Shown here piece by piece: positions 1 through 64,000 of a stretch of 64,000 bases of DNA. Every line of letters begins with the position of its first letter. Positions within the stretch are counted from its first letter, which is position 1. The notes under the pieces were generated by a model, which saw only the letters and a list, made by a program, of their open reading frames with translations, was not told the origin of the DNA and ran no database searches. The stretch is from NCBI GenBank assembly GCA_944391715.1, contig CALXUP010000006.1, positions 1,895 to 65,894 on the forward strand. Reading direction: 5' to 3'. The position numbers and the translations under genes are program-made. This DNA is from an uncultured Alphaproteobacteria bacterium. Its GTDB lineage: Bacteria; Pseudomonadota; Alphaproteobacteria; RF32; CAG-239.

Positions 1-1301
1 TGAACAAACAAAGCATCAGGCGGCGCACCGGCTCCGGCATCTTTGACATAGGCCTCATAATTGCTCCAGAGTTCGGCGCTGTCTTGTCCGACGCCGACAG
101 CAAGATCGCGATACAAGCCGACTTTCAAACCGGCATCTTTGACCGCCTTGGCGACTTCATCATACTGGCGGGCAGCCTCAAACTGCAGATATTTGAAAAA
201 GCCGACGCGTTTCTCGTGCTCTTTGGCAAATTCTTTAATGGCCAGAGAATTCGGGTTGCGTAATTTTTCATCCCAGGCTTTCCATCCGCCCCAGACCGTT
301 TTGGTCTTTTCTTCGTACAAAGCCTGATATACGGCCAGGCGCTCCAATTCCGTCCCCTGCTCTTTGCAAAAGGTTTTGAACTCCGCCATTCTTGCCGATT
401 TTTTGTCTTTTAACAAACGGTCATACATTTTTTCCAGCAAGCGGATTTTCAAATTATAAACGCCGGGGTAATCTATCAGCTCGGCATTGCGCAGGCCGGC
501 GATTTCACCCTGCAGGACGGCAATATCTTCCGGGTTAAACTCGGGAACCTGCTCAATATCAATGTATATCGGGTTTAAGAACAAACGGCTGATTGCACAA
601 TAGGGGCTGCAATTCTCAGGGTAATCGTGCGATAAAACGTTCAGCGGGTTCAGGCCGATGATGTCTGCACCGGCGCGGGAAGCAATCCAGACCAGATTTT
701 TCAAATCGGTAAAGTCGCCGACGCCCCAGTTGCGCTCGCTCCTGACCGAATACAGCTGAACGGCAAAACCCCAGAGTTTGTTTTTTTCCAAAGCCTCGTT
801 ATGATAACAATGCTGCGGGGCAACGGCCAGGGTTGTTTTGTATTTTTTACCGCCGAGGCTGACTTCGGCATCATAATACCCAACCTCCAAATCGGCTTTT
901 AACAACAATTCCAGACGGCTGTATACCGTTTTGCCGATTTCTCTTTCTTCTCCGGTGATGACAACATCCAGCGGAATGGAAAACTCGCTGTCGGTATTTT
1001 GGTATTTTAAGTTAATCCGGGCATTATCTATGCTTGTCGGAACCGGAACGACAATATCCAGCCTGATGCTGCCCTGCTCGCAGACATATATATTTTCCAG
1101 AGCTTTCTGCCAGCGTTTGCGTCCGATTTTTTCCAAAGAGGCATTGATTTCGGCATCGCTGCCGGCCTTATATCCGAAACTCTCGGCAAAAAAGCGGATG
1201 ACGCTTTCGGGAGGGTAATAGTCTTTTTTGCAAATGCCCGCGTCGCTAAATTTGGTCAGAATCCCCAATTTGTCAGCCAGCTGTTGAAGATTGTCCTGCA
1301 T
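1..1301 (-). CDS. malQ: 4-alpha-glucanotransferase (amylomaltase, GH77), C-terminally truncated by the window edge
   Basis: Minus-strand ORF starting at ATG 1299-1301 (revcomp ...ggagggatcATGcaggac) and running off the window start, so absent from the ORF track. Translation MQDNLQQLADKLGILTKF...WGFAVQLYSVRSERNWGVGDFTDL...GLNPLN matches amylomaltase N-terminal signatures. Lies directly downstream of glgX. Confidence 0.8.
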   Translation of the reverse strand, partial: MQDNLQQLADKLGILTKFSDAGICKKDYYPPESVIRFFAESFGYKAGSDAEINASLEKIGRKRWQKALENIYVCEQGSIRLDIVVPVPTSIDNARINLKYQNTDSEFSIPLDVVITGEEREIGKTVYSRLELLLKADLEVGYYDAEVSLGGKKYKTTLAVAPQHCYHNEALEKNKLWGFAVQLYSVRSERNWGVGDFTDLKNLVWIASRAGADIIGLNPLNVLSHDYPENCSPYCAISRLFLNPIYIDIEQVPEFNPEDIAVLQGEIAGLRNAELIDYPGVYNLKIRLLEKMYDRLLKDKKSARMAEFKTFCKEQGTELERLAVYQALYEEKTKTVWGGWKAWDEKLRNPNSLAIKEFAKEHEKRVGFFKYLQFEAARQYDEVAKAVKDAGLKVGLYRDLAVGVGQDSAELWSNYEAYVKDAGAGAPPDALFV

Positions 1302-1309
1302 GATCCCTC

Positions 1310-3388
1310 CTATTTTTTGATTTCAAAAAGCAATACGCTCCAGGCCGGAACGGTGATGACTTTTTTGGATTTAATGTCTGTCCGGGCGTTAAATTTGTCT
1401 GAGCTGTCGAGCAGAAGCTGCCATTTCAGCTTGTTGTCCAGATTAGGCAGTTTCCATTCTATCTCCGATGAGCCGGCGTTTAAGATACAGAAAATGTAAC
1501 TTGTTCCGTCATAAATGCTGTAAGCCAGAAAACGGCGGTCAGGCATCTGCCAGTCGGCAACCGAAAATTCTTCTCCCTTTTCGGTATACCAGGTCAGGTC
1601 TTTGATTTTGCTGCCGTCTACCGGTTCGCCTTTAAAGAATTTGCGGCGCAGGAAAATACTCAGGCGGCGGCGCAGCTTTATCAGCCGGCGGGTGAATTTG
1701 GCAAGCTCTTTGCCGCGTTTGCTTATCCCCTCCCAGGTTATCCAGGTGATGGCATTGTCCTGGCAATAGGGGTTATTGTTTCCCATCTGAGTATGGGCAA
1801 ATTCATCACCGGCAACCATCATCGGCGTGCCAAAGGACAAAAGCAGTGTTGCCAACATGGCTTTGGCTCTGGCATAGCGGTTTGCCCGAATAGTCTGGTT
1901 GGCGGTTTCGCCCTCCTGCCCGGAATTCCAGCTCCAGTTGGAATCTGTTCCGTCGCGGTTATCTTCGCCGTTGGCCTCATTGTGCTTATGATTATAGCTG
2001 ACCAAGTCGCGCAGGCAAAAACCGTCGTGTGCGGTTATAAAATTGACACTACTCCAGATATCACGGTTATTATGGCCGAAGACATCGCTTGAACCTGCAA
2101 GCCGGCTGGCCAGCTCGCCAATCTGATATTTGTCGCCTTTCCAGAAACGGCGGATGACATCGCGGTATTTGTCATTCCATTCCGCCCAGCCCGGAGGAAA
2201 CGCCCCGACCTGATAACCACCGATACCGACATCCCACGGTTCGGCAATCAATTTGACTTTTTTCAAAACGGGATCCTGCGCGACGGCATATAAAAATCCG
2301 CAATGCGAACTTACCGTCGTTTTATAGCGGCAGAGCGTCGGTGCAAGGTCAAAGCGGAAACCGTCAATATGAAACTCTTCTACCCAATAGCGGAGGGAAT
2401 CCATAACCAGTTTCAACACCTGCGGGTTCTGAATATTAAACGAAGCCCCGCAGCCGGTGCTGTCATAATAGTAACGTTTGTTTTCCTGCTGCAGCGTATA
2501 ATAACTGGCATTATCAATACCGCGATAGCACAAAGTCGGCCCAAGCTGGTTGCCCTCGCCGGTATGATTAAACACCACATCCATCAGGACTTCAATACCG
2601 TTTTGGTGCAGCGTTTTGACCAGCTGCTTAATCTCGTTCAGATTATGAGAGTAAAGATATGTCTGCTCCGGGGCAAAAAAGCTATAGCTCTCGTAGCCCC
2701 AGTAATTGTCTTTGATATAGCCTTTTTTATGCCGGTTGCCAAAGAAAGCGTGCAACGGCAAAAATTCTACCGCCGTAATGCCCAGCCATTTCAGATAGCT
2801 GATGACAACATTCTCGTTCATCCCGGCAAAAGTGCCACGCTTTTTATCCGGGATTTGCGGGTGCAGTTTTGTATAGCCTTTTAAATGCGTTTCATAAATT
2901 ACCGAGGTTTCAAATTTATGGTTCGGCGGAGTATCATCTTCCCAGTCGAAGTCGTCTTGCGTTACTACGGATTTCGGCACATAAGGCGCGCTGTCGAGCG
3001 GGCTGAAAGACAAGTCTTTTTGCGGGCTGTCAACGTCATAACCGAAGATGGCCTTATTCCAGATTAATTTTCCGGTCAGGCGGCGGCCGTAAGGGTCGAT
3101 CAACAATTTGTTCGGATTAAAACGGTGTCCTTCCAATGGTTTGTACGGCCCGTAAACACGGTAGCCGTAAACCTGCCCCGGTTTGACGCCCGGAAGATAA
3201 ATATGCCAGATATTATTGTCATTTTCCAAAATGGCAAAGCGGGCGGTTTCCTCCGTTCCGGCATCATTAAAAAGGCAGAGTTCCACCTTTTCGGCATTGG
3301 CTGAAAACAGGGCAAAATTCACCCCTTCGCCGTCATAATGCGCGCCTAACGGATAGGGGCTGCCGTCGCGGGGATGAATTTTTGCCAT
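1310..3388 (-). CDS. glgX: glycogen debranching enzyme GlgX (GH13)
   Basis: 692 aa. N-terminus ...PLGAHYDGEGVNFALFSANAEKVELCLF...NPNKLLIDPY is typical of GlgX. GH13 catalytic regions (GFRFDLA, EPWD). Position between glgB and malQ. Confidence 0.9.
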   Translation of the reverse strand: MAKIHPRDGSPYPLGAHYDGEGVNFALFSANAEKVELCLFNDAGTEETARFAILENDNNIWHIYLPGVKPGQVYGYRVYGPYKPLEGHRFNPNKLLIDPYGRRLTGKLIWNKAIFGYDVDSPQKDLSFSPLDSAPYVPKSVVTQDDFDWEDDTPPNHKFETSVIYETHLKGYTKLHPQIPDKKRGTFAGMNENVVISYLKWLGITAVEFLPLHAFFGNRHKKGYIKDNYWGYESYSFFAPEQTYLYSHNLNEIKQLVKTLHQNGIEVLMDVVFNHTGEGNQLGPTLCYRGIDNASYYTLQQENKRYYYDSTGCGASFNIQNPQVLKLVMDSLRYWVEEFHIDGFRFDLAPTLCRYKTTVSSHCGFLYAVAQDPVLKKVKLIAEPWDVGIGGYQVGAFPPGWAEWNDKYRDVIRRFWKGDKYQIGELASRLAGSSDVFGHNNRDIWSSVNFITAHDGFCLRDLVSYNHKHNEANGEDNRDGTDSNWSWNSGQEGETANQTIRANRYARAKAMLATLLLSFGTPMMVAGDEFAHTQMGNNNPYCQDNAITWITWEGISKRGKELAKFTRRLIKLRRRLSIFLRRKFFKGEPVDGSKIKDLTWYTEKGEEFSVADWQMPDRRFLAYSIYDGTSYIFCILNAGSSEIEWKLPNLDNKLKWQLLLDSSDKFNARTDIKSKKVITVPAWSVLLFEIKK

Positions 3389-3412
3389 TATGTTTTCTCC
3401 TTTCGGATAAGA

Positions 3413-5605
3413 TTATTCTCTTATCGGTTTGATAACGATTGTCGACAAGGCCGGCAGTACGACTTCAATCGAATATTCTTTGCCGTTGGCCGGAATGTCG
3501 CTCGCCTGCATAAAGCCCTCGTTCTTGACGCCGCTGCCCCAGTAATTGACATCGTCGCTGTTAAAGATTTCCTGATATTTTATCCGCTCATGAACGCCGA
3601 CGCGGAAATCGTGCCGAACAACCGGCGTGAAGTTGCAGATAACAATCATATAGTCGCCGGGCGTCGAGCCTTTGCGCATATAAGAAATTACACTGTCGTC
3701 GGCGTTGCTGTGATCAATCCACTCAAAACCGCGATAGTCAAAATCAACCTCATAAAAGGCCGGATTGCCTTTGTACATATAGTTCAAATCGCGGACGCAG
3801 TTTTGCATTCCCTTATACATCGGGTATTGCAGCAGATGCCACCGCAGGCTCTCTTCCGAGTTCCATTCCCAATCCTGGCCAAACTCGCAGCCCATAAACA
3901 AAAGCTTTTTGCCCGGGTGGGTATACATAAAGCCGTAATATGCCCTCAGGTTGGCAAACTTCTGCCATTCATCACCCGGCATTTTGGACAACATAGAACC
4001 TTTGCCGTGAACAACCTCGTCATGCGAAATCGGCAGAATGAAATTTTCATTAAAGGCATAAAGCAGACCAAATGTCAGCATTCCATGGTGGAACCTTCTA
4101 TATATCGGGTCTTTGCTCATATATTTCAAGGTATCGTTCATCCAGCCCATATTCCACTTGTATCCGAAACCGAGACCGCCCATTGTTGTCGGGCGGGAAA
4201 CCATCGGCCAAGCCGTGGACTCTTCAGCGCAGGTAAACGCCCCTTTGTTCTGACCGTAAACCAGCTCGTTCATCCGGCGCAGGAAAGAGATGGCTTCCAG
4301 GTTCTCGTTGCCGCCGTAAATATTGGGAATCCATTCGCCGTTTTTACGGGAATAATCCAGATACAGCATTGAGGCAACGGCATCAACGCGCAGCCCGTCG
4401 ATATGAAATTCCTTGAGCCAGTACAACGCGCTTGCGCACAAGAAGTTGCAAACTTCTGTCCGGCCGTAGTTATAAATTTTTGTTCCCCAGTCGGAATGTT
4501 CGCCTTTGCGCGGGTCGGCGTGTTCATACAAATGTGTGCCGTCAAACTCGTTTAACCCGTGGCCGTCTTTCGGGAAATGCGCCGGAACCCAGTCCATAAT
4601 TACGGCAATGTTTGCCTCGTGGAATTTATCAATCAAATAACGCAGGTCGTCCGGCGTGCCGAAACGGCTGGTCGGAGAAAACATTCCGACAACCTGATAG
4701 CCCCAGGAAGAATCCAACGGGTGTTCCGTCAGCGGCATAAACTCGACATGAGTAAAGCCCATATTGCTGACATAAGGCACCAGCGTATCCGCCAATTCGC
4801 GGTAGGTCAAAAATTCGTTGCCGTCTTTACGACGCCATGAACCGAGGTGAACCTCGTAAATCGACATCGGCTTGTCAAAACTGTTGTGCTCTTCGCGATA
4901 GTTCATCCAGCCGTCGTCATTCCAATGATACTTCGACTCATAAACAACCGAAGCGGTATTCGGGCGTTTTTCAGACCAGAAAGCTACCGGATCAGATTTG
5001 ACCAGAATATAGTCTTCCTGCGTTTTGACTTCGTATTTATAAAGCTCGCCTTCTTTGAGGCCGGGGATAAAAATATCCCAGACGCCGCAGGTCGGATGTT
5101 TGCGCATAACATGGGCGCGGCCGTCCCAATTGTTAAAGCCGCCGACAACACTGACACGCTTGGCGTTCGGTGCCCAGACGGCGAATCCAACGCCTTTGAT
5201 GCCGTTCATTTCCATAACATGGGCGCCGAGTTTTTTATACATTTCAAGGTGGTTGCCCTCTGCCAGAAGATAGACGTCAATATCGCCTAAGACAGAAGGG
5301 AATCTGTATTCATCTTCTTTGAGGTAAAACTGTCCGAGGTCGTTTTCAATCCGAAAGCGATATGGAAAATTATCAACAGCTCCGACATTGATTTGGAAAA
5401 ATCCGCGATCATCAAGTTTGGTTAAAAATCCGAGCGAGGAATCATCATATTTGAGCAGTTCAACCGACTTGGCATGCGGCTGATATGTGCGGATAAAAAC
5501 CTCTTTGCTGCCCTTGTCTTTGTGGATGCCCAAAACGGCAAAAACATTGCCGTGATTGCCGGTTATAACCGCTTCCATTTCTTCTTTAGATAATAAATTT
5601 TCCAT
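3413..5605 (-). CDS. glgB: 1,4-alpha-glucan branching enzyme GlgB
   Basis: 730 aa. Branching-enzyme signatures (GFTHVEFMPL, IDGLRVDAVASMLY, GGLGFGYKWNMGWMND). Size and domain order are typical. Confidence 0.9.
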   Translation of the reverse strand: MENLLSKEEMEAVITGNHGNVFAVLGIHKDKGSKEVFIRTYQPHAKSVELLKYDDSSLGFLTKLDDRGFFQINVGAVDNFPYRFRIENDLGQFYLKEDEYRFPSVLGDIDVYLLAEGNHLEMYKKLGAHVMEMNGIKGVGFAVWAPNAKRVSVVGGFNNWDGRAHVMRKHPTCGVWDIFIPGLKEGELYKYEVKTQEDYILVKSDPVAFWSEKRPNTASVVYESKYHWNDDGWMNYREEHNSFDKPMSIYEVHLGSWRRKDGNEFLTYRELADTLVPYVSNMGFTHVEFMPLTEHPLDSSWGYQVVGMFSPTSRFGTPDDLRYLIDKFHEANIAVIMDWVPAHFPKDGHGLNEFDGTHLYEHADPRKGEHSDWGTKIYNYGRTEVCNFLCASALYWLKEFHIDGLRVDAVASMLYLDYSRKNGEWIPNIYGGNENLEAISFLRRMNELVYGQNKGAFTCAEESTAWPMVSRPTTMGGLGFGYKWNMGWMNDTLKYMSKDPIYRRFHHGMLTFGLLYAFNENFILPISHDEVVHGKGSMLSKMPGDEWQKFANLRAYYGFMYTHPGKKLLFMGCEFGQDWEWNSEESLRWHLLQYPMYKGMQNCVRDLNYMYKGNPAFYEVDFDYRGFEWIDHSNADDSVISYMRKGSTPGDYMIVICNFTPVVRHDFRVGVHERIKYQEIFNSDDVNYWGSGVKNEGFMQASDIPANGKEYSIEVVLPALSTIVIKPIRE

Positions 5606-5819
5606 AAATATACCTCGTATAAAATACTAAAAAATCAGATTAAAAAACCTTCAGATTTATCTATAAAATTTATTGATGATTTTTGCAACAATTTTAATGC
5701 AGAAATTAAGTTTATTTTGCAAATTTAACAAATTCAAACTTTTAGATATTGACGTATAAAATTTTACGTATATATTAATTGGTGATTGGTAAAAAATTTA
5801 ATTTTTCAGGAGTTATATT

Positions 5820-6062
5820 ATGGCAAATAATTATAATGAAAATGCAATCAGAGAAGCTGCTTACTACATCTGGCAAAATTCCGGATGCCCGTCCGGTATG
5901 GAAAGCCAGCACTGGGCTATGGCTATTGAGCAGTTGTATCATACAAACAGCAAAAGCTCTTGCTCTTCCAGCAAAAAATGCTCTTCTTCGTCTTGCAAAA
6001 AAACTTCTTCCGCAAGCTCGAAAAAAAGCAGCAGCTCTTCTTCTAAAAAGACTTCAAAATAG
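5820..6062 (+). CDS. DUF2934-family small protein with Ser/Lys-rich low-complexity C-terminal tail
   Basis: RBS caggag 8 nt upstream. N-terminus IREAAYYIWQNSGCPSGMESQHWAMAIEQL matches the DUF2934 motif (AYxIWExxGxPxGxxxxxWxxAE). Tail SSKKCSSSSCKKTSSASSKKSSSSSSKK. The overlapping ORF 5779..6072 in another frame is considered spurious. Confidence 0.55.
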   Translation: MANNYNENAIREAAYYIWQNSGCPSGMESQHWAMAIEQLYHTNSKSSCSSSKKCSSSSCKKTSSASSKKSSSSSSKKTSK

Positions 6063-6299
6063 TTTTTCTTAGAGGCAAAATTGTTTGGTAAAAATGTCCG
6101 GTTATATCCCGGGCATTTTTATTTCCTCCGCTCTGAATTCATCCTTTATTTTTTTCTTTCTGTTTTTTTGTTTTGTTTTTTCTTTGAGATATTTCTTTAT
6201 GTTACTTTTTGAGTGCCAAAAAAATTTTTTCTTCCTGTTTTTTATTTATTTTCTTTATGTTACTTTTGTCATGTAACAAAAGTAACCAAAAATACTAGC

Positions 6300-6700
6300 C
6301 CTAAACTCGTTTTCTAAGTCTTCGTGAAAAAGTTCAGGCCGTCTAAGCACAAGGCTAAGACGGCAAGAAAGCACATAGTGCTTTTAATTTCCTCTTTTTC
6401 ACAAAGACTAAGAAGTACTCGTTAAAGGGCGGGTCAACTCCCCCGCCCCTCAGGCTTGAGGGGAGTAGTGCTTCAATTTCGGTTTTTGCTTTCAAACCTA
6501 AGCTATTCGCAAAGGATACCCAGTTGTGCCGGACGAGCGATTGTGCATTAAAGTTTTTGTCATTGCCGGACTTGATCCGGCAATCCACAGGCGACGGCCT
6601 GAGCGGTCAGTTGTTAACATTATGCCTTAGAGACCGCGTTGCTCCATTGTTTTCCACGGTCAAGATTGTACTTTGAAGGTTGGATCCCCGGGGATGGCTG
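6300..6700. repeat. hairpin-rich intergenic repeat island (convergent-terminator region); shares three ordered sequence blocks with the island at 52495-53050
   Basis: Palindromes ggccgtctaagc..gctaagacggc, gggcggg..cccgccc, cccctca..tgagggg. 28 bp gtcattgccggacttgatccggcaatcc (6559-6586) is identical to 52504-52531. Blocks gaccgcgttgctcc (6632-6645) and tggatccccgggg (6681-6693) recur at 52808-52821 and 52857-52869. Confidence 0.55.
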
Positions 6701-6704
6701 AAAA

Positions 6705-8024
6705 TCATATTTTACGGACAGAAATAATCCAGCCGAAGACAGGTTCTCCGTTTTCATAACGCAAAATTTCTTCTTTGACTTTTTCAAGACGGAATCCGTT
6801 TCTTTGCAAAATATGCGTTATATATCCCCAGCTATGAACAAAGCGACCGCTGGCATGCAGAAAATAATCGCGTTCGTTTATCCGGTTTTGCGATATGGAA
6901 AAAATCGCCCGACCGCCTTTTTTCAGTGCCTGGTTCATTTTGGCAAAAAGGGAATCCAAATTGCCGAAATAAATAAAGACATCGGCAGCGGTGATTAAAT
7001 CCAGGCAGGAGATTTTATCATTCAAAAAATGTAAAATATCACCACAAAATAATTTGGAATAAATATTTTTCTGTTGGGCTTTTTTTAACATTCCGGCAGA
7101 CAAATCGACCCCGTAAATATGCCCTTTGCCGACATATCCCGTCAGATATTCCCCGACCAGTCCGGTGCCGCACCCTAAATCTAAAATTTCCAGGTTTCGA
7201 AAGATTTTCCAGCCGTAAAACCGTTTCAAAAAAGCATTAATATATTCCGGGACACGATACTCCAAATTGCGCAGCGACTCTTCAAAAGAATCCGCAAAAT
7301 AATCAAAAACTTTTTGGATATAAGAGGCATCGGAAATTTTAGCCGAGACATCGTTTTTCAGCGCTGCGACGGCGTATTTGACAATCGGATTTTCCGGAAA
7401 AGAATCCAACCACTGTTCGGCATAGGGCATAACCTTTTCCATTCCGGCTGCCGTTCCGATTTCATAAAGTGCATAGGCGTAATTTATATGCTGGGAATCT
7501 TCTCCGCTGCTGGCTTTTACTGCCCGGAATCCATAATCAAGCGCTTTATCATAATCGCCTGTTTTTTCCGAGCATTGTTCCATATAGTTCAAGGCCCAAA
7601 AGACATCCGGATTGAGGTTGAGCACGCGTTCCAGATATCGTTTGGAATCTTCATACCGTCCCTGTTCAAAATAAACGGCTCCCAGAATCAAGAGCGTATC
7701 AATGCTGTCAGGGTTGGTCTTTAATATCTGGTTGGCTTTGGTAATGGCCGCCGCATAGCGTTTGCAGGCGAAATCAACATTCAAAAGGTTGATATTGACC
7801 ATTTCGGAATTCGGAACCAGTGTCCAGGCATTGCGATAATAACTTTCGGCCTTTTCATAATCTCCGAGCATAAAATAAGCACTGCCGCAATCACACAATA
7901 AATCGGCATTGTTCGGCACGGTCTTTAATCCGCTCAGGGCATAGTGAATCGTGCGCGGATAATCGCCGCTATGATAAGCCTCAAGCGCCAGGGTATGATA
8001 ATCTTTTTGTTCCGTATTTTCCAT
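6705..8024 (-). CDS. TPR-repeat protein fused to class I SAM-dependent methyltransferase domain
   Basis: 439 aa. N-terminal TPR-like repeats (AYHSGDY, GDYEKAESYYRNA, GRYEDSKRYLERVLNLNP). C-terminal Rossmann MTase motif I ILDLGCGTGLVGEYL followed by the acidic DVFIYFG motif II region. Confidence 0.75.
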   Translation of the reverse strand: MENTEQKDYHTLALEAYHSGDYPRTIHYALSGLKTVPNNADLLCDCGSAYFMLGDYEKAESYYRNAWTLVPNSEMVNINLLNVDFACKRYAAAITKANQILKTNPDSIDTLLILGAVYFEQGRYEDSKRYLERVLNLNPDVFWALNYMEQCSEKTGDYDKALDYGFRAVKASSGEDSQHINYAYALYEIGTAAGMEKVMPYAEQWLDSFPENPIVKYAVAALKNDVSAKISDASYIQKVFDYFADSFEESLRNLEYRVPEYINAFLKRFYGWKIFRNLEILDLGCGTGLVGEYLTGYVGKGHIYGVDLSAGMLKKAQQKNIYSKLFCGDILHFLNDKISCLDLITAADVFIYFGNLDSLFAKMNQALKKGGRAIFSISQNRINERDYFLHASGRFVHSWGYITHILQRNGFRLEKVKEEILRYENGEPVFGWIISVRKI

Positions 8025-8071
8025 TTTTCCACACTTGTTTTTATTATAATTTCCCTCTGGTTAAAACTTGA

Positions 8072-8302
8072 TTAATTCCGGCACAGGTCAAGCTGCCTCT
8101 TGAGCTTTTCCAACCGGCCGATCCATTCCCAGGTGTTTTTGAACTTCTCATATTCTGCCTGTTCCAACTCTGTCGCCACCTTGCTGCCTGCCAGCGGGAA
8201 CATCGGGCAGAGTTCAGAGTTGTCCGCGGCGCATGAGCTCAAGCAAAGCATCACGCTCAAGATTAGGCGTTGATGCGATTTTGCGATATTGCGACGAAAC
8301 AT
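8072..8302 (-). CDS. o-spanin (Rz1-like outer-membrane lipoprotein), overlapping the i-spanin gene in another frame
   Basis: 76 aa. Signal peptide MFRRNIAKSHQRLILSVMLCLSSC with lipobox LSSC. Its 5' end overlaps the 3' end of ORF 8214..8420 by ~90 nt in a different frame, the classic Rz/Rz1 arrangement. Confidence 0.5.
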   Translation of the reverse strand: MFRRNIAKSHQRLILSVMLCLSSCAADNSELCPMFPLAGSKVATELEQAEYEKFKNTWEWIGRLEKLKRQLDLCRN

Positions 8303-8420
8303 ATTTTACGACCTCGATTTCTTTGGTTACGGTTTGAACGCGGCAATGACTGCGGCCGAGAAAATAACTCAGCACGCAAGCCGCTATTATGCCGAAAAGG
8401 TTAAAAATATTTCTGCTCAC
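8214..8420 (-). CDS. i-spanin (Rz-like) candidate, GTG start coupled to the upstream gene
   Basis: GTG at 8420-8418 overlaps the TGA of the upstream small gene (GTGA). Product MSRNIFNLFGIIAACVLSYFLGRSH... has an N-terminal TM helix then a charged periplasmic segment. It overlaps the embedded lipoprotein gene. Confidence 0.45.
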   Translation of the reverse strand: MSRNIFNLFGIIAACVLSYFLGRSHCRVQTVTKEIEVVKYVSSQYRKIASTPNLERDALLELMRRGQL

Positions 8421-8554
8421 AGTCCGGCTCCCAGCAATAATAAGAATGCCCGGGCAACGTTTTCGGCATATTGCGGACAGAAAAAAGAAACCGCTGCAAG
8501 CGTCAGGAAAGCGCCCCAAATCATTAGTTTTTTGATATTTTTCAGTCTTTTCAT
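8417..8554 (-). CDS. 45-aa single-TM protein (holin or antiholin candidate), translationally coupled on both sides
   Basis: ATGA overlap with the stop of 8551..8796. Product MKRLKNIKKLMIWGAFLTLAAVSFFCPQYAENVARAFLLLLGAGL. Too short for the ORF track. The first ATG in the ORF-track frame 8214..8519 gives an implausible N-terminus, which supports this frame. Confidence 0.35.
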   Translation of the reverse strand: MKRLKNIKKLMIWGAFLTLAAVSFFCPQYAENVARAFLLLLGAGL

Positions 8555-8796
8555 TTTTTGCCTCTCATTTTATTTTCACGAAAAATCAAATCTAATTTGA
8601 CTTCGATTTTGGTCAGGATTTTGTTTTGTTCGTTAATCGACGTGGTTAAATTCTCCAGGCGGATGTCCTGCTTGTCAAAATTTTGCTCAACCTTGTCGAC
8701 TCTGGTTTCAATATTTCCCTGCCAGCGTCCGATACGGATAAAATTGACAACAACGCCGCACAGTGCCGCCAGTCCGGCAACCAATCCCCAATCCAT
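8551..8796 (-). CDS. phage membrane protein with N-terminal TM helix and coiled-coil region (part of lysis cassette)
   Basis: RBS gaggag + ATG (MDWGLVAGLAALCGVVVNFI...) directly after a terminator hairpin. 81 aa; heptad-like VDKVEQNFDKQDIRLENLTTSINEQNKILTKIEV. Confidence 0.45.
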   Translation of the reverse strand: MDWGLVAGLAALCGVVVNFIRIGRWQGNIETRVDKVEQNFDKQDIRLENLTTSINEQNKILTKIEVKLDLIFRENKMRGKK

Positions 8797-8815
8797 GCTT
8801 TTTCTCCTCAAAAAA

Positions 8816-8834
8816 AGCGGGCTATGCGCCCGCT
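8816..8834 (-). terminator. rho-independent terminator (hairpin + T-run on minus strand)
   Basis: agcgggc-tatg-gcccgct stem-loop, followed on the minus strand by TTTTTTT. It overlaps the last codons of 8822..9202. Confidence 0.5.
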
Positions 8835-9202
8835 TCTCCTTCATTGCTTTCGGAAGTTTCTTCCGGTTTCGGATAGTCATCTTTTACCTTTTTTCTGGCC
8901 AGAAAAAAGGTTGACGTTTTTGCCTCTTCACCAAACAATCCGGCATTTATGTCATGATAGAGCTTATCAAGCTGTTCCGTTACGTCGGGATAGGCCTGTC
9001 GGCGTTCTTCCGCATAGTCATAGGGCTTTTCCGGCTCCTCGCCCTTGAAATACATTTTGCCGTTCCAGGCGGTGATGACTTCTCTTTCCGTCGGCTGTAT
9101 CGAATCCAAAACCAGACCGCAGGCAAAAGCCCCGTCCCGTACGGCTTCGGCATCGCTGCCGGAAAGTTTGATTTCATTATTAATTAATCCGATATAAATC
9201 AT
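8822..9202 (-). CDS. hypothetical phage protein (possibly tail-fibre assembly/chaperone)
   Basis: 126 aa, acidic C-terminus. Sits downstream of the tail fibre genes, the usual Tfa position. No diagnostic motif seen. Confidence 0.35.
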   Translation of the reverse strand: MIYIGLINNEIKLSGSDAEAVRDGAFACGLVLDSIQPTEREVITAWNGKMYFKGEEPEKPYDYAEERRQAYPDVTEQLDKLYHDINAGLFGEEAKTSTFFLARKKVKDDYPKPEETSESNEGEAGA

Positions 9203-9603
9203 TCTTTTTCTCCTAAAGCATATCTAAAAGTAACACTGTTGGCCTGTACACCATTATAAACAAAAACCTGGCCCTTGCCGATGTAGAACATTCCCCTGCC
9301 TGTATCTGCACTTGTTTTGGGAATTCCACTGTTGAAAATGGTATTTGTTCTGGCCGTATCATCATACATCAAAGCCTGTCCATAAACATTTGAACCATCT
9401 TGACCGATTTGGATGTAGCCGTTTGCAGGAGCCTGAAAATTTGCCTGAGGCGCTAAAGATACGGATATCGTTCTGTTACTCGGCGCAACGCCGGACAAGA
9501 GTGTGCTCCGTCCTGTTTCACTGAGATTTGCCAAATCAACATCCGCTTTGTTGTTCAGCGCCTCGAGAACCTGTCCCGGTTCATAATCTACCTGTTCCGA
9601 CAT
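9199..9603 (-). CDS. hypothetical phage tail protein
   Basis: 134 aa. Start overlaps the stop of the tail fibre gene. Gly/Asn/Ser-rich, beta-like composition. Confidence 0.4.
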   Translation of the reverse strand: MSEQVDYEPGQVLEALNNKADVDLANLSETGRSTLLSGVAPSNRTISVSLAPQANFQAPANGYIQIGQDGSNVYGQALMYDDTARTNTIFNSGIPKTSADTGRGMFYIGKGQVFVYNGVQANSVTFRYALGEKE

Positions 9604-11231
9604 TAGTTTTCTCCTTCTGCATAGTAAAATCTGAATCTGTTCAACGTTCCGCCACAGTCATAATAAGCCGTAAAAACATCGTCTTTTTTTACGGCGAGAC
9701 TGACAACTGCATTTGTTGATGCTGTCGGGACACAACAACGATAAGCCGTTTTTCCTTCCAAGCTTACAAACTGATTGGCGGCGTTTGACGTTTTGGATAA
9801 TACGACCCAGCCGTTGGCCGGTGCCGTATAAGACGCTCCGCTGGCCTGCAGCGCTAAATCCGTATATTTTTCGGATGCCATCGGTAATGAAGAAAGTAAG
9901 ACTTTTCCGGCTGCCGATAAATTGCCGCAATCAGAATCCACCTTGTCGTTCAGACTTTCCGCAATCTCTCCGACATCAATCAGATTGTCGTTTTTTATCG
10001 TATTACCGACAAAGAAGTAGAGATACATCTCTACCGCCCGCTGCTGAACCGATGCCCCGTCCTGATAGGCAGAAGAACAACGAGAAGCATCAAATTCAAT
10101 ATTCCCTTGCGAGTTGCTAAATACTTGCAACCCCGTTCCTCCTTGGCCGCTATATGCTTTTTGATAAAATCCTCCTGAAATACGATTCAATGCCGTATAA
10201 TTTGTTGAAAAAGCACCCGTGATGTTTGGCAAACTTTCAGGCACATAAGCTCCAACGTTGTTACGACTGCCGACGAAGCCCCATTTTGTCCGGGGAAGCT
10301 TGAAACGTCCGTTTTCCGTATCCAGAATATAATACCACGCCACACCGGTACTTTCATATAATGCGGCGATATTTTCTGCCTGCTCCGGTGCGCAGATTTT
10401 ATAGCCTTTGGGCGTTTTCTTATAAGTAATTGCAATATTGTCGACGGTATCCGTTGTTTCTGCAGATGCCTCATCGGCATATTGGGAAGCCAATTCATTA
10501 TACGCGGCAAAATATACGCCGCCGTCCTGCCAGCTGAACGTATCCGCCCGCAGCCAGCTTGCCGACTCCGGTTTATGATCAAACCAGGCCGGTTGAAAAA
10601 GTTCATAGCCGACATCGGCATTTTCAGCGGCAACTTTGGCTTCTCCCGCCCAATATTCCGAGCTGCCTTCCGGTTGTTCTTCAATCGTACCGACCGCCCA
10701 TTTTCTGGCAGTTTCTACAAGACCGGCAGCCGTCTCCGCCGAATCAGAAGCATTTAACGCGCTGCTTTCTGCCTGTGCGGCAAATGACGAGGCAGAAACT
10801 GACGAATTCTGAGCATTTTCTGCACTGGCAGCAGCATTTCCGGCGGCAGTTTCGGCTTCGGAAACAATTGTTTCAAGCTGAGGCTTTATTGTTTCGTCAG
10901 CGTATTGCTGCAGTGCCGGTTCGGCCGTGTTCTCGACATAAATATTTATTTCCGCTTTTGCCGTTTCTATATCTTCGGCAGTTTTTTCGGAAATCTTTTC
11001 GATGTTTTTACCGGTATGTTCGGAAACCTCCTGTTTTTTTGTTTGGGTATAGTCATCCAACTCCGGCTTGGCATGGTTATTGACATAAGCCTGAATCTCT
11101 TCTTCACCCGACTTGATATAAAAAAGAGGCACGTTGATATCCAACTGTACCTCTTCCTGGAACAAGACTTCAATCTTCTGTCCGGTTCCGTTAAAAACGG
11201 TAATGCCGTTTTCTTCATTTACAAAACTCAT
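9603..11231 (-). CDS. phage tail fibre protein
   Basis: 542 aa. N-terminal helical repeats (ISEKTAEDIETAKAEINIYVENTAEPALQQYADETIKPQLETIVSEAETAAGNAAASAENAQNS) typical of fibre shafts. C-terminal Gly/Ser/Asn-rich beta region with an LPNITG motif shared with the tail-collar protein. Confidence 0.7.
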   Translation of the reverse strand: MSFVNEENGITVFNGTGQKIEVLFQEEVQLDINVPLFYIKSGEEEIQAYVNNHAKPELDDYTQTKKQEVSEHTGKNIEKISEKTAEDIETAKAEINIYVENTAEPALQQYADETIKPQLETIVSEAETAAGNAAASAENAQNSSVSASSFAAQAESSALNASDSAETAAGLVETARKWAVGTIEEQPEGSSEYWAGEAKVAAENADVGYELFQPAWFDHKPESASWLRADTFSWQDGGVYFAAYNELASQYADEASAETTDTVDNIAITYKKTPKGYKICAPEQAENIAALYESTGVAWYYILDTENGRFKLPRTKWGFVGSRNNVGAYVPESLPNITGAFSTNYTALNRISGGFYQKAYSGQGGTGLQVFSNSQGNIEFDASRCSSAYQDGASVQQRAVEMYLYFFVGNTIKNDNLIDVGEIAESLNDKVDSDCGNLSAAGKVLLSSLPMASEKYTDLALQASGASYTAPANGWVVLSKTSNAANQFVSLEGKTAYRCCVPTASTNAVVSLAVKKDDVFTAYYDCGGTLNRFRFYYAEGEN

Positions 11232-11235
11232 TTTT

Positions 11236-11586
11236 TTACTCCGTTACTTCCGGGGTGATACGAAAAACCGCAACCTTGTTTACATCGCCGGGATATACCG
11301 TATGGATATCGCCGGTTTTTAACTTTATCTGGATATCGGTTTTGTAATCACCGGGTGTGATATTGGTATCGGCAGGCAAAAGTTTCAGCCGCACTTTGCC
11401 GCCCGAGACATCAAAAATCTCACCGGACTTGCTAAACAAAACTTTTTCTTCATTATTCCTGACCGTCATTTTAACGGTACAATCCGTCAAATCCCACGGC
11501 TTGTCGTCCGTTCGGAACTGCAGCACGATATCAAAACTGTCGCCTTTGCGAACAATTATCATATTGGGCAAAATCACTCCTGCCAT
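11236..11586 (-). CDS. hypothetical phage tail/baseplate protein
   Basis: 116 aa between the tail-collar and tail-fibre genes. No recognisable motif. Confidence 0.4.
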   Translation of the reverse strand: MAGVILPNMIIVRKGDSFDIVLQFRTDDKPWDLTDCTVKMTVRNNEEKVLFSKSGEIFDVSGGKVRLKLLPADTNITPGDYKTDIQIKLKTGDIHTVYPGDVNKVAVFRITPEVTE

Positions 11587-11587
11587 T

Positions 11588-12382
11588 TTAGTCCTCCTTT
11601 GCTTTAATAAAGTAGTTTACGGCCTGGTTAACCGGCGTAACATGGCCCGATTTGCCGTAAATCGCAGAAGAGCGCGCGGCATCAAAAGACACTGGTACGC
11701 GTCCGGTGCCATCCCAACCACCACCGGCGCTGAACTGGATTTTATTATTGACGCCGGAATCAATCTTCAATGCTCCGGAATAAGCATCCGGTCCACCATC
11801 CCATTTGGCCTGAGCCAGCTGTGCCGAACCGGTAATATTCGGCAGACCTTCTTCCTGCGTGGTATAAACGTCTTCGGCAGAATTACCGCCCAAACCGCGC
11901 AGAAACTTGCCGCGATAATCCGGAATATTAAAAGTCGTCACGCCGTCACCGGCACCGAAATTTGTTCCGACAAGCTCAAACAAGTCGGCATAATCCGTCC
12001 GGCTGACGGCCTGTCCGTCGCATAAAAGCCAGTTTCCGTGATTGGCCGTCTGCAAAGAGGCTTTGATATCGCCTAAGTTCATATTATCGTTCAGGATATC
12101 TTTGATTTCCGTTTTCAGCTCATCGAGCTTGTCCAGCACCTGTTTGCGGTTGACGGCATCATAATCCAGTGCGCCGTTGGCCAGGTTTTTTATTTGAAAA
12201 TTGCCGGCGTCGATATTACCGCGCATTGCAACGCGACCGTCTCGCAAAAAGGTCTGCGACAACCCTTCGGCAAGGTTATTGTCTTCTTCATCATGGTGGT
12301 CGGTTACAATATCAATGTCATTTATCCGGTCGTCTTCCCAACTGTGAATCCGGGTAAAATTTCCTTCACTGTCAAAAGGCAT
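11588..12382 (-). CDS. phage tail-collar-domain protein (short tail fibre-like)
   Basis: 264 aa. Contains the Phage_tail_collar-type motif LLCDGQAVSRTDYADLFELVGTNFGAGDGVTTFNIPDYRGKFLRG. GLPNITG motif. Confidence 0.75.
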   Translation of the reverse strand: MPFDSEGNFTRIHSWEDDRINDIDIVTDHHDEEDNNLAEGLSQTFLRDGRVAMRGNIDAGNFQIKNLANGALDYDAVNRKQVLDKLDELKTEIKDILNDNMNLGDIKASLQTANHGNWLLCDGQAVSRTDYADLFELVGTNFGAGDGVTTFNIPDYRGKFLRGLGGNSAEDVYTTQEEGLPNITGSAQLAQAKWDGGPDAYSGALKIDSGVNNKIQFSAGGGWDGTGRVPVSFDAARSSAIYGKSGHVTPVNQAVNYFIKAKED

Positions 12383-12388
12383 TTTTCC

Positions 12389-12425
12389 TCCTTATATAAA
12401 AAAAGCCGCTCCGGCATCATGCAAG
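12389..12425 (-). terminator. rho-independent terminator downstream of the needle-like gene
   Basis: Minus strand: agccgctcttgcatgatgccggagcggct followed by TTTTTTT. Confidence 0.5.
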
Positions 12426-12450
12426 AGCGGCTGAAGTTACACCAAAAATT

Positions 12451-13323
12451 TTAAGCTGCGGCCAGAGCATAGTTGACGTGCAGCAAGCCATATTCGTCCT
12501 GCATAACGGCTTCCGGGCGGTATTCCGCGACCTCTTGCGCAATCAGCCCGATTTGCGGAATATCTTCACCGATATAGTTGAACAAATATACGGTCAGGCC
12601 GTTATCCAATCTGCCGACCGGAATGATGTTTTCCTTCACTCTGGCATCAGAGAACATTGCCATGGCCGCTCCGCTCAGAAACTGATTACCCAGGGCATAT
12701 TGACCTGCCGAATTTGCAGCTTTGTTCTGAGCAATGCGAGAATCTGCCCCGAACTGGGCTTGATATTTTGCCAGGGCAACATCATCGCCGCTCATTGAAT
12801 TGGATATTAACTGCAAAATTTCGTTTACCGGATACTGCCGGGCGGCATTTGAGAAATTTCCGGCCCGAATAGAATCCGACAAGCTGTTGCTAAAAGCCTG
12901 TTGTCCTTGTAAAACGCTGTTATAAGCAGCCTGGTTCAGAGCATCATTCTGTTGCTGATACATTGAGTTCATGGCATTTTGATAAGCTTCGCTGCCTACG
13001 CTTAAGCCCTGATTTTGCAGACGGGTTTCCAGTTGGCGTTGCTGTTGCTCAAATTGCGGCGTCAACCTGCTGACATATGAATTATATGTTGCATTTTCTG
13101 CCCGCTGCCGGGCCGCATCCGAAGCATCTACCGAATAAACATAATCCGGCCGGCTGCTCAGCGTCTGCGATAAATTGTAGGCGCTTTGGTTCAAATTGTT
13201 GAGTGTATTGTCAACCAAAGACGTGTCTTTATTATTGAGATAATTCAGGTATTCCCGTTCGGAAGCGTACATCGACGTGCTGGCGCCGCCGCCCCCGAGC
13301 AGTTTTCCGATGCTTTTACTCAT
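12451..13323 (-). CDS. coiled-coil tail-needle/fibre-like protein with C-terminal peptidase S74 intramolecular chaperone domain
   Basis: 290 aa. Residues ~20-220 are Q/N/S-rich alpha-helical (coiled-coil-like). The C-terminus SDARVKENIIPVGRLDNGLTVYLFNYIGEDIPQIGLIAQEVAEYRPEAVMQDEYGLLHVNYALA matches the S74 auto-cleaving chaperone domain (SDxRxKxNI...GxIAQEV). The start has an in-frame TAA immediately upstream and a GGAG RBS. Confidence 0.7.
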   Translation of the reverse strand: MSKSIGKLLGGGGASTSMYASEREYLNYLNNKDTSLVDNTLNNLNQSAYNLSQTLSSRPDYVYSVDASDAARQRAENATYNSYVSRLTPQFEQQQRQLETRLQNQGLSVGSEAYQNAMNSMYQQQNDALNQAAYNSVLQGQQAFSNSLSDSIRAGNFSNAARQYPVNEILQLISNSMSGDDVALAKYQAQFGADSRIAQNKAANSAGQYALGNQFLSGAAMAMFSDARVKENIIPVGRLDNGLTVYLFNYIGEDIPQIGLIAQEVAEYRPEAVMQDEYGLLHVNYALAAA

Positions 13324-13385
13324 TTATTTTCTCCTTTTATGATTTATTAAAATTATGGCGCCGGATTGCCGGCATAAAAAAAGAG
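13290..13385. repeat. copy A of a ~95 bp promoter/RBS/5'-coding module (MSKSIGKLLGG)
   Basis: Near-identical (about 3 mismatches) to 15319-15415. Includes the ccggcaatccggcgcc hairpin, RBS ggagaaaataa and the first 11 codons. Confidence 0.6.
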
Positions 13386-13429
13386 GAAAGATAAACATCT
13401 TTCCTCTATGAAATCAAACCTATGTTCTG

Positions 13430-13726
13430 TTATTTTACTTCTTTATCACTGAAAACGGCAAGCGGTTTTAAGATTATTGTCAGCGGGATGACAAACAGAA
13501 ATGCCGTTTCTATACTATACGGAATAAGCAGAAAACGGGGATCGTATATATAGACGATTAAAAACGGCGTCGTTAAAATGGTCAGCGTTTTGTACAGCCT
13601 GGCCGAATCTGAAATAAAATATTGAAAAATCCGCTGCAGCATAAATATCAGCAACGTTGCTTCAAATAAAAAACTAATCAGCAGCCCAAAGCTCCAAAAA
13701 CTTGCTATTTCTTTAATTATCTGCAT
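13430..13726 (-). CDS. small 3-TM membrane protein (holin candidate)
   Basis: ~98 aa from MQIIKEIASFWSFGLLISFLFEATLLIFML...; three hydrophobic segments. AT-rich. Lies between the GH108 muramidase gene and the needle gene. Confidence 0.4.
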   Translation of the reverse strand: MQIIKEIASFWSFGLLISFLFEATLLIFMLQRIFQYFISDSARLYKTLTILTTPFLIVYIYDPRFLLIPYSIETAFLFVIPLTIILKPLAVFSDKEVK

Positions 13727-14104
13727 TTTTATCACTCTTTTTGTTGGCCGTAAAACGGAACATACTCGGAACAACCGCACCAACCACCCCGTACAAAAAA
13801 CCAAAAGAAAAAGTCGGGCTTAGGCAGCCGAAGATTATACCGCAGGTCAGTAATGAAAAAATGTTTGCTCAGACTTCCGGATTTTTTAATTTATACCGTT
13901 TTAAAATGTTCTGAAATATATGTACTAACAGTAATACCCAGATTATCCAGTGAATAATTGATGGCATGATTATCCCCTATTGCACTCATATTATTTCCTT
14001 ATAAAAATTTAATATCCAAACTATTATGACATTTGCATTTAATTAAACTTTTGCTGTTATTACATTAGAATAGTAGATTTTAGCAAGTTAATTTGAGGAT
14101 AAAA

Positions 14105-14554
14105 ATGAACAAAAATATCTTGCGTATTTTAGCGGTGTTACTTCTTCTTAATTGTTGTAACATGCAAGAAGAGAACAAAATTTTAAGTTACGGTGAAAAG
14201 CAAGCCGCTCAGATTAGTTTTCAATGTTGGGAAAAAGCTTTTGAAAACAATCCGACATCTACGACTGGCAATATTTCGGCTGGAATAAAAGCAAATGAGT
14301 GTATGGATCAACAGATATACCAGCTTCTTGATTCCGAATTTACTCAGGAAACGCAAGCAGCCATGACGGCAAGATATAATGCAATTCGTCAGCAGATTCT
14401 TGATTTTTATTGGGATTTAAGAAATGACAACAAATATTGCATTCCGTCTTGTGGCACAATGCAACAAATATTTAATCGCGGTGATTGGTTCAAATTTCAA
14501 GAAAAAATATTAGGTGCCTTGCTTGATTTACAAAAAAACCAAGATGCGTTCTAG
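14105..14554 (+). CDS. secreted/lipoprotein-like Cys-containing helical protein (possible DUF1311/LprI-like lysozyme-inhibitor fold; speculative)
   Basis: RBS gaggat; signal-like N-terminus MNKNILRILAVLLLLNCC. Six Cys. Opposite strand to all neighbouring phage genes. AT-rich. Confidence 0.45.
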   Translation: MNKNILRILAVLLLLNCCNMQEENKILSYGEKQAAQISFQCWEKAFENNPTSTTGNISAGIKANECMDQQIYQLLDSEFTQETQAAMTARYNAIRQQILDFYWDLRNDNKYCIPSCGTMQQIFNRGDWFKFQEKILGALLDLQKNQDAF

Positions 14555-14601
14555 ATAAAAAATTACTTCAAACGCATCTTGTATTAACTTTTTGATAAGC
14601 T

Positions 14602-15351
14602 TTATTCCATTCTTAATCTGTTGATTCTTGGAATTAGGCCTCTATAGTTTGGTCTTTTTTGTTTGGCCTCTTCAATTCTTTTTTCTAGAACATAATTATT
14701 AATCAAAGCAACTGTATTTTCATCAATATAATTTAAACTATTTATTGTTTGACTCCCCAAAATACCGTCTTCACTTACAGTATTATGACTATAAAGATTA
14801 ATCCCTTCTTGAAGCCATTTTGTAATATCCTTCGGACTATGATTGACATAGCTATCAAACATTGTTTCCGCCAACTTTTCATTTTGAATTTCATTTATTC
14901 GATATGCATCGTAGTAATCGTTTTTATAAATGATATCAATATGATGTTGAGTTAAATCTTTTATATCGTTAGGAAATGTCTCTCTATAGTGCGGATGAGC
15001 CCTTAAAAAACGATTTAACGTCGGCTGTATAATTCCAGTATGCGTCCTTTGATCTATTTTCGCTAAGTTATCTTCATATCCTATCCCTTCAACTTCTGGG
15101 CTCTTTAAATTTCTAACAAATTTTTCAAAACGAGAAGGAAAATATTCAGTGTTTCTTCTCTCTTGTGGTATGTATGATATATTTTGTTCTTGATATAATG
15201 ACTGTCCCCAGGCCGGTGTCGGTTCAATGTAAGATTGTTCATTTTTCCCGAATAGTTCAAAATAATTTACCTGCCGATCTTTGTTAAAATTGTTCTCAAT
15301 CGGCATTGGCTCATATTTACCACCAAGCAGTTTTCCGATGCTTTTACTCAT
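14602..15351 (-). CDS. GH108-family muramidase with C-terminal PG_binding_3-like domain (endolysin or virion-associated lysin) carrying a 70-aa N-terminal extension
   Basis: 249 aa. Residues ~75-235 follow the GH108/PG_binding_3 pattern: EVEGIGYEDN...THTGIIQPTL (cf. EGGYxxDPxDPGGxTxxGIT), IIYKNDYYDAYRINEI (cf. IYxxxYWD), MFDSYVNHSPKDITKWLQ (cf. FDxAVNxGxxxAxKxLQ), DGILGSQTINSLNYI (cf. DGxxGxxTxxAL). The first 11 aa are identical to the needle-like protein. Confidence 0.6.
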   Translation of the reverse strand: MSKSIGKLLGGKYEPMPIENNFNKDRQVNYFELFGKNEQSYIEPTPAWGQSLYQEQNISYIPQERRNTEYFPSRFEKFVRNLKSPEVEGIGYEDNLAKIDQRTHTGIIQPTLNRFLRAHPHYRETFPNDIKDLTQHHIDIIYKNDYYDAYRINEIQNEKLAETMFDSYVNHSPKDITKWLQEGINLYSHNTVSEDGILGSQTINSLNYIDENTVALINNYVLEKRIEEAKQKRPNYRGLIPRINRLRME

Positions 15352-15415
15352 TTATTTTCTCCTTTTATGATTTGTTAAAATTATGGCGCCGGATTACCAG
15401 CATAAAAAAAGAGGA
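15319..15415. repeat. copy B of the ~95 bp promoter/RBS/5'-coding module (MSKSIGKLLGG)
   Basis: See copy A (13290-13385). Confidence 0.6.
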
Positions 15416-15447
15416 AGGCTCTCACCCTCCTCCCGTTTATGGTGCCG

Positions 15448-15867
15448 TTACAAATAACGGCATTCCCTTTTTAACATACCGAAAAGAATGCAATCCCCGC
15501 CGTTTTCTCGATAAGCCCGCAATCTTCCTTCTTCGCGAAAGCCAAGCTTTCTGACAAAATTCAGGCAAGGCAGGTTATCGTCCGCGACCATCAGGCTTAT
15601 TCTTTGGCAATGCAAATCTTTAAAAGCGACGCCGAAAATGTATTTCAGCACCCTTTTGGTACACCAGCGTTTATCCGTGCTGAAGATTGTCCACCAGACA
15701 TCTGTATTTTTGCGGTAGTCATGAAAAATCAGTCCGCCGATCATTTTGCCGTTCCGGGAAAAACCGCAGGTATAATTTTCTCCGCACCATTGGGTATCTT
15801 CTCCCAAACCAAAGCAAACCCAGTCTTTAATGACGCCGCATTCATCGTGGATGATTTCCGTTTCCAT
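15448..15867 (-). CDS. GNAT-family N-acetyltransferase (RimJ/RimL-like)
   Basis: RBS aaggag + ATG (METEIIHDECG...). C-terminal acetyl-CoA-binding region KRVLKYIFGVAFKDLHCQRISLMVADDNLPCLNFVRKLGFREEGRLRAY is typical of GNAT. Confidence 0.7.
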   Translation of the reverse strand: METEIIHDECGVIKDWVCFGLGEDTQWCGENYTCGFSRNGKMIGGLIFHDYRKNTDVWWTIFSTDKRWCTKRVLKYIFGVAFKDLHCQRISLMVADDNLPCLNFVRKLGFREEGRLRAYRENGGDCILFGMLKRECRYL

Positions 15868-15880
15868 GGATTTTCTCCTT

Positions 15881-17440
15881 TTACAAGATACCGCTGCCGG
15901 ACTCGTAACGAAAACCGGTATCATACCATTCAATCAGGTTTCCCCTGGTTTTGGTCTGAAAAACAAGGCTGATTTTGAAGCCGGTTGCCGAACAGCCAAT
16001 CCACTGGCTGCGGATTTTTCCTTTCAGCGTTGCCCATTTGGTGCCGATCGGATTGTCCAGGCTGCTCCAGGCCGCAGTGTTCCATTTGGTCACACCGGAA
16101 TAACCGATATTTTCGGCATAGGCCTTATCTTTGTCATCAAAATCCACATTGGCATAAACAACCAACGCATATTTGGTGCTTGACTTTGTACGCGGATTAA
16201 TCATTTGAATTTTCTTCAAATTTCCATTACCGAGATTTGTATAGGCCTGAGCTATTTTGCCAAAGATATGGACTTTATTGTCCGAATAGCCTTCGTCAAA
16301 CAGATAGACGCCGTCTTCCCCGCCGAAATACAGGCGCCCCTGAAACAGCCCCCAGCACAAGGCGCGGATATTGGTAAAACGGCACCAGGCGCCGGTATTG
16401 GTATTGATAACGTGCTGTTCAAACTGCTGGTTGACCGGAACGTTAAACAAAGCATATCCGCCGCGGCCGTAGATAATCCCCTGCCAGCCCTCTTTTCCCT
16501 TGTTGTTTCTGGTTCTGTCCAGCACCAAGCCCCTGATTTTATCGGAAAAGGCAATCTGAGACGCATTGGCCTGTTCCAGCGGAAGCGCCTTTGACAGCGG
16601 AATATAACCGTCTTCCGAAATAATGACAACATCTCCCTGATAAGGCAAAAGGCAGCGATAGCCTATCGGACGGCTCATCCGAAAAACGCCTTTCAACTCC
16701 CAATCGCCGGCATCTCCGGGATCCGAACCGCGATAAACGGCCGCTTCGCCTTCCGACGTGATAAAAACCGTCAGATCGTCAATTCCCTGCCCGCCGTCCT
16801 GTGTCCAGGAGGCGATTGCCATAAGTTCTCCGCCGTCGCGAAAAATTGTTGAAAGGTCAAATTTGACCAAGGTTCCCTGCACTTCTCCCACACCCTCGGA
16901 ATACCAGGCATTGAGCGTGCCTTTCTCGACAAAGAAAAGCCGCTGGTGCGACGTACAAACGTTAATCAGCCGCTGCGGCAGCAAATTGGTGCCGGAAAAA
17001 GAGGCGTCTTCAAAATGTTCGTCGCCGTTGTCATCAACATAAAACGTCTGCGGCTTGTCATATCCGTTGACCAGCAGCAGACGATTTTTGAACTGGCAAT
17101 ACTGCCAGCGCCCTTCGCCGAAATCTTTTTTATAATCCTTTATGGCAGCCTTGGAAGAAATATTATAAACCGTGGAACCGGCAAAAGCCAAAAAGCGGTT
17201 TTCATCGGGCAATTTGTATTCCGCCAGCGTCCGGACTTTTCCATCCAGCGCCGCATAACGGACATAACCGCGGCGCAAAGCAACTTTGGTATCCAGCGGG
17301 AGATAATTGTCCATGACGACGGCATCGGTTTCTGACATCAAATCCAGGCTGTCGCGGGCGTTTAATCCGCCAATCGGGCTGGGCAGCGTGTAGTTGACCG
17401 ATTTGGCGCTGCGGTTAATTGTTCTTTGCTGCATTGACAT
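15881..17440 (-). CDS. large phage virion/tail protein (P22 gp10-like position)
   Basis: ~519 aa from MSMQQRTINRSAKSVNYTLPSPIGGLNARD with an aggag RBS. The longer ORF-track N-terminus lacks an RBS and overlaps the upstream gene. Assigned by position after the 237-aa protein. Confidence 0.5.
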   Translation of the reverse strand: MSMQQRTINRSAKSVNYTLPSPIGGLNARDSLDLMSETDAVVMDNYLPLDTKVALRRGYVRYAALDGKVRTLAEYKLPDENRFLAFAGSTVYNISSKAAIKDYKKDFGEGRWQYCQFKNRLLLVNGYDKPQTFYVDDNGDEHFEDASFSGTNLLPQRLINVCTSHQRLFFVEKGTLNAWYSEGVGEVQGTLVKFDLSTIFRDGGELMAIASWTQDGGQGIDDLTVFITSEGEAAVYRGSDPGDAGDWELKGVFRMSRPIGYRCLLPYQGDVVIISEDGYIPLSKALPLEQANASQIAFSDKIRGLVLDRTRNNKGKEGWQGIIYGRGGYALFNVPVNQQFEQHVINTNTGAWCRFTNIRALCWGLFQGRLYFGGEDGVYLFDEGYSDNKVHIFGKIAQAYTNLGNGNLKKIQMINPRTKSSTKYALVVYANVDFDDKDKAYAENIGYSGVTKWNTAAWSSLDNPIGTKWATLKGKIRSQWIGCSATGFKISLVFQTKTRGNLIEWYDTGFRYESGSGIL

Positions 17441-18128
17441 ATACTCCTTCTGCCGCCGGATTAAAAACCATACCGGCAAGGTTAATATCGCGGGAGGCCA
17501 GGCCGCTGCCGAATTTGGCTTTGACTTCGCGCTCGTATTCGTTAAATTCTTCTTCATACGGCATACCGTTGCGCCGGTTCCAGCGCCAGACAATGCCTTT
17601 TTTGACCAGAAATTCATCAAAAACAGGAACATCGGTATTTTTAGTCAGTTCGGATTTTTCCTCGTAGCCGTTTGCCGCATCAAACACAATGTTTGACGAG
17701 CGATACTGAAAAACAATCTTAATCCCGTCGGGCGGCGGCGTCAGAAATTTTATCATTCCGTTTTGGATTTTGAACTTCAGACCGGCATCGGGGCAGTTGA
17801 AATATTTTTCACGCATCCAATCCTGCGGGGTGATGGCGCCGATAACTTTTTCCGCGCTGTCTTTGATATAGACCGTATTATTCAATATAGAATAAAAATC
17901 GGGGCAAAACTGTTTGATAAGATAAGAACTACGGCCGCCGGAAGTGCGCAAAACGCCCTCCTTGGTCAGTTCCTGCCAATCGCCATAGCGCAACAGGCTG
18001 TCCAAAGTATCTTTGGCAACACTTAAAAATACAGCCTCCTGTTGAGAATCTTCATTAAACAAGTCTTCCGGCTTTTGAGCCGCAACAAGGCTTGCCGCCT
18101 CACGGCAGATTTCAAGCATATTCTTCAT
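17415..18128 (-). CDS. hypothetical phage virion protein
   Basis: 237 aa, GC-normal, within the morphogenesis operon. No motif recognised. Confidence 0.45.
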   Translation of the reverse strand: MKNMLEICREAASLVAAQKPEDLFNEDSQQEAVFLSVAKDTLDSLLRYGDWQELTKEGVLRTSGGRSSYLIKQFCPDFYSILNNTVYIKDSAEKVIGAITPQDWMREKYFNCPDAGLKFKIQNGMIKFLTPPPDGIKIVFQYRSSNIVFDAANGYEEKSELTKNTDVPVFDEFLVKKGIVWRWNRRNGMPYEEEFNEYEREVKAKFGSGLASRDINLAGMVFNPAAEGVYVNAAKNN

Positions 18129-18424
18129 GTTTTCTCCTTATTGGTTGTTATTTAATAAAAAAAGAACACCTGTTCAGGCTTGAACAGATGCTCGTTATAC
18201 AAAAAAACGCCGATATTACGGCGTAAGCTATTTTCTTTAGTTAAATTTTACTGATAATTTGTTTTTTATAAAAATTTAACTGCTACTTTCAAAAAAGACT
18301 TACAGTAAAAATAATTGTCCAATATAACATATAAAAAAATAGACTTAATGAAAATATATATCCAATGATTATTAATGTAAAATTTAAATAAACTAAAAAC
18401 TTATTCAAAGATCATTTCCTTTTA

Positions 18425-18640
18425 TTATAATTCTGACTTTATAACGGTGCAAAAAGTTATACAATAAATATAACCAAATAGAAGAATGCTTAATAGCAAT
18501 ATTCTAATAATGTATTTCCAATGACGAAAATAATTTATTGCTTTTATTTTATCAAAAAATTTAATAAGTAAACCTGAAGAATCTGTATCTTTAATACTAG
18601 ATTCTTCAAGTCGTTTTTGTTCTTTTTTTGTTTTTCTCAT
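18425..18640 (-). CDS. small tail-anchored membrane protein, KTKKEQ family (member 1)
   Basis: MRKTKKEQKRLEESS...AINYFRHWKYIIRILLLSILLFGYIYCITF. Basic N-terminus, C-terminal TM. AT-rich. Confidence 0.45.
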   Translation of the reverse strand: MRKTKKEQKRLEESSIKDTDSSGLLIKFFDKIKAINYFRHWKYIIRILLLSILLFGYIYCITFCTVIKSEL

Positions 18641-18644
18641 ATTA

Positions 18645-18920
18645 TCAAATATCCTTAACTGTATCAGCAAAAAGAAATACTAATATTAAAAGTTCAATGT
18701 ATGTCAGAAATAATGCAATTTCTACATTTTCTTGTTTTAAGAGCGACAATTTTTTCCCGAACAAAATGCATAAAAAACACCCTGACAGAAAAAATAATAA
18801 AGCTATACAAAGCCAATCCAAAAATAAATTTTCTTTTTGAACACCGATTATTCCCATAAAAAAGACAGGAACCGTCATTGTTAACAACATTGCCAACTGA
18901 TGAAAAAATTGTTTTATCAT
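18645..18920 (-). CDS. small multi-TM membrane protein (family 3, member 1)
   Basis: 91 aa. The C-terminus LLKQENVEIALFLTYIELLILVFLF is similar to that of 20704..20961. Confidence 0.45.
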   Translation of the reverse strand: MIKQFFHQLAMLLTMTVPVFFMGIIGVQKENLFLDWLCIALLFFLSGCFLCILFGKKLSLLKQENVEIALFLTYIELLILVFLFADTVKDI

Positions 18921-18921
18921 T

Positions 18922-19212
18922 TTACATCCCTCTCATAAGCGATGCGATTATTGGCAATCCAATAACCAAGGCAATAAAAAACAAAATCCAATCTATATAC
19001 AGAGCATATTGTATTATCTTGCGGTAAGGAATACCTAACGTGATATTAAAGAAGGCCAGAAATGCTAAGACAAATAAAATAATCTGTAATGCTATAAAAA
19101 CATATGGGGCATAATAACCTGAAAAACCTAACATTTCGCCTACTATAGACAAGGGCGCAATTGCAACCCATGCTGCGTAAACCCTGATAAAATTTTGTAT
19201 CCGTTCTTTCAT
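18922..19212 (-). CDS. small multi-TM membrane protein, MKERIQNFIRV family (member 1)
   Basis: 96 aa. The N-terminus MKERIQNFIRVYAAW is nearly identical to that of 20992..21270. Confidence 0.5.
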   Translation of the reverse strand: MKERIQNFIRVYAAWVAIAPLSIVGEMLGFSGYYAPYVFIALQIILFVLAFLAFFNITLGIPYRKIIQYALYIDWILFFIALVIGLPIIASLMRGM

Positions 19213-19223
19213 TCTCTTTTCCT

Positions 19224-19352
19224 TAAGAAATCATTTTGAGCAATAAACCAAACCATATTCCTCCTAAAACAAACATAGAGATAAGAAACGTCGGCACTAT
19301 TGCTGCATATAAAACAACTAAAATAACAAACTGAAAATACTTATGTTTCATC
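19224..19352 (-). CDS. 42-aa hydrophobic peptide, translationally coupled (TGATG) to the upstream gene
   Basis: MKHKYFQFVILVVLYAAIVPTFLISMFVLGGIWFGLLLKMIS. Start overlaps the stop of 19352..19500. Confidence 0.3.
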
Positions 19353-19500
19353 AGATTAGCCCCAAAATGATATTACCCCAAAGCAGAAGACTGAATAAAA
19401 ACATCCACAAAAGCCAAATAAAGTGCTTTTTATAATCAATATTATCTACCAAGTTATTAACTTCAGATAGTTTATCTTTCAATTTTTGATTTTTCTTCAT
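19352..19500 (-). CDS. small tail-anchored membrane protein, IDYKKH family (short member)
   Basis: MKKNQKLKDKLSEVNNLVDNIDYKKHFIWLLWMFLFSLLLWGNIILGLI. ATGA overlap with the upstream gene. Shares the NIDYKKHF motif with 20045..20233 and 20428..20640. Confidence 0.4.
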
Positions 19501-19664
19501 AACAGAAACTCCATTACCTGCATTTCTATTTTAGTTAAAATAACGAAGCCTATAATAAAGATAGAACTCGTCATAAAAAACACAGCCAGAGGAGCAAGAA
19601 ATAAGTATCCTGCCCCAATCATAATTAATTGTATAAAAGAAGACACTGTTTTTAATTTTGACAT
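19497..19664 (-). CDS. 55-aa 2-TM membrane peptide, translationally coupled
   Basis: MSKLKTVSSFIQLIMIGAGYLFLAPLAVFFMTSSIFIIGFVILTKIEMQVMEFLL. Stop overlaps the ATG of the next gene (ATGA). Confidence 0.3.
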   Translation of the reverse strand: MSKLKTVSSFIQLIMIGAGYLFLAPLAVFFMTSSIFIIGFVILTKIEMQVMEFLL

Positions 19665-19673
19665 TTTCGAACC

Positions 19674-19889
19674 TTACCAATCTAATGAAGAAAAAAAGAA
19701 ACACACTGCAAATATAAATACAAAGAACAATAAGATGTCTAATAAAAATAATTTCCAGAGTCTTTCACCTTGCTTTTTGTAATCAAGCTTATTAACTTTT
19801 TCTATCAGCTTAGACCAGCAGTTAGAAGAAGTTAAAAATTTTTCATTAACTTCTTCCGGACACATTTGTTCTTTTTTTGTTTTCCTCAT
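19674..19889 (-). CDS. small tail-anchored membrane protein, KTKKEQ family (member 2)
   Basis: RBS aagga + ATG giving MRKTKKEQMCPEEVNEKF...KLDYKKQGERLWKLFLLDILLFFVFIFAVCFFF. The longer ORF-track N-terminus is hydrophobic and lacks an RBS. Confidence 0.45.
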   Translation of the reverse strand: MRKTKKEQMCPEEVNEKFLTSSNCWSKLIEKVNKLDYKKQGERLWKLFLLDILLFFVFIFAVCFFFSSLDW

Positions 19890-20044
19890 ATTAAATCCTT
19901 CCCGTCCAATCATTCTTACATATTTAATATTCCGTTTGTTACCATTGAGGCCATAGCTGCAAAATACATAAAAAATATAATTGAAGAGATATAACCAATT
20001 AACAATAAAATAAATTTTATAATCACACTCATAATCATCACTTT

Positions 20045-20233
20045 TCAAAGTATATATAAAAAGGTACCAATTGAATAAATAGCCAAAATTATTCCAAGGA
20101 TAAAAATTACTTTAATAATTTTCCAATGTTTTTTATAATCGATACTATTAATGAAATTATAAAAGCGGGAGAAAGCTGTTGTTTGCACGACAACTTCTCC
20201 CTCTTTCTTTTGTTCTTTTTTTGTTTTCACCAT
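20045..20233 (-). CDS. small tail-anchored membrane protein, KTKKEQ family (member 3)
   Basis: MVKTKKEQKKEGEVVVQTTAFSRFYNFINSIDYKKHWK + TM. About 80 bp of DNA (20150-20230) is identical to 20555-20640. Confidence 0.5.
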   Translation of the reverse strand: MVKTKKEQKKEGEVVVQTTAFSRFYNFINSIDYKKHWKIIKVIFILGIILAIYSIGTFLYIL

Positions 20234-20427
20234 ATTATCAAATATCCTTTATTTTTCAAATTTTATTCTTTTTTTTATTTTCAAAAGATACAATCATACA
20301 ATAAAACAGTTAATGACACTAACAAAAAAAGAGTTAAAGGAAATAATATGATATAAGAAAACGACAACAAAAAGAAGCGCATGAGCAAGAAGTATGTTTT
20401 TGAATTTTTCATATATATTCCTTTTTG

Positions 20428-20640
20428 TTAACTTAACCCATCAAAAGCATTTCCTGTCATAACAACAAAAGTTATTGTTAGAACGATGAAAAGAGTTATG
20501 TCTGCCAAAATCAACCAGCAAACATATTTAAAGTGTTTTTTATAATCGATGTTATTAATAAAATTATAAAAGCGGGAGAAAGCTGTTGTTTGCACGACAA
20601 CTTCTCCCTCTTTCTTTTGTTCTTTTTTTGTTTTCATCAT
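20428..20640 (-). CDS. small tail-anchored membrane protein, KTKKEQ family (member 4)
   Basis: MMKTKKEQKKEGEVVVQTTAFSRFYNFINNIDYKKHFKY + TM. Its first 35 aa are nearly identical to member 3. Confidence 0.5.
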   Translation of the reverse strand: MMKTKKEQKKEGEVVVQTTAFSRFYNFINNIDYKKHFKYVCWLILADITLFIVLTITFVVMTGNAFDGLS

Positions 20641-20703
20641 ATCATCAAATATCCTTTATTTTTCAGATACTTTGACAATATTAGATTTTTTTATATTTGT
20701 CTA

Positions 20704-20961
20704 CTAAAAAGGTACAAGGGCACCTAAAATAAATATTTCAGGAAACAAGAGGAAAAGTGCTAACTCTGTGTATTCTTGTTTGACATACGGAAGAGAAACC
20801 CCCACCAGCACTAAGAAAATGCTTATTGCCCATATCCAGCCTAAAATGACGGCCAAAAACATTATCGTTCCTATTCCCCCAAAAAGACCAATGAATAACA
20901 AAAAAAATAACGAGGGAAACATACCACACAAAAACATTAAATTCCAAAAACGTTCTTTCAT
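20704..20961 (-). CDS. small multi-TM membrane protein (family 3, member 2; MKER-like start)
   Basis: 85 aa. MKERFWNLMF... C-terminus YVKQEYTELALFLLFPEIFIL resembles that of 18645..18920. Confidence 0.45.
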   Translation of the reverse strand: MKERFWNLMFLCGMFPSLFFLLFIGLFGGIGTIMFLAVILGWIWAISIFLVLVGVSLPYVKQEYTELALFLLFPEIFILGALVPF

Positions 20962-20991
20962 TATCTTTTCTCTTTCTATTTTGCCTGAATA

Positions 20992-21270
20992 TCATTTCAA
21001 CATCATATTGTTCAACATTTCGATCCCAAATATTATAGTATCAACAACTATCCCCCAACGCACAATTTGAGCATAAGGAATTTTGAATGTTATTTTGAAG
21101 AATGCGAAAATTGCTAACACTAAAGCTATGGGAATGGATAAAAAAGGTGCTCCCCAAACTATTACAGCCCACTCATATTCTATTACCCACCGAAGCATAA
21201 AAAATAGAAAAATATCTACAACCATAAAGGCTGCAAATACTCTGATGAAATTTTGTATCCGTTCTTTCAT
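20992..21270 (-). CDS. small multi-TM membrane protein, MKERIQNFIRV family (member 2)
   Basis: 92 aa. MKERIQNFIRVFAAFMVVD... is a paralogue of 18922..19212. Confidence 0.5.
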   Translation of the reverse strand: MKERIQNFIRVFAAFMVVDIFLFFMLRWVIEYEWAVIVWGAPFLSIPIALVLAIFAFFKITFKIPYAQIVRWGIVVDTIIFGIEMLNNMMLK

Positions 21271-21334
21271 TTATAAGCTATCCTTTCATATTTTGAAAGG
21301 ATAGCTTATATTTTTTATTTTTTCAACTTAAATT

Positions 21335-22159
21335 TTATCTTTTTTTAAGAATACGACTACAATCATATCCATTTCTCCCTAAATCTCTACCAATTTCATT
21401 GTTAGTTAAATCTTTCCAGCTGTCAGCCAACACACCGAATGTTCCTCCATATTGATTTTTTAGCTTCTTGTTTGTAATCTTTTTATATATATCATCTCCT
21501 TCTTTTGCATATCCTAGACCTGTTACAGTAATTGGCATACCATTAGACGCACCAAAACATGAAACATATTGATGTTTTTTATCATCACCAAGGTTCATTA
21601 CCCCTACTCTTTTAGCCTCTTTAGCCAAATTCGTAACATTTTGTATATAGGTCTGATTAGGTGAAATAACATTAGGAACATCTGTATAAGGATCATAGGT
21701 GCGATAATCTACCACTCCTTCTCCTATTTTTTCTCCTATTTCTTCTCCTGTTTTATACAAAGTTTCTCCTATGTTATATACCGTCTGAGCACCGCCATAT
21801 ACCGGATAAAACGCAGTATTTCCAATATTAGGCATGGCCTGAGTAACAGCATTTTTCAGGGGAAAGCCGGATTTTTGTTTAGACGCAAAGCCTTTTTGAA
21901 AAGCGGCGTTGGCAATTTCAGGACTTAAGACCGAAGTCTGTGCCGACACTTGTTGAGGCTGTTGCGGTGCATCAGGCTGAGCCGCAAACGACTGTGCCTG
22001 CGGCTGATATGGCGTCTGTTGCCAGTTTGGAGCAGATGTGTTGTACGGGGTTTGGTTTTGGGCCTGATATTGGGGCGAATATGATATTTCTTCTTGTTGT
22101 CTGCGCCAGTTTTTGGCCCAGTTATTCAACTTGTCTTCAAGAAGTTTATTGGTTGGCAT
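21335..22159 (-). CDS. phage virion protein with Q/P-rich N-terminal region and Cys-containing C-terminal globular domain (internal/ejection protein or lysin candidate)
   Basis: 274 aa. N-terminus QYQAQNQTPYNTSAPNWQQTPYQPQAQSFAAQPDAPQQPQQ. C-terminus ...HQYVSCFGASNGMPITVTGLGYAKEGDD...DLGRNGYDCSRIL. Function not recognised. Confidence 0.45.
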   Translation of the reverse strand: MPTNKLLEDKLNNWAKNWRRQQEEISYSPQYQAQNQTPYNTSAPNWQQTPYQPQAQSFAAQPDAPQQPQQVSAQTSVLSPEIANAAFQKGFASKQKSGFPLKNAVTQAMPNIGNTAFYPVYGGAQTVYNIGETLYKTGEEIGEKIGEGVVDYRTYDPYTDVPNVISPNQTYIQNVTNLAKEAKRVGVMNLGDDKKHQYVSCFGASNGMPITVTGLGYAKEGDDIYKKITNKKLKNQYGGTFGVLADSWKDLTNNEIGRDLGRNGYDCSRILKKR

Positions 22160-22160
22160 T

Positions 22161-22730
22161 TTATTTCTCCTTTGTTTTAGCGGTTTCGGTTGATTTTTTC
22201 AACTGTGCCTGCAGTTGTTCGACTTTGTTTTGCAGCTGTGCTATTGTCTGCCGGTATTTTTCTTCCTGTTTTTGCCAGGAAGAAATTTCGGAGTTATGAG
22301 CAGAAGCGGCCAGAAACTTCTGTGCCAATTCCCGCTCCCTTCCGATTTCCAGCTGAACGGCCTTTTCTTCATCCAGCTCAGCCAGCGCTTCGACGGTGAA
22401 GATTCCGCGGATTTTCAAACTCTCTATTTCTCCGGCCGTCAAAAAGGCAAACTGCTCAAGCGGCGTTCCCTCTTTTATCTGCTTTTTCATCAGCTGATAG
22501 CGGGCGTAGGCCGCCGGGAAACGCTCGATTTTCTCTTTGGTTGCCGGCTGGTCATAAACCTCCGACGGATTATCCTTAATCCGGATTTCGACAAAACAGA
22601 CATTTTTAAAGACCGGAAAACCATCTTTGGTCACTTCTTCCGTTTTAACCGAACGGTCATAAAAACGGGCGACAATACCGTCTTCCGGATTGGTGTTTTG
22701 AGCGATTTTATCAAATAATCCAAAATCCAT
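22161..22730 (-). CDS. hypothetical phage head-completion/virion protein
   Basis: ~189 aa from MDFGLFDKIAQ, with RBS ggaaagga; the upstream ORF-track Met lacks an RBS. Coiled-coil C-terminus. Lies immediately after the capsid gene. Confidence 0.45.
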   Translation of the reverse strand: MDFGLFDKIAQNTNPEDGIVARFYDRSVKTEEVTKDGFPVFKNVCFVEIRIKDNPSEVYDQPATKEKIERFPAAYARYQLMKKQIKEGTPLEQFAFLTAGEIESLKIRGIFTVEALAELDEEKAVQLEIGRERELAQKFLAASAHNSEISSWQKQEEKYRQTIAQLQNKVEQLQAQLKKSTETAKTKEK

Positions 22731-22805
22731 TTGTATTCCTTTCCGTTGGTGCAAAAATGAAGGAGGAGCCATAACAGCCCCTCCCGTTGTGTTTTTGTTT
22801 TTATA

Positions 22806-23801
22806 TTATTCACCGTCACTATCCGTTGAGGCAGAGGTTTTGTTAAGCAAAACACCCTGCAAAGACGCATTGGACATGGTCATATTACCGGCCCAGCCGA
22901 TAATTTTATAAACGGCATCCTGGTTGATGGCCGCACGCTCTCCGCCGATGACCTTCATATTGCGGTCTTTATGCGGACGCAGATACAGATAATCGGTATT
23001 GAGGAAGTACATCCGGTCTTCCGGACAATGGCCGCCCTGTCCGCCGTCGCAAATTACGTCGGCGCCCTTGAAACGCAGGGTGGCAAAACCGGCATCGGCC
23101 ATTTTCGGGTCGGTATAGCGCTGCAGTGAAGCCATAGATTCTTCAAGCAGGCTGTACAAAGACGTTCCGGTAACAATCAAGTCCGGTTTGTCGGTGCCGC
23201 GGCACAAAGACATATACAATTTGTCCATGGTCGGACGGATAGTATCTACCGTCAGCGCCTCGGAAGCCGTTAAAGACTGGTTGCGCCAGAACTCGTTGCC
23301 GGCCGTTGCGCGGTTGATGCCGCCGACCGTACCGGTAGACGGATTATCCGCGACCAGCAGTTTGAGCCCGCCGATGGCCTTACCGGAAGATTCCGTACCG
23401 TCGCCGTAAATTGCTGCGGACATTTTGTTGCACATGGTTTTAACGGCATTGTCAACGCGTTTGACCATCAGTTCCATGATTTGGGCATCACCGGAGTTGC
23501 GCAGCTGGTCTTCCCCGGAGATTGCAACCGGAACGGCACAGAGTTTGAGGGCATATTCGGCCGCGGTAAACAACTGCTTGGGCGTGAAATTGATTGTATC
23601 ATAGCCGGAATACCAAACCATATCGCCTTCGCCGTATTCCAGTTCTTCCAGAATGCGGCTGCCGCCGGTAATTTCCTTGATATTGTCTTTTTCCTTCAGC
23701 CTTTTCAGCAACGCGTTGTTTTTGGATATGTTATCCGACAAAGTGCCGGTGCGGCATTCCAAGGTGAAAGCCATTACATCATCAACAGGTAAAGCTGTCA
23801 T
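22806..23801 (-). CDS. major capsid protein
   Basis: 331 aa. Lies directly downstream of the scaffold gene. Composition and length fit an HK97-fold major capsid protein of a podovirus-like phage. No diagnostic motif, so called on position and size. Confidence 0.65.
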   Translation of the reverse strand: MTALPVDDVMAFTLECRTGTLSDNISKNNALLKRLKEKDNIKEITGGSRILEELEYGEGDMVWYSGYDTINFTPKQLFTAAEYALKLCAVPVAISGEDQLRNSGDAQIMELMVKRVDNAVKTMCNKMSAAIYGDGTESSGKAIGGLKLLVADNPSTGTVGGINRATAGNEFWRNQSLTASEALTVDTIRPTMDKLYMSLCRGTDKPDLIVTGTSLYSLLEESMASLQRYTDPKMADAGFATLRFKGADVICDGGQGGHCPEDRMYFLNTDYLYLRPHKDRNMKVIGGERAAINQDAVYKIIGWAGNMTMSNASLQGVLLNKTSASTDSDGE

Positions 23802-23831
23802 TTTTATTTTCCTTTTCTAAAAAATTTAAGT

Positions 23832-24785
23832 TTAAAGTTGGTTGTTTCGATATTGTGCGACAATTGATTCCACGATTTCACGCGTCGTCATTTTGGAATA
23901 ATCCGGTTTTGACTTCTGGTGTCCTTTCGGGGAGAATGACGCTTCTTTGGCCTTGACGGCCTCTTCGGCTTTTGATTTGATTGAAGCATCCGTATTGTCG
24001 GCAATCAGGCGGGCCCGGATGTCGGCATTCGCCCAAACCGCCATTTCGTATGCTTCTTCCAAATCCGCGGCCGCACCGGTCAGCAACAGGCGGTAGACGA
24101 CCGGTTTGACGCTGGCAAAGAACTCATGTTTGGCCCGGCCTTTTTCATCCCGGGCTTCCATAAATTCTTTGAACAGGCGTTCTGCATCGCGCTGACGGGC
24201 AGCGGCGAAATCTTCATTGACTTTTTGAAAGCGGCGTTCCAATTCGGTCAGTTTGCCGGCAATACCGGAAACCTGCCGGACGTATTCGCCCAGCTGCGCC
24301 TTGTTTTCGACCGGAGCCGCCGCAAACAGCTGTCCGGCAACGCCATAATGTCCGGCCAGCTGGCGGAGTGTTTCTTCCGGGCTGGCTTCCAGCGCATCAT
24401 CCAACGCCGCCATATATGCAAAATACTGCTGCGGCGAAAGAAAGCCGAAATTGCGGCGCAGACGCTCCTGCCTTTCGCCGTAAACTTCTTTCATCCAGCG
24501 GCAATCTTCGATTTCTTGTCCGAGTTCCTTAAACGCGTGCGTAACATTGGCCTCGCGTTCATGCAGAAATTTTCGGAATTCAAAAGGAAGATTGCGAAAT
24601 ATGCCGGCAAATTCCGGCGGATAAAATCCCGGAGCTTCAGCGTAGGGATCTTCTGCGGCAGAAAGCTCCTGCGCCTCATTTCCGGAATAGCCGTTTGAAA
24701 CCGTCTCCTGTGCCGCGGCGGCCTTTTGCCCCTCGCGGTACCGTCTGACGACTTCTTCCACAATTTTTTGGGTTTCACTACTCAT
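23832..24785 (-). CDS. scaffolding protein
   Basis: 317 aa, highly charged alpha-helical (EEAYEMAVWANADIRARLIADNTDASIKSKAEEAVKAKEA). Sits between the portal-side genes and the capsid gene. Confidence 0.55.
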   Translation of the reverse strand: MSSETQKIVEEVVRRYREGQKAAAAQETVSNGYSGNEAQELSAAEDPYAEAPGFYPPEFAGIFRNLPFEFRKFLHEREANVTHAFKELGQEIEDCRWMKEVYGERQERLRRNFGFLSPQQYFAYMAALDDALEASPEETLRQLAGHYGVAGQLFAAAPVENKAQLGEYVRQVSGIAGKLTELERRFQKVNEDFAAARQRDAERLFKEFMEARDEKGRAKHEFFASVKPVVYRLLLTGAAADLEEAYEMAVWANADIRARLIADNTDASIKSKAEEAVKAKEASFSPKGHQKSKPDYSKMTTREIVESIVAQYRNNQL

Positions 24786-24996
24786 TCCATATTTTCCTTT
24801 TATAGTTATGTAAAAAGGCGGCCATCGTTTCCCGATGTTCCGCCCGTTGTTGTTGCAGACGCACCTTCTTGCGAAAGTCGTCCGAATAATCGCCGGCCCA
24901 GGCCAGATTATTGGCTTTCAGCCAGCGGTTAATTTCTTCAAAAGAAGCCACGACCGTGCCATCCGGCAGCGTGACTTCGTCTTTTAACCGGCTCAT
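24778..24996 (-). CDS. hypothetical protein
   Basis: 72 aa; overlaps the scaffold start. Plausible codon usage. Confidence 0.35.
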   Translation of the reverse strand: MSRLKDEVTLPDGTVVASFEEINRWLKANNLAWAGDYSDDFRKKVRLQQQRAEHRETMAAFLHNYKRKIWNE

Positions 24997-25095
24997 GAAA
25001 AATTCTCCTTGTTTTCAGGCATAAAAAAAGCCGCAGCAATTGTGCGGCAGATGATGAAAAAGGGCTCCGCCAAGAGAGCCCGGGATTAAAAAAAC

Positions 25096-25977
25096 TTATG
25101 GTTCCGCCCGTATTGACCGGCGTTTTTCCCGCCAATACATCAGCGGAAGCGGCAGCAGCATAGCCAGCAGGTTAAACAACGGGGCATAAGGGGCTATTAT
25201 CAGCAGCCAATGTCCGGAAGGAATGCCGTGAGGATAGACAGACAATTCGTAAATCAGGACAAAAGGCACCAGGAGCCAGAAATATGCCAACCATCCGAAC
25301 GAGGCCAGATAACGGCTGAGCAACGGCAGCTGCTGCCGGAATTTAATCAGGAAATCCGGTGTTTTAATAAATATCAGCCAAAACAGCTCCAAAGCAAAAA
25401 TTGTTCGCCAGATGTTTCCCGTCGTTTCCAGCTCCCGGCTGTTAAAACGCAATGCGCCTGCCGTGAGCGGCAAAAAGACAATCCAATAAAGTCCGCCGGA
25501 CAGCAACAAATTGAATATAAAACCTTTGGCATCGTCTGCCGGGTTATCTTTATCGCCCTCGATGATTTCCAGAGGGTCATCCGACCGCCGAAGCAGAAGC
25601 GTTATGCGGGCAAGCAGCAGGACTATCAGCGTTGAACCCCAGCAAACCCCGTATAAATTGTTTTGCAAGATATGCCTTATTTCTTCAGACAGCCGGGGAA
25701 ACCACGGCGTGAACGAAACGGCCAGAACCATGGCAAAAATCAGCGGCAGGCAGCCTTGAAACGCCAGATAACAGGCCAGGCGCGGCCGACGTTGGCGCAG
25801 TTTGTCGAAAGTTTCAGTTTTTAAGCGGAAAATTCGGACGAACCACAGCAGCAAAAGCAAATAAAGCATAATTTCGGAATATATCAGCCAGGCCTGAGTA
25901 CCCAACAGGCCGAAAATCAACCCCAACAACCAGTATATACCGAAGAAAATCAGCGTATTTTTTGAAAAAATATGCAT
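25096..25977 (-). CDS. polytopic inner-membrane protein (moron or superinfection-exclusion candidate)
   Basis: 293 aa with 8 or more hydrophobic segments. Normal GC. Inserted between the portal and scaffold genes. Confidence 0.55.
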   Translation of the reverse strand: MHIFSKNTLIFFGIYWLLGLIFGLLGTQAWLIYSEIMLYLLLLLWFVRIFRLKTETFDKLRQRRPRLACYLAFQGCLPLIFAMVLAVSFTPWFPRLSEEIRHILQNNLYGVCWGSTLIVLLLARITLLLRRSDDPLEIIEGDKDNPADDAKGFIFNLLLSGGLYWIVFLPLTAGALRFNSRELETTGNIWRTIFALELFWLIFIKTPDFLIKFRQQLPLLSRYLASFGWLAYFWLLVPFVLIYELSVYPHGIPSGHWLLIIAPYAPLFNLLAMLLPLPLMYWREKRRSIRAEP

Positions 25978-26160
25978 ATTGCCGCTCCCTTGTTTTTGAA
26001 TATGCGATAGAGATAATCAAAATCCGGGCAAAGGCAAGGTGGCGGAACAAAATAAAAGCAGGAACTTAATTATTCCCGCTTTGTTTTTTTAATCGCCTAT
26101 CCCCCAAATTGTAATCATAAATTCTTACAACAATATTTCCTTGACTCTTCTCCTTTTATC

Positions 26161-26350
26161 ATTATATTGTTCTTAGATTGTTCTGAGAGACCAGAAAGTG
26201 GTTGGTCACATATAAGAGTAATTTTATATTAGAGGATAATGGAACACGCGCCCATCCAGAGCAATTTAGAAAAGCCTGAATATGACGATATTCTTGTTTT
26301 TCCAGAGCCGGGATATGACGATATCCCGGCTCTGTTTTTTATTCCGTCTC
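26161..26350. repeat. direct repeat R1 flanking the secreted-protein moron (contains terminator-like palindromes)
   Basis: Shares with 27090-27250 the blocks ttgttct(t/c)agattgttctgag, gcgcg..ccatccag.gcaatttagaaaagcc and the perfect palindrome gagccgggatatgacgatatcccggctc. Confidence 0.55.
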
Positions 26351-26995
26351 TATCCAAAAATTTTCAGAAGTGACCGGCGTAAACTCTTTTTTATCCAAAA
26401 AGAAAGTTCTATTATACACTTTCCAATCAGCTCTCATATCATCACCGTCCCAATTATAATGGATATCAAGCAACGGATTTGACAGATGAGTTAAATCAAA
26501 TTGTACGGAAGTTATCATTCTGCCATTATTGAGGCTTACTGCTTCCAGCGCATCAATAATGACTTTGTTATTCATTTTAACGGTCAGGTAAAATTGCTGA
26601 TAAATACCAGCGCTCCCTTCACCGGAAAGAAATTGATATTTATCTCCTATTTTATAATTTTTTTTCGGATTAAGCGCGTTTATCTGTACCTCAAATATCC
26701 TATTATCAATTTTGCAGGAAGCATTATAGCTCTTTTGCCACAATATTTTGTCATTATTATCAAGCTTATAAAGCGCCTGTAAATTATATAATCCGTATTT
26801 TTGAATATAATCCGCAGATTGTGTCAGTAATTTTTCCTGCAGGTCTTCACTGGTACGTGGATGTTCTACCGTCATATACAGGCTTTTTAGTTCCGGCCGG
26901 CACTGAATGCGCAAAAAATCATTCCAGAAATCTGCCTTGGCAGAATTGCAGCATAATATTCCAACAAGTCCTATTAAGACAACATATTTTTTCAT
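26339..26995 (-). CDS. secreted protein (signal peptide), AT-rich moron
   Basis: RBS aaggagag + ATG. MKKYVVLIGLVGILCCNSAKA then a hydrophilic N/K/Y-rich domain of ~195 aa. Confidence 0.55.
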   Translation of the reverse strand: MKKYVVLIGLVGILCCNSAKADFWNDFLRIQCRPELKSLYMTVEHPRTSEDLQEKLLTQSADYIQKYGLYNLQALYKLDNNDKILWQKSYNASCKIDNRIFEVQINALNPKKNYKIGDKYQFLSGEGSAGIYQQFYLTVKMNNKVIIDALEAVSLNNGRMITSVQFDLTHLSNPLLDIHYNWDGDDMRADWKVYNRTFFLDKKEFTPVTSENFWIETE

Positions 26996-27089
26996 GCTCT
27001 CTCCTTTGATAATAATAGTAATTATAATAATTGAACACAATAATTTTACAAGCAATAATTTAATCTTTCGTGCTTGACTTTCTTAAGAC

Positions 27090-27250
27090 AAATGCTACAT
27101 TGTTCTCAGATTGTTCTGAGGGCCAGAAAATCACGCAGTGGTGTCCACTGGTTTGTTAGTGTAGATATATGATGGAGAAGCGCGTGTCCATCCAGTGCAA
27201 TTTAGAAAAGCCGGGATATGACGATATCCCGGCTCTGTTTTCAGAATACA
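27090..27250. repeat. direct repeat R2 (partner of 26161-26350)
   Basis: See R1. Includes the hairpin ctcagattgttctgag and the palindrome gagccgggatatgacgatatcccggctc + TTTT. Confidence 0.55.
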
Positions 27251-27301
27251 AAAAAGCAGGCGGAGATATCTCTGCCTGCGGTTAAAACAAAAAAATTCCG
27301 T

Positions 27302-29221
27302 TCAGAATTCTTTTACAAATCCGGAAGAGATATTTCCGGGGTTGTCAGAGAAAGGCGCCAAAGCGGCATTTTTCTCCGGCATTTTTTCAAGCTGGGCGGT
27401 TTTCAACCTTGCCTGCATTTCCATTTCTTTATTGGTCATATAGAGTTTGTTTTGCTCAACCCACTCTTTTAACTGCAATTCGCGGGCTTTTAAGTTGTTT
27501 TTCTCCCGTTCCAGCTGATATTGCGCCGCGGCTTTTTCCCGCTCCAGAGTCAGAGCCTCGTTCGGCTTTTGCGGCAGAGTTTCGTCCGGCTTATTCAGCT
27601 CCCGTTCAATATCGTTAAAAACTTTTTCAACCGTTGCCGTAAACTGGCGGGATTTCGGCATTGTTACCACAACAGACATTATCATCTGGCGGTACAACGG
27701 CAACAGCAGCGGCTGGCTTGATACGGTTTGAAAAGCTTTTGCAATCAGCTCATTTATGGTGTTTATGCCTTCCAGCGTTTTTGCGGCTTCCTGCGCCTGC
27801 TGAAAAGCAACGTCGGTTTCCACACCCAGCACCATACCGCGCAAGTTGTCGGTTTTTAACAGCCGGACGGCATCTTTGGCCAGCGCCGTATTTTGCCGTT
27901 CTTCCGGCGGCAAAAATCCCAGCAGCGTTTCTTCCGAAAAACAACGGCAGATAATTTCCGCCTTAATCCTGAACACATCCCCGATAAAGCGCTGCATATC
28001 ATTTTGGCGATCCTGATTGCGCAAAGTGCCGAAATTGGTCTTTTCACGGACGGCCGTTGCCGTATCGCCGGGATTGGAGCTACCGCGCATAATATCCGAT
28101 ACGCCGGTTACATCAAAAATCTTGGCAATAATATCCTGTCTTCTGGCCGCCAGTTGTTCCAGAGCCGTTACATACTGCTCAACCGGAACAAAGTCTATAA
28201 TCCCGCGAATGCCGCCATTGTCTTTGAGTTTTTGAAAATCATTGAGCGATACAAGCGTTATGTCCTTATTCAGGATGCTCTTTAACTCGGGAAAAGAATT
28301 GTCATAACAGCCGGAGACTTTCAGCGCTTTCATCGTCAAGCGCATCCGGTTGTTGATGCCGTCCAGCTCAGAAAGCATTTCTTTAATCATCGAATAGTCC
28401 GGCGTCGGGATAATGCTGTTATTGGTCATGGTGGCAAAAACCGGTTTCGGACACGGGAAAAAGCCTTTCAGCCCGAAAGGATCGTTTGCGACTTTTAAAA
28501 ATCCGTTTTTATATTCTTTACAGAGCCAATAGACTTTTCGCGCCGTCTTGTCCCAGACTTCATAAATACAAACGTCTTTTTTGGCATAGTCTTTTTCATC
28601 GGGGCGGATTATAAACGGCGCCAGATGTTCGCCGAACAATTCAACCGCTTCCGTCTTGCCCATATGAATCCTTTTGGCAATCCAGGCTGCGTCTTCCCAA
28701 ATGCCGACTCTATCACAATCGGCAATAAAATCGGCCGGATCGACATAAACGGTTTCTACCCTTTCTCCGACTTTGACCTCAATTTCTTTTTCGGGATTTT
28801 CGCTGTCCGGCAAGCTCCGGAACTCCGGAATATACTGCTCCCAGACAAGCCCCATGCCTGATATCAGAAAATCGTTGCGGGCATATTTTAATACGCTGTC
28901 AAAATCAAATTGTTCCATATTCCAGGCCAGTGCCTTTTCCAAAATCCGGCAAGCCAGTGTTTCTGCCGGATCGGCGTTTTTGTTGCGGCGTTCAATGTAG
29001 GGCTTGGGCTGCTTGAAATATAAAAAGGGTTTTAACGTTTCGACCGTCGACCAAAAGATATTGTAACGGCCGGCACGGGCTATGTCAGAAGTTTGGTCTT
29101 TATAATAATTTCTGGTTTCGGCCACCAGGCGGTGGTATTTTTCATAATGCCGTTCCGCCGCGGACAGCCGCTCTATCCAGGTTTCGACTTCGTTTTTATA
29201 TACGGGGATTATATTATTCAT
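27302..29221 (-). CDS. portal protein
   Basis: 639 aa. Sits immediately after the terminase/GroES-like genes and before the scaffold and capsid genes. Size and acidic-helical C-terminus are typical of podovirus portals. Confidence 0.65.
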   Translation of the reverse strand: MNNIIPVYKNEVETWIERLSAAERHYEKYHRLVAETRNYYKDQTSDIARAGRYNIFWSTVETLKPFLYFKQPKPYIERRNKNADPAETLACRILEKALAWNMEQFDFDSVLKYARNDFLISGMGLVWEQYIPEFRSLPDSENPEKEIEVKVGERVETVYVDPADFIADCDRVGIWEDAAWIAKRIHMGKTEAVELFGEHLAPFIIRPDEKDYAKKDVCIYEVWDKTARKVYWLCKEYKNGFLKVANDPFGLKGFFPCPKPVFATMTNNSIIPTPDYSMIKEMLSELDGINNRMRLTMKALKVSGCYDNSFPELKSILNKDITLVSLNDFQKLKDNGGIRGIIDFVPVEQYVTALEQLAARRQDIIAKIFDVTGVSDIMRGSSNPGDTATAVREKTNFGTLRNQDRQNDMQRFIGDVFRIKAEIICRCFSEETLLGFLPPEERQNTALAKDAVRLLKTDNLRGMVLGVETDVAFQQAQEAAKTLEGINTINELIAKAFQTVSSQPLLLPLYRQMIMSVVVTMPKSRQFTATVEKVFNDIERELNKPDETLPQKPNEALTLEREKAAAQYQLEREKNNLKARELQLKEWVEQNKLYMTNKEMEMQARLKTAQLEKMPEKNAALAPFSDNPGNISSGFVKEF

Positions 29222-29474
29222 CTGTTATTACTCCTAAAATGCTGTTTTCCCGAACGACAACGACATCAGAATCATATGTCGGCAATTCATCAAAAACATG
29301 AAACAAAACTTTGTCTCCCGGTTTGACGCCGGAAACCTGCGGCCCGACGCTTTCGACCGTTCCAATCGTCCGCCGGTGCTCAAAATCGTCGGTCAGGATT
29401 ATTCCGCCGGTTGTTTGTTTTTCGACCGGTTTCAGGCGGATAAAAACCCGGTCCATGACGGCATGTGCAATCAT
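29214..29474 (-). CDS. phage-encoded GroES/Cpn10-like co-chaperonin
   Basis: 86 aa from MIAHAVMDRVFIRLKPVEKQTTGGIILTDDFEHRRTIGTVESVGPQVSGVKPGDKVLFHVFDELPTYDSDVVVVRENSILGVITDE. This aligns with the GroES pattern (DRVLVKR..EEKTAGGIVLP...GxVVAVGPG...VKVGDKVLF......ILxxDIL.VI). RBS ggagaaac. Confidence 0.6.
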   Translation of the reverse strand: MIAHAVMDRVFIRLKPVEKQTTGGIILTDDFEHRRTIGTVESVGPQVSGVKPGDKVLFHVFDELPTYDSDVVVVRENSILGVITDE

Positions 29475-29480
29475 GAAGTT

Positions 29481-29575
29481 TCTCCTTATCTTGTTTGGGG
29501 TTATAAAAAAATCCCGCCGGGAAAATTGCACAGCGGGATAAGCAAAAGTATTGAAGCTATTTTTCGGGAGCTTTA
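29481..29575. repeat. direct repeat D1 (copy of the terminase-downstream terminator+RBS region)
   Basis: ~95 bp nearly identical to 30906-30999: tctccttatcttgtttggggttataaaaaaatcccgccgggaaaattgcacagcgggataagcaaaagtattgaagctattttt. Confidence 0.6.
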
Positions 29576-29599
29576 CATAAACGGCGGACAATAAGCTGT

Positions 29600-30094
29600 T
29601 TAATGCTCATTTTCTGCCAAAATAATCATTATTATAAAGGCCAGCAAAGGCAGGCTTAGTACCAGACTTCCCATTCCGGCATTATATAATATGTTCCAAG
29701 TAACAGAAATTTGATTACTGATTGTTTTCATCATCAAAATGGCATAATAAGCAATCAGCCAAAGCAGATATTCAACGACCATAAAACGGCCGGTTTTTGA
29801 GATTTTCCAGAGTTTCGTTCCGATCTCCCGCAACAGCCAATATAACGGTATTGCCAAAAGGTAAATTCCGAAAACGGCACCGGCCGTTAGGCGGCAAGGC
29901 ACTCCGAGCCAATACCAATTGAACCAGCTTTGAAAGTTTATTTTTCCGACTATATCATCTTGCTGCCATAGGTATATGTCACATTGTGCTCCTTGCGTAT
30001 TATGGTTGATTACAACAGCGCCAATGCAAAAGATCAGACTTAAACAGACCATACTGGCAAAGATATATAAAAATTTTGGCCAAACACGAAACAT
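29600..30094 (-). CDS. 4-TM membrane protein, AT-rich moron
   Basis: 164 aa, very hydrophobic, AT-rich codon usage unlike the surrounding phage genes. Confidence 0.5.
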   Translation of the reverse strand: MFRVWPKFLYIFASMVCLSLIFCIGAVVINHNTQGAQCDIYLWQQDDIVGKINFQSWFNWYWLGVPCRLTAGAVFGIYLLAIPLYWLLREIGTKLWKISKTGRFMVVEYLLWLIAYYAILMMKTISNQISVTWNILYNAGMGSLVLSLPLLAFIIMIILAENEH

Positions 30095-30282
30095 TATTTT
30101 TGCTTTTTGTTATAAATATTATGACTTTCCTTAGAACTTTCTTTTCCTTTATTTACCATTATAATATTTTCCATATTTATTAAAATATTGTAACTTTATA
30201 AAAGGATGGTTGCTTTTATTATTTGACACTAAATTTAAAGTTTTTTATTATTAAGTACAAGATATAAAAGACGGGTTCTTCC

Positions 30283-30867
30283 ATGTTAAGTGTATTAAAA
30301 GACGCTATTGTTTTATTTCTGAGAAAAATAGACATTTTTATTGTATTTATTACACCGGTATTTTTAATAAATATTTTTCTCTTGCCCTCATCGATAAAAA
30401 TCCTGCTTAATGCCTTTGCTTATTGTATAACGTCTTTAAGTATATATCTTTATCTTTTGCATAACGATCTTTGTTTACGCTTTTTCTCTTTTCGGTTGTT
30501 TTTCTCTTATTTTTTGGCAGATTCTGCCATTGCCGCCGGTTATTTTATTTTGGTTTTTATTATTCAATTAATACCAATTTCCACAATCTGGCAGGTTTTA
30601 TGCGTCTATCTGCTAGGCTTATATTTTCTATGTCGCTTAAGTTTAATTCCGGCCTTGATTGCCGCTCAAAAAACGATATCGATACAAGATATTTTATTCA
30701 AAAACAAAAACAGTTATTTTCAATGGATGTCAGCGGCCACGGTTCTCTATCTTCCGTTTTTTCTGAGCAGGGTATTTATTCCTGAGGGAATTTCTCTTGC
30801 TTTTATAACATCATTACAAACTCCACTTTTATGTTGTTTTTATGTTTGTTATCTTAAAAAGCATTAA
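30283..30867 (+). CDS. polytopic membrane protein, AT-rich moron (divergent from 29600..30094)
   Basis: 194 aa, 5-6 TM, on the strand opposite the phage operon. Shares a 190 bp AT-rich intergenic region with its divergent partner. Confidence 0.5.
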   Translation: MLSVLKDAIVLFLRKIDIFIVFITPVFLINIFLLPSSIKILLNAFAYCITSLSIYLYLLHNDLCLRFFSFRLFFSYFLADSAIAAGYFILVFIIQLIPISTIWQVLCVYLLGLYFLCRLSLIPALIAAQKTISIQDILFKNKNSYFQWMSAATVLYLPFFLSRVFIPEGISLAFITSLQTPLLCCFYVCYLKKH

Positions 30868-30905
30868 TTAATTCCATATACTGTTTCATTTTGTGCATTT
30901 CCTTT

Positions 30906-30999
30906 CTCCTTATCTTGTTTGGGGTTATAAAAAAAATCCCGCCGGGAAATTGCACAGCGGGATAAGCAAAAGTATTGAAGCTATTTTTTGAGGGTTTTA
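30906..30999. repeat. direct repeat D2 (native terminator + RBS region immediately 3' of terL)
   Basis: Contains the hairpin atcccgctg..cggcgggat + T-run and RBS aaggagaaagg. See D1. Confidence 0.6.
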
Positions 31000-32346
31000 C
31001 CAGCCGGAATTATCTTTTTCACCAGCGGCGAGGGCAAACATTTCTTCTATTGAGACCTTGCCGTTGCCGTATAATTTCGGTTCACCGCAATCATAAACCG
31101 GTTCGGCAAAGGTTAATGCCAAAGCATCTCCTTTGTCCGGAGAGCGTCCAAGACGCTTTTTGACCTCATCTTTTTCTTCCATTTGCAACCTTCCTTTCCG
31201 GTCATATTTCTTATTGACCGCAGTTAAATCGTTAAACAGTTCTTCATCTTCGGGAAGCTGGACTGGCGGCTGAGATTTGAGCCACTGATTGACGCTGTCC
31301 CACATTTCGGCGCGCCGGTTGAAATAACGCTCTTCGTTAATTGCTTTTTCGCCAAAATAAATCCCGCGGATAATCTCCCCAAAACCGCGGTCTTTTAAAA
31401 TGTCATATACGCCGGCGCCCTGCCCACCGATATCCATAAAAATCCGGTACGGGCGGCATTCTTTGATAAAACGGGTTGCCAGATTGGCCACACCGACGTT
31501 GTCTTGTTTATAATAACTCTCAAAGCGGTAACACCACCGGCCTTTGCGAAAGCAAAAAGAAGTTGCGTCATCGCCGAATCTGGCAATATCCAATCCGATA
31601 ATCAGCGGCGAGGTACTCCCGTTCATTTTGGCTTCAAAAGCCCGGCGGACGTCGGTTCCGGAAATCAGCCTGGTATTGCTCTGCACGATCGGGGCGCCGA
31701 GCCAGATATGCGCATAGTCATCGGGTGAGTTTTTCCGGCATTTTTCGGCCTGATATTTGATTTCTTCCGGACAAAACGGGTTATCGTAATAATTGACGCA
31801 GCGGACAAGCGTTCTTTCATCGGGATTGGCGGCAACGGCCATCCACAAAGGATCGTTTTCTTCTTCACGGTTCATGGAAATCCAGATTTCGGAACCGTCT
31901 TTGCGAATCGTCGGCTCCAAAATCTCCCAGCTTTTTTTGCTGATGGTTTGCGCCTCTTCAATCCAGGCAATGTCCACACCTTCCAGGGATTTTATTTTCT
32001 GGCTGTCCTGATCGCGCAGGCCTTTGAAGATAAACTTTGTGCCGGTGATTGTGTTTTCTATTTTGGTTTCATAAATTTTATAATCGCCCAGAGAATAAAA
32101 AGAAATCCGGTCGCACAGAAGTTTGTGGACCGAATCTTTGATTGATTCCTGAATCTCCCTCAGGCAGGCGATAAAAAGCTTTTTCTGCCGCCCCAAAAAC
32201 AGCAGGCTGTCGGCAAAAGCATAAGATTTTCCGCCGGCACGTCCGCCGTAATAAAACTTAATCCGCTTTTTCTCGGTCATCAGCGGCGCAAACACCCGGG
32301 CCATCTCGGCACATTTGGTCTTGGGTTTGGCGTTTGTTTTTCTCAT
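30997..32346 (-). CDS. terL: terminase large subunit (PBSX/Terminase_3-like)
   Basis: 449 aa. Walker A-like YYGGRAGGKSYAFA, then GVDIAWIEEAQ (Walker B/coupling) and a nuclease C-terminus. The true start may be an internal Met (32304 or 32280) overlapping terS. Confidence 0.85.
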   Translation of the reverse strand: MRKTNAKPKTKCAEMARVFAPLMTEKKRIKFYYGGRAGGKSYAFADSLLFLGRQKKLFIACLREIQESIKDSVHKLLCDRISFYSLGDYKIYETKIENTITGTKFIFKGLRDQDSQKIKSLEGVDIAWIEEAQTISKKSWEILEPTIRKDGSEIWISMNREEENDPLWMAVAANPDERTLVRCVNYYDNPFCPEEIKYQAEKCRKNSPDDYAHIWLGAPIVQSNTRLISGTDVRRAFEAKMNGSTSPLIIGLDIARFGDDATSFCFRKGRWCYRFESYYKQDNVGVANLATRFIKECRPYRIFMDIGGQGAGVYDILKDRGFGEIIRGIYFGEKAINEERYFNRRAEMWDSVNQWLKSQPPVQLPEDEELFNDLTAVNKKYDRKGRLQMEEKDEVKKRLGRSPDKGDALALTFAEPVYDCGEPKLYGNGKVSIEEMFALAAGEKDNSGW

Positions 32347-32563
32347 ATCTTTCCTCTAAATTATCTACAAATTTTACCAATATCCGGGCAATGTCCGGTT
32401 CTTCTTCCGTTTTTTTGTTTTCGGCATAGAGGCCGGCAAGCTTGCCTTTTAACTCTATGGCCTTGAGCATGGAAGTCAGCTGTCCGGCTTCGCGCGCCAG
32501 AAAGATTACCTCGTCGAGTTCGGCAAAACTGTCTTCCCGGGCATAAGTTTTTCTTTTGGGCAT
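32258..32563 (-). CDS. terS: terminase small subunit candidate
   Basis: ~101 aa from MPKRKTYAREDSF.... Overlaps the terL start. Helical, basic N-terminus. Confidence 0.45.
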   Translation of the reverse strand: MPKRKTYAREDSFAELDEVIFLAREAGQLTSMLKAIELKGKLAGLYAENKKTEEEPDIARILVKFVDNLEERYEKNKRQTQDQMCRDGPGVCAADDREKAD

Positions 32564-32769
32564 GACTTTCTCCAAAAGCAAAGCTCCCCGCGGATACGGA
32601 GAGCTTTGGCTTGTTATAACAAGAAAAGAAACAATGGATTATGATAACAAAACGGTGGTGAGCGCCTGCCTCTGCCTACACTTCACCACCATAACAAAAT
32701 TTCTATCACGCGGTGTCACCGATGTCAATTAAGCCCTCTAAAGTTATCAACAACTTATTTCATATTTGG

Positions 32770-33063
32770 TTATTTTATCCAGATATCCCGGGAGAGCAAA
32801 TCGGTGTGCAGGCGGGTCAGATTTTCTTTGAGCCGGTTGTTGTCATTTGCCTGCAACAGCTCGAGAGTCAGTAATGTCTCCCGACTGACGCTCAGGCAGC
32901 GGGTTAAAAGTTTTTCGGTCAGGCATAAGGTGATATAAGCTTTTTGAGCCTGAGGCAGATGTCGGGCGGCATTTTTCATATCGTTAATCAGTTCTTGCAG
33001 GCCACGGCGGATTTCTTCGGGTTTTCTGCCCGAGTGTTTTTCTTTAACAGCAGTCTTCGTCAT
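32770..33063 (-). CDS. hypothetical phage protein
   Basis: 97 aa, helical. No motif. Confidence 0.35.
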   Translation of the reverse strand: MTKTAVKEKHSGRKPEEIRRGLQELINDMKNAARHLPQAQKAYITLCLTEKLLTRCLSVSRETLLTLELLQANDNNRLKENLTRLHTDLLSRDIWIK

Positions 33064-33162
33064 TTGTCAGTCCTTATTATGAATTGTTTGACATGATATT
33101 AATTTCATATCAAACAAAAGAGAAGACGCTATTTTTATATAATGCACGACCATTATATATTT

Positions 33163-33181
33163 TGGGGAGGGGCTCCCTCCC
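33163..33181. terminator. bidirectional terminator-like hairpin
   Basis: ggggaggg-gctc-cctcccc perfect stem. Confidence 0.4.
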
Positions 33182-33189
33182 CTGAGATA

Positions 33190-33870
33190 TTATTTAAGTT
33201 TCTTTTTAATTGTCAGTGCATCTTCATTTATTTTATATCTAATTTTTTCTAATGCTTGTTTTATATTGTCTGCAGCAACTTTTCTCCATATATTTGTTTC
33301 ATTATACCCCCAATACATTGCAATAAAGTCGGAATTTACAACATTTTCTGTATATTTAGCAATTAACTCCTTTTTATTGTTCCATATTTCTACCTGTACT
33401 TCTAGGGATTGTGTTATTTCATTTACCGGAAAGCCTAAAATGTTAATTGTAAATAAGGAGAGCATAGAGGGTAATATATAAAAAATTGAGGTATCATTTC
33501 CCCGATACCCTAATTTCAGTGCAACATATCCCTTTTTCTCTCCATAAGGTGAAGAAATATTCTCTTTTACTTCTTTTTCAAAAATGTTTATAACATCGTT
33601 GACTCGTGCATCTTTATAAGACGTTCCATTTACTACGGTTGTTTGTGCCCATCCGGCCCAAGGATTTGCTCCGTATCCTGTACCATAATTATTAGCAATA
33701 CCTTGATAGCCCCCTGATGAATATACAGATTCTAAATTATTCATATCTACAACAGTGATTAACGCTGGCAATAAATTACTATTTGGTTTAATTTCTGGAT
33801 TAACATCATTATAACTTATTGATTTGCAAGCAGTTAGCATTATAAAAGATATTAGTAAAAACTTTTTCAT
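33190..33870 (-). CDS. lipoprotein, AT-rich moron
   Basis: RBS caggagaat + ATG. MKKFLLISFIMLTACKS with lipobox LTAC. ~226 aa, N/Y/G-rich. Confidence 0.6.
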   Translation of the reverse strand: MKKFLLISFIMLTACKSISYNDVNPEIKPNSNLLPALITVVDMNNLESVYSSGGYQGIANNYGTGYGANPWAGWAQTTVVNGTSYKDARVNDVINIFEKEVKENISSPYGEKKGYVALKLGYRGNDTSIFYILPSMLSLFTINILGFPVNEITQSLEVQVEIWNNKKELIAKYTENVVNSDFIAMYWGYNETNIWRKVAADNIKQALEKIRYKINEDALTIKKKLK

Positions 33871-34146
33871 AATATTCTCCTGACAAATTAACAAAAAACC
33901 ACCTTGATGAGAGGTGGCAGGAAGTTGAAAGCTATTTTCAGGAAATAGTGTAGTATATTTGTTAGATATAACGTATTTTACTACCTTCCTGCCATAAGGC
34001 AAAAAGGTAGTTTTTACATCTGCTCATGCAGAAAACCTGAAAAGGGGCTTTCAAACCCCGCATTGGTAATCAACCAATGCAAAAACTAAGCTATGCGAAA
34101 TGCCCCCGGAAGTCAAATAAAAAATGTTTTATAAAAATAGATATAA

Positions 34147-34767
34147 TTAAACTGCTTTGTTTTTTTCTTTTTTGCGGCGAAGGTAGTGTTCTATCAGGCG
34201 GTCGAGGCCGCGGCACAGGTCAACCTTGGCGGCATAAGTCCGATAGGCCTGCTGGCGTTTGCTTTCGCCGTTATCATTATCAAAAAGCTCTTTATCCTCA
34301 ATGCACACGCGTCTGACGCTGGGCCAAAATTCGTGCGGGATACTCATCATGGCCTGCTGATAACGGGTGCGCGCGTCCAATACATTGTCCAGCAAAGTGA
34401 AATCGCCGCAAATTTCCGGCGTTATTTTTCCCAGCTCAACGGCCTTGCAATCCGAAAACTGAGAAAGACGAAAATCCCGATGCAGCCGTTCCGCCACCCG
34501 AATCCGGTCTTCCGCCGTATACCGCTTGTCGCCCATATCAAGCCAGCCGGCATCCGCATAACGATATAAAACGCCGCCGCGGCCGGAAACCGGCTGTCGA
34601 CAGACGACATCACCGGCCTGAGGTTCCGATATTTGGAGTTTGGCTGCTCGTAGTTTTTTTCCAAGGCCTTTTTTCGACACTGAAACGGTTATGGCGTAAT
34701 TATGCGCCGGATTTTCTGACGGAAAATTATCATTATCAGCGGAACGCCATCCTAAAATCTTTGGCAT
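34147..34767 (-). CDS. hypothetical early-region protein, divergent from the repressor gene
   Basis: 206 aa, normal GC. No recombinase or Cro-like motif. Confidence 0.45.
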   Translation of the reverse strand: MPKILGWRSADNDNFPSENPAHNYAITVSVSKKGLGKKLRAAKLQISEPQAGDVVCRQPVSGRGGVLYRYADAGWLDMGDKRYTAEDRIRVAERLHRDFRLSQFSDCKAVELGKITPEICGDFTLLDNVLDARTRYQQAMMSIPHEFWPSVRRVCIEDKELFDNDNGESKRQQAYRTYAAKVDLCRGLDRLIEHYLRRKKEKNKAV

Positions 34768-34782
34768 TGTGCCCTCCTTGTT

Positions 34783-34809
34783 TAATAGAATAATATTCTT
34801 TAATAGAAT
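34783..34809. promoter_or_regulatory. putative repressor operator sites in the divergent promoter region
   Basis: aatagaataatattctttaatagaatt contains the palindrome agaataatattct (34786-34798) and a repeated TAATAGAAT half-site. A further tcaagaataataaa lies downstream. Confidence 0.45.
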
Positions 34810-34900
34810 TGAAAGTCAAGAATAATAAAATCTTATCCAGAATATTTTTTACTCTTGAAATTTATTCTTTTATTGAATATACTGTCAGCAGGAGAAAAAA

Positions 34901-35536
34901 ATGAACAATATTAAAAATCTGCGCAAAATGCATCATAAAACCGTTACACAGCTTGCCGAGGCCGTTGGCGTTACCCAATCGACCATGACCAAAATCGAGA
35001 ACGGCAATATTTCCCTCAAAAGCGAAATGGCACAAAAAATTGCCGATTTGTTCGGTACAACGCTTGATAATGTCGTAAAATCCGAATTCGGACAGGTTTC
35101 GCCCTATGCATTCAGTCCGGCGGGCGTTTCGATGATTGAAATTATTGACGCGCGGGAATCCGTTGCCGAAAACAGTAATATCCTGACGCCGAAAGTTATC
35201 GGGCATCAGCTAGCAAATATTAATCTTTTTCCTCAACTTAAAAACATATCCCCCGATAAAATAAAGATTTTATCAATTTACGGAGACAGTATGCAGCCGA
35301 CAATCAATGACCAGGACGTTATCTGGGTGGATATCTCGGTTACCTCTCCGGAAAGCGACGGGCTTTATCTTTTCTGCATCCGGCAAGAGCTGCTGGTTAA
35401 GCGCATTCGCTTTGATATTTTTAACAATTCCGCGCTGATTTCTTCCGATAATCCGCTTTATCCGCCGCTGTCAGTCAATAATCCGGATCAGATAAAGGTG
35501 TGTGGAAAAGTAATTGCAGTTACGAAATTTATGTAA
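34901..35536 (+). CDS. cI: CI-like phage repressor (HTH_XRE N-terminus + S24 LexA-type peptidase C-terminus)
   Basis: 211 aa. The HTH region MNNIKNLRKMHHKTVTQLAEAVGVTQSTMTKIENGNISLKSEMAQKIADLFG is HTH_XRE-like. C-terminal S24 domain with a Ser in GDSMQPTI and a Lys in LVKRI. Confidence 0.8.
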   Translation: MNNIKNLRKMHHKTVTQLAEAVGVTQSTMTKIENGNISLKSEMAQKIADLFGTTLDNVVKSEFGQVSPYAFSPAGVSMIEIIDARESVAENSNILTPKVIGHQLANINLFPQLKNISPDKIKILSIYGDSMQPTINDQDVIWVDISVTSPESDGLYLFCIRQELLVKRIRFDIFNNSALISSDNPLYPPLSVNNPDQIKVCGKVIAVTKFM

Positions 35537-35551
35537 TGCATTAATTTAATA

Positions 35552-35797
35552 TTATATCTTTTTGTTATTAGATAAATTTCTTTTAGTGCAGAGATAAGTG
35601 CGGTGTTCATTGATCAAGCCGTCGCGCTCGTAGAAATGCACATATTCTTCCAACACGCCCAAAGACAGCAATCGCTTGATATAACACATAAAATTTCCCT
35701 GCCCGCGGAAACGGCTGCGGCGATAGGCTTGCTCAAAAGTGCGTTTTTGCCGGAAAAGGCGGCAGACTTCCTGTTCGGTTTTAGTCAGCGTTATCAT
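35552..35797 (-). CDS. hypothetical small early protein
   Basis: ~81 aa from MITLTKTEQEVCRLF... An upstream 48-aa ORF (35790-35935) overlaps it. Confidence 0.3.
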   Translation of the reverse strand: MITLTKTEQEVCRLFRQKRTFEQAYRRSRFRGQGNFMCYIKRLLSLGVLEEYVHFYERDGLINEHRTYLCTKRNLSNNKKI

Positions 35798-35913
35798 CGT
35801 TTTTCTCCGGTTTGGGCGGGTTATTGTCGTTATCGGCCCGAAGCACTGAACGGCGCGGCAGGAGATGCGGTCCGAAAATGCGCTCAAAGCTTTGCAGCTG
35901 CAATTTCAACAAA

Positions 35914-36162
35914 TCAAGTTCTTTCATTTTGCAAATCCTCTTCTATCCGGCTGGTGTAATATTGAATGGTCTGAAGCGATAAAAAGGGTTTGATGTCGAT
36001 TTCGTTATAAAAAACGTGGCGGATATATACTTCCCTGCTGCCGGAGAATTTCAGGAAATCAATTTCAACAGGAATTTCCGACGTCGTCTCAGAAGAAATT
36101 TTCAGGCGGCTCAGCAATTCTTTGTCCTGTTTATTGAACTGATATATATTCCAAATTTTCAT
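35914..36162 (-). CDS. hypothetical small early protein
   Basis: 82 aa; stop overlaps the next small ORF (ATGA). Confidence 0.3.
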   Translation of the reverse strand: MKIWNIYQFNKQDKELLSRLKISSETTSEIPVEIDFLKFSGSREVYIRHVFYNEIDIKPFLSLQTIQYYTSRIEEDLQNERT

Positions 36163-36516
36163 TTTCCCCTCTGGCTTTCTCTGGAATAAATCTATTCTTT
36201 AAAAGAATAATAGTCAAATACTTTACAAAAGATATAAACAGCTTTTCCGGCGCTTTCTGAGTGATAATTTTTGATAATAAAATGTAAGAAAAGCCGTCAA
36301 AGCGATACGGCAAAGGAGAGGACGCAGGGAAAGCGGGAGATGCCAAGCAACAGGGAAACAGGACTTATTATCTTTTGCCGAAAGCAGATTGCAGCGCCCA
36401 AAGCCAGAGTTTTTACGACCGGTGATTTTAGTGCAGGAAAGAAAAGCGGTTATTGCGTTCGGGGAAAGATGTTTAAAAACAAAAAAGCCTTGATTAACAT
36501 CAAGGTCTTTCAAAAG

Positions 36517-36602
36517 TGGTAGGGGTAGTCAGACTCGAACTGACACGGCCTGAGGCCACAAGATTTTGAGTCTAGCGCGTCTACCAGTTCCGCCATACCC
36601 CC
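36517..36602 (-). tRNA. tRNA-Leu (anticodon CAA)
   Basis: RNA: GGGGGUA-UG-GCGGAACUGGUAGACGC-G-CUAGA-CUCAAAA-UCUAG-long variable arm UGGGCCUCAGGCCGUG-UCAGUUCGAGUCUGAC-UACCCCU-A-CCA. The cloverleaf folds by eye with a 3-bp D stem and a long variable arm (class II). Anticodon loop CU-CAA-AA. Confidence 0.85.
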
Positions 36603-36719
36603 ATCAACTGGATGAATTAATAATATGTTTATTTCTGTTAGTCAACACTTTTTTTCATTTATTTTATCTGTTATTGTTTTTCTGACTTTATTTAACCTTT
36701 ATGCTTGAGGAAGTTGTTT

Positions 36720-37694
36720 ATGAAAATTCTGGTCATCGGCGGCGCCGGATATATCGGCAGCCATGTTGTTAAATCCCTGCTGTCTGCCCGGCACGAGGTT
36801 TGCGTTTATGATAATCTTTCGACCGGCTGCGCGCAGAATCTTTTTTCGGACGCCGGGTTTGTTCAGGGCGATATTCTGGATTATCCCGCCCTGCTCCGAG
36901 CGATGAAACAAAATATTGATGCCGTCGTTTTTCTGGCGGCAAAGAAAGCTGTCGGAGAATCGATGGAAAATCCGGGCAAATATGCCAACAACAATCTTAT
37001 CGGCGCCATTAATACCCTTAATGCCATGACCGAAACCGGCGTCGGAAAGATCATCTTTTCTTCCTCCGCAGCGGTTTACGGCCTGCCGGAATATCTGCCG
37101 GTTGACGAGCTGCACCCGACCGCGCCGATAAATTTTTATGGTTTTACCAAGCTTGATATGGAAAATTATATGAATTGGTATGACCGGCTGAAAGGTATTA
37201 AATTTATTTCGCTGCGCTATTTTAACGCCGTCGGTTATGATGAGGAAGGCGCCGTTAAGGGACTTGAAAAAAATCCGCAGAACCTTTTGCCGATTATTAT
37301 GGAAGCGGCTTGCGGCATTCGGAAAAAGGTGATGATTTTCGGCAATGATTATAATACCCGCGACGGAACCTGCATCCGCGATTATATTCACGTATCCGAT
37401 CTGGCCGGAGCTCATTTGAAGGCTTTGGAATATTTGCAGAAAAGCAATCAGAGCCAGATTTTTAACCTGGGGACGGAAAACGGCGTCAGCGTTCTGGAGA
37501 TGATTTTGAAAGCGCGCGAGATTACCGGGAAAGAGATTCCCTATGAATTTGCCGGACGACGCGCCGGGGATCCGGCCGTTTTGCTCGCCTCGGCCCAAAA
37601 GGCGCAAAAGCTCCTCGGCTGGTCAGCCGTTCACAGCGATTTGGAAAATATTATCGACTCCACCTGGAAGCTTTACAAACCTTCCGCGATATAA
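36720..37694 (+). CDS. galE: UDP-glucose 4-epimerase
   Basis: MKILVIGGAGYIGSH (NAD-binding GxxGxxG), then the YxxxK region in ...YGFTKLDMEN.... 324 aa. Confidence 0.85.
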   Translation: MKILVIGGAGYIGSHVVKSLLSARHEVCVYDNLSTGCAQNLFSDAGFVQGDILDYPALLRAMKQNIDAVVFLAAKKAVGESMENPGKYANNNLIGAINTLNAMTETGVGKIIFSSSAAVYGLPEYLPVDELHPTAPINFYGFTKLDMENYMNWYDRLKGIKFISLRYFNAVGYDEEGAVKGLEKNPQNLLPIIMEAACGIRKKVMIFGNDYNTRDGTCIRDYIHVSDLAGAHLKALEYLQKSNQSQIFNLGTENGVSVLEMILKAREITGKEIPYEFAGRRAGDPAVLLASAQKAQKLLGWSAVHSDLENIIDSTWKLYKPSAI

Positions 37695-37777
37695 TAATTT
37701 TATCTATGTGGACTTTTTTGTTAATATTTGGTTAATATATTAATGATGTTACTTAACCCTTTTGAAGGAGGAGAAGT

Positions 37778-37969
37778 ATGCAGAGAATAAATATAGCCAA
37801 TTATTTAATCGGGGAAATGTCTAACGGGCTGACAACATCTCCCAATATCCGGCACCGCCAGATTATTGACACGCTGGTCGACAACTGGGAGAAAAACCGT
37901 TATCCGGTTCCCGGGCATTCTTCTGCCGAGAGCAAAATTATTTTTAACAAATTCAAACATATCGGATAA
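37778..37969 (+). CDS. hypothetical small protein
   Basis: RBS ggaggag 6 nt upstream. 63 aa. Confidence 0.4.
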   Translation: MQRINIANYLIGEMSNGLTTSPNIRHRQIIDTLVDNWEKNRYPVPGHSSAESKIIFNKFKHIG

Positions 37970-37982
37970 GGACTGACATCTC

Positions 37983-38672
37983 ATGACAAAAATTCTGAAC
38001 CGCGGCGGCGTTGACATTACTTTTCTCGGCCACAGCGGTTTTATCTTTGAAAAAGACGGACACAAAATCGCCGTTGATCCTTTTTTGACCAATGCGCCAA
38101 TGGCTACCCGAAAAGCCGAAGACATCAGCGTTGACGATATTCTGGTAACGCACGGGCATGCCGACCATATCGGTGATTCCATAAGCATTGCCCAAAAGAA
38201 CGACATTACGATTACCACAACTTTTGAAGTCGCGCGTTATTGCCAGAGCCAGGGAGCAAAAGCCTTCGGCGTTCCGGTCGGCGTTGAACAGCTTTTTTCC
38301 TGGGGAAAGGCAATTTTCCGCCCGGCCGTGCATTGCGGGCTGCTGCCGGACAATACGCCTTTTAACATTGCAACCGGCATCATCTTTGATTTTGGCAGCA
38401 TTAAAATCTATCATATGGGCGATACGGCCATTAACCTTGATTTTAAGCTGGTTAAAGAAATTTACAAGCCGGATATGGCACTCATTCCCATCGGCGGCCG
38501 CGTCAATATGGATATTGAACAAGCAGCTCTGGCAGCAGAATGGCTGGGCGTTAAAACCGTTGTACCCATTCATTATGACCTGTTCACGCAAGGCCCCGTT
38601 AATCCGCAGGATTTTCAAAAACGGCTTGCCGAAAAGAACAGCGGTATTGAGTGTGTTATTATGGAGCCGTAA
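37983..38672 (+). CDS. metal-dependent hydrolase, MBL fold (UPF0173 family)
   Basis: HGHADHIGD motif (HxHxDH), 229 aa. Typical UPF0173 layout. Confidence 0.8.
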   Translation: MTKILNRGGVDITFLGHSGFIFEKDGHKIAVDPFLTNAPMATRKAEDISVDDILVTHGHADHIGDSISIAQKNDITITTTFEVARYCQSQGAKAFGVPVGVEQLFSWGKAIFRPAVHCGLLPDNTPFNIATGIIFDFGSIKIYHMGDTAINLDFKLVKEIYKPDMALIPIGGRVNMDIEQAALAAEWLGVKTVVPIHYDLFTQGPVNPQDFQKRLAEKNSGIECVIMEP

Positions 38673-38892
38673 GTTCCGAATCGGATTGAAAGACTTTTTA
38701 AGAAGGATATTTTTTTGCGAAAGTTTGCTATATATATGAAATAATTAAAAAATTTCAAGTTTGTCAGTGCACCTATTTTTCGTTTACGGGTATCGAATTT
38801 TACCTACTACCCAGATAAAAAATTTGCTGCTAACATTCTTGTCGAGGACTGAATATTAGTTATCCACAAAAAAAATTAATTTGGAGGCAATA

Positions 38893-39114
38893 ATGAGACA
38901 TCTTAACGAAGAGACTGCAGCGACTTATGACCTGATTAACAACAATGCCGTTTTAATCAGCAAAATACATCAAAGTTTTGAAGCGCTTGAAGAGGCTTTG
39001 GGAATGTTAAAACTGGAAGAGCCGCTGTTTCTGACATATATTGCCAAAAAGTCTTTTGCAAAAGCCGTTTGCAACAATATCCAAAACACTACCGAGGAAT
39101 ACAAAATAAATTAA
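38893..39114 (+). CDS. hypothetical small protein
   Basis: RBS ggagg + ATG (MRHLNEE...). 73 aa. Followed by a terminator. Confidence 0.4.
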   Translation: MRHLNEETAATYDLINNNAVLISKIHQSFEALEEALGMLKLEEPLFLTYIAKKSFAKAVCNNIQNTTEEYKIN

Positions 39115-39127
39115 AGCTCCGAGACAA

Positions 39128-39150
39128 AAGCCCCTGTTTTCAGGGGCTTT
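39128..39150 (+). terminator. rho-independent terminator-like hairpin
   Basis: aaagcccctg-tttt-caggggcttt. Confidence 0.5.
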
Positions 39151-39476
39151 CATTTATACCCAAGACAGGAAACAAACATTGAAGAACAAAAGATTTGACC
39201 GTTTGAGGGCAAAAAGCTCCCTTCACCCGGATGTTATTTTTTATAAACAGCCGCCCCGGCTTTTACATCAGGACGTTTTTCCTTTTTCTCCCTTTCTTCC
39301 CGATACGCCGCCTTCTCCGCCTTTTCCCGATACCCGAATTTTTTACAAGCCCCGATACAGAAAATCTCTGCGCAAAGTTTACAAAGTCTGTCTGATACTG
39401 TCTTGGCTTTGTTTCTAAAAAACAAAATGCCGGCAAACGCGGCATTTTGTATTAAAGAAATTTCGTATTCTTAAAC

Positions 39477-40865
39477 TCAGGCAATTTTCCAAGTCGTGCC
39501 GGAGGGGCCGTCTTCCAGCAGAATGCCCTGCTCCTTCAAGTCATTGCGGATTTTATCCGCCAGAGCATAGTCTTTGTTCTTTTTGGCGGCAAGGCGTTCG
39601 GCGATTTTGGCCTCGATGGCTTTTTCATCCAAAGCCGATGCGTTCTCCCCTCCTTTGAACCAAACTTCCGGCTGCTGCCACAACAGGCCCAGCAGATCAG
39701 CGCCCGCCAACAATTGCGACTTATATTTTTGCTTATCTTCTGTTGTTTCAGCCTTGTTCAGGTTGTTGACAATCTCGTGCAGATAGGAAATTGCCAGCGG
39801 CGTGTTCAGGTCATCGGCCAGCGCTTCCAGTACCCGGGCATCCGGCTCAACACTTTTATCAACTTCAACAGCGGCATTTTTCAGCAGCGCATTATAGAAT
39901 TTATCCAAAGTCGCTTTGGCCTGGTTTAAGCCCTCAAAAGTAAAATTGAACGGCTGGTGATAATGTCCGCTCAAAAACAGCAGACGCAATGCCTCGGCCG
40001 GGTATTTGGCCAAAATCTCGTCAACGATATAAAAATTGCCCAGCGATTTTGACATTTTAACGCCGTCCACCATCAACATACCGGCATGGATCCAGTAATG
40101 GGCAAATTTTGAGCCCTCAAAAGCGCAGCAAGACTGAGCGCATTCGTTTTCATGATGCGGGAAGATCAGATCTGAACCACCGCCGTGAATATCAAAATCG
40201 TTGCCCAGCAGTTTGGAGCTCATTGCCGAGCATTCCAAGTGCCATCCCGGCCGTCCGTAGCCCCAGGGGCTGTCCCAACCCGGCTGGTCGGCATCGGAAG
40301 GTTTCCACAAAACAAAATCCGCCGGGTTCTTTTTATAATCGGCAACATCAATCCGGGCTCCGGCGAGCATTTCCTTCATGGAACGGCCGGATAAAAATCC
40401 GTAATTTGGCATGGAATCAACACTAAAAAGCACATGGCCGGCGGCTTCATAAGCATGTCCATTGGCAAGCAGGCGTTTGACCAGTTCTATCATCTCGCCG
40501 ATATATTCCGTTGCCCGGGGACGAAAGTTCGGATCCAGAACGTTCAGCCTTTTCATATCATCCAGATACCACTGATAGGTTTGTTCGGTAATTTCGCGTA
40601 TCGGCTTGCCGGTTTCTTTATGTTTGTTTAAAATCTTGTCATCAACATCCGTAATATTGGAAACATAGGTAACGTGTTCTGCTCCGTAAACGGCACGCAG
40701 CAGGCGGTACCAAACGTCAAAGACAACGGAGGTTTTGGCGTTTCCGAGGTGGGCTTTATCATAAACCGTCGGTCCACAGACATACATCCGCACGTTATTG
40801 GCATCAATGGGAACAAACTCCTCCTTGCGGCGGCTAACGGTATTGTGCAGATATATTTTAGTCAT
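39477..40865 (-). CDS. cysS: cysteine--tRNA ligase
   Basis: HLGNAKT (HIGH motif) near the N-terminus, KMSKS motif (VKMSKSLGN), Zn-binding cysteines. 462 aa. Confidence 0.9.
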   Translation of the reverse strand: MTKIYLHNTVSRRKEEFVPIDANNVRMYVCGPTVYDKAHLGNAKTSVVFDVWYRLLRAVYGAEHVTYVSNITDVDDKILNKHKETGKPIREITEQTYQWYLDDMKRLNVLDPNFRPRATEYIGEMIELVKRLLANGHAYEAAGHVLFSVDSMPNYGFLSGRSMKEMLAGARIDVADYKKNPADFVLWKPSDADQPGWDSPWGYGRPGWHLECSAMSSKLLGNDFDIHGGGSDLIFPHHENECAQSCCAFEGSKFAHYWIHAGMLMVDGVKMSKSLGNFYIVDEILAKYPAEALRLLFLSGHYHQPFNFTFEGLNQAKATLDKFYNALLKNAAVEVDKSVEPDARVLEALADDLNTPLAISYLHEIVNNLNKAETTEDKQKYKSQLLAGADLLGLLWQQPEVWFKGGENASALDEKAIEAKIAERLAAKKNKDYALADKIRNDLKEQGILLEDGPSGTTWKIA

Positions 40866-40939
40866 AATTATCCTCCTCTTTAAAACATGAAAGAGATAAT
40901 AATCTTATATCTGAGGAAATTCAACAGCTTTTTTTGACT

Positions 40940-41641
40940 TTACCCGGGCAAAGCGACCGGCAGGACATTTCCGGCAGACGGAGGTTCTGCATTTTCCAGC
41001 TGTAACTGGTTATTTTTTTCATTTGATTTGGTGATGGTTTCCAAATCTTCCAAAAACCATTCGGGATCGGAATCCGCCTCTTGCATCATTTGATAAAAAC
41101 GGCTGCGATAGGACAATATCAGACTGCTCTCGCCCAATGTGATATCAATAATTTTTATCTCTTTTTCTTTCTGCTGCAGACGAAAAGCAACGGTTACGGT
41201 TGTCTCGACATCGCCTTTTTCTTTTGGGGCCAGAGTGATGGTCGTCCAGACATCAGTATAATTCTCACGGCCGTCAACGCTGTTTACCTTAAAAGAAAGA
41301 CGGTTATCAAAGTTTAACGGAAAGCCTTTATATAGCGACAAGGCGTATCTTTTAAACAACGGCATATAACGCTTTTGCTGTGATTCATCCAGCGTTTTCC
41401 AATATTTTCCCAGCACAAATTTGCCGACGTAATCCAAGTCGACGTATTCTAAAAACAACGTATCCAGTTGCCGATATTTGGCAGCGAGGTCTTTTTCATT
41501 AAACGTATTGAGCAAAATTCCGCCTTTTTCCCGCACCCAGCCGGTGGCCGTTTTATCATCTATCGGTGCAGCACAAAGCGGTGCAGAAATCAGTATTGCA
41601 AAACAGAGGATAATAAGTTGCAAAAAATGGTTACGTTTCAT
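40940..41641 (-). CDS. mlaC: phospholipid-binding periplasmic protein MlaC/Ttg2D family
   Basis: Signal peptide MKRNHFLQLIILCFAILISAPLCAA. Body ...FLEYVDLDYVGKFVLGKYWKTL...YMPLFKRYALSLY is typical of the Tol_Tol_Ttg2 family. Confidence 0.65.
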   Translation of the reverse strand: MKRNHFLQLIILCFAILISAPLCAAPIDDKTATGWVREKGGILLNTFNEKDLAAKYRQLDTLFLEYVDLDYVGKFVLGKYWKTLDESQQKRYMPLFKRYALSLYKGFPLNFDNRLSFKVNSVDGRENYTDVWTTITLAPKEKGDVETTVTVAFRLQQKEKEIKIIDITLGESSLILSYRSRFYQMMQEADSDPEWFLEDLETITKSNEKNNQLQLENAEPPSAGNVLPVALPG

Positions 41642-41700
41642 AAAAAAATGCCTTATAGTTATTTTGCCTGATATTATAATATAGCACATTGGTTAACAAA

Positions 41701-42714
41701 ATGAAACTGAAATACGCACTTTTAATTTTGACACTGTTATTTTCCGCGCAGACTTCTTATGCGGAAGATGCCGGGCTGCGCTATATTAAATCGCACGGCG
41801 CCGTACGCTGCGGTACAACGCTGTACAGCAGGGCTTTTGCTTATCGCGACGATGAAAAACAATGGCAAGGCTTTGACGCCGAACTTTGCAAAATCTTTGC
41901 ATCCACAATTTTTGGCAATGAAAAATATTTTGAACTGGTCAACGTGCCGCAATCTGAGGCAGCATCCGCGCTGCAAAGCGGAAAAGTCGACGTTATGCTC
42001 GGCAATACGCCCTATTCCGCCTCTCTGGACATTTCCCGCAGAATCGTTCCGGCCGGGCTTTTGTATTTTGACCGACAGATGTTTGCGGCAAGAGACCCCG
42101 GCGATGCAACCTCCATGCTCGATTTTAAAGGGAAAACCGTTTGTTCCGTTAACAACTCCGAAGAATTATACAATCTTGAACTCTACAACAAACAATACAA
42201 TCTTAAGCTCAAGGTTATCAAATTTCCCAGCCAGCAAAAAGCCAAAGAAGCTTTTATGCTGAACCGCTGCGTCTTACTGACCGGCAATGAAGCTTTTTTG
42301 AGGTCCGCCGTTTATGACCAGAAGAAAACAAAACTTGCCGTCCTGCCGGAAATTATTACCGCAAAACCGGTATATGCTTATGTCAGCCGCGAAAACACCC
42401 GGCTGCAGAGCATTATCAGCTGGATTATCAACAACTTGTATCTGGCCGAGGAATATGGTATTACCTCAAACAACGTAGAAATTCTTGACAATGCGCAGGA
42501 CAAGTCAATCCGTAATATGCTCGGGCTTGACCCGAAACTTTGGCGGGCTTTTGAAATGTCCCCTAAAGGTTTTCGGAATGCCCTGAAGCGATACGGCAAT
42601 TATGCGGATATTTATAAACGAACTCTGGGAGAAGATTCCGGGCTGAATATCCAACGGGTTACCGGCAGTCTGAGTTCGGACGGCGGCGTGGTTATCCCCT
42701 ATCCTTTTCTCTGA
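41701..42714 (+). CDS. amino-acid ABC transporter substrate-binding protein (family 3 SBP, AapJ-like)
   Basis: Signal peptide MKLKYALLILTLLFSAQTSYA. GFDAELCK and KVDVMLGN motifs of polar amino-acid SBPs. Confidence 0.7.
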   Translation: MKLKYALLILTLLFSAQTSYAEDAGLRYIKSHGAVRCGTTLYSRAFAYRDDEKQWQGFDAELCKIFASTIFGNEKYFELVNVPQSEAASALQSGKVDVMLGNTPYSASLDISRRIVPAGLLYFDRQMFAARDPGDATSMLDFKGKTVCSVNNSEELYNLELYNKQYNLKLKVIKFPSQQKAKEAFMLNRCVLLTGNEAFLRSAVYDQKKTKLAVLPEIITAKPVYAYVSRENTRLQSIISWIINNLYLAEEYGITSNNVEILDNAQDKSIRNMLGLDPKLWRAFEMSPKGFRNALKRYGNYADIYKRTLGEDSGLNIQRVTGSLSSDGGVVIPYPFL

Positions 42715-42721
42715 CAGATAT

Positions 42722-43426
42722 TCAGACTGCCTTTTGTTTTACGCCGCGGCGCATAATATACCGCAAGGCCTGTTCCAGCCCGTCTTCCGTCACCATATGG
42801 CGCCCATCTTCCACAACATAAGTCGAAACGCTGCAGCCCATTTGCTCCAAAAGACTGCGTGTAAAACCCAACGCTTCAAAACGCACCAGATTGTCGGCGT
42901 TGCCGTGAATGAGAAGGACATCCGGCGTGCTTTTATGATGTTTCAGCAAATAGGTATGCGGCGTTAAAATACCGCTGAAACTGATGCAGCCGCCGATTGT
43001 TTCTTCGTGCTGCAAAGCGTAATACAAAGCCAGCATTGCCCCTTGCGAAAAACCGCAAAGATAAAGGTCTTTTGCCTCCAGGCCATACATATTAAGCCGT
43101 TCTTCAATATATTCGTTCAGATAAGAGTAAGCTTCTGCCAGTCCTTGTCCCATACGGTCATAAATGGCAACACATTCTTCCATTGTCGGCACAAATTTGC
43201 GGGCATCGTCAGGGTCAAAACGATGCATGGAATACCATTGGCGTTTATTTTCGTGAACTTCACAAATGACCGGAGCCTGCGGAATATGAACCGCGGCATT
43301 GTCCAACCCGTCGACAAGAAGGTTTATTTTTCGATCAAGCGCAGGAGCACTGTCTATATAACCGTGCAGAAAGACAACCAGCTTTTGAGGCTGGCCTTTG
43401 ATATGGACAATCTCTTCAGTTATCAT
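42722..43426 (-). CDS. phospholipase/carboxylesterase-family alpha/beta hydrolase
   Basis: Nucleophile elbow GFSQGAM, LVVFLHGY start, conserved Asp/His region (IHGNADNLV). 234 aa. Confidence 0.7.
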   Translation of the reverse strand: MITEEIVHIKGQPQKLVVFLHGYIDSAPALDRKINLLVDGLDNAAVHIPQAPVICEVHENKRQWYSMHRFDPDDARKFVPTMEECVAIYDRMGQGLAEAYSYLNEYIEERLNMYGLEAKDLYLCGFSQGAMLALYYALQHEETIGGCISFSGILTPHTYLLKHHKSTPDVLLIHGNADNLVRFEALGFTRSLLEQMGCSVSTYVVEDGRHMVTEDGLEQALRYIMRRGVKQKAV

Positions 43427-43647
43427 TATTCTTCACCTTTTTTATTGGGCCTTACGGCATTTATTTTTTTTGAAAGCCTGTCTAATTTAGCCGTTATCAC
43501 GACGACTTCCAGACTTACTTTCGTTTATAACCGTTAGTTTTTGAGCTTTCTGCCCACAAAGGCATATCGTCCCTTCTTTTTTCGCGCATATTATAATCGG
43601 GATTTCTTAAGAATGTTTTAATTGTTCGGAGCGTTTTGTTTTTGCGT

Positions 43648-44136
43648 TCAGAGCGGATATCTTTTCTGTTTGGCTGCTTTTTCTACTTCATTCAGCGCAC
43701 TTTCCACATTGCCGGAAAAATCCATTTCCGTTCCGTCATCCAAACGGCAGCGGCTGTCAAACGAATCGTAAAGGCAATAAGGCGTTGAAAACCACTTTTT
43801 GTAAATCACACTGTCGTCAATATGAATATCAATGTCGTGTTCCTTACAATACCGGGCTTTGGCACTGTCCCATAATTTGTCTTCCACATGGAACTTATTA
43901 TCCGATATATGCTGTACTTTATTCAATGCCTCGTAAAAATCGAGTATGGCAAAAATCGTGGTATAGGCAATTTTCCAATCATCCAGCATTTTGCAGACCA
44001 CATCAGCCGGGCCGCCCGTTATCACATGAATTTCCCAGCCACGTTTTACGGCCTCTTGACTAAACGCGCTGAAAAAATGAGGATTGGCTGTAATTACGCC
44101 GTGAAAATCAATCCCGATTTTCAGCCTATTTGGCAT
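43648..44136 (-). CDS. hypothetical protein (possible nucleotidase/HAD-like fold, uncertain)
   Basis: ~162 aa from MPNRLKIGIDFHGVIT.... Start overlaps the asmA stop. Confidence 0.4.
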   Translation of the reverse strand: MPNRLKIGIDFHGVITANPHFFSAFSQEAVKRGWEIHVITGGPADVVCKMLDDWKIAYTTIFAILDFYEALNKVQHISDNKFHVEDKLWDSAKARYCKEHDIDIHIDDSVIYKKWFSTPYCLYDSFDSRCRLDDGTEMDFSGNVESALNEVEKAAKQKRYPL

Positions 44137-47100
44137 TGCTTTCTCCAAAAACGGAAGACAACATATCTTTTAATGAACTCGGACTCAGAGCCGAAAGAGG
44201 ATTCAGGCTGATTTGAGGATCTTCAATATTTCCTTTAATCTGATAATTGGCGGCAAAAACCGTTCCGTCTTTGCCGGAAAGCAGGCTGCCGACCAACGGA
44301 ATTTTACCAATCAGGCTGTTTAGGCTGTAAGCCGGAGCAACAACGCCTTTGATATCAATATCATCATAGTATAAATCATAGCTGCCGTTAGCAGTAATGC
44401 CTAAAACATTGCCGAAAGTTTTGGCTTCTTTAACAGATAATATCTGATCCGCATAGGTAAACGGCGCATCAAAATGCGAGAATTTTATGCCTTCACCGGT
44501 CAACAAATTTACCATTCCTGAAAAAGAGGCAACCGTCAGCAATTTTGCCAAAACCGGCGTATTATGTACACTGAAATCCCGAATTTTGGCATGACCGATA
44601 AAATCTTTATTTTTATCACGCCGGGCACTAATGGTTAACCGTCCTCCTTGCATATTATCATAAAAGCGCAGAAATTTCAGCGTATTTCCGGCATCATTGC
44701 TGTCAATATCCAGCATAAATTCTTTATTGGCATGCGGCACATAATTCAAACGCAGATAAGAATGGGGTGAAGACGTAAAGTTTCCGACCAGATGCATTTC
44801 TTTGATACCGGTTCCTTTGACCAGTTTGGCCGAACCAGCAAAATTTTTAATCATAGATTTCTCACTGGTCCAGAGATTGTTAACTGCAATGTTGATATCC
44901 GTATCGGTAACATCTTTCCATTTATCTTCATTTCTGGGGCGGGAAATGTTCTTGTTGCCTTTTATTTTCTTTGGCGTTTGAATGTCTTTTTCTTTGGGAA
45001 TAAAGAATGCTGAGAGGTCATAACTGGTGCCGGAAATATTGACCTTGATTTTTTCTTTCGGCTTATAGGCAAATTCGACTTTGGCTTTGGCCGCAGTTTT
45101 GGGCGCATGAATCCCGGAAATATCAACAGATGTTATTTTCTGATCTTTATTCAGTGCAATTTTTCCCTGAAGATTAAAATCAAACTTATCAAAGCTCAGA
45201 GACGGAATTGATGTTATTTTACCGTTGTTCACATCAATTTCGGCTTTTAACAGCGCTTTTTCTCCGAGTTTCTTATTTAACCCCAAAAATGAAAAATCCA
45301 ATTTGGCATTCGTTAATTCGGCATTTAAGTTTACCTTCATTTTATCTTGCGGATAAGAGGTGATTTCGGCCAAAACGTCTGCCGTTCCGTCAATATAAGG
45401 AGGATTCAAAATTTCATAATCTATTCCCCATTTTTCTTTAAAAGCTTTGTCATATAAGAAAGTCAGCTGATAGCGGCTATTATATTCTTTTTCTTTGTCA
45501 AAATTTTCGCTCCATATCAGTTTGAAGGGAGAATCATCCAGCGTAACATCACCCTCAATCAACATTCCTGCGTTGGTTACATCCATTTTTAACGCGTTGG
45601 CTTTTACGCTCTTGCCAGCAACAATATCTGGTATCACCACGTCTTTGAGTTCGGATTTTACTTTGACGTTCACATCGTCCGTCTCCAAGTCGTTGCGCAG
45701 CTCAAATTTAAGCTCCAAATCCGTTACTGCGTTTCCGTCAATCTCTTCCGGCTTTAATCCCATTTCGGAAGCAAAGCCGAGCGGTGGATTGTCAATCAGT
45801 TTTAAGGCATCGGTAATAGAACTTTCCGCAATAATTTTAATGTCAGCAAAGTTGTCTTCTTTATCCAGATCATATAGCAAAACCGAACCTCCGGTCATAA
45901 TAACGCCATTGGAAACACCCTTATCGACAACAACTTTTAACTCTTGGGAATCTATGCTAAACGTACCGTAAATGTCTTTAATATCCGGCATTCCGCGCAG
46001 ATAATTCAAGTTTACGCCGGCAGCATCTGCACGGCCTTTGAAATCTTTAAATGCGATTGACTTTTGTTCTTTATCGTAGGCAAAATCAACATTGAAACGG
46101 GCATTTTTTGCCATACCGCCGTACAGGCTGTCTTCACACCAAAGCCAGGCGTCTTCCGCCAGCGCACGCGGCCAAAGGTGATACAGATCATCAAATTTTA
46201 GTTCCGGGATATCCGCCTGAAAAGCAATTTTCAAATCTTCCGGCGATTGTTCAAGAAAATATTTTTTCAATCCGGTCAATTCAAGATTTAATATTGTTTT
46301 CTGGTTATCCAGATCAAATTTGGCATTTTTTATGCTGACCTTATCCAATCCGGCAGAAATATCGCCGTTCAAAATTACGGACGCAATATTGTATTTATAA
46401 TCTTCCCCTTCAGAGAATTGGATGCTGCCGTTGCCGCCTTCAAGCGAAAAAGTCATTTTTTCCAGCGCATCATCCAAACTTTTGGCCACATCATTTTTGT
46501 TTTTTAAGACATTGTGAAAATCAATCAGGGCATCTATTTTTCCGCTCAACGGCAAATTAACCTTGGCCAGCTGGGCAGCCAGTTCTTTATCCGGTAGGGA
46601 GGCGGCAAACTGCGACGGTACAATATCGGCAAAATAAAATTCCAACGCCACTTTTTCGCCCAATAGCTTATATTCCAAATCTAACCCGACGGAAGCCTGT
46701 TTGTCATCAAACTTCATCAGAGCGCTGATATCGGATTCAATAGAGGTAAAGTTGCGGGAAAAACGGTAGTTTAAATCGGAAAAAATCCATTTGCGCCCAA
46801 GGTCTACTTCGTGAAATTCCACCTCGGCATTGTTGATTTCTATGCCGTTTACATAGCTTTCCGTATAGGTCTCATCATCAGAATTGAACCGTTCGAGAAA
46901 ATCTTCAAAATAATCAAAATAAAAAGCAAGTTTTTTCTGGTTGGCGATATTTTTCTGTTCTTTTTTTACCCCGTAATCGGTAAAAATATAAATCCGAGGA
47001 TCGCTGACCTCAATATTGCTCGGCGCAATGACGCCGTGCAAAAGCGCCCTAATGCTGAATGAGACCGAGGTTTTCGGCGCATTGACGCTGAAACTTCCGT

Positions 47101-47365
47101 CATTTTTGCGATAGGTTACGTTATTGGCAATAATCTTAATCGGCTTAATCGAACGCACCAGCTCAAGATTCACCGAATCCAACGTTACCTGGTATTCGGC
47201 ATCATCGTGATTCAGAGCTTTGATGATATACGGTTTCAAAAACGGAATGGCTATCGGGCCGCTGTACAATTGCCACAAAAACAGCAAGATTAATCCGAGG
47301 ATTGCTACGCCGACGTAATCCATCGTTTTATGAAAAATATATGCCCGATTACTGATTATCTTCAT
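44126..47365 (-). CDS. asmA: AsmA-family outer-membrane biogenesis protein
   Basis: 1079 aa. N-terminal TM anchor then a long beta-rich body. C-terminal region ...TPVLAKLLTVASFSGMVNLLTGEGIKFSHFDAPFTY is typical of the AsmA_2 domain. Confidence 0.75.
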   Translation of the reverse strand: MKIISNRAYIFHKTMDYVGVAILGLILLFLWQLYSGPIAIPFLKPYIIKALNHDDAEYQVTLDSVNLELVRSIKPIKIIANNVTYRKNDGSFSVNAPKTSVSFSIRALLHGVIAPSNIEVSDPRIYIFTDYGVKKEQKNIANQKKLAFYFDYFEDFLERFNSDDETYTESYVNGIEINNAEVEFHEVDLGRKWIFSDLNYRFSRNFTSIESDISALMKFDDKQASVGLDLEYKLLGEKVALEFYFADIVPSQFAASLPDKELAAQLAKVNLPLSGKIDALIDFHNVLKNKNDVAKSLDDALEKMTFSLEGGNGSIQFSEGEDYKYNIASVILNGDISAGLDKVSIKNAKFDLDNQKTILNLELTGLKKYFLEQSPEDLKIAFQADIPELKFDDLYHLWPRALAEDAWLWCEDSLYGGMAKNARFNVDFAYDKEQKSIAFKDFKGRADAAGVNLNYLRGMPDIKDIYGTFSIDSQELKVVVDKGVSNGVIMTGGSVLLYDLDKEDNFADIKIIAESSITDALKLIDNPPLGFASEMGLKPEEIDGNAVTDLELKFELRNDLETDDVNVKVKSELKDVVIPDIVAGKSVKANALKMDVTNAGMLIEGDVTLDDSPFKLIWSENFDKEKEYNSRYQLTFLYDKAFKEKWGIDYEILNPPYIDGTADVLAEITSYPQDKMKVNLNAELTNAKLDFSFLGLNKKLGEKALLKAEIDVNNGKITSIPSLSFDKFDFNLQGKIALNKDQKITSVDISGIHAPKTAAKAKVEFAYKPKEKIKVNISGTSYDLSAFFIPKEKDIQTPKKIKGNKNISRPRNEDKWKDVTDTDINIAVNNLWTSEKSMIKNFAGSAKLVKGTGIKEMHLVGNFTSSPHSYLRLNYVPHANKEFMLDIDSNDAGNTLKFLRFYDNMQGGRLTISARRDKNKDFIGHAKIRDFSVHNTPVLAKLLTVASFSGMVNLLTGEGIKFSHFDAPFTYADQILSVKEAKTFGNVLGITANGSYDLYYDDIDIKGVVAPAYSLNSLIGKIPLVGSLLSGKDGTVFAANYQIKGNIEDPQISLNPLSALSPSSLKDMLSSVFGESNAK

Positions 47366-47368
47366 CTT

Positions 47369-48214
47369 TTACTTTCTTACCATTTCATCCAGCCAGAAAA
47401 GGACATCGCGATAATTGCGCAGTTCGTACAAACCGCTGTGCGTCCCGCCCTGATATATAATCATTTTTTTCGGTTCTTTAGCAAATGTATATAAATTTTT
47501 TGCCAATTCAAGCGGCACAACCGTATCTTCCGTTCCGGCCATGACCAAAACAGGCGCTTTTACCTGCGACAACATTTCTTCATTATGATATTTGTCACGA
47601 ACAATATATTTTAACGGCAACGGCAGCCAAACGGCTTTCCGGGCGGCGTTTTCTATATTGTCAAACGGCACTTCCAAAATAAGTCCGGCAAAATTTCCGC
47701 CGTCCTGCAAGCGGTGTATATTATTAACGGCCAGATGCGAACCGAGCGACATTCCGTACATGACCAGCTGCGAATTATTATATCCCATCCGGCGCAGCTC
47801 TTTAACCGCGGCCAGAGCATCGGTCTCCAGACCGGTCTGGGTTATTCTGCCCGGGATTCCGCCAAAGCCGCGATATTCCGGCATAAAAACGCCGTATCCG
47901 GCTTCTGCCAGCGGAAGCAGCTTTGGATAAAAATGTTCAATATTATAAGCATTGCCGTGAAGATAGACAATTACTGGAAAACTATTGTCGCGCGGGGGAA
48001 TATACCAGCCGAACAGGGGCGTGCCGTCAGCGGACTTAAAATCTACACGTTCCGCAGCAAAACCGTTCGCCACGGCGTTTTGCAGGTTTGGTTCCTCGGA
48101 TGACGGATGATAAAAAAACAGTTCCGGAAAAGACCAGGCGATTGCACAAAAGGCGAGATAAGCGGAAATCATTCCCACTATCCCGAACTTCAGCCATTTT
48201 CCGATTGTCTTCAT
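47369..48214 (-). CDS. alpha/beta hydrolase (membrane-anchored)
   Basis: N-terminal TM (MKTIGKWLKFGIVGMISAYLAFCAIAW), nucleophile elbow GMSLGS, distal Asp/His (GTEDTVV, GGTHSG). Confidence 0.75.
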   Translation of the reverse strand: MKTIGKWLKFGIVGMISAYLAFCAIAWSFPELFFYHPSSEEPNLQNAVANGFAAERVDFKSADGTPLFGWYIPPRDNSFPVIVYLHGNAYNIEHFYPKLLPLAEAGYGVFMPEYRGFGGIPGRITQTGLETDALAAVKELRRMGYNNSQLVMYGMSLGSHLAVNNIHRLQDGGNFAGLILEVPFDNIENAARKAVWLPLPLKYIVRDKYHNEEMLSQVKAPVLVMAGTEDTVVPLELAKNLYTFAKEPKKMIIYQGGTHSGLYELRNYRDVLFWLDEMVRK

Positions 48215-48224
48215 TTTCTCTCCG

Positions 48225-49320
48225 CTATAATTTTTGGGCCAGCGCCGCACTTAAAAACATATCAATATCACCGTCCAACACGGCCTTGGTATCAGAGGTT
48301 TCAACCTCCGTCCGCAGGTCTTTTACCATTTTATAAGGCTGCAAAACATATGAGCGTATCTGATGTCCCCAACCGATGTCGCTTTGGTTGTCCCGCATTG
48401 TCTGTTCGGCTTCTTCGCGTTTTTTCAGCTCCAATTCATAGAGGCGGGCTTTTAACATTTTCCAGGCAGCCTCCCGGTTCTGAAACTGAGAACGCTGGTT
48501 TTGGCATTGAACGACTATTCCGGTCGGGATATGCGTAATCCGTACGGCAGAATCGGTTTTGTTAATATGCTGGCCGCCGGCGCCGCTGGCCCGATAAGTA
48601 TCAACCCGGCAATCGGCCTCGTTAACCTCAATTTCTATATCATCATCCAAGACGGGATAAACCCCGACGGACGCAAAGCTTGTATGACGGCGGGCCGCAC
48701 TGTCAAACGGAGAAATCCGCACCAGTCGGTGAACTCCGGTTTCCGACTTGAGCCAACCATAAGCATTATGGCCGCAAATTTTTAACGTAACCGATTTAAT
48801 ACCGGCGACATCGCCTTCGGTTTCCTCGACATATTCAACTTTGAACTTGCGGCTTTCCGCCCAGCGGCTATACATCCGAACAAGCATCTCAGCCCAATCC
48901 TGCGCTTCCGTACCGCCGCTGCCGGCGTGAACTTCCAAAAAGGCGTCATTGGCATCGACTTCTCCGGAGAGCAAAGCTTCCAGTTCGCCGCGTTTGGCAT
49001 CTTCCTTCAACTGCTGCAATTCATGATAAGCTTCGGTGATTATGACCTCGTCATTTTCGGTTTCAGCCATTTCAACCAGATCAATGATATCGTCCAAAGC
49101 TTTGCTCATTGCCTCATAACGGTGGAGATTATCTTCCAGCCGTGTTTTTTCGCTCATCAGCTTTTTGGCTTTTTCGGCATCGCTCCAAAGATTGGCATCT
49201 TCGCTCAATGCATTGAGTTCACTCAGCCGCAATACGGCATTGTCATAGTCAAAGAGACCTCCTCAGCAGTTCTAAAGACTGCCTGATTTCGTCAACGATT
49301 TCCGTGATTTCCGCACGCAT
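48225..49320 (-). CDS. prfB: peptide chain release factor 2, with programmed +1 ribosomal frameshift
   Basis: ORF0 [23 protein letters not shown] ends at the in-frame TGA within AGGAGGUCUCUUUGACUAUGAC (shift site CUU UGA C at plus 49247-49253, internal SD AGGAGG). The +1 frame continues [14 protein letters not shown]... into a 335-aa body with the SPF and GGQ regions of RF2. Confidence 0.85.
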
Positions 49321-49332
49321 TTTTCTTTCTCC

Positions 49333-51795
49333 TTAATATTGTCCGCCAAGCTGAAAATCCCCGCCCTCGTCCGAAGAATAGCCGGAGGCCGGCGTTTCCG
49401 TTTCGGAAGTTGCCGCCGAATCGTCGCCGATAACGCGCTGTCCCTGCTTATCAAAATCAAAATCCGGTTTCAGCGCTTCGACAATCACGGCCTTATCCAT
49501 CGGCGTTGCCGGTTTGCCGGTATTGTGGTTTACCCGGACAAGTTTGATGCCGTTCGGAATACGGAACGGTATATCCGGCTGGTCTTTCAAGGCCTGCTGC
49601 ATAAAGTCATAAAATATCGGCAAGGCCGCCGTTGCGCCGGTCTCGCGTTTGCCAAGCGTCCGGGGCTCGTCAAACCCGATATAAATACCAACAACCAAAT
49701 CCGGCGAAAAACCGATAAACCAAGAATCTTTATTGTCGTTTGTCGTGCCGGTCTTGCCTGCCAAATGACGGTGCAGGCTGCGCAGACGGGCTGCCGTTCC
49801 GCGGACGGCCACACCTTCCAGAATGCTGGTCATCTGATAAGCGCTGAGCGGATCGACAATCTGTTCGCGATTATCCGGCAGTTTCGGCGTTTCCTGATTT
49901 TCATAAAAATCAACATTGCAGCCGGTACATTCCCGTTTGTCATGTTTCAAAATCGTATTTCCCCGGCGGTCCTGAACCTGCTCAATAAAATAAGGTTCAA
50001 TTTTTTTGCCGCCGTTGACAATCATTCCATATCCTGCCACCATATTAATCAATCTGGTATCCGACGCGCCCAAAGACATGGAAAGAAACTTCGGGAGATT
50101 GTCATTAATTCCGAAACGGCGGACATATTCCGAAACTTTATCCATACCGATATCCTGTGCCAGGCGGACGGTCATCAGATTGCGGGATTTTTCTATACCC
50201 TGGCGCAGCGTCGTCAGGCCGTAAAAATTGACCGAATAGTTTTTCGGCTTCCATTTCGGCAGCCCTTCGCCCTGATCCAAAACAAAAGGCGCATCCAAAA
50301 TCAGATCGGTCGGAGAATAGCCGTTATCCAAAGCCGTGATATAAACAAAAGGCTTGAATGAAGAGCCGGTCTGGCGTTTGGCCTGGGTTGCCCGGTTAAA
50401 CTGCGACTGAGAAAAATCGTATCCGCCGACGGCTGCCAAAACCTTGCCGGTGTGGGGATCCATGGCGACCAAAGCCCCCTGAACATTCGGCACCTGACGC
50501 AGGTGATAGCTGTCTGCCGCAAGCTTTTTGGAGGCAATTTCTTTTTCCGTGGCCTTTTCGGCATAAACGACATCGCCTTTTTTCAGAAACTTGGCGGCAC
50601 TGTCAATCGGACCGGTAATTCCCTGATTTTTCAAGGCCTTTCCGGCTTTGGGCATCAGCGACAGAGGAATTACTCCGCGCTCACCGTCAGCGGTTTCAAT
50701 TACAGCCTTGTCTTTGCTCACTTCAAGAACAACGACTTTTTGCCAGCCCTCATCCGCTCCCTTTGGCATTTCTACCTTGGCCAGAGTTTCTTTATAGTCG
50801 CCGTCCAGATTAATATTGGTTACCGCACCGCGCCAGCCATGACGGTCATCATAAGCCTTGATTCCTTTTCTGAAGACTTCGGTCGCGATTTCCTGAAGTT
50901 TCGGATCAACCGTTGTTCTGACCAGCAGCCCGCCTTCATATAAGGCATCATCCCCGAATTTGTCCGTAATCCGGCGGCGGACTTCCTCACTGAAATATTG
51001 GGCGTCTTTAACAAACTCATTGTTGCGTTCTATGGTTACCAACGGCTTTTCTTTGGCGGCAACCGCCTCTTCTTCGCTGATATAGCCGTCCTCGCGCATC
51101 CGGTCAATCACCCAGTTACGGCGGGCAATGGCAGCCTCTTTTTTGGTCTTCGGGTTATAATTGTTCGGCCCTTTCGGCAAAGCTGCCAGATAAGCCGCCT
51201 CTTCCAAGCTCAATTCATCCAGCGATTTGCCAAAATAATTCAGCGCTGCAGCCCCGACGCCGTAAGACCGGTTGCCGAGATAAATTTCGTTCAAATAAAG
51301 TTCCAGAATATGGTCTTTGCTGAAAGCCTGTTCAATCCGGGTTGCCAGAATGGCTTCCTTGATTTTCCGGCTGTACGAAAGCTCGGAAGAAAGCAAAAAG
51401 TTTTTGGCAACCTGCTGCGTAATCGTCGAAGCGCCGGCCGGACGTGCGCCGGTTCCGATTTTTTTGATATTTCCCAAAACGGCACGGACAATACCGACAT
51501 AATCAATTCCGGAATGGGAATAAAACTTTTTGTCTTCTGCCGCAATAAAGGCATTCTTCACTTTTTCCGGAATCTTATCAATCGGCACAAAAAAACGCTT
51601 TTCCGTGGCGTATTCCATCAACAGGCGTCCGTCGCCGGCATAAAGGCGGGTGGTTACCGCAGGCTCGTATTTGGCCAGTTGGCGATAATCGGGAAGTTTG
51701 CTGGAATAATCCCAGATTGTGCTGATGATGACAACAAAAGCAATGACCGCAAAAAAGAAAAATGTGCTTAATAATGAAGACAGCGTTTTTAACAT
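49333..51795 (-). CDS. mrcA: penicillin-binding protein 1A (bifunctional transglycosylase/transpeptidase)
   Basis: N-terminal TM, GT51 motifs (EDKKFYSHSGID, RxxxTITQQ), transpeptidase SxxK (GSSFKP), SxN, KTGT. 820 aa. Confidence 0.9.
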   Translation of the reverse strand: MLKTLSSLLSTFFFFAVIAFVVIISTIWDYSSKLPDYRQLAKYEPAVTTRLYAGDGRLLMEYATEKRFFVPIDKIPEKVKNAFIAAEDKKFYSHSGIDYVGIVRAVLGNIKKIGTGARPAGASTITQQVAKNFLLSSELSYSRKIKEAILATRIEQAFSKDHILELYLNEIYLGNRSYGVGAAALNYFGKSLDELSLEEAAYLAALPKGPNNYNPKTKKEAAIARRNWVIDRMREDGYISEEEAVAAKEKPLVTIERNNEFVKDAQYFSEEVRRRITDKFGDDALYEGGLLVRTTVDPKLQEIATEVFRKGIKAYDDRHGWRGAVTNINLDGDYKETLAKVEMPKGADEGWQKVVVLEVSKDKAVIETADGERGVIPLSLMPKAGKALKNQGITGPIDSAAKFLKKGDVVYAEKATEKEIASKKLAADSYHLRQVPNVQGALVAMDPHTGKVLAAVGGYDFSQSQFNRATQAKRQTGSSFKPFVYITALDNGYSPTDLILDAPFVLDQGEGLPKWKPKNYSVNFYGLTTLRQGIEKSRNLMTVRLAQDIGMDKVSEYVRRFGINDNLPKFLSMSLGASDTRLINMVAGYGMIVNGGKKIEPYFIEQVQDRRGNTILKHDKRECTGCNVDFYENQETPKLPDNREQIVDPLSAYQMTSILEGVAVRGTAARLRSLHRHLAGKTGTTNDNKDSWFIGFSPDLVVGIYIGFDEPRTLGKRETGATAALPIFYDFMQQALKDQPDIPFRIPNGIKLVRVNHNTGKPATPMDKAVIVEALKPDFDFDKQGQRVIGDDSAATSETETPASGYSSDEGGDFQLGGQY

Positions 51796-51966
51796 CTACA
51801 AATCCGTTATTTTAGGGTATTTTAATCTATTTGTTCAGAATCTTGTGCTTAATCTATTACAATTTAAGAAAAATGCAAAGAAATTTTTTATTTTTCCCCT
51901 TTAGCTTTCCACTTCTGAACCAATCTGTCTTCTAGCCAAAATACCCATTATACTTTTCATTATGTG

Positions 51967-51995
51967 TTGACTATTCACTTGAGCTGTGATATAAT
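51967..51995 (+). promoter_or_regulatory. near-consensus sigma70 promoter
   Basis: TTGACT (51967-51972), a 17 bp spacer, then TATAAT (51990-51995). About 30 bp upstream of the gggagag RBS of the Cys-rich gene. Confidence 0.55.
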
Positions 51996-52026
51996 TTCCC
52001 TATGTGTTTGTTTTGACGGGAGAGAA

Positions 52027-52491
52027 ATGATGAAACAATATATTTTGGGGAGCGTCTTATGCTGCACCGCTCTTACTTCCGGTTATGCCTTAGCGGCCTG
52101 CACCCAAACGCCGGATTGTGAGACGATGGGATACATATATACTGCCGACGAATGTCCGAACGGCGGCGTTAAATGTCCGTTTGATATCAGCAAATATTTT
52201 TGTTTCGATCCAAGCGAAAATGCCCCCTCTGTTCCGACGAGCGGATATTGTTGTGGATACACTAATTACTGCGGATACAGTGGCGGAACGTCAAGCTCTA
52301 ATGACTCTACTTGTCAAAATTATTATGGCAGAAGTTGTTATGAACAATGTAAAAGCTATGGTTTTACAGATTGTAATGATTTGCAGGATAGTTGTCGAAC
52401 CTCCGGCGGTACTCCGGTCTTCCAAGGTTGTAACGGTACCGGTGATAACGACCTTTACTATGCCCACGGCGTCACCTTCGCGTGCCAGTAG
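52027..52491 (+). CDS. secreted cysteine-rich small protein (19 Cys in ~132-aa mature part)
   Basis: RBS gggagag + ATGATG. Signal peptide MMKQYILGSVLCCTALTSGYALA. Mature region rich in C/G/Y/T/S/N/D (CTQTPDCETMGY...GYCCGYTNYCGYSGG...CQNYYGRSCYEQCKSYGFTDCNDLQDSC...). No family recognised. Confidence 0.6.
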   Translation: MMKQYILGSVLCCTALTSGYALAACTQTPDCETMGYIYTADECPNGGVKCPFDISKYFCFDPSENAPSVPTSGYCCGYTNYCGYSGGTSSSNDSTCQNYYGRSCYEQCKSYGFTDCNDLQDSCRTSGGTPVFQGCNGTGDNDLYYAHGVTFACQ

Positions 52492-52494
52492 TCG

Positions 52495-53050
52495 TCTCTG
52501 CCTGTCATTGCCGGACTTGATCCGGCAATCCCGATAGACAAAGAAGCCATATAATTGACCTGGATCTCCGGGTGTAAATTCCCGCAAGCGGGCCCCTTGG
52601 CACTTCGCCAGCTCAGCGATTTTATCCGGCAGTCCCAGTGCCTGCGGCACGCGACGCCGAATGCAATTGCGTCCCGTAGGGTTCGAACTTCGTACAAATC
52701 TAAGCTAAAGCTAAGGATTTGCACTCGTTCTCACCAACTATCGACTTCAAGCCCGGGGATGACCTGCTCGGCAGGCGCGCGGCGAACTGAAAGCACTGTG
52801 TTCCAGGGACCGCGTTGCTCCGGCGGAGGTTGTGAATGACTTTGTGCTTTGAAGTATGGATCCCCGGGTCGCAGCCCGGGGATGACAAAAAACAAAAACA
52901 GCCCGGGGATGACGAAAGAAAAAAGAGTCCGGGGATGACAAATAAGAAAAAGAGCCTTGGGGATGACAAATAAGAAAAAGAACCCGGAAATGACCTGCAC
53001 GGCAGGTGTGCGGCGAACTTTACTTGCATTAACAGCTATATTTTCAGATA
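52495..53050. repeat. repeat island: 28 bp palindrome-containing block, two copies of a ~45 bp element flanking four 27 bp tandem repeats
   Basis: gtcattgccggacttgatccggcaatcc (52504-52531) is identical to 6559-6586. cccggggatgacctgctcggcaggcgcgcggcgaact (52746-52790) is similar to cccggaaatgacctgcacggcaggtgtgcggcgaact (52984-53022). Tandem units cccggggatgac[a/g]aa..aaaaa.ag about 4 times across 52872-52983. Confidence 0.6.
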
Positions 53051-53068
53051 ATTCAAAATATTTTTCAG

Positions 53069-54334
53069 TTAAAACAGCGAGGCGTGGTGCATATTCTCAA
53101 AATATTTATCTATGGCCGAGGCTGCCGATTTTGCCAGTTTCTTACGATATGACGGCTGACGCAGAAGTTTTTCTTCCGAGCGGTTTGACAAATATCCCAT
53201 TTCCAGCAGGACGGAAGGAATATCCGGCGCTTTTAAGACGGCGAATCCGGCAAAGCGGTGTGTGTTGTCGAGAAGTTTGCAGCTTTTGCGCATTTCCGAT
53301 ACCATAAAGGTTGCAAATTCCGATGAACGGTTCAGAGTTTCGCGTTGTGCCAGGTTAATCAAAATATCGGAAACTTCTTTGGAATGTTCGGCAAAGTTCA
53401 GTCCGGCAATCACATCGGCTTTATTTTCACGTTCGGCCAGAGCCGCGGCCTCTTTGTCGGAAGCCTTTTCAGACAAAGTATAAACCGACAGGCCTTTGGC
53501 ATTGCGGTTTAAGGCACTGTCCGCATGGATGGACAGGAACAAGTCTGCCTTGTATTTGCGGGCTATACGGACGCGTTCGCGCAATGGAATAAAGACATCG
53601 CGGTTGCGGGTCAGATAGACTTTATACTCGCCTTTGGCATCAAGTATTTTTTTCAGCTCCCTTGCCGCAGCCAGCGTGATGTTTTTTTCATACACGCCAG
53701 ACACGCCGATGGCGCCCGGATCTTGTCCGCCGTGGCCGGGATCTAGCACGATGATTTTTTTGGCATTGCGGCGTTTGTTTTCCGCTGCGTCCGATTTCGT
53801 GCTTTTGGCATTTTTGGCGCTTTGGGTGGACGAACCGCCGTCATCCGATACGGCATAAGCAGCGCCGACATGTTTGGAAAAGTCGTTTTCCGAAGTGATT
53901 TCCAAATCAATAACAAAACGCCAGCCGAAATTAATCTGCGGCGGCAGCATAAAGGCTTTTTTGATTATGGCCGGCTGTTTGAGGTCAAAAGCCAGCCGGG
54001 AGGCACCGGTATCAACATTGCGGCCGATGCGCGGATTTTCCAGAACATTATTGGCCGTCAGGCTCTTTTCGACCTTTGAACTCAGCGTAACGCTGTCAAA
54101 GTCAACAACCAGACGGCGCGGCCCGCTTAACAAAAAGACATTGTAGCCGAACTTGGCATTTGTATCAAAAACAATGCGAATACCGCCGGAATTCTGTCCG
54201 ATACGCAAAGACTGAATTGTGGCCGTTGCGGCTTCTGCCTGCCCGCATATCAGCAGATACGACAAAGCAAGCATTGCCGGTACGGCAAGCTTTTTGAAAA
54301 AAACAGAGATATTTTTTTTCAGTTTTTGCAACAT
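53069..54334 (-). CDS. amiC: N-acetylmuramoyl-L-alanine amidase (AMIN domain + Amidase_3)
   Basis: Signal peptide, then an AMIN-like beta domain (ATIQSLRIGQNSGGIRIVFD). Amidase_3 region IVLDPGHGGQDPGAIG...LSIHADS. Confidence 0.85.
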   Translation of the reverse strand: MLQKLKKNISVFFKKLAVPAMLALSYLLICGQAEAATATIQSLRIGQNSGGIRIVFDTNAKFGYNVFLLSGPRRLVVDFDSVTLSSKVEKSLTANNVLENPRIGRNVDTGASRLAFDLKQPAIIKKAFMLPPQINFGWRFVIDLEITSENDFSKHVGAAYAVSDDGGSSTQSAKNAKSTKSDAAENKRRNAKKIIVLDPGHGGQDPGAIGVSGVYEKNITLAAARELKKILDAKGEYKVYLTRNRDVFIPLRERVRIARKYKADLFLSIHADSALNRNAKGLSVYTLSEKASDKEAAALAERENKADVIAGLNFAEHSKEVSDILINLAQRETLNRSSEFATFMVSEMRKSCKLLDNTHRFAGFAVLKAPDIPSVLLEMGYLSNRSEEKLLRQPSYRKKLAKSAASAIDKYFENMHHASLF

Positions 54335-54845
54335 AATATATTCAGTCTGAATCCTTTTATTTTATTAAGCATAACTGATATTCATTACCAAGTCGTTAAA
54401 CCCTGAAACAAAAATTTTACACCCGATATGATTTTATTATTGAGTTTTAAAACAATTCGTATATTCTAACGTTGGGTTAGATGAATTTTTTGCATCAGGA
54501 CGTGGTTTTAATATTTACACTGAAGAAGACTGATTTTGCAAGACCAAATTTTTGATGCCGCCGCCTTATCATTGATATTCCGGCCTCATATAACCCGGGG
54601 AAAAAGTTTTTGCCGGACGTTGTCTGCCGTATTTACAATATGTTGCGAGCAATTAGATAAGACTTAATGCATATTGCAAATATGAGAAAGTTTTTATATG
54701 GCCGTAATCTGATTTATGGCGCAGAAAATACAGGTTTCTGAATTGACGGACTTAAATTGCATTAAGGGAATCCGTTTAAAATCGACAAACTCCGGCATAT
54801 TAAAATTCGGTTGCCCTGTGCAGCCAAGAAGTGGAGTTATTATTT
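54335..54845 (+). promoter_or_regulatory. long 5' leader/promoter region of rne (probable autoregulatory UTR)
   Basis: About 500 bp of non-coding sequence upstream of rne. rne 5' UTRs are long and structured in proteobacteria. Confidence 0.3.
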
Positions 54846-57416
54846 ATGATTAAAAGAATGTTGATTGATGACACCAATCCCGAAGAAACACGGGTGGTGG
54901 TTATTAACGGAAACAAACTGGAAGACGTTGAATGCGAAACAGCCTACCGCCGTCAGATTAAAGGAAATATTTATCTTGCCAAAGTTATGAGGGTCGAGCC
55001 CTCCTTGCAGGCCGCCTTTGTTGATTATGGCGGGAACAAACACGGTTTTCTGGCTTTTGGCGAAATTCATCCCGATTATTATAACGTTTCCGAAGAAGAA
55101 CTCGCTGAGGTTGACAAAGAAGTCGACGAGATTATTGAGGCTAAAAAAGCCGCCATTAAAGAACGTGAAGCAGAAAGAGAAAGAATCCGCGCCGAAAAAC
55201 AACAGGCCCGTTTGGAAGCCGAACGTCTGAAAGCCGAACAGGAAGCCGCTGCTCAAGCCGCCGAGGCAGAAAGCAGCCCGGCAGATGCCGAGCCGGCTGC
55301 CGGTGAACAAGCAGACGAGCCGCAAAACGAATCTGTTGCAACGGCTGAAGAAACTGCGGTTCAAGAAGAAAACAGCGAAGTTAAATCAGAAGAAGAAAAA
55401 ACGGCAGAAGAAAATTCCGAATCGGAAATTGCCGCGGCTGACGAAAATAAAGAAGAAAAAGGCCGGAAACAACGTTATCGGAGACGTCCGCGCCGCAGCA
55501 AAAAACACGCGGAAGACAGCGAAAACAAAGAAGAGCTCAAAGTTATGAGCGAAGACAGCGGCACCGAGGAAGAAAGCATCAGCGAAGACGTATCCGCCCC
55601 TGCCCCGGCCGACGATGATGACGACGACGATGTTTGCGCCAATGAAAATTTTGACGAAGACGACGATGATGACGATGAAGAGCAGGAATATGACTTTGAC
55701 CTGCAGCGGAAACTTTTGAAATCGCGCAAACTGTATCATCGTCACAGTATTCAGGAAGTCATCAAAGAAGGCCAGATTTTGATGGTTCAGATTGTTAAAG
55801 AAGAGCGCGGCAACAAAGGCGCGGCTCTGACAACTTATTTGTCTTTGGCCGGAAGATATTGCGTTTTGATGCCCAACCGGATTAAAAGCGGCGGCGTCTC
55901 CCGCAAGATTACCAATGTGGCTGACCGCAAACGTCTGAAAGGCATTGTCCGCGAATTGCCGCTCACCAGCGATATGTCGATTATCGTCCGGACGGCCGGA
56001 GAAGAAAAGACCAAAGCTGACATTGTCCGCGATTATAACTACCTCATCAGAAGTTGGAATCAAATCCGTCTGGCATCGCTCAGCGGCAAAGCTCCGGCGA
56101 TGATTCACGAGGAAGGAAATCTCATCAAACGGGCGCTGCGTGACATTTATACCAAAGAGATTTCAGAAATTCTGGTTGCCGGCGACAATGCTTATAAAAT
56201 GGCAAAAGACTTTTTCAGAATTTTATCGCCGCACAGCCTTAAAAAGATTAAAAGCTATCGCAACACGGATATGCCGCTGTTCCAGCGTTTTCAGGTTGAA
56301 GGGCAGCTTGACAAACTGCATGACACCAATGCGCAATTGGAATCGGGCGGGTATCTGGTTATTAATCCGACGGAGGCTTTGGTTTCCATTGACGTTAACT
56401 CCGGACGGGCTACCAAAGAAAAAGATCTGGAAGAAACTGCGCTCAAAACCAATCTGGAGGCCTGCGACGAAATTGCCCGCCAGCTCAGAATGCGCAATCT
56501 GGCCGGTCTGGTCGTCATTGACTTTATTGATATGGACGAGCCGGCAAATAATCACGCCGTTGAACGCCGGATGAAAGAGGCGCTGAAAAAAGACCGTTCC
56601 CGCGTTCAGGTCGGCAAAATGAGCTGTTTCGGCCTGCTGGAACTCTCTCGTCAGAGAATGCATTCGTCTTTCTTTGAGAGCAATTATACCGTTTGTCCTT
56701 ATTGCGGCGGGAAAGGCCTGGTTCGGACGACGGATTCCGCAGCCGTTCTTATTCTGCGCGGCATTGAGGAAGAAGGAATCCGCAACCGTTCCGCTCAGGT
56801 TAATGTGTTTGTGCCGGGAGATCTGGCCGTCTATCTGCTGAACCATAAGCGTGAAAAACTTATGGAGCTGGAAAAACACTACGGAATGAATATTATTATC
56901 AGCGCCGACAACAGTATTAAAAACGTGTCCGATTACCGGATTGAGCGTATCAAGAGCGCAAAATCCGAAGAAGAGGACAAAAAGCCGGCAGAAAAAGAAA
57001 AACGCGAAGACAAACGCTCTGACCGTAAAGAAGAAAAAAGAAACTTCCGCACGGCAAAGCAAGAAGAACAAGCAGAAGAGATTTCTTCGGAGCAAGATGT
57101 TTCCGCAATAAATGACGAATCGGAAAAGACATCAGACGAAGCTCAGAAAGAAAACAATGATCGCAAAGGCCGTCGGGAAAGAGGACGGAGAGGACGGCGC
57201 GATCGCGGTAACGGCAGAGAGAGAAAAGACCGCCCGGCTCGCGAGGCCTCTGAAAAACCGGCACCGAAAGAAAAACAAGAGGCAATCATCTTGTATAACA
57301 GCCGCGGAAATACTACATCTCAGGCAGAAGTAAAAACGGCGGCGAACACGGATACGGCCGGATCAGATGATGCAAAGGAAAAAACAACTTGGTGGAAAAA
57401 GCTTATCAAGGGATAA
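54846..57416 (+). CDS. rne: ribonuclease E
   Basis: N-terminus MIKRMLIDDTNPEETRVVVINGNKLEDVECE (cf. [30 protein letters not shown]). S1/DNase I-like catalytic half. Zn-link CPxCxGxG region (CPYCGGKGLV). Acidic/Arg-rich low-complexity scaffold half. Confidence 0.85.
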   Translation: MIKRMLIDDTNPEETRVVVINGNKLEDVECETAYRRQIKGNIYLAKVMRVEPSLQAAFVDYGGNKHGFLAFGEIHPDYYNVSEEELAEVDKEVDEIIEAKKAAIKEREAERERIRAEKQQARLEAERLKAEQEAAAQAAEAESSPADAEPAAGEQADEPQNESVATAEETAVQEENSEVKSEEEKTAEENSESEIAAADENKEEKGRKQRYRRRPRRSKKHAEDSENKEELKVMSEDSGTEEESISEDVSAPAPADDDDDDDVCANENFDEDDDDDDEEQEYDFDLQRKLLKSRKLYHRHSIQEVIKEGQILMVQIVKEERGNKGAALTTYLSLAGRYCVLMPNRIKSGGVSRKITNVADRKRLKGIVRELPLTSDMSIIVRTAGEEKTKADIVRDYNYLIRSWNQIRLASLSGKAPAMIHEEGNLIKRALRDIYTKEISEILVAGDNAYKMAKDFFRILSPHSLKKIKSYRNTDMPLFQRFQVEGQLDKLHDTNAQLESGGYLVINPTEALVSIDVNSGRATKEKDLEETALKTNLEACDEIARQLRMRNLAGLVVIDFIDMDEPANNHAVERRMKEALKKDRSRVQVGKMSCFGLLELSRQRMHSSFFESNYTVCPYCGGKGLVRTTDSAAVLILRGIEEEGIRNRSAQVNVFVPGDLAVYLLNHKREKLMELEKHYGMNIIISADNSIKNVSDYRIERIKSAKSEEEDKKPAEKEKREDKRSDRKEEKRNFRTAKQEEQAEEISSEQDVSAINDESEKTSDEAQKENNDRKGRRERGRRGRRDRGNGRERKDRPAREASEKPAPKEKQEAIILYNSRGNTTSQAEVKTAANTDTAGSDDAKEKTTWWKKLIKG

Positions 57417-58765
57417 AATTTCTAAAAGCCTGTTTGAAAAGGCTCAACGGCGGATTTCTTCCGCTGTTGGCCTTTTTGGCTTTTTGGCCCGGAAAAGCCG
57501 ATGCCATCATTATCATCTCGGATGAAGAAACCGAGCGTTTTCTGGCTGATACGGCCAGACCTTTTTTTGATTCCGCCGGGATTCCGTTCAAACGCAACAA
57601 GCTGTATATTGTGCAAGATAACAGCCTGAATGCCTTTGTCGGCGACGGTAACAATTTGTTTATCCATACGGGAACAATCACCTCTTCAGACAATCGTAAT
57701 GAGCTGGAAGGCGTGATTGCTCACGAAATCGGGCATATTGAAGGCGGGCATATTTTACGCGGCAAAATCCAAGCACAGTCTTTGCAGCAAATCGGGTTGG
57801 CTTCGGCTGTTCTGGCCGGGGCTGCTGCCGTTATCAGCGGGCGCGGGGATATGGCAATGGCCATGGCGGTCGGCGGGCAAGGCGCAACGCTCAACCAGTT
57901 TTTGAATTATCGCACCAGCGAGGAAAGAAGTGCCGATGAGGCCGCCGTCAAACTGTTAAAGGCTAACAATAAATCTCCGGAAGGAATGCTTGATTTTATG
58001 AAAAAAATCGAGCAGCGCAATATTTTGAGCGGCAGGGAAGAAATGCCCTATTTTCGGACTCACCCGATGACTAAAGAGCGGATTTCTTTTTTGGAAAAAG
58101 CCGTAAAAGAAACCGGTGTACAGACAACACCCGAGAAAGACGAGGAATTTGACCGGGTTAAGGCCAAACTGACCGGTTTTTTGGAAAACCCGGCGCAGAC
58201 TTTGAGAAAATATCCGCTCTCGGACAAATCGACGTCGGCGGTTTATGCCCGGACAATCGCTTATTTTAAACAGATGAAACTGCAGCAGGCCTTGCGCAGT
58301 GCGGACGAATTGATTGCGCGCGAGCCCGATAATCCGTATTTTCACGAACTTAAAGGGCAGATTTATATTGAAAACGGAAAGGTTCGGCAGGCGGAAGCCG
58401 AATATGAAAAAGCGCTTGAACTGTTGCCGAATTCGGCATTGTTCAAAGTTAACTGGGCTCAAGCGGCATTGGAAAATTCGCCGGGGCGGAACAAGCTGCA
58501 AAAGATTGTCAATCTGCTCAATCAGGCGGCGCTGCAACGTCCCGGAAGCTTTGTCTATATGCTTTTGTCACGCGCTTATGAGGGGCTGGGGCAGCGGGCT
58601 TATGCCGAATATGCCGCCGCAGAATTCAGCCTGAGCATCGGAGAGCTTAAAGCTGCCAGACGTCAGGCCGAAAATGCTCTGAAACAAGCCGCCGATAACC
58701 GGCAGTTGCGTTTGAAATTAAACGATTTGCTGACCAGAATTGACGATTATGAAAAAAATCAGTAA
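57389..58765 (+). CDS. M48-family metallopeptidase with C-terminal TPR domain (BepA/YfgC-like)
   Basis: HEIGHIEGGH (HExxH) followed by TPR-like repeats. Signal-like N-terminus. The exact start is uncertain (overlaps the rne end). Confidence 0.75.
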   Translation: MVEKAYQGIKFLKACLKRLNGGFLPLLAFLAFWPGKADAIIIISDEETERFLADTARPFFDSAGIPFKRNKLYIVQDNSLNAFVGDGNNLFIHTGTITSSDNRNELEGVIAHEIGHIEGGHILRGKIQAQSLQQIGLASAVLAGAAAVISGRGDMAMAMAVGGQGATLNQFLNYRTSEERSADEAAVKLLKANNKSPEGMLDFMKKIEQRNILSGREEMPYFRTHPMTKERISFLEKAVKETGVQTTPEKDEEFDRVKAKLTGFLENPAQTLRKYPLSDKSTSAVYARTIAYFKQMKLQQALRSADELIAREPDNPYFHELKGQIYIENGKVRQAEAEYEKALELLPNSALFKVNWAQAALENSPGRNKLQKIVNLLNQAALQRPGSFVYMLLSRAYEGLGQRAYAEYAAAEFSLSIGELKAARRQAENALKQAADNRQLRLKLNDLLTRIDDYEKNQ

Positions 58766-58856
58766 ATCTTCTTGACTTAAAATTGGCGGCTTGCTAATCT
58801 TCTGACTTCTTCATTTATTAGTATTTCTATTATTCCAAGAATATATTCTTGGTGTT

Positions 58857-59153
58857 TTGTTGTTCAATTTAAAATGTACCGATATGAAAACAAGAAAAGA
58901 AATTCACCAGGAAATTAATGCTCTCGGAGGTTTGTCCAGATTGGGAAGCCTTTCGCTGGAAGAGCTGAAAAAACTCTATTCCCTTTATCGTGAAGACTTA
59001 GATTGGATTCAGGAAAATGCCCCATTGCAACAGTATAATGCAATGTATGATGCCAATTATAACGCCCGAAAGGAAGTAAATAAGGCTTTTTGTAAAAAAA
59101 TCGGAAGCACGCATATTTCTTTGGACAAGGAGTTTTCAGACGAAAGGCAATAG
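58857..59153 (+). CDS. hypothetical protein
   Basis: 98 aa (the start may be the internal MKTRKEI). AT-rich. Convergent with the radical SAM gene. Confidence 0.35.
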   Translation: MLFNLKCTDMKTRKEIHQEINALGGLSRLGSLSLEELKKLYSLYREDLDWIQENAPLQQYNAMYDANYNARKEVNKAFCKKIGSTHISLDKEFSDERQ

Positions 59154-59185
59154 ATGTAGGCAAACGCTTTTACGGCGTGTAAAAG

Positions 59186-59210
59186 AAAAGGGGGACTTTG
59201 TCTCCCTTTT
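59186..59210 (-). terminator. terminator-like hairpin (probable original secA terminator)
   Basis: Minus strand: gggagacaaagtccccc followed by TTTTC. It directly follows the duplicated secA-end remnant. Confidence 0.45.
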
Positions 59211-59243
59211 TTATACTCTGCAGTGGCAATGTTTGAACTTGTT
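59211..59243. repeat. remnant duplicate of the secA 3' end (last ~10 codons + stop)
   Basis: Minus strand reads aac aag ttc aaa cat tgc cac tgc aga gta taa (NKFKHCHCRV*). Compare the genuine secA end aaa aaa ttc aaa cat tgc cac ggc aga gta taa ([10 protein letters not shown]) at 60387-60419. Confidence 0.6.
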
Positions 59244-59245
59244 TA

Positions 59246-60202
59246 CTATTCTTCCACCCATTCTTGAATTTTGCGTGAAGATACTTCCCACGGAATATTG
59301 GTTGCGTGGTTCATATCACAATATTGGCAAAAAGGCTGCGCATTAGACATAAACTTCATTACCTCTTCTTTGCTTGATGTTTTATATAAATCGACATAAT
59401 CTAAAGATGATAATTGAAATCTTCCGCTCATAGCTTCTTTTTTCATACATTCGTTGAATAATTGATAGAATACGGGAATTGGACAATGGAATAGTTTTCC
59501 ATCTCTTAATGTTGCACAATCTGTATATGCACAACGTATATATGATTTCCAAGCATTATTAACTCCGCTTGCTTTAAGAGGAACGCGACGAAAATATTTA
59601 ATTGGATCTTTACCGCCTGCGGAAAAGACATATACTCCAAATCCTTTTACATACTCTACCATTTTATTATAATCCAAATTAATCGGATATTGGGTATATT
59701 TTAATGCAACATTATACTCAGCCATTGTTTCCCAGAGAGACTGTTTCATTTTGAAAACTAATATACCATTAGTTGTTACATCTATTCTGGCCTGTGAAAA
59801 TATTTTTCTTGCACTTCGTATAAAATCTTCTAACCGGGGATGAAGAAGGGGTTCTCCTCCTAAAAGATGGATTTGACTTACACTGTCTCCAATTAAGTCG
59901 TGTAATTTTTTTAAATCTTTTTCAAAACTTTTCACATCTGCATAATGCTCTTTTGCTATTGGCGCATAAGTACTGCAGCATTTACAATTTAAATTACAGT
60001 GATCTACAAGATGAAAATCCAAATGTTCAATAAAATGTCTAGGAAGAATTTTTGATAACTCATCTGTAACAGCCGGAATAGAATTTTTGATATCTTTTAA
60101 TAAGTTATAATTATGAGCTTGTTGTTCTGTTATATTATTCGATACAGTTTCCTTTTTATGCTTTTTAGGTTGTATTTTTATTATATCACATAATTTTCCC
60201 AT
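59246..60202 (-). CDS. radical SAM protein with SPASM/twitch-like C-terminal Cys cluster (peptide- or protein-maturase-like)
   Basis: 318 aa. CNLNCKCC (CX3CX2C) at about residue 68. GGEPLLHPRL motif. C-terminal CAYTDCATLRDGKLFHC...FCQYCDM. Strongly AT-rich relative to the neighbours. Confidence 0.75.
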   Translation of the reverse strand: MGKLCDIIKIQPKKHKKETVSNNITEQQAHNYNLLKDIKNSIPAVTDELSKILPRHFIEHLDFHLVDHCNLNCKCCSTYAPIAKEHYADVKSFEKDLKKLHDLIGDSVSQIHLLGGEPLLHPRLEDFIRSARKIFSQARIDVTTNGILVFKMKQSLWETMAEYNVALKYTQYPINLDYNKMVEYVKGFGVYVFSAGGKDPIKYFRRVPLKASGVNNAWKSYIRCAYTDCATLRDGKLFHCPIPVFYQLFNECMKKEAMSGRFQLSSLDYVDLYKTSSKEEVMKFMSNAQPFCQYCDMNHATNIPWEVSSRKIQEWVEE

Positions 60203-60386
60203 TAGATTTTAATATCCTCTACATTGATTATCCCAAAAAATGCCACACCTTCTTTTATAATATTAAATTAATATTGTAATTATTTATACTTATTGTCAAT
60301 GTTAAAACTGATTTCTTACCAATAAAAATAATCCGCTAAATACACGTTATTTAGCGGATTATTGGATTAAGACTAATTTGAAACCA

Positions 60387-63116
60387 TTATACTCTGCCGT
60401 GGCAATGTTTGAATTTTTTGCCGCTGCCGCAGGGGCATGGGTCGTTGCGGGAAATGCGTCCCCAGGTTTCCGGGCGGCTGGGATCAAAAGGCTCATTGCT
60501 ATAGCGGAACGGCGACGGTTTTTCCGCTGTCGGCGTTTCTTCCCGGGGTTTGCCGCCAATCAGCGCTTCCGGCTGTTCGTGAATCTCCTGAACATTCCGG
60601 GCTTTTTGCTCCTGAGCGCGCAAAGCATCTATCGCATCATTTTGAATTTGAGCCCGGCAAAGCAGGAAGGTTGTTTTTTCGCGCAGCTGGTCAAGCATTT
60701 GCGAAAACATTTTGAATGCCTCTTTTTTATATTCATTCAGCGGATCTTTCTGGCCGTATGCGCGCAAAACAATCGTATGACGCATCAGATCCAGCGCGGC
60801 AATGTGCTCTTTCCACAGCTGGTCAAGCACTTGCAGCAAAATGCTCTTTTCTACCAAATGCATCAGCTCGGCCGGAACAAAACGGTTCTTTTCTTCCAGG
60901 CCTTTGCGGACGGCATCCTGAATCCGGTCTTCAATCTGTCCGGCCTCGACTTCCGGTTCCGCCGACCATTCGGGAATTGGCAAAACAAAACCGGTAATGC
61001 GGAAGATTTCCTGTTTTAACTCTTCCGGACGCCATTCGCTCGGAGAAACACCATACGGAATATAATTACGGATAACATCAGAGAGATAATCTTCTCGCAT
61101 TTCGGTAACGGTTTCGGAGACGTCCTGAGCTTCCATCAGCTCGCGGCGTTGTTCATAAATCACCTTACGCTGATCGTTCATAACGTTATCATATTTCAGC
61201 AGGTTTTTACGAATGTCAAAGTTGCGTTCTTCAACTTTTTGCTGGGCTTTTTCCAGAGCTTTGTTAATCCACGGGTGAATCAGCGCCTCGCCTTCCGGAA
61301 GTCCGAGTTTTTGCAGCATATTGCTCATTCTTTCCGAGCCGAAAATGCGCATCAGGTCATCTTCCAAAGACAGAAAGAATTTAGACGTACCCGGGTCGCC
61401 CTGACGACCGGAACGACCGCGCAACTGGTTATCGATACGGCGGCTTTCATGGCGCTCCGTTCCCAAAACATACAAACCGCCGGCGGCCATTGCTTTTTCT
61501 TTGTCAGCGGCAATCTGCTTTTTCAGCTTTTCTTTGATTTCGGCAATTTGTTCTTCGGTTTCATCGCCTTTCAAGATCTCTTTCAGGCGCATTTCCAAGT
61601 TACCGCCGAGTTGGATATCGGTACCGCGGCCGGCCATATTGGTTGCAATGGTCACGGCTCCCGGAACGCCGGCCTGGGCAACAATCGCTGCTTCACGCTC
61701 GTGGTGACGGGCATTTAAGACCTCAAATTTAATCTTGGATCTGGCTTTGAGCATATCTGCCAAAAGCTCTGATTTTTCGATAGAAGTCGTACCAACCAGA
61801 ATCGGCTGGCCGCGTTTTTGACAATCGAGAATCGTATTGATAATTGCATTATATTTTTCACGGGCCGTGCGGTAAATTTCATCATGTTCGTCTTTGCGGG
61901 CAACCGGACGATTGGTCGGAATCTCAACACAGGAGAGATTATAAATCTCACCGAACTCGGCCTCTTCCGTCATTGCCGTACCGGTCATACCGGCCAACTT
62001 CGGATAAAGGCGGAAGTAGTTCTGGAACGTGATGGATGCCAAGGTCTGGTTTTCGGACTGAATTTTTACGCCCTCTTTGGCCTCAATCGCCTGATGCAGA
62101 CCGTCGCTGTAACGGCGTCCTTCCATCATACGGCCGGTAAACTCGTCAATAATCACAACCTTGCCGTCTTTGACGATATAATCGACATCGCGAATGTGCA
62201 TTTTATGCGCGCGCAAAGCCTGATTAACGTGATGTACCAGCGTTACGTTGCCGATGTCATACAATCCGCCTTCTTTTATCAGTCCGACTTTTTTGAGCAA
62301 TTGTTCAACGTGTTCCATACCGCTTTCGGTCAGGGTTACGGTCTTGGCTTTTTCATCTTTTTCATAATCGCTGTCAACCAGTTCCGGAATAATCTTATTT
62401 ACCAAAATATATTTTTCCGAGCTGTCTTCCGCCGCGCCGGAAATAATCAGCGGGGTTCTGGCTTCATCAATCAAAATGGAGTCAACCTCATCGACGATGG
62501 CATAATTGAACGGGCGCTGAACCAGTTCATCGAGGCTGAACTTCATATTATCGCGCAGATAGTCAAAACCAAGCTCGTTGTTGGTGGCATAAATAATATC
62601 GCAGTTGTAGGCGATTTTACGCTGCATATCATTTTTTTCGTGAATAATGTAGTCAACCGTCAGCCCGAGGAAACGATATACCTGCCCCATCCATTCGGCA
62701 TCGCGTTTGGCCAGGTAGTCGTTGACCGTAACAATATGGACGCCTTTGCCTTCCAGAGCGTTCAGATAGGCGGCCAGCGTAGCAACCAGGGTTTTGCCTT
62801 CACCGGTTTTCATCTCGGCAATCATACCCTTATGCAGGACAATACCGCCAATCAGCTGGACGTCATAATGCCTTTGACCCAAAGTCCGTTTGGCAGCCTC
62901 GCGGACAACGGCGAAAGCCTCCGGCAACAGGTCATCAAGCGTTTCGCCCTCTTTCAGGCGCTTTTTAAATTCAAGCGTTTTATTTTTCAGCTCTTCATCG
63001 CTTAATTTGGAGATTTCCGGTTCATAAGAATTGATTTTCTGGACGATTTTATATTGTTTTTTTACAAAGCGGTCGTTGGCGCTGCCAAAGACTTTGCGGG
63101 CGATACTTCCTAACAT
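60387..63116 (-). CDS. secA: preprotein translocase ATPase SecA
   Basis: 909 aa. N-terminus [16 protein letters not shown].... DEAD-like motor motifs ([27 protein letters not shown]). C-terminal Zn finger [14 protein letters not shown]. Confidence 0.9.
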
Positions 63117-63295
63117 TATTTTTTATACCTTATTTTTTTAAACATAACTTTAGTCTACAAATAGTGTTTATTGGCCCGAATGTCAACTTGTCTTTCAAAA
63201 GTTATGAACGTTCGTGAAAAAAAAGCTTGGAAATAGTTCCGGTTGTATTATATTTAATCCAGTTCTAATATTCTATTTTGGAGGAATTTACAAGA

Positions 63296-64000
63296 TGCAA
63301 AAGAAATATCTGGCTCTGGCAGCCGTTTCCATTCTTCTGATGAATCCGCTCAACGCCGCCGCCGAAGGGAAAAACGGCGTGGCTGCCGTTGTCAACGGAC
63401 AGAAGATTACGGTTTCAGAAATTAGAGAGGCATATAATGCTAATCCCGAACTGAAAAAGAAAGTTCCGTTTGACGAGTTTTATCCGAAAGCGGTTGAAGT
63501 TTACGTTAACGGCGCAATCCTCTACCAGGCTGCCGAAAAAGACAAGATAACCTCCTCCGCCGATTATAAACAGCAGCTGAAGCTGGCTCAGGAAGAACTG
63601 GCTCGCAAGCTTTATCTTGAAAAGAAGGTAGAAAAGAAAGTTACGCCGAAAGCGGTTGAAAAATTCTACAAAGGTTATAAAGATAATTTTAAACCGGAAA
63701 AAGAAATCAAAGCTTCTCATATTCTGGTTAAAGACGAAAGCACAGCTAAAAACATTATTGCCAAGCTTAATAAAGGCGAAGATTTTAACGCTCTGGCCGA
63801 CAAATATTCTTTGGACAAACAGGCCGAGCTCGGCTACTTTAACAAAGGCGTTATGGTTGAAGAATTCTGGGATGCCGCCGATGCCATGAAGAAAGGCACA
63901 TACTCCAAAAAACCGGTTAAAACCCAGTTTGGCTACCATATCATTAAGGTTGAAGATATCCGCGATACCAAGCCACTGCCGCTCAGCAAAATTGAGCCGC
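63296..64000 (+). CDS. parvulin-type peptidyl-prolyl cis-trans isomerase (SurA/PpiD/PrsA-like), runs off the window end
   Basis: RBS ggagga, then MQKKYLALAAVSILLMNPLNAAA (signal peptide). Parvulin domain ...ASHILVKDESTAKNIIAKLNKGEDFNALADKYS...GVMVEEFWDAADAMKKGTYSKKPVKTQFGYHIIKV. Not in the ORF track because it has no stop within the window. Confidence 0.7.

Follow-up and report, generated by a model that had tools for sequence, protein, structure and literature searches.

Two plus-strand repeats, R1 (26141-26340) and R2 (27074-27241), enclose a minus-strand gene for a secreted protein, here called Sec (26339-26995), within the window, that is, the whole 64-kb stretch of DNA analysed. The bracketing of such a gene by two repeats, proposed in a sequence-only reading, is present in the sequence, and so are the three blocks named there as shared: ATTGTTCTNAGATTGTTCTGAG (26166-26187 and 27099-27120), CCATCCAGNGCAATTTAGAAAAGCC (26252-26276 and 27188-27212), and GCCGGGATATGACGATATCCCGGC (26307-26330 and 27210-27233). 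Each is found just twice in the 64-kb window; shuffled sequence predicts 0.00-0.01 occurrences.

Sec encodes 218 aa from its ATG, with a signal-peptide-like N-terminus (MKKYVVLIGLVGILCCNSAKA, followed by D), and lies in an island of 35% GC (26000-27100), compared with 42-57% GC in the flanking head and portal genes, in agreement with the AT-richness and signal peptide first ascribed to it. A ribosome-binding site (AAGGAGAGAG) stands directly upstream of the ATG at 26995, a minus-strand promoter-like consensus match (TTGTAA, 16 nt, TATTAT; 27024-27051) is placed back to back with the R2 promoter, and a terminator scan located an intrinsic terminator, T0 (26055-26082, minus strand), beyond the end of Sec and past R1 as read on that strand. 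On the other side, the palindromic terminator of the portal gene (27256-27279, minus strand, with a T-run after it on that strand) abuts the 3' end of R2.

The Sec protein matched no family in Pfam or PHROGs, and its AlphaFold model (pLDDT 40) is unusable. Among 5.8 billion sequences, its relatives form only four protein clusters, all 78-97% identical, and none was found outside the phage clade. The gene is missing from one related locus (L005) and from the more distant L012, is reduced to a remnant in L001, and has differing partners in L003, L002, L008, L036, and L037; in L037, a locus lacking an R2-type copy, the promoter-like sequence upstream of Sec is retained. Its deviant composition, restriction to one clade, presence or absence at the same position, and own promoter-like site, ribosome-binding site, and terminator (promoter and terminator as consensus matches only) identify Sec as a moron, as had been suggested.

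Mosaic layout of R1 and R2

R1 and R2 are mosaic repeats in which near-identical blocks surround unrelated middles. The similarity claimed for them applies to the blocks (92-100% identical) but not to the full length, over which global identity is 75% and middle segments of ~60 nt are unrelated. The limits first assigned to the repeats also had to be moved: the unit starts at the −35 hexamers (26141, 27074) and stops at the T-runs (26340, 27241).

An extra partial palindrome reported for R1 corresponds to a 33-nt tandem copy (26273-26305) adjoining 26306-26338, and R2 is derived by a precise 33-nt deletion between two such tandem hairpin repeats. Most R2 homologues at other loci retain both hairpins, with the first of them, P2, intact in L001, L002, L003, and L008; R2 in the window appears partly decayed, having lost P2 and carrying a mismatch in the closing helix P1 and a T-run of four Ts. 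A perfect palindrome had been described in both repeats: R1 contains it in full (14 bp, CAGAGCCGGGATAT/ATATCCCGGCTCTG), but R2 has only an 11-bp stem with four Ts.

The repeats do carry terminators, as the view of them as duplicated terminators required, but what is conserved is a whole promoter-to-terminator unit on the opposite strand. The likeness drawn to the insert at 29.5-31 kb is loose, since that insert is flanked by a different repeat, a duplicated terminator-bearing intergenic region between TerL and Cpn10 (29479-29576 and 30903-31000). Around R1, a Sec 3'-end remnant is duplicated, with GTTTTTTTAATCGCCTATCCCCCAAATT at 26083-26110 (plus strand) repeating 26334-26362 (GTTTTTTATTCCGTCTCTATCCAAAAATT).

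Predicted small RNA

Each copy extends from a predicted sigma-70-type promoter (TTGACT, 16 nt, TAyATT) through a predicted intrinsic terminator, both assigned by consensus. R1 was delineated by promoter and terminator scans, folding, the consensus structure, and a covariance model. Its predicted −35 (TTGACT, 26141-26146) and −10 (TATATT, 26163-26168) hexamers precede a predicted start at about 26175, giving a transcript of 166 nt. P1 (strands 26175-26185 and 26257-26267) arises by pairing of the first 11 nt of the predicted RNA and the conserved block CAGAGCAAUUU. Besides a small hairpin that is conserved (GAUGG/CCAUC), the domain closed by P1 contains one interchangeable middle module, A or B, the two being unrelated in sequence; in R1 the type-A module spans 26186-26237, and P1b pairs 26238-26242 with 26252-26256. 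Downstream of this domain follow the weak hairpin P2 (26269-26302), the terminator P3 (26303-26334), and the T-run (26335-26340). With a 14-bp stem including 8 GC pairs, a 4-nt loop, and six Ts, the R1 terminator has the form of an intrinsic terminator in plus orientation.

R2, which carries a type-B module and was delineated by promoter and terminator scans, alignment, and the covariance model, has a predicted −35 (TTGACT, 27074-27079), a predicted TG-extended −10 (TACATT, 27096-27101), and a predicted start at about 27108, for a transcript of 134 nt. Its P1 strands lie at 27108-27118 and 27193-27203, the latter with one A-to-T mismatch, and its terminator (27209-27234) is weaker because of the shorter stem and short T-run (27238-27241). 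The R1 fold reaches −61.9 kcal/mol (z = −7.1), and z is −5.1 for a B copy of full length; the covariance model scores R1 at 190.7 bits and R2 at 114.1 bits.

Across 18 distinct copies, homology runs from the −35 hexamer to the T-run, and the flanks vary with context. Every full copy retains the predicted promoter and terminator, which would delimit a short transcript of about 134-170 nt, as in an sRNA gene; the promoter spacer occurs in at least three sequence variants, yet its 16-nt length and both hexamers are fixed. The consensus structure comprises 43 pairs, with 97.8% of cells paired compared with 35-52% when partners are slid. Pairing is also strand-biased (97.8% on the plus strand versus 89.6% on the minus strand; 74 G·U cells versus 13 A·C cells), and T-runs follow the hairpins on the plus strand only. 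Compensatory AU/GC exchanges occur at two P3 pairs. Changes on both sides affect only three pairs at an effective number of sequences of 1.2, namely two in the terminator and one in P2 (109/122), the last of which reflects the two copies lacking P2, whose terminator stem falls into the P2 columns of the alignment. P1 draws no covariation support because it is almost invariant, and since the copies are close relatives, their conservation could reflect recent spread instead of selection.

No reading frame is conserved in the unit across the 18 copies, consistent with a non-coding RNA gene. That each copy encodes a small protein of ~35-45 aa (MM..IQSNLEKPEYDDILVFPEPGYDDIPALFF) is very unlikely, even though an ORF from a conserved ATGATG is in frame in 13 of the 18 copies and the type-A start adjoins a GAGGA motif. 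The motif overlaps or abuts the ATG and is thus wrongly spaced, and type B has neither this motif nor a Shine-Dalgarno sequence. In the remaining five copies, a frameshift leaves an unrelated peptide of 14 aa, with the downstream DNA still conserved. The ORF moreover crosses both terminator hairpins, its repeated PxYDDI motif is a translation of the duplicated hairpin, and, with its stop codon in variable flanking DNA, it can be anything between 35 and 76 aa long.

The palindrome CTyAGAttgtTCTGAG covers the predicted start site and could be a DNA operator instead of an RNA structure. Together with an 11-bp-spaced direct repeat (ATTGTTCTnAG, twice), it overlaps the −10 and the start site, and the order of a closing helix and two hairpins recalls a terminating riboswitch. 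Both features would suit cis-regulatory DNA or a leader, with an operator-controlled promoter and an attenuator, either as a relic of a lost plus-strand gene or as a conditional antisense switch. We consider this most improbable: a plus-strand gene follows a copy in no locus, all downstream genes being on the opposite strand; there is no conserved aptamer core, because modules A and B are unrelated; and neither the operator-like palindrome nor ATTGTTCT recurs at other promoters of the prophage or in its repressor region.

Scanned against Rfam 15 by E-value, 25.5-31.5 kb and the tandem pair in L001 reached no family threshold; the best matches scored 10-25 bits, compared with thresholds of 36-440 bits, and all were hairpin-only or noise. 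An ARAGORN search for tRNA and tmRNA returned only a tRNA-Leu (36517-36602) and no such likeness in the unit.

Copies in related prophages

We found ~27 copies of the unit in 17 related loci, all of which belong to a single clade of prophages from gut alphaproteobacteria. Each phage carries 1-3 copies, and no sufficiently covered locus is without one. Copies always lie antisense to late genes, at accessory-gene junctions downstream of the portal gene. Exact matches occur in only four species genomes. Neither two exact-pattern scans of IMG/VR (2.9 million viral contigs) nor a covariance-model search of 24 IMG/VR phages with portal proteins 48-60% identical found a copy, and megablast of 25-32.5 kb against GenBank phages gave no match. 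Over the prophage itself, the model with filters off found no further homologous copy; its other matches were the reverse strands of R1 and R2 (palindromic hairpins, 18-30 bits), and the rest (≤16 bits) were non-homologous on inspection. A metagenome scan with the 5' 21-mer recovered L005, a real locus, and also L006, a contig from soil, which we discarded as a chance match because ~1 match is expected for 20 specified bases at that collection size.

As first proposed, the repeats mark accessory-gene junctions, and they also recombine. L005 represents a deletion between two copies in a layout like that of L002: its transcript is that of L002 copy A, and its upstream flank is that of L002 copy B'. 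The latter is itself an A/B chimera, and in L003 the A and B copies carry common private terminator variants. Read from these assemblies, such events show the copies to be substrates of homologous recombination that delete, duplicate, and reshuffle the accessory genes between portal and membrane protein, a role they can serve because their outer blocks are 90-100% identical.

Bracketing of a moron by repeats is not a rule, as tandem copies without cargo between them occur in L001, L002, and L008. Nor is it obligatory for Sec, which has a one-sided copy in L037, L042, and L039, and L039 also has a clean, copy-less junction of Sec and terminator, with T0 immediately after the Sec stop codon. The pair of Sec 3'-end remnants around R1 delimits a 252-nt segment that is missing from L039.

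This polymorphism, with CTATCC on both sides of the segment (26097-26102 and 26350-26355), could point to a mobile cassette, MITE-like or a substrate of site-specific recombination, that inserts with adjacent genes at CTATCC/GGATAG. The junctions of Sec, of DUF5662, and of the upstream flank of the element all lie at GGATAG; identity between phages is 84-96% over Sec plus the element, against 57-87% in the flanks; and L009 has Sec with a 5'-truncated copy in a different neighbourhood. Such a cassette is nevertheless very improbable, because the unit has no terminal inverted repeats, the flanking repeats of ~27 nt are Sec 3'-end remnants that fit duplication followed by deletion and not target-site duplication, Pfam and PHROGs (ORFs ≥150 aa and a few smaller ones) revealed no transposase or recombinase, and the copies are confined to a single prophage locus, unlike a MITE or IS element. 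We also rejected an integron attC or bridge-RNA-like system, as neither a recombinase gene nor core-site motifs could be recognised.

On the view closest to the sequence-only reading, the repeats would be passive duplicated intergenic sequence, terminator-bearing boundary modules or scars of moron acquisition that yield no RNA product. The location of copies at accessory-gene junctions, the 27-nt Sec remnant on both sides of R1 together with the absence of the whole segment from L039, and the duplicated terminator-bearing region around the second prophage insert all agree with it. However, a scar would not preserve a −35, a 16-nt spacer, and a −10 despite spacer changes, nor would it begin exactly at the −35. 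The hairpins are oriented to terminate only the plus strand, opposite to the flanking genes, copies stand in tandem without cargo, a copy is retained in every covered phage, and changes in the terminator stems are compensatory or preserve G·U pairs. We therefore judge passive repeats to be rather unlikely, and propose that R1 and R2 are probably paralogous prophage genes for small non-coding RNAs, encoded opposite the late genes and also acting as recombination substrates.

Possible function and known systems

As predicted small-RNA genes, R1 and R2 would be expressed in the lysogen, from the strand that also carries the CI-like repressor gene, and their RNAs may act by base pairing. For R1, the nearest candidate target is the 3' untranslated region of the Sec mRNA, a minus-strand transcript through its own locus: if read through R1 to T0, Sec would have a ~285-nt 3' untranslated region antisense to R1. 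For R2, the nearest candidate is minus-strand read-through from the late operon. Targets in trans, in the host and beyond the window, are also possible. RNAduplex predictions against all translation-initiation regions in the window were no better than for shuffled sRNAs, and perfect complementarity of ≥11 nt within the 64-kb window was at chance level. A Sec coding stretch (26867-26887, minus strand), read in the same RNA sense, matches the 5' arm of P2 (26270-26290) at 19 of 21 positions, and none of 500 codon-shuffled controls reached 19/21.

With 90-100% conservation in phages that are otherwise 57-87% identical, and with an antisense position at every accessory junction, the RNAs could pair with late transcripts and trigger cleavage. 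They might thus form a prophage antisense immunity or processing system against late transcripts of superinfecting relatives or its own leaky ones, a quite unlikely extension in which specificity would come in part from the interchange of modules A and B, and the mimicry between P2 and Sec would link Sec expression to the same circuit.

If the units are transcribed, they would add a new family of structured small RNAs to the temperate phages of uncultured Alphaproteobacteria from the gut, a group in which, to our knowledge, almost nothing is known of RNA regulation. They also offer a concrete case of dispersed copies of a small functional gene doubling as crossover points for accessory-gene shuffling, with a deletion product, chimeras, and within-genome homogenisation all visible in public assemblies. 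The principle is not new, as enterobacterial phages are known both for moron-site sRNAs and for recombination at conserved junction sequences; the family itself is a candidate new one among prophage small RNAs.

In lambdoid prophages of EHEC, related sRNAs with conserved 3' and variable 5' parts are convergent to moron genes (PMC4104026), and the anti-sRNAs AsxR and AgvB are Hfq-binding RNAs of 51-60 nt whose targets have been demonstrated (Tree et al. 2014, PMC4104026). Like AsxR and AgvB, the predicted genes adjoin and converge with a moron in a prophage late region and exist as several related copies with a constant 3' part, a variable 5' or internal part, and an intrinsic terminator. Unlike them, they are predicted from sequence to yield 134-170 nt with a long closing helix, share no sequence relationship with them and match no Rfam family, and belong to an uncultured gut alphaproteobacterium.

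GadY is a cis-encoded antisense sRNA of Escherichia coli that acts on the 3' untranslated region of gadX (gadX/gadW). R1 likewise directly follows the 3' end of a protein gene and is encoded on the other strand, and by analogy the 3' untranslated region of a Sec mRNA read through R1 to T0 would be fully complementary to the sRNA; the likeness is one of layout only, and L039 has Sec without such a copy. AbcR1 and AbcR2 (alpha-r15 family) are tandem paralogous sRNAs of Alphaproteobacteria. The predicted B and A genes in L001, L002, and L008 resemble them as adjacent paralogues with their own promoter and terminator, but differ in having no Rfam match and in being encoded by a prophage instead of the chromosomal core.

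Boundary sequences are short conserved stretches at junctions that serve as crossover points for shuffling modules between phages. Morons are likewise familiar from mosaic temperate phages (Juhala et al. 2000, as cited in PMC4104026). The locus resembles both, with an AT-rich autonomous accessory gene amid late genes and crossovers at conserved junctions; unlike boundary sequences, its junctions are predicted to be complete opposite-strand transcription units, not short linkers or plain terminators.

Anatomy of the two repeats

The repeats described in the sequence-only reading were confirmed, together with the ORF that they bracket, their shared blocks, and the extra partial palindrome in R1 (26141–26340, + strand), which is a tandem 33-nt copy. 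R1 and R2 (27074–27241, + strand) have in common a 5′ block (26166–26187 and 27099–27120), the CCATCCAGNGCAATTTAGAAAAGCC block (26252–26276 and 27188–27212), and the palindrome (26307–26330 and 27210–27233), each present only twice in the 64-kb window and practically never in shuffles. They are mosaics: the similarity holds for the outer blocks, which are almost identical, but not for the ∼60-nt middle modules (type A in R1, type B in R2), which are unrelated, and global identity is 75%. Between them, Sec (26339–26995, − strand) encodes a 218-aa product with a signal-peptide-like N-terminus in an island of 35% GC, compared with 42–57% in the adjoining head and portal genes. The earlier interpretation of the repeats as boundaries of moron cargo remains valid for the moron, the junction location, and recombination, but missed that both appear to be complete antisense transcription units.

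Each repeat starts with a predicted sigma-70-type promoter on the + strand (R1, 26141–26168, TTGACT, 16 nt, TATATT; R2, 27074–27101, TTGACT, 16 nt, TACATT, with a TG-extended −10) and ends in a hairpin and T-run, a predicted intrinsic terminator on the + strand only. We folded the RNAs from their predicted starts (26175 for R1 and 27108 for R2) through the T-run. In the predicted fold, the 11 nt at the 5′ end (AGAUUGUUCUG) and a conserved block, CAGAGCAAUUU, pair in a long-range closing helix (P1), which carries a small stacked hairpin (P1b, GAUGG/CCAUC) and encloses the variable module; a hairpin, P2 (AAAAGCCUGAAUAU-GACG-AUAUUCUUGUUUUU), and the terminator hairpin, P3, follow. P1 pairing would explain the joint conservation of the 5′ block and the CCATCCAG...GCAATTT block. 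The R1 fold reaches −61.9 kcal/mol (z = −7.1), and z-scores are −5.1 for the full-length B copy of a related locus (L001) and −3.1 for R2 of the window. Rfam returned no family match to the element.

Across copies of both types and in all contexts, homology extends from the −35 hexamer to the T-run, and the flanks outside this unit differ according to the neighbouring gene. The promoter spacer has at least three sequences, yet its 16-nt length is constant and the two hexamers are retained. In the consensus structure (43 pairs), 97.8% of pair cells are paired versus 35–52% in slid controls, with compensatory AU/GC exchanges at two P3 pairs. One-sided changes mainly preserve G·U pairing (74 G·U versus 13 A·C cells), and the structure is therefore better on the + strand (97.8% paired) than on the − strand (89.6%). 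P1 is invariant in all copies, which are close relatives (effective sequence number 1.2); because it never varies, its support is thermodynamic only.

An embedded ORF (MM..IQSNLEKPEYDDILVFPEPGYDDIPALFF) is kept in 13 of 18 copies and frameshifted to an unrelated 14-mer in the other five; it lacks a fixed stop codon and a properly spaced Shine-Dalgarno sequence, and its frame continues through both terminator hairpins. The small-protein reading was rejected, as were a MITE and an attenuator or riboswitch, each because a defining feature fails. As judged from sequence, the element is built like a small-RNA gene; we claim generic classes only, namely intrinsic terminator, moron, and candidate sRNA gene.

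Distribution, arrangement, and recombination of copies

Scanning one genome per species for the exact pattern yielded four loci (L001–L004), all in related prophages (4/4), from uncultured gut Alphaproteobacteria assemblies of human (Hadza, HGUT, and BRZ samples) and water deer origin. L005 came from a metagenome scan, and look-ups with the Sec protein and the neighbouring membrane protein MP (25096–25977) added L007–L011 and L036–L042. In total, ∼27 copies were collected, some of them truncated where a contig ends; distinct full-length copies number 18. IMG/VR and GenBank phages contained no copy, and a 15-copy covariance model found none in 24 IMG/VR phages with portal proteins 48–60% identical; on these searches, the family therefore does not extend beyond a narrow phage clade. 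The 21-mer TTGTTCTTAGATTGTTCTGAG also has an exact match in soil, in a high-GC contig (L006, Ga0126378_10177370, 1751–1771), just upstream of an ORF resembling a winged-helix regulator by eye; this was treated as coincidence, ∼1 chance match being expected in a collection this large.

Read from the portal gene to MP, the order is portal–B–Sec–A–MP in the window and L004, and portal–X–B–Sec–A–MP in L003, where X is an unassigned 426-aa ORF. Other loci show portal–X–A–B–Sec–B′–MP (L002), A–B–Sec–DUF5662–A–MP (L008), X–A–MP (L005), X–A–B–Sec remnant (L001), and B–Sec–T0–MP (L039, with the − strand terminator T0 and no copy after Sec). A further ORF of 231 aa (g231), whose phage-lysozyme match is weak and sub-threshold, occurs in portal–g231–Sec′–DUF5662–A–MP (L036), portal–g231–Sec–A–MP (L037), and g231–Sec–B–MP (L042, upstream end cut by the contig). 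Copies are located at accessory-gene junctions, and also in direct tandem or on one side of Sec only, and bracketing is one among many arrangements rather than the rule. L009 (1–4091) holds Sec with a copy truncated at the predicted start site, its promoter replaced, beside a 448-aa ORF (sub-threshold GGDEF match) and a family-2 glycosyltransferase gene, unlike the prophage late region.

Sequence comparison among loci shows that the copies recombine with each other. L005 is identical to copy A of L002 in its transcript part but shares the upstream flank and the 5′-block C variant with copy B′ of L002; it is therefore the deletion product between those two copies. B′ is itself an A/B chimera, and private terminator variants (ATGT...ATGT) common to the A and B copies of L003 point to gene conversion. 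R2 of the window has lost P2 by precise deletion between 33-nt tandem repeats, a deletion also present in L004 and L007. Compared with L039, the window contains an extra 252 nt, an insertion carrying R1 and bounded by a duplicated 27-nt segment (26083–26110 and 26334–26362) of the Sec 3′ end and T-run, which we read as duplication then deletion, not transposition.

The Sec C-terminus diverges after ...ENFW(I/K/R) in every arrangement (endings in the window at 26339–26360 and in L002, L008, L009, L036, and L039: -ETE, -EAE, -GD, -ED, and -YVDFDELAKKM...), and the stop codon comes from whatever sequence is joined at GGATAG, where a recurrent junction therefore lies. The A–Sec–B block shows 84–96% identity across phages that are 57–87% identical in their MP and portal genes, consistent with recent exchange.

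Prophage context and the second insert

The prophage spans ∼28 kb, roughly 9–37 kb of the window, between host glgB and glgX on the left and cysS on the right, with tRNA-Leu(caa) (36517–36602) near its right end. All late genes lie on the − strand: tail-fibre genes (11.6–13.3 kb), a GH108 lysin (14.6 kb), an amidase and tail protein (15.9–18.1 kb), major head (22.8 kb), portal (27.3–29.2 kb), and large terminase (31–32.3 kb). Both predicted RNA units lie on the + strand, as does a CI-like repressor with HTH and S24 domains (34901–35536). Pfam and PHROGs searches of prophage ORFs ≥ 150 aa and a few smaller ones found no integrase, transposase, or other recombinase, and large ORFs at 9603–11231, 33190–34002, 36699–37607, and 37953–38618 had no family match.

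The insert at 29.5–31 kb resembles the Sec locus in being flanked by duplicated junction sequence, but the kind of repeat differs from R1/R2. Its 98-nt direct repeat (29479–29576 and 30903–31000, 90% identical) is the duplicated intergenic region between the large terminase and GroES-like (Cpn10) genes, holding a − strand terminator and ribosome-binding site AAGGAGAAA, and encloses two AT-rich (25–41% GC) membrane-protein ORFs (29600–30094, −; 30283–30867, +). Elsewhere, a 69-nt repeat occurs four times (18576–18644, 19825–19893, 20169–20237, and 20576–20644), comprising a variable-sequence hairpin and then a conserved TTTTGTTCTTTTTTTGTTTTyCTCATATTA; these appear to be the 5′ ends (MRKTKKEQ...) that several small, paralogous genes on the − strand have in common. 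A 142-nt repeat (20120–20261 and 20527–20668) is 94% identical.

Proposed action and known systems

The element RNA would be made in the lysogen and may act by base pairing. The nearest candidate targets would be − strand transcripts over its own locus, namely the Sec 3′ untranslated region and late-operon read-through, and alternative targets would lie in the host, outside the window. T0 (26082–26055, −) lies beyond R1, so the Sec transcript would cross the reverse complement of R1, giving a predicted 3′ untranslated region of ∼285 nt, fully complementary to R1 RNA. A promoter-like site for Sec (27051–27024) lies back to back with R2. Scans for trans targets within the window gave matches at chance level only.

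The P2 5′ arm (26270–26290) matches Sec coding sequence (26867–26887, codons K-S-L-Y-M-T-V) at 19 of 21 positions in the same RNA sense, forming a DNA inverted repeat 576 nt apart, a match not reached by any of 500 codon-shuffled Sec controls. The resemblance could reflect common origin or mark a pairing site in a Sec transcript containing the element in reverse.

In lambdoid prophages of EHEC, the sRNAs AsxR and AgvB are encoded convergent to moron genes, and such moron-site sRNAs fall into related groups in which the 3′ part is conserved and the 5′ part varies (PMC4104026). The RNAs predicted here likewise form related groups, but their sequences are unrelated to those of EHEC, and they would be three times longer, with a closing helix. 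Moron-site sRNAs of the AsxR/AgvB type are the closest known kind.

Follow-up and report, generated by a model that had tools for sequence, protein, structure and literature searches.

A roofless Cpn10/GroES-family gene in the head module of a prophage from an uncultured alphaproteobacterium

We characterized an 86-aa Cpn10/GroES-family protein encoded by a prophage within a 64,000-nt stretch of DNA from an uncultured alphaproteobacterium, here called the window. The protein is a clear member of the family, with similarity far above chance; it has lost the roof hairpin found in cellular GroES, and dN/dS values of 0.05-0.26 against orthologues show purifying selection on its gene. The gene lies in the head module of the prophage (Table 1), where its product probably makes host GroEL serve phage head assembly, replacing or supplementing host GroES.

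The Pfam profile PF00166 (Cpn10) matches residues 5-83 over model positions 4-93 of 93 (47.6 bits, E = 1.7e-12; gathering score, 21.1 bits), and PHROG 3188, annotated as co-chaperonin GroES, matches at 7.2e-15, together with a weak match to PHROG 931, head morphogenesis (1.3e-3). Phmmer matches in the PDB comprise Cpn20, Cpn23, Cpn11, and E. coli GroES. An AF2 monomer model (pLDDT 85, pTM 0.74) contains the N- and C-terminal strands and superimposes on Thermus Cpn10, human Hsp10, and E. coli GroES with TM scores of 0.65-0.81, and its best 25 fold matches in the PDB are all Cpn10, GroES, Hsp10, or Cpn20 chains (TM 0.61-0.81). The original prediction had proposed a GroES/Cpn10 identity and named a profile search and the GroEL-binding mobile loop as the points on which it would turn, with structure prediction among the further checks. 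The profile match is significant, the model resembles GroES and Hsp10 and, more weakly, T4 gp31, with a short turn in place of the roof, and the loop is present at GroES length with a Gly-Gly-Ile-Ile-Leu core. A reading as the GroES-like domain of alcohol dehydrogenases was rejected, the ADH_N match spanning only 25 residues (20.2 bits vs. a cut-off of 23.5) and the PDB matches to these enzymes being short and weak.

Table 1. Positions in the window of the Cpn10 gene, its expression signals, and the surrounding prophage features.
Feature	Positions	Strand	Basis or remark
Major head protein gene, 331 aa, ~36 kDa	22806..23801	-	phrog_9953, 3.2e-99
Scaffold-like protein gene, 317 aa, directly upstream of the major head protein gene	23832..24785	-	By position; no family match
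Inserted ORF	25096..25977		
Inserted ORF	26339..27055		
Portal protein gene, 639 aa, ~73 kDa	27302..29221	-	phrog_12082, 1.5e-119; tblastn matches to portals annotated in Mx8, Brucella phages, and others
Cpn10/GroES-family gene, roof hairpin deleted	29214..29474	-	Pfam PF00166, PHROG 3188, alignment, model, dN/dS
AGGAG, likely portal ribosome-binding site	29231..29235	-	Within Cpn10 codons L80-G81-V82; 9 nt upstream of portal ATG (29221)
AAGGAG ribosome-binding site	29482..29487	-	7 nt upstream of Cpn10 ATG; read directly
Terminator-like hairpin and T-run	29504..29539	-	Stems 29539-29531 and 29519-29511; T-run 29510-29504; RNA fold centroid
Inserted ORF, 164 aa, hydrophobic, membrane-like, between terminase and Cpn10 genes	29600..30094	-	No family match
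Inserted ORF, 194 aa, hydrophobic, between terminase and Cpn10 genes	30283..30867	+	No family match
Terminase large subunit (TerL) gene, 449 aa	30997..32346	-	Pfam Terminase_3, 2.5e-34; PHROG 3717 and PHROG 2
CI/LexA-like repressor gene, HTH_3 and Peptidase_S24	34901..35536	+	Domain match; same gene in related loci
tRNA-Leu(CAA), edge of prophage region	36517..36602	-	Host genes beyond it

The bounds first proposed for the gene proved to be exact; its strand, which had been left unstated, is minus. The ORF runs from an ATG at 29474-29472 to a TAA stop at 29216-29214, and its translation, MIAHAVMDRVFIRLKPVEKQTTGGIILTDDFEHRRTIGTVESVGPQVSGVKPGDKVLFHVFDELPTYDSDVVVVRENSILGVITDE, agrees with the peptide originally quoted. 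The AAGGAG upstream of the ATG is invariant across six orthologous loci, and since nearly all homologues are 79-93 aa long and begin at the equivalent methionine, 86 aa is the correct product. A mechanical extension to TTG 29591, which would give 125 aa, was ruled out by the ribosome-binding site found next to the internal ATG, by the lengths of the homologues, and by a hairpin lying within the extension. At its other end the gene overlaps the start of the portal gene by 8 nt (ATGAATAA).

A glycine followed by a hydrophobic tripeptide in a flexible mobile loop constitutes the GroEL-docking element of these proteins. In the window protein, the loop core G23-G24-I25-I26-L27 aligns with G23-G24-I25-V26-L27 of E. 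coli GroES, at identical numbering and in a loop of equal length. Across the family alignment, G23 is kept in 62 and G24 in 63 of 66 sequences, and positions 25-27 are hydrophobic wherever a residue is present (66-68 of 68 sequences). Variability within the family peaks at the positions flanking this core (2-3.4 bits of entropy), and the loop is the block of lowest pLDDT in the model (61). Its C-terminal half, TDDFEHRR vs. TGSAAAKS in GroES, is charged and bulky and may behave differently from the GroES loop. The roof beta-hairpin, which closes the dome, is typical of cellular GroES and not required of the Cpn10 family. All 21 aligned family members have a 9-aa gap opposite GroES G46-V54, and residues 44-54 of the model form a short, confident turn instead. 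The loss of the roof had formed no part of the original prediction. The most strictly conserved segment, exceeding the mobile loop, is a family-specific motif, F58-H59-x-F61-D62-E63-L64-P65 (FHxFDELP), which is without counterpart in E. coli GroES; its invariance is in part a matter of ascertainment, because both the word-based search and the scan by DNA pattern selected for the motif. More distant short relatives, found without the word index, also keep it.

Overall identity to E. coli GroES (PDB 1AON chain O; same Pfam family and beta-barrel, TM 0.65) is 32%; the protein differs from GroES by the 9-aa roof deletion, a 3-aa deletion in the loop at 75-80, the FHxFDELP motif, and the location of its gene in a prophage late operon rather than beside groEL. 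The best sequence match among solved structures is Chlamydomonas Cpn20 (PDB 7EKQ chain R, 5e-11), whose domains align almost without gaps because their roof region is short as well. Cpn20, unlike the window protein, is a tandem two-domain protein of eukaryotic organelles, and its top score probably reflects the shared absence of a roof and not close kinship.

The gene had been described as lying between terminase and portal. The portal gene indeed follows it directly, while on the other side TerL is upstream yet separated by two inserted ORFs. The 164-aa insertion is missing from distant relatives (loci L008-L015, L025 and following), in which Cpn10 abuts TerL, and the 194-aa insertion is confined to the closest relatives. 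A further description, of a gene directly upstream of portal, scaffold, and capsid genes, likewise holds for the portal; the scaffold-like and major head protein genes come only after two more inserted ORFs. A scaffold function for the 317-aa protein is inferred from its position, and in most loci of distant relatives a homologue with 23-39% identity is found just upstream of the capsid gene. The major head protein is 46% identical to the corresponding region of Mx8. Because a CI/LexA-like repressor gene is present, the element is of temperate type. Beyond the tRNA-Leu gene lie host genes for an epimerase, CysS, and SecA, and no exact repeat of at least 12 nt links the tRNA-Leu region to the other end of the prophage. 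Of the prophage ORFs scanned, none matched Cpn60/GroEL, and the immediate neighbors of the Cpn10 gene are the portal gene and the inserted membrane-protein gene.

A Cpn10 gene within the terminase-portal-capsid module was found in 59 species-level genomes (MAGs) of gut Alphaproteobacteria and in 13 IMG/VR contigs, so that the proposed head-morphogenesis location is seen across all 59 genomes. The order TerL-Cpn10-portal occurs in most of the 59 species-level loci and in other metagenome loci; a few are permuted, with Cpn10 still inside the head module. With its distant relatives the protein shares 47-74% identity, a level similar to that seen for TerL, portal, and capsid. The hosts are gut Alphaproteobacteria of human, mouse, and ruminant, and the elements are of temperate type and ~30 kb long. 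The related phages Mx8 and ppBjS10J-1 have capsid proteins 45-46% identical and homologous portals, without Cpn10 at the corresponding position: no Cpn10 match came from the ORF that follows the portal in Mx8, from the ORF lying upstream of TerL in ppBjS10J-1, a Bradyrhizobium phage, or from the small ORFs that Brucella phage Tb has between TerL and portal. Because these three phages lack Cpn10 there, the head module has no intrinsic need for a dedicated co-chaperonin.

Such genes had been called uncommon. This is so for cultured phages, with one match at E <= 1e-3 among 50,697 records, and not for marine viromes, in which GroES-only viral contigs are abundant; pelagiphages HTVC023P/027P and roseophages CRP-901/902 are further examples (PMC5649160; bioRxiv 10.1101/2019.12.14.876532; PMC10149686). 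Even with the threshold relaxed to E <= 10, tblastn against cultured phages yielded nothing beyond remote GroES genes from jumbo and other phages and unannotated gut contigs. In BFVD, 67 structural matches were obtained at E <= 0.001, most of those among the matches listed being named viral GroES, and many models labelled 'Co-chaperonin GroES [uncultured virus]' match at TM 0.7-0.8.

Among the nearest known systems are the marine GroES-only viruses. Marine et al. (2017) described viral GroES clusters that lack the roof, as well as GroES-only viral contigs in which head genes lie downstream (PMC5649160). As in those viruses, the Cpn10 gene stands alone without a viral GroEL, in the head/packaging region and upstream of head genes; the glycine and hydrophobic-tripeptide core is usually kept in the marine proteins, some clusters of which are roofless, and the cultured examples also infect Alphaproteobacteria. 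PHROG 3188 is common to the window protein (7e-15) and to HTVC023P gp36 (1e-14). The relationship is distant only, however, with an hhalign probability of 19% over 39 columns between gp36 and the present family. The HTVC023P GroES has 146 aa and follows the portal gene, whereas the window Cpn10 has 86 aa and precedes it; in HTVC023P, the portal (gp31) is upstream and the protein after GroES, gp37, is of unknown function (phrog_28737). Moreover, the known marine examples are lytic phages of 50-60 kb, in contrast to temperate-type gut elements of ~30 kb with an Mx8-like head module.

T4 gp31 (PDB 1G31, 2CGT) is a phage-encoded functional analogue of GroES that works with host GroEL in head morphogenesis; it has no roof, binds GroEL, and is indispensable for gp23 folding (PMC6318259). 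The window protein shares with it the absence of the roof, phage encoding, and location in a head module, and its model matches gp31 at TM 0.67 (E = 3e-3). Nevertheless, gp31 is 111 aa long with a 22-residue mobile loop (PMC6318259), compared with 86 aa and a loop of GroES length, and gp31, at ~14% identity to GroES, falls outside the Cpn10 profile, whereas the window protein is plainly Cpn10 by sequence. The clients would differ as well, gp23 having 56 kDa and the capsid protein here 36 kDa. RB49 CocO (Ang et al., 2001), as it is described where cited (PMC5649160), is a recognisable GroES relative and a roofless phage co-chaperonin like the one in the window; its source is a large lytic T4-like enterobacterial myovirus.

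Roofless viral GroES genes in head modules have thus been described before, from marine viromes and pelagiphages, and the present gene is not a new kind of biology. It adds a well-defined and strongly conserved clade of ~85-aa, roofless, FHxFDELP-bearing proteins in uncultured gut Alphaproteobacteria. Phage homologues of GroES reveal how viruses retune a central folding machine of the host, and the natural contrast between heads with the gene and those without it, as in Mx8 and the Brucella phages, could be exploited to ask which of the head proteins depends on a co-chaperonin of its own and what effect removal of the roof has. In addition, proteins that some sources label as bacterial 'co-chaperone GroES', and that are unnamed in most, can be given a more specific annotation.

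During lytic growth, the Cpn10 gene would be expressed together with the late head genes, its translation probably being coupled to that of the portal. Judging from homology, the product probably forms a ring like that of GroES and would dock on host GroEL through the Gly-Gly-Ile-Ile-Leu core of its mobile loop; replacing or supplementing host GroES, it would let GroEL fold the major capsid protein and/or the portal. Since the roof hairpin is absent, the lid presumably has an open top like those of T4 gp31 and RB49 CocO, and the size limit of the folding chamber should therefore relax. We infer the capsid protein as a client, and the tightly coupled portal is an equally good candidate. Several observations count against the proposed mechanism. 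The capsid protein is small and so fits well inside the ordinary GroEL-GroES cage, related head modules do without a Cpn10, the C-terminal half of the mobile loop may behave differently from that of GroES, and a terminator-like hairpin immediately upstream of the Cpn10 gene bears on the route of transcription in this prophage.

A co-chaperonin dedicated to the portal and not to the capsid protein, its open lid admitting an oversized client and translational coupling delivering both, is rather unlikely. The 8-nt overlap and the placing of the portal ribosome-binding site inside conserved Cpn10 codons speak for it, as does the position of Cpn10 immediately upstream of the portal in most loci, including some in which TerL has been relocated (L063, L066, L070). 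The portal also exceeds T4 gp23, which at ~56 kDa is already above the capacity of the GroEL-GroES cage (PMC6318259), the lambda portal gpB requires GroES/EL (PMC3224144), and the small size of the capsid protein points the same way. Against this, adjacency of genes is weak evidence of a client relationship, and in five loci (L059, L061, L062, L069, L073) the portal lies 1.5-2.5 kb upstream of Cpn10, which in all of these except L069 is followed by TerL instead. In HTVC023P, the GroES gene comes after the portal and before the capsid gene, and no Cpn10 gene accompanies the homologous portals of Mx8 and the Brucella phages. More doubtful again is the fuller proposal of a roofless, translationally coupled Cpn10 serving a 73-kDa portal too big for the closed cage, with FHxFDELP facing the client or portal. 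If correct, it would be the first phage co-chaperonin with the portal as client in place of the capsid protein, and it would explain why the gene has kept its place beside the portal in dozens of gut prophages.

It is also conceivable, if very unlikely, that the GroES fold has been repurposed independently of GroEL, for example as a ring that nucleates or scaffolds the portal or prohead, or as a minor virion component. The strictest conservation falls on FHxFDELP and not on the mobile loop, the motif persists in distant short relatives while being absent from E. coli GroES, and structural genes surround the Cpn10 gene in every case. The ascertainment noted above nonetheless accounts for part of that invariance, and the conserved glycine and hydrophobic tripeptide, set in an otherwise hypervariable loop of low model confidence, are a GroEL-docking signature that is hard to explain in another way. 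Furthermore, every characterised viral Cpn10 homologue known to us (T4 gp31 and RB49 CocO) works through GroEL. Recruitment of host GroEL to head assembly remains our preferred reading.

An accessory 'moron' derived from host groES, which would benefit the lysogen (e.g., through stress tolerance) or perturb host GroEL instead of assisting phage assembly, would fit the several inserted genes nearby (25096-25977, 26339-27055, 29600-30094, 30283-30867) and the hairpin preceding the gene, and is most improbable given that Cpn10, unlike the insertions, is present in 59/59 related MAG loci, is conserved to the same degree as the core genes of the head, adjoins or overlaps TerL and/or the portal gene without evident signals of its own in the distant relatives inspected, and at 32% identity to E. 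coli GroES belongs to a roofless clade of its own, unlike a recent host copy.

The hairpin itself separates the Cpn10 gene from the inserted 164-aa gene. A simple promoter/terminator scan gave nothing convincing as a Cpn10-specific promoter and missed the hairpin, probably because the 11-nt loop between its stems exceeds the limit of 3-8 nt set for loops. The stem is kept across loci through differing sequences, CCCGC/GCGGG vs. CCCGCCT/AGGCGGG (L021-L024).

The peptide quoted in the original prediction is the translation of a real 86-aa gene, and its GroES/Cpn10 pattern is borne out by profile searches: the protein matched the Pfam Cpn10 family (PF00166) with E = 1.7e-12 and 47.6 bits (gathering score, 21.1) over model positions 4-93 of 93, and the PHROGs family phrog_3188, "co-chaperonin GroES", at 7.2e-15. 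A PDB sequence search returned Chlamydomonas Cpn20, Cpn23, and Cpn11, followed by E. coli GroES. An AlphaFold2 model built from 68 homologues had a mean pLDDT of 85 and a pTM of 0.74, with residues 21-30 as the lowest-confidence block (61). In a Foldseek comparison with the PDB, all 25 significant matches were Cpn10, GroES, Hsp10, or Cpn20 chains (TM 0.61-0.81), after which came T4 gp31 (TM 0.67). Predicted viral structures gave 67 matches at E<=0.001, and most of those listed were named "Co-chaperonin GroES" (uncultured viruses, Campylobacter phages, and a Yersinia phage). An ADH_N identity was rejected, the match being weak, partial, and below threshold.

The GroEL-binding mobile loop is present and, by alignment, equals that of E. 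coli GroES in length; Cpn10 G23-G24-I25-I26-L27 aligns to G23-G24-I25-V26-L27 of GroES, the GroEL-binding core (PMC5649160). In a 68-sequence family alignment, G23 is retained in 62 of 66 members and G24 in 63 of 66, positions 25-27 are hydrophobic wherever a residue is present, and their flanks are the protein's most variable residues (2-3.4 bits). A conserved core with variable flanks is what one would expect of a short docking motif tethered by a disordered segment. The original prediction missed a deletion of the roof, the beta-hairpin closing the apex of the GroES dome: nine residues matching GroES G46-V54 are absent from all family members aligned, and the 75-80 loop lacks three further residues relative to E. 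coli GroES. Conservation peaks in a motif specific to the family, F58-H59-x-F61-D62-E63-L64-P65, whose invariance is partly ascertainment, since the word-based protein search and DNA pattern scan selected on it; a HMMER search that used no word index and covered 1.84 billion representatives likewise found relatives of 79-90 aa with FHxFDELP or FKWDDLP. The closest non-family profile matches include many proteins of 150-315 aa (P0129, P0140, P0171, P0175, and others) with two or three Cpn10-like stretches each, which could be organelle Cpn20-type or viral tandem forms.

The longest mechanical ORF for Cpn10 extends to a TTG at 29591. Because a hairpin falls within this extension and almost every homologue measures 79-93 aa, the correct product is the 86-aa one; a ribosome-binding site, AAGGAG (29487 to 29482), lies 7 nt 5' of its ATG. 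The hairpin, terminator-like with a T-run (29504-29539, minus; ~30 nt 5' of the start codon), probably ends transcription of the inserted 164-aa gene, and raises the question of whether Cpn10 and portal are transcribed by read-through, antitermination, or an unrecognised promoter. Its stem is maintained via different sequences in four related loci (L021-L024). At the other end, the Cpn10 stop and portal start overlap by 8 nt (ATGAATAA), and AGGAG (29231-29235, minus) within the codons for the nearly invariant residues L80-G81-V82 is the likely portal ribosome-binding site; being so embedded, it may place these residues under double constraint, from protein and translation initiation. The dN/dS of Cpn10 was 0.09-0.13 against five orthologues (84-95% protein identity) and 0.05-0.26 over all measurable pairs. 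The gene is functional and phage-owned.

Features of the prophage and its head module
Feature	Coordinates	Strand	Remarks
Cpn10 gene, 86 aa	29214-29474	minus	ATG at 29474, TAA 29216-29214
Portal gene	27302-29221		phrog_12082, 1.5e-119
TerL (terminase large subunit) gene	30997-32346		Terminase_3
Major head protein gene	22806-23801		phrog_9953, 3e-99
CI/LexA-type repressor gene	34901-35536
Inserted ORF, hydrophobic	29600-30094	minus	between TerL and Cpn10
Inserted ORF, hydrophobic	30283-30867	plus	between TerL and Cpn10
Inserted ORF	26339-27055	minus	beyond portal gene
Inserted ORF	25096-25977	minus	beyond portal gene
tRNA-Leu			prophage border

The predicted placement between terminase and portal holds for the portal, which is directly downstream, but two inserted ORFs separate Cpn10 from TerL. 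The window also holds tail, fibre, and lysis genes, and host genes flank the prophage on either side (glgX, glgB, cysS, PBP1A, amiC, and secA). The four inserted ORFs, without family match and hydrophobic or secreted by appearance, break up an otherwise tightly packed head module; they are confined to the closest relatives and missing from distant ones, where head genes abut, and resemble accessory "moron" insertions. The prophage region (~8100-36600) has no ORF that is integrase-sized or recombinase-like, a scan of its larger ORFs recognised no replication module, and no direct repeat of at least 12 nt joins the tRNA-Leu border to the far prophage end. The prophage may be defective, domesticated, or reliant on host functions.

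In the assembly collection, 203 blocks index the exact Cpn10 protein, and the same host genes flank it in all six loci listed. Relatives turned up in 59 species-level genomes, each belonging to an uncultured alphaproteobacterium or proteobacterium of the human, mouse, ruminant, or rabbit gut, and on 13 IMG/VR contigs, the larger ones ~30-35 kb. When all loci were surveyed by tblastn, the usual order was TerL-Cpn10-portal-small ORF-scaffold-like-capsid, with a few loci permuted and Cpn10 inside the head module in all; in distant relatives it overlaps TerL and portal genes alike. Its divergence (47-74% identity) resembles that of TerL, portal, and capsid. The permuted relatives, from ruminant gut (L059, L061, L062, L069, L073; L063, L066, L070), keep Cpn10 throughout and take two forms, portal...Cpn10-TerL-scaffold-capsid and Cpn10-portal...TerL.

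The evidence best supports a phage co-chaperonin that uses its mobile loop to cap host GroEL during head morphogenesis. The prophage ORFs scanned included no GroEL. The loop would dock on host GroEL, and the dome of the capping Cpn10 would be open at its apex. From a Cpn10 family member whose docking motif is intact, we infer binding to host GroEL as a ring and folding of head proteins. The precedent is T4 gp31, which likewise caps GroEL in head morphogenesis with an open apex; it is without roof loops, binds GroEL competitively, gives a chamber ~8% larger, and is essential, the 56-kDa gp23 depending on it (PMC6318259). The original co-chaperonin interpretation is supported, with corrections to strand (minus), intervening genes, rarity, and roof. 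The client may be the capsid protein or the portal. At just 331 aa the capsid protein is small, and its close homologues do without a phage-encoded Cpn10; none lies at the equivalent position in the cultured phages Mx8, Brucella Tb, and Bradyrhizobium ppBjS10J-1, which have homologous portal and capsid. A co-chaperonin dedicated to the portal is therefore retained as the main rival within this reading, and as its most novel form, since the capsid protein is small, translation of the 639-aa portal is probably coupled to that of Cpn10, and lambda portal gpB needs GroES/EL (PMC3224144), although the Cpn10-portal adjacency is not universal. A repurposed ring working without GroEL is less likely, as it leaves the conserved docking motif unexplained, and an accessory gene benefiting the lysogen, also less likely, misfits the universal, signal-less late-operon placement.

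Phage co-chaperonins are less uncommon than originally predicted, the rarity holding only among cultured phages: Marine et al. 2017 (PMC5649160) reported 1,479 viral GroES sequences of full length from marine viromes. There, GroES-only contigs are prevalent, some probably temperate; the gene has conserved neighbours and then a head protein gene; the Gly-plus-tripeptide motif is conserved; and clusters without the roof hairpin were read by analogy with gp31 and CocO (PMC5649160). GroES also lies in the structural region of podoviruses that infect Alphaproteobacteria, namely pelagiphages HTVC023P/027P and roseophages CRP-901/902, in HTVC023P as TerL-gp30-portal-four small genes-GroES-gp37-...-capsid; the HTVC023P protein shares phrog_3188 with Cpn10 and is only remotely similar to its family. 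Given these marine, pelagiphage, and roseophage records, the kind of element is already known. New here are the Cpn10 clade, its habitat in animal-gut Alphaproteobacteria, its position directly 5' of the portal gene, and its Mx8-like, roughly 30-kb temperate-type carrier. No paper on the clade was found in the literature searched, which is not proof of absence.

In four related loci (L003-L006; 7757-8622), TerL is followed by a 287-aa Phage_Mu_F gene (minor head protein), which is missing from the corresponding stretch of the window (30868-30996) and from two other loci (L002 and L007). The prophage copies with it, from other samples, are otherwise 99-100% identical; a head-morphogenesis gene is here present in some members of a single prophage lineage and absent from others.

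Follow-up and report, generated by a model that had tools for sequence, protein, structure and literature searches.

Gene content and repeats at the terL–Cpn10 junction

The region analyzed here lies within a 64,000-nucleotide stretch of DNA, the window, from an uncultured alphaproteobacterium. It is framed by three genes on the minus strand: terL, encoding a 449-residue large terminase (30997..32346; Pfam Terminase_3, 2.5e-34; phrog_3717, 2e-50), a Cpn10/GroES-like gene encoding 86 residues (29214..29474; PF00166, 1.7e-12; phrog_3188), and a gene encoding a 639-residue portal protein (27302..29221; phrog_12082, 1.5e-119). The Pfam and phrog matches agree with the terL and GroES-like identities assigned to the flanks in an earlier reading made without database searches (the sequence-only reading). 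That reading also described a divergent pair of AT-rich polytopic membrane-protein genes between them, and the open reading frames bear this out. TM164 (164 residues, 4 hydrophobic helices; 29600..30094, minus strand) and TM194 (194 residues, approximately 6 hydrophobic helices; 30283..30867, plus strand) are encoded divergently across a 188-bp spacer of 21% GC. The insert is AT-rich and looks foreign, its GC content being 0.21–0.39 compared with 0.47–0.48 in the flanks.

On either side of the two genes is a copy of a direct repeat, also read on the minus strand: copy A at 29479..29576 and copy B at 30903..31000. The near-exact flanking repeats are real: pairwise alignment gives 98 nt for each copy at approximately 94% identity, with two single-base indels and four substitutions clustered at the terL-proximal end. 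By chance, no occurrence of the 33-nt repeat core is expected in the window. The terL stop codon forms the first 3 nt of copy B and, in the minus-strand reading, both copies begin with G+TAA, the bases that end terL in copy B. There the stop codon is followed by a 33-nt leader, a hairpin with a U8 run (30929-30963) and the ribosome binding site (RBS) AAGGAGAAA (30903-30911); copy A contains the leader, the hairpin with a U7 run (29505-29539) and the same RBS, placed 7 nt before the Cpn10 ATG. Each flank does retain a terminator-like hairpin and an RBS, as had been noted: in both copies a 9-bp G+C-rich stem with a 10-nt loop precedes the run of U7-8, and the terminal RBS contains AAGGAG and lies 4–7 nt ahead of an ATG. 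A simple terminator scanner misses the hairpin solely because its loop, at more than 8 nt, exceeds the scanner limit. No promoter match was found inside the repeat, and the module, referred to below as the intergenic (IG) module, consists of a stem-loop, a U-run and an RBS. By eye, the 24 nt upstream of copy A faintly resemble the 3' end of terL, too weakly to call.

A metagenome assembly artefact, or two terminators that evolved independently, would be a scarcely credible source of the repeat. Repeats do carry a general risk in short-read assemblies, but independent assemblies, more than 15 of them and drawn from different samples and projects, show the same architecture, and the identity covers 98 nt in all, including the non-structural leader sequence.

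Junction architectures among relatives

In approximately 35 species-level relatives, the terL–Cpn10 junction is uninterrupted, the two genes lying -10 to +82 nt apart, and in most relatives the Cpn10 gene directly follows or overlaps terL. A few of those with an uninterrupted junction have a single hairpin and RBS there. Because terL directly abuts Cpn10 in these relatives, the configuration in the window is an insertion, in keeping with the sequence-only reading, and the ancestral state is a terL gene directly followed by Cpn10. A cassette-free terL-IG-Cpn10 junction was absent from exact-pattern searches of the metagenome_contigs and viral_contigs collections, which hold almost none of the lineage. 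INPHARED contains only one related contig, 70% identical and unannotated, with an unrelated 579-residue open reading frame between terL and Cpn10.

In the clade whose terL is at least 92% identical, one or more cassettes occupy the junction. The IG module lies 3' of terL in all island-bearing relatives, each cassette opens with an IG copy, and the final copy re-supplies the RBS to Cpn10. Every island thus has IG copies at both ends, and multi-cassette islands also have internal ones, giving three copies in loci L087, L090 and L107. Hairpin loop variants are lineage-specific, and the two copies in a given genome share the same one: the window and L008 have TGTGCAA, L001-L003 have TGCGCAA, and the hairpin of L010 and L095 is a different one.

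The cassette contents vary considerably. Most near-identical relatives have three genes between the repeats, including one for a 287-residue MuF-like protein that is located between copy B and the TM194 gene (L002-L005, L008, L100-L104). In L008, a 1.4-kb segment comprising the MuF core, the TM194 gene and the spacer (9646-11045) substitutes for the soluble lytic transglycosylase (SLT)-type C-terminus found in L009 (9619-10198), and the replacement ends 26 nt ahead of the TM164 gene. By this comparison, the AT-rich spacer (30121..30282 in the window, unstranded, 21% GC) arrived jointly with the MuF-core segment and the TM194 gene. The TM194 gene travels with the MuF-type allele and the TM164 gene with the SLT-type effector, and the latter membrane-protein gene is present without the former in L009, L088 and L091. 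Further effector-partner pairings and orphan fragments are found in L087, L089, L090, L095, L096 and L107. In L107 the order is IG, a VgrG3-type effector with a 168-residue secreted protein, IG, a block of MuF remnant, TM194 and TM164, IG, and Cpn10; L006 has the same modules in permuted order. That block forms one IG-flanked module in L006, L105 and L107. The 168-residue secreted-protein family also adjoins GH108-type cassettes, and pairings are not strictly one-to-one. In L095 and L096, a flagellin gene is present as unrelated island cargo.

Genes of deviant composition lying between genes that are adjacent in relatives are known as morons in lambdoid phages, a concept of Hendrix and colleagues. 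The region is similar in this respect, and the TM194 gene has a promoter-like site, but it would represent the residue of two successive effector cassettes and not a single autonomous transcription unit. The model drawn from the sequence-only reading is a self-contained two-gene membrane moron with a toxin/immunity or exclusion role that duplicated approximately 95 bp of its target on arrival. The uninterrupted junction in relatives, the AT-rich insert and the flanking direct repeats fit this proposal, as does the movement of the MuF remnant, TM194 and TM164 genes as one IG-flanked module, but it is nevertheless very unlikely. Three genes lie within the repeats in most near-identical relatives, the TM164 gene occurs without the TM194 gene in three loci, the two genes have separate histories, and scars of two different effectors adjoin them (see below). 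Target duplication fares no better, as 98 bp is far above known target duplications, no transposase or integrase is present, and the copies are homogenized within genomes and triplicated in L087, L090 and L107.

A transposon target-site duplication was considered and rejected: no transposase, integrase or recombinase gene was found between the repeats among the open reading frames or by profile search, no terminal inverted repeats were found around the insert, and the repeat is 98 nt long and present three times in the multi-cassette loci.

The repeat is a cassette boundary and not a target-site duplication. The three-copy arrays, permuted module order and within-genome homogenization of copies show that boundary copies recombine with each other, and they imply homologous recombination over transposition. 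It may be that the boundary copies also serve as portable homology arms by which cassettes are gained, lost and shuffled between related elements.

Effector alleles and their scars

The effector alleles in these islands have 66 N-terminal residues in common and diverge beyond them. Relatives have no fewer than five different C-termini after residue 66, whereas the window has none left; by Pfam they are a MuF core, SLT, GH108 with PG_binding_3, T6SS_VgrG3-like_C (1e-32), and a domain without assignment. The VgrG3-like allele also matches PDB entries 4NOO and 4NSO at 1e-9. GC content along the effector genes is 0.39–0.48 before residue 66 and 0.28–0.37 after it. In the intact MuF-type allele, PF04233 matches only residues 78-128 and TIGR01641 residues 66-130. 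The shared 66 residues alone have no MuF match, but align with the N-terminal region of MuF-core proteins from the distant relatives L059 and L073, in which an N-terminal region and a MuF core are followed by a lysozyme/pesticin-like C-terminus. The shared part is best read as the N-terminal portion of a short MuF/gp7-like minor head protein. The effector genes are positioned in the head/packaging module, between terL and Cpn10-portal, and not at the canonical site downstream of the portal gene. A word-indexed protein search with the 66-residue profile returned only 2 fragments, and an exhaustive HMMER search returned 8 true clusters and 2 spurious repeat proteins; with only 8 true clusters, the family is small.

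Small, allele-linked open reading frames adjoin the effector genes and are candidate immunity partners; in L059, a convergent secreted open reading frame lies behind the effector. A PDB sequence search with the 168-residue secreted protein found no relative, the VgrG3 immunity protein included, and a PDB sequence search with the MuF-type protein also found none. The MuF-type allele resembles an ordinary short MuF head protein with a coiled-coil tail and has no recognizable toxin domain. Since it is not evidently a toxin, there is no obvious need for TM194 as its dedicated immunity partner.

Two scars of lost effectors are present in the window. The first is a 14-codon remnant open reading frame, MHKMKQYMELINAF* (30854..30898, minus strand), in which the start codon is joined, in frame, to the final 13 codons of the 287-residue MuF-like gene; the corresponding C-terminus, ...RKEMHKMKQYMELINAF*, is found in L002-L005 and L008, and the junction string is identical to that of the window in 7 other loci. 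The deletion junction is an 11-bp microhomology, GAAAGGAAATG (30896..30906, minus strand), evident from overlapping BLAST segments and from the sequences themselves. L002 has two copies of GAAAGGAAATG (11441-11451 and 12260-12270), 819 bp apart. The window lost its MuF-type gene when 819 bp were deleted in frame between these 11-bp repeats. The in-frame remnant and the microhomology make it unlikely that the MuF-bearing forms arose by secondary insertion into a two-gene ancestor. The second scar consists of the last 8 codons (NIYNKKQK) and stop codon of an SLT-type effector (30095..30120, minus strand), identical to the 3' end of the 267-residue SLT effector of L009 and abutting the TM164 ATG. 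The MuF remnant adjoins the TM194 gene, and the SLT scar the TM164 gene. Across relatives there are four independent deletions of the MuF-type gene; the TM194 gene is intact after three of them (the window type, L090 and L098) and frameshifted after the fourth (L087).

Taken together, the region is probably a decayed remnant of a hypervariable island of effector and partner genes in a family of prophage-like elements of gut alphaproteobacteria, and we favor this reading with moderate confidence. Incoming segments carrying a C-terminus and a partner gene displaced earlier ones, leaving the earlier partner genes downstream. In the window, an SLT-type effector was displaced first, leaving its 8-codon scar, and a MuF-type effector was then removed by the 819-bp deletion, an outcome that left the TM194 and TM164 genes stranded between two boundary copies. 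The series of intact, displaced, deleted and reordered cassettes is unusually clear, and it illustrates how a duplicated terminator-RBS module permits accessory genes to be exchanged inside an essential late operon while translation of the next gene is unbroken. For annotation purposes, the TM194 and TM164 genes are best described as stranded partners beside effector pseudogene scars, and not as a toxin/antitoxin pair.

Possible roles of TM194 and TM164 and comparison with known systems

Both membrane-protein genes are real genes under purifying selection, with dN/dS values of 0.10–0.26 against homologues 55–69% identical (0.12–0.26 for TM194 alone). Homologues are rare: only 4 clusters in 5.8e9 proteins for TM194, and only 5 clusters in the protein search for TM164. 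Neither protein has a match in Pfam, PHROG, PADLOC or NCBIfam, and homology to known immunity or defence proteins was not detectable in the same profile searches. AlphaFold2 models of TM164 and TM194 have mean pLDDT values of 50 and 45, too poor for use, and any fold match would be meaningless for both.

The TM194 gene runs antisense to the late operon, with a 14-nt overlap between its 3' end and that of the MuF-type gene. A sigma-70-like promoter match, TTGACA-17-TATTAT (11/12; 30223..30251, plus strand), lies 32 nt upstream of its ATG, a consensus match only; no terminator was found for the gene. Helices 1 and 2 of TM164 are connected by a conserved Cys-containing loop. In five relatives' loci (L009, L087, L088, L090, L091), the TM164 start overlaps the stop of the SLT-type effector; the gene was originally translationally coupled to that effector, without a promoter of its own in that context. 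It is frameshifted in the commonest relative (L002, L004, L101-L103).

The earlier suggestion of a toxin/immunity or exclusion cassette is reasonable in flavour, but neither membrane protein looks toxin-like, and the candidate toxins would be the lost effectors. Candidate effector/partner pairs are SLT with TM164, the VgrG3-like allele with the 168-residue secreted protein, and the MuF type with TM194. It may be that effectors are packaged via their N-terminus and delivered with the DNA, and that TM194 and TM164 are expressed from the prophage, TM194 from its own promoter. The two proteins could then neutralize or exclude cognate effectors or the virions of relatives, as orphan immunity or superinfection exclusion. 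An extended form of this model, in which the island is the specificity module of particle-mediated antagonism or exclusion, with particles of a compact element that carry a swappable head-packaged hydrolase, lysogens that accumulate membrane or periplasmic inhibitors including TM194 and TM164 against the incoming enzyme, and the repeat as a dedicated recombination handle, is speculative and on balance unlikely. If true, superinfection exclusion or kin discrimination would here take the form of "virion-lysin immunity".

The same history is also compatible with membrane proteins that are functionally unlinked to the effectors. They could be generic lysogenic-conversion or hitch-hiking morons, for example for envelope modification or exclusion of unrelated phages, with adjacency reflecting only the shared ancestry of imported DNA. 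The opposite orientation and promoter match of the TM194 gene, the lack of a recognizable toxin domain in the MuF-type allele, the flagellin cargo of L095 and L096 and other AT-rich moron slots in the element make this a possibility worth retaining, if a somewhat doubtful one, given that the TM164 start overlaps the SLT effector stop in five loci, that small secreted or membrane partners recur beside each hydrolase type, distant relatives included, and that partners are kept after effector loss, as in poly-immunity loci. A role as holin-like partners of peptidoglycan hydrolases, forming a second lysis cassette, is suggested by the adjacency of hydrolase genes and small multi-helix membrane proteins, but is highly improbable: a separate region of the element serves lysis, encoding a GH108 endolysin (14602-15351) and an amidase-like protein (15881-17632); the hydrolases bear a head-protein N-terminus and are encoded within the packaging module; some partners, several in number, are secreted and not membrane proteins, and several are convergent; and the MuF-type allele is not a hydrolase.

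The preferred reading, an effector/partner island, has several parallels. Phage MuF-type polymorphic toxins are known mainly from Firmicutes and Bacteroidales and carry cytoplasmic toxins. The locus may be viewed as a variant of this theme of MuF polymorphic toxins and orphan immunity, in which TM194 and TM164 have a putative immunity or exclusion role, and it would bring MuF-toxin logic to Alphaproteobacteria of the gut, with cargo that degrades the cell wall. MuF polymorphic toxins of temperate phages with adjacent immunity genes have been described (Jamet et al. 2017, PMC5576092), and for the Apk2 and Bxa MuF toxins there are experimental immunity pairs and poly-immunity loci (PMC11699363). 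The systems are alike in their terminase/portal head module, conserved N-terminal head part, variable enzymatic C-termini, adjacent small candidate immunity genes, extra or orphan immunity genes and occurrence in gut-microbiome prophages. However, the conserved part here is only 66 residues, and most alleles replace the MuF core instead of extending it. The cargo consists of SLT, GH108 and VgrG3-like hydrolases instead of nucleases, ADP-ribosyltransferases and alarmone synthetases, the genes lie between terL and Cpn10-portal and not downstream of the portal, the hosts are Alphaproteobacteria, and the window itself is without an effector.

[quoted passage not shown] 2017, as cited in PMC11699363). 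As far as that citation describes them, both have a new C-terminus and immunity module behind a conserved 5' region, with older immunity genes pushed downstream, and one island allele has the same VgrG3-type hydrolase domain. In the window, older partners and effector 3' scars are kept, with further layers in L107, L090, L087 and L095. Unlike the T6SS arrays as cited there, the islands lie in a phage head module without a T6SS and have duplicated terminator-RBS boundaries, and the immunity role of the partners is putative.

For the boundaries, a parallel is offered by the PeSL regulatory cassettes found in T4-type phages (Arbiol et al. 2010, PMC2839356), in that short repeated terminator stem-loop modules flank nonessential genes and provide homology for insertion, deletion and replacement among close relatives. 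Here too, a repeated regulatory module bounds indels and replacements between close relatives. However, a PeSL pairs a stem-loop with an early promoter, and lytic myoviruses have many dispersed copies of it, while the IG module is a stem-loop and RBS without a promoter, present in 2–3 copies in one slot of a temperate-type element. That element is possibly vertically inherited, as neither integrase nor replication genes were seen and five species-level genomes carry it at the same chromosomal site. Further AT-rich moron slots are present in the same element.

The terL-Cpn10 junction and its repeat

Phage genes of the terL-portal region all lie on the minus strand, in the order terL (30997-32346), copy B of a 98-nt direct repeat (30903-31000), an insert, copy A of the repeat (29479-29576), a Cpn10/GroES-like gene (29214-29474) and the portal gene (27302-29221). 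Two single-base indels and four substitutions separate the two copies of this intergenic repeat, here called IG, and the substitutions cluster at the terL-proximal end. On the minus strand, IG begins with G+TAA, which in copy B is the terL stop codon, followed by a 33-nt leader, a hairpin (9-bp stem, 10-nt loop) and U7-8; its 3' end is AAGGAGAAA, with an ATG a few nt further on in both copies. Between the copies are two divergent genes encoding membrane proteins, TM164 (29600-30094, minus strand, 164 aa, four hydrophobic helices) and TM194 (30283-30867, plus strand, 194 aa, approximately six helices), separated by a 188-bp spacer of 21% GC. The sequence-only reading had described the repeat and both ORFs correctly to within 2-3 nt. 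Its interpretation, that these two genes were inserted as a unit between terL and the GroES-like gene, is supported only in part.

The insertion itself is borne out. A terL survey in which each species was represented by one genome gave 79 loci, nearly all from MAGs of uncultured gut Alphaproteobacteria (humans, ruminants). The uninterrupted junction that the earlier reading had suggested seeking in relatives is present in approximately 35 of these species-level loci (terL 60-76% identical), where Cpn10 starts -10 to +82 nt from the terL stop; at four of these otherwise uninterrupted junctions (L021, L022, L057 and L062) there is one hairpin with U-run and RBS. The island, meaning the DNA between terL and Cpn10, is confined to a clade with terL at least 92% identical. 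Because Cpn10 is coupled to terL in relatives, an insert at this position would have to supply a new RBS for Cpn10, which gives the boundary an obvious selective rationale.

Cpn10 overlaps the terL stop (gap -10) in many relatives (L013-L020, L037, L050, L078 and others), and in L041, L047 and others Cpn10-portal sits 5-6 kb upstream of terL. The GroES-like gene is kept directly upstream of the portal gene across the whole family. In the sole related phage-collection record (L007, MT835830.1; terL 73% identical), the terL-Cpn10 slot is filled by an unrelated 579-aa ORF (7734-9473) with no Pfam match.

A polymorphic effector gene and its loss

The two-gene unit is not borne out. Many near-identical contigs were found by exact terL and Cpn10 protein look-up in public assemblies, and in most of them copy B and TM194 are separated by a further gene, of 287 aa and with a Phage_Mu_F/gp7 signature (L002-L005, L008, L100-L104 and approximately 20 similar places). 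This MuF-type gene is missing from the window and seven other loci. Alignment of the window to L002 runs to L002 position 11451 and picks up again at 12260, and the 11 nt common to both segments (GAAAGGAAATG, window 30896-30906) identify the difference as an 819-bp in-frame deletion between two 11-mer copies. The remnant ORF at 30854-30898, MHKMKQYMELINAF and a stop codon, consists of the MuF-like start codon and the final 13 codons. Since the junction is identical in L001, L006, L099 and L105-L108, it indicates that the window-type deletion was a single event that later spread. At least four independent deletions of the MuF-type gene are found: the window type and internal deletions in L090 (3270-3315), L087 (4832-5095) and L098 (970-1287), these last three each adjoining a TM194 homologue, two being in frame and one frame-shifting. 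TM194 is intact in three of the four and frameshifted in L087. TM164, intact in the window, is frameshifted in the commonest MuF-containing variant (L002, L004, L101-L103), where gene calling gives either 126 aa or nothing.

Directly after copy B comes a polymorphic gene, whose initial 66 residues are conserved (34 invariant positions in six sequences) and whose remainder is allele-specific. This remainder is a MuF core and coiled coil in L008, an SLT domain in L009, L090 and L091, a T6SS_VgrG3-like_C domain in L010, L038, L095-L097 and L107 (Pfam 1e-32; PDB 4NOO/4NSO 1e-9), GH108 with PG_binding_3 in L012 and P0015, and an unknown 139-aa form in L010. The N-terminal part has a GC content of 0.39-0.48, the variable part one of 0.28-0.37. 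Among 1.84 billion representative proteins, exhaustive HMMER searching returned only eight true clusters with this N-terminus; the family is small and lineage-restricted. In the distant relatives L059 and L073, one protein of 340-348 aa runs without a break from the N-terminal region through the MuF core to a lysozyme/pesticin-like C-terminus, and in L059 a convergent secreted 150-aa ORF follows it. This contiguous arrangement suggests that the 66 residues originally formed the N-terminus of a MuF-like minor head protein; the close clade's hydrolase alleles would then be chimeras in which the MuF core has been replaced. Two islands (L095 7768-9408, L096 4853-6493) also contain a flagellin gene of full length, encoding 546 aa with Flagellin_N and Flagellin_C domains.

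Partner genes, displacement and repeat boundaries

Each effector allele type has its own small neighbour gene. In L009, L087, L088, L090 and L091 the TM164 start overlaps the stop codon of the SLT allele. TM194 converges on the MuF-type 3' end, with a 14-nt overlap, in every case where this end survives whole or as a remnant. In six loci the VgrG3-type allele faces a convergent gene for a secreted protein of 163-168 aa (X168 denotes the 168-aa secreted partner), and a 228-aa protein (X228) lies downstream of the GH108 allele. By DNA comparison, L008 9646-11045 (MuF core, TM194 and spacer) stands in place of L009 9619-10198 (SLT domain), with the left junction at codon 66 and the right 26 nt before TM164; thus the end of the SLT effector, NIYNKKQK and a stop codon, is still present at window 30095-30120. 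L107 has a third layer, a VgrG3-type effector and the partner X168 upstream of the block of MuF remnant, TM194, SLT scar and TM164, and additional effector fragments with partners occur in L090, L087 and L095. Sequential displacement with orphan partners is a known pattern at polymorphic toxin loci (PMC5576092; PMC11699363, which refers to Kirchberger et al. 2017 for it), and the gene arrangement of the island matches it. Confidence in the evolutionary reconstruction is high. What the window shows is the final stage of a system type already known, a MuF-type polymorphic effector of phages with partner genes, and nothing here is categorically new. The variant features are the 66-aa N-terminal handle, peptidoglycan-hydrolase cargo, terL-Cpn10 slot, alphaproteobacterial host and terminator-RBS repeat boundaries. 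The comparative series is unusually clean and yields testable effector/partner pairs.

In all loci with an island, the hairpin-U-run-RBS module follows terL and recurs ahead of Cpn10, and multi-cassette islands have internal copies as well (three copies in L090, L087 and L107). X168 together with a hairpin lies upstream of the MuF-remnant block in L107; in L006 and L105 the order is reversed and it lies downstream, with 99.9% identity. The X168 insertion point in L006 and L090 is the exact 5' base of the hairpin, the same base at which a leader deletion in copy B of L009 ends. In the window, and likewise in L008, the hairpin loop of both copies is TGTGCAA; in L001-L003, whose terL protein is identical to that of the window, both copies have TGCGCAA. 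L010 and L095 have a very different hairpin, again in both copies, and there the RBS is repeated together with the first 200-270 bp of the effector gene. Copies are homogenised within genomes, and copy B of L006 is 100% identical to copy A of the window. The island has no transposase, integrase or terminal inverted repeats. The best reading is that IG is a duplicated regulatory boundary whose homology would support unequal recombination and gene conversion among related elements. In function it resembles the PeSL cassettes of T4-type phages (PMC2839356), although those cassettes carry a promoter and IG does not.

An immunity or exclusion role for TM194 and TM164 can be proposed only tentatively, and the balance leans slightly against it. 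Pointing toward it are the allele-linked adjacency, the keeping of partners after effector loss, purifying selection (dN/dS 0.10-0.26 against homologues 55-69% identical) and an 11/12 match to the sigma-70 consensus at 30223-30251, ahead of TM194 and antisense to the late operon. A membrane or periplasmic location of the partners would also fit hydrolases acting in the periplasm. However, the MuF-type allele is not an evident toxin, and effector-partner pairings are not strictly exclusive. Neither protein matched a family, or gained homology support for such a role, in any library searched, and their structure models were unusable. Among 5.8 billion proteins they have four to five homologue clusters, every one in a terL-Cpn10 island.

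The surrounding element

The phage-like element (approximately 8500-36600) encodes a CI/LexA-type repressor (34901-35536, plus strand) approximately 2.5 kb from terS/terL, and its region includes a tRNA-Leu (36517-36602). Neither end showed an integrase or replication gene. Five species-level MAGs have the element next to one and the same set of host genes (epimerase, lactamase_B, CysS), with identities of 92-100% for terL and 82-99% for the host genes. Rather than a free temperate phage, it may be a vertically inherited or GTA-like element. Within 18100-21300, a 3-kb region of 28% GC and strongly negative GC skew amid structural genes, the only ORFs are small (at most 124 aa) and on the minus strand. 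Two other AT-rich variable slots occur at 33190-34002 and 26339-27055, both on the minus strand. Between the DUF6456 gene and a 97-aa gene, the window has a 270-aa gene where relatives have genes of 224 and 103 aa, a 216-aa gene or an acetyltransferase; after the portal gene, relatives have extra 88/140-aa genes or a 426-aa gene.

Follow-up and report, generated by a model that had tools for sequence, protein, structure and literature searches.

Does the small, cysteine-rich exported protein encoded between mrcA and amiC of an uncultured Alphaproteobacteria bacterium represent an accessory insertion, or does it belong to something larger, and what could it do? The gene lies in a 64,000-nucleotide stretch of DNA (the window; positions below refer to it unless another locus is named). 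The original prediction described a 154-aa secreted precursor of an unrecognised family with 19 cysteines, placed it beside a repeat island as an accessory insertion, and listed a bacteriocin- or toxin-like protein, an adhesin module and a metal-binding protein as possible functions.

The open reading frame call on the + strand gives 154 aa plus stop at 52027–52491, which translates to the predicted sequence, and the four motifs quoted for it (CCGY, NYCGYSGG, SCYEQC and DCNDLQDSC) are all found in the translation. The number of cysteines has to be revised: the precursor has 17, of which 15 remain once the signal peptide is removed, or 11.5% of the 131-aa mature part. Translation probably begins at the second ATG (52030), giving 153 aa, since most paralogues have a single ATG there, 5 nt past the ribosome-binding site (RBS); ten paralogous copies show such a single ATG 5 nt 3' of the RBS. 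Domain matches of the two neighbours, PBP1A-type (Transgly and Transpeptidase) and AmiC-type (AMIN and Amidase_3), agree with the naming of the flanks as mrcA and amiC. RNase E and similar genes also lie near this locus. The gene is divided as follows.

52027..52491, + strand: coding sequence with stop codon; the likelier start at 52030 gives 153 aa, that at 52027 gives 154 aa; 36 and 181 homologues by single-sequence and profile search
52030..52095, + strand: signal peptide MKQYILGSVLCCTALTSGYALA; signal peptidase I is predicted to cut after ALA
52096..52212, + strand: N-terminal module, residues 24–62 (ACTQTPDCETMGYIYTADECPNGGVKCPFDISKYFCFDP), with 5 cysteines, nearly invariant in the family

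An exhaustive HMMER search gave 173 representative clusters. No homologue of the family carries a name or a Pfam domain, and those whose source is given come from metagenome-assembled genomes (MAGs) labelled “Alphaproteobacteria bacterium” from human, mouse and deer gut. Members are built from a signal peptide, the 39-aa N-terminal module with five cysteines, 50-aa repeats with eight cysteines each (0–4 copies per member, the window gene having none), and one or two C-terminal domains with 10 cysteines each. Very large cysteine-rich relatives of 434–1637 aa are encoded in the same genomes. Searches of Pfam, NCBIfam and PHROGs with the window protein and these larger relatives returned no match, permissive thresholds included, and the family profile matched PDB sequences at chance level only, with no solved structure. 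One distant protein that shares only the N-terminal module gave a weak tail-fibre match. No description of the family was found in the literature, and the claim of an unrecognised family stands after sequence, HMM and structure searches. With 181 homologues, 15 mature cysteines that are each at least 96% conserved among 92 aligned sequences, and a dN/dS of ~0.1 in the N-terminal part (Nei-Gojobori; pS 0.31, pN 0.05), the gene is more than a chance open reading frame.

The family is also abundant within single genomes. The species-representative MAG CASGEB01, a binned genome from which the copy number is read, contains at least 14 family loci with at least 12 complete genes, two of the loci lying together on contig 9 (L008 and L011) and two on contig 19 (L007 and L017). 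Seven loci are at contig ends, as expected for repeats. In other MAGs 3–5 family loci each were found, and two paralogues occur at matched coverage within one sample; the comparative data are metagenome assemblies and bins throughout. The contexts are unrelated housekeeping genes, such as Xer-like/zeta-KsgA, MFS/nitroreductase, serine dehydratase and mrcA/amiC. The Xer-like gene adjoins one family locus only. On these comparisons the window gene is best described as one copy of a large, dispersed and unnamed multigene family of uncultured gut Alphaproteobacteria.

Dispersed copies of the window type share a constant 5' end, whose parts are listed below.

51932..52211, + strand: constant 5' cassette of ~280 bp common to paralogues (upstream block, promoter, 5'UTR, signal peptide and N-terminal module)
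51967..51995, + strand: predicted sigma-70-type promoter (TTGACT, 17-nt spacer, TATAAT, extended -10 TG), matching 11/12 consensus positions
52018..52024, + strand: RBS GGGAGAG, read from the sequence, invariant in 11 paralogues, 5 nt before the ATG at 52030

The cassette DNA, which starts with a conserved upstream block of 35 nt (51932–51966), is 85–98% identical to copies at 12 other loci, where the flanks are unrelated and unalignable. In a sliding window, mean pairwise identity is 0.84–0.96 within the cassette versus 0.05–0.46 outside it. The putative promoter (-35 TTGACT at 51967–51972, TG at 51987–51988, -10 TATAAT at 51990–51995) is the best among the promoter-like sites of the region. 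Among 11 paralogous copies the -35 hexamer is invariant and the -10 hexamer reads TATAAT or TATAGT, with a variable spacer sequence, and the 5'UTR and RBS are also invariant among the cassette copies compared. Such constant hexamers around a variable spacer indicate selection on the function of this predicted promoter. The near-consensus promoter and the strong RBS of the original prediction are both confirmed as sequence features and extended to the paralogues, and the gene would be strongly expressed, to judge from these signals. An exact 24-mer from the 5'UTR found no match in JGI metagenome contigs.

The signal peptide is of the Sec type and ends in an AxA-type site before the first invariant cysteine, which agrees with the claim of a small exported protein; together with the cysteine content, the picture of a disulfide-rich exported protein is supported at the sequence level. 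All members with the N-terminal module (88 of 88) have an AxA-type site 0–4 residues before the invariant first cysteine, and for the window protein the simplest assumption is that signal peptidase I cuts after Ala23. In a Gram-negative cell, a Sec signal cleaved by signal peptidase I leads by itself to the periplasm; no secretion, anchoring or outer-membrane crossing route was identified for the window protein.

The same site can be read in another way, which we consider possible but doubtful. Window-type copies (...YALA-A-C) could be outer-membrane lipoproteins, cut by signal peptidase II before Cys25 and lipidated there, with the remaining 14 cysteines forming seven disulfides, and the family would then be a variable surface lipoprotein like those of Mycoplasma and Borrelia. 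The segment ALTSGYALAAC of the window protein does fit a PROSITE-like lipobox; an odd number of mature cysteines (15) remains after signal peptidase I, and lipidation of Cys25 would restore parity; and some internal copies of the module, in P0080 and P0148, lack the first cysteine and have four. However, the lipobox pattern tested ([LVI][ASTVI][GAS]-C, PROSITE PS51257-type) fits only 18 of the 88 members, the window protein (LAAC) among them. In the other 70, lipobox position -3 is taken by R, Y, W, N or Q (VRAAC, AYGAC, etc.), so that these cannot be lipoproteins, yet they keep the invariant cysteine, and the AxA site is present throughout. In distant proteins with the N-terminal module, the residue preceding this cysteine is even T, P, D, E or N. 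A single processing route for the whole family is more parsimonious.

Where the exported protein might go is suggested by the N-terminal module itself, which is 39 aa long, is modelled by AlphaFold with a confidence below 50, and, itself unannotated, occurs in at least 170 protein clusters. It is also found at the head of proteins whose C-termini are of the Lcl_C, BspA-type LRR/DUF285 or tail-fibre-like kind. Since these are typical surface or adhesin passengers, the module points to a shared envelope or surface destination, and it may be a new targeting signal.

Downstream of the module the family members are very different from each other, and the variation is concentrated in the following parts.

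52243..52488, + strand: variable C-terminal domain, residues 73–154, with 10 cysteines, modelled as three helices and a beta-hairpin (AlphaFold2)
52432..52482, + strand: hypervariable loop between invariant Cys135 and Cys153 at the tip of the beta-hairpin, with the top column entropy and varying length (92 sequences)

The AlphaFold2 model, based on 92 sequences, predicts a compact helix/hairpin fold for the C-terminal domain with pLDDT of ~89–94. Foldseek searches of the PDB (with two models) and of viral structures (BFVD) gave no fold match, the best E-value being above 1, so the domain would be a confidently modelled small domain without structural relatives in these libraries. The hypervariable loop comprises residues 136–152. 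Between paralogues, the synonymous difference of the C-terminal domain is saturated (pS ~0.70) and pN is ~0.33 (Nei-Gojobori), while in some inter-locus pairs the N-terminal pS is only 0.03–0.16. From the low N-terminal and the saturated C-terminal pS, the 5' ends of the family appear to be homogenised or constrained at the nucleotide level, and the tails to be old and divergent. Positive selection is not demonstrated, because the overall dN/dS of the C-terminal domain (0.2–0.7) is below 1.

A conserved scaffold with one hypervariable loop is also the pattern of canonical small protease inhibitors, and Gram-negative bacteria do have periplasmic inhibitors such as ecotin, Ivy and MliC. The family could accordingly consist of periplasmic or released disulfide-rich inhibitors of host or competitor enzymes (gut proteases, lysozyme), with the hypervariable loop as the reactive-site loop; we regard this as unlikely. 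The proteins are small and cysteine-rich, the loop lies between fixed cysteines, the default Sec destination is the periplasm and the organisms live in the gut, and a weak, non-significant profile match to leech haemadin was obtained (E = 0.078). But this match is at chance level and falls within the 50-aa repeat, which is absent from the window protein, and neither sequence nor fold searches gave a significant match to an inhibitor family. Nor would an inhibitor role account for finding the N-terminal module in lectin-like, LRR and tail-fibre-like proteins too.

The mrcA-amiC junction shows how the variable parts differ between lineages. One or three family genes occupy it in 4 of 4 related genomes examined, and two more distant relatives have three tandem family genes between mrcA and amiC. 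The idea of an accessory insertion does not hold, given a junction occupied in all four relatives and a family of at least 14 loci in one MAG; rather, the junction is a conserved site of the family, and what it contains has been swapped from lineage to lineage. For example, the corresponding locus of a sister species (L016) has the order prfB-mrcA-gene-amiC-rne, with flanks 92–96% identical to the window and a cassette only 84–89% identical, while 52212–53007 has no homology in it; homology resumes at 53008. Cassettes elsewhere in the genome of L016 are closer to the window cassette (91–93%). This difference between flanks, cassette and the other cassettes of the same genome indicates that in one lineage the whole unit was exchanged between loci.

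A second comparison concerns a strain that is 98.3% identical to the window over 5.6 kb (L038). Its gene shows no difference from that of the window as far as ~52344, nor from the last cysteine codon onwards; the ~140 nt between are heavily diverged, with a 9-nt indel and sharp boundaries.

52345..52486, + strand: strain-variable mosaic patch covering the last ~48 codons, from the comparison with L038

The evidence for exchange consists of a few such locus comparisons in metagenome assemblies, in which repeats can cause chimeras. One contig that seemed to carry the identical protein at a second locus (L037) was set aside as a probably chimeric assembly: in it, at 4x coverage, the MFS locus runs into the mrcA-locus gene and the amiC end exactly at the constant cassette. 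As a practical warning, metagenome assemblies break or are joined wrongly at the 280-bp constant cassette.

These patterns bear on the proposal that the family forms a structural envelope layer, in which abundant cysteine-rich proteins are cross-linked by intermolecular disulfides into a protective outer layer, like chlamydial OmcA/OmcB, and the variation is tolerated drift. A strong conserved promoter (predicted), an odd cysteine number that permits one intermolecular bond, and many copies together with the large cysteine-rich relatives in the same genomes would suit it. However, drift fails to explain why the mosaic patches are sharply bounded, why hypervariability falls on one loop of a rigid, conserved scaffold and why whole units are replaced between loci, and no homology to Omc proteins exists, which makes this proposal improbable.

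A secreted antimicrobial, i.e. a bacteriocin- or toxin-like protein of diversified specificity, would be small, exported and cysteine-rich, vary in its C-terminal part and occur in several versions per genome, as here, but is very improbable, as the signal is of the Sec type instead of the double-glycine leader of class II bacteriocins and microcins, no gene for immunity, an ABC exporter or lysis recurs beside the family genes, the housekeeping neighbours differ per locus and are unrelated at five loci, Pfam (toxin families included), NCBIfam and PHROGs are negative, and no route across the outer membrane was identified. A metallothionein or another metal-storage protein is likewise not indicated, with no Pfam or NCBIfam match, no CXXC motifs and predicted export to an oxidising compartment; a metal-binding function finds no support in the sequence. 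Phage origin was rejected as well, as no IMG/VR relative, PHROG match or BFVD fold match was obtained. Of the functions listed in the original prediction, an adhesin or other binding module seems most compatible with the evidence.

The predicted repeat island beside the gene was found directly after it, at 52492–53068, and contains several kinds of elements.

52504..52531, + strand: REP-like palindrome GTCATTGCCGGA-CTTGA-TCCGGCAATCC, 12 nt past the stop, a hairpin in the minimum-free-energy fold
52561..52763, no strand assigned: 205-bp repeated element, with an inverted copy at L026 6450–6654 (89% identity)
52752..52788, + strand: copy 1 of a 37-nt direct repeat (CCCGGGGATGACCTGCTCGGCAGG...), with related copies beside family genes at other loci
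52873..52994, + strand: tandem array of a 27-nt unit, 4.5 copies (AGCCCGGGGATGACAAATAAGAAAAAG)
52983..53019, + strand: copy 2 of the 37-nt direct repeat, near the right-hand end of the segment non-homologous to L016

The palindrome has an exact copy at 6559–6586 of the window, and copies with 96–100% identity lie beside family genes at more than 10 loci. No U-tract follows its hairpin, a scan for canonical intrinsic terminators downstream of the gene found nothing, and Rfam on 51700–53200 found no RNA family; the REP-like hairpin is a possible terminator or mRNA-stabilising element, and the island hairpins in general may end or stabilise the transcript. The 205-bp element in L026 again lies between the last family gene and amiC. 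Among 32 non-redundant loci, 98% of island-like bases are within 600 bp of a family gene, versus 19% of the sequence, and 17 of the 32 loci have island-like sequence within that distance. The elements are not exclusive to the family, as a second small island occurs at 6559–6700 of the window, and a tblastn search for further family-gene remnants within the island gave none that is convincing. Together, the island and the 5' cassette may supply homology for moving variable bodies between loci.

We also considered how the variation could be generated. Identical alleles recur over many samples (P0011 on 10 contigs, P0196 on 27), so the variation appears to be population-level rather than rapid programmed switching. 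A diversity-generating retroelement was rejected: no reverse transcriptase is found among the neighbours, no second copy of 52301–52491 exists in the 64-kb window, and the diverged patch of L038 has substitutions of all base types besides its 9-nt indel. An invertible promoter or shufflon was also rejected, with only weak short inverted repeats around the promoter and no recombinase consistently adjacent. The same holds for phase variation by repeat tracts, as the leader has no tract and is of constant length in 11 copies, and no tandem repeats were found in 51700–52490.

With moderate confidence, we read the window gene as a member of a multigene family, so far undescribed, whose products are modular, exported and stabilised by disulfides and whose repertoire is diversified by recombination between paralogues. 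Each copy would consist of the constant 5' cassette, a variable body and often a 3' REP-like repeat island. Owing to the constant cassette, all copies would be expressed equally strongly and share one route of export or targeting. Through the Sec system the protein would reach the periplasm, where seven disulfides would form, and the N-terminal module would route or tether it to the cell envelope or surface. With its variable loops, the compact C-terminal domain could then form a surface that binds or is recognised. Diversity would arise by recombination or gene conversion between paralogues, with cassette and island as homology arms, and strain-specific repertoires would suit escape from host IgA or from phage, or a broader range of ligands.

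A more far-reaching version of this reading, which we offer only tentatively and think rather unlikely in full, is a new combinatorial system of surface variation. In such a system the fixed promoter-leader-anchor cassette and the REP-like island would lie on either side of exchangeable cysteine-knot modules (the N-terminal module, 0–4 of the 8-cysteine repeats, and 1–2 of the 10-cysteine domains with the hypervariable loop), recombination among more than 14 loci would build strain-specific, protease-resistant binding proteins, and the N-terminal module would be a new envelope-targeting or anchoring signal.

The reading as a recombining family of exported modular proteins has a wider meaning for the organisms. 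To our knowledge, almost nothing is known of how this lineage, which is widespread and uncultured in the human, mouse and ruminant gut, encounters its hosts. Given a uniformly strong predicted promoter, a shared export leader, a rigid disulfide scaffold and strain-specific hypervariable loops, a family with over a dozen loci in a small genome is a strong candidate for the main interface that faces host, phage or neighbours.

Several known systems can be compared with this family. Giardia VSPs form a large family with ~11–12% cysteine, and their disulfide-rich fold is thought to resist intestinal proteases. The likeness is one of analogy only: both belong to gut dwellers and are large, cysteine-rich and, here by prediction, extracellular families, and the mature window protein reaches a similar cysteine content (11.5%). 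However, VSPs are eukaryotic, their CXXC motifs, transmembrane helix and CRGKA tail are all absent in the window protein, and there is no homology between the two.

The Lcl_C (DUF1566) and BspA-type LRR proteins of the same lineage are closer, as they have the signal peptide and the N-terminal cysteine module in common with the family. The shared module, C-x5-DC-x3-GY-x-Y/T...CPFD-x2-K-x-FC, was matched with E-values from 1e-8 to 1e-4 over query residues 2–65. Their passengers are lectin-like or LRR domains known to Pfam, whereas the C-terminal domain of the window protein is unrelated and unannotated.

Mycoplasma Vsp/Vsa/Vlp and Borrelia Erp proteins (the latter with an upstream homology box) are lipoprotein families with a conserved 5' region and divergent mature parts. 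Like them, the family combines a conserved block of promoter, 5'UTR and signal peptide with divergent mature regions and strain-specific repertoires. Unlike them, it fits a lipobox pattern in only 18 of 88 members, and its proteins are cysteine-rich; many of those families also use one expression site, invertases or silent cassettes, whereas here each copy has its own predicted promoter. The variable lipoprotein family Vsp/Vlp of Borrelia was likewise used for comparison (PMC4534519).

The Opa (opacity) family of Neisseria consists of about a dozen complete, separately promoted and scattered copies, with recombination between loci and strains (PMC4534519). Opa proteins are 8-stranded beta-barrels of the outer membrane, whereas the window protein is modelled as a 131-aa helix/hairpin protein with 15 cysteines and no barrel, and no sequence homology exists between them. 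CTCTT repeats in the signal-peptide coding region of Opa switch expression, while the leader of the present family is without such a tract. In their organisation, however, the two are alike: copies are dispersed and separately promoted (at least 14 loci in one MAG, the predicted promoter in 11 of 11 window-type copies), the leader is conserved, hypervariable regions sit on a conserved scaffold, and exchange between loci and strains, described for Opa, is the proposed source of variation here too. By the closest analogy, which is to Opa and to the variable lipoprotein families, the proteins would serve as a variable surface that binds or is recognised.

The 39-aa Cys module behind the signal peptide of the window protein is an unannotated leader module common to at least 170 protein clusters, and the C-terminal passenger domains that follow it differ greatly, as in these proteins:

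P0047, P0049, P0052, P0071, P0143 and P0154: Lcl_C passenger
P0101: LRR_5/DUF285 passenger
P0148: tail-fibre PHROGs passenger

A new signal for targeting or anchoring is a possible role of this N-terminal Cys module. At four metagenome loci, the small family genes stand in tandem with genes of much larger Cys-rich proteins:

L024 3089-4393: larger Cys-rich protein
L026 2960-4405: larger Cys-rich protein
L036 3260-8173: larger Cys-rich protein
L011 2371-3738: larger Cys-rich protein

These proteins span 434-1637 aa with up to 166 Cys. Behind the signal peptide, they open with a 'CFLPDC' motif, and several of them close with an internal N-terminal module and C-terminal domain. No Pfam match was found for the larger proteins of these four loci. 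One family copy, at L017 686-1306 in the CASGEB01 MAG, seems to be broken at its 5' end, where an out-of-frame leader precedes the N-terminal module; it is likely a pseudogene or a sequencing frameshift.

In the window gene, two ATG codons lie side by side (52027-52032). Because 10 paralogues have the second ATG only, which is located 5 nt downstream of the RBS, translation probably begins one codon downstream of the annotated start. Immediately 5' of the -35 hexamer, an A/T-rich block of about 35 nt (window 51932-51966; TAGCCAAAAT...CATTAT) is kept across all window-type paralogues and may serve as an UP element or bind a regulator.

In contig L037 (ERZ24773257 NODE_6107; 4903-6166), the MdoG-GT-NUDIX-MFS locus is fused to the allele of the mrcA locus, together with its repeat island and the amiC 3' end. 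The join falls exactly at the constant cassette, the near-identical 5' part of the paralogues, and the coverage is 4x. Either the assembly of this contig is chimeric, or two loci of the family have undergone a genuine large rearrangement with each other.

Another small REP-like island, the second, spans 6559-6700 of the window; this region is intergenic and has no family gene close by. The 28-mer GTCATTGCCGGACTTGATCCGGCAATCC recurs there without mismatch, with CCCGGGGATGGC about 100 nt beyond this copy. In the closely related strain L038, an additional partial REP-like copy of 26 nt (5484-5508, compared with window 52503) directly follows the stop codon, and the repeat island therefore differs between strains. 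The 205-bp element of the repeat island (window 52561-52763) is found inverted, at 89% identity, in L026 (6450-6654), which is the same mrcA-amiC junction in another species. The 205-bp element behaves like a small MITE-like mobile element.
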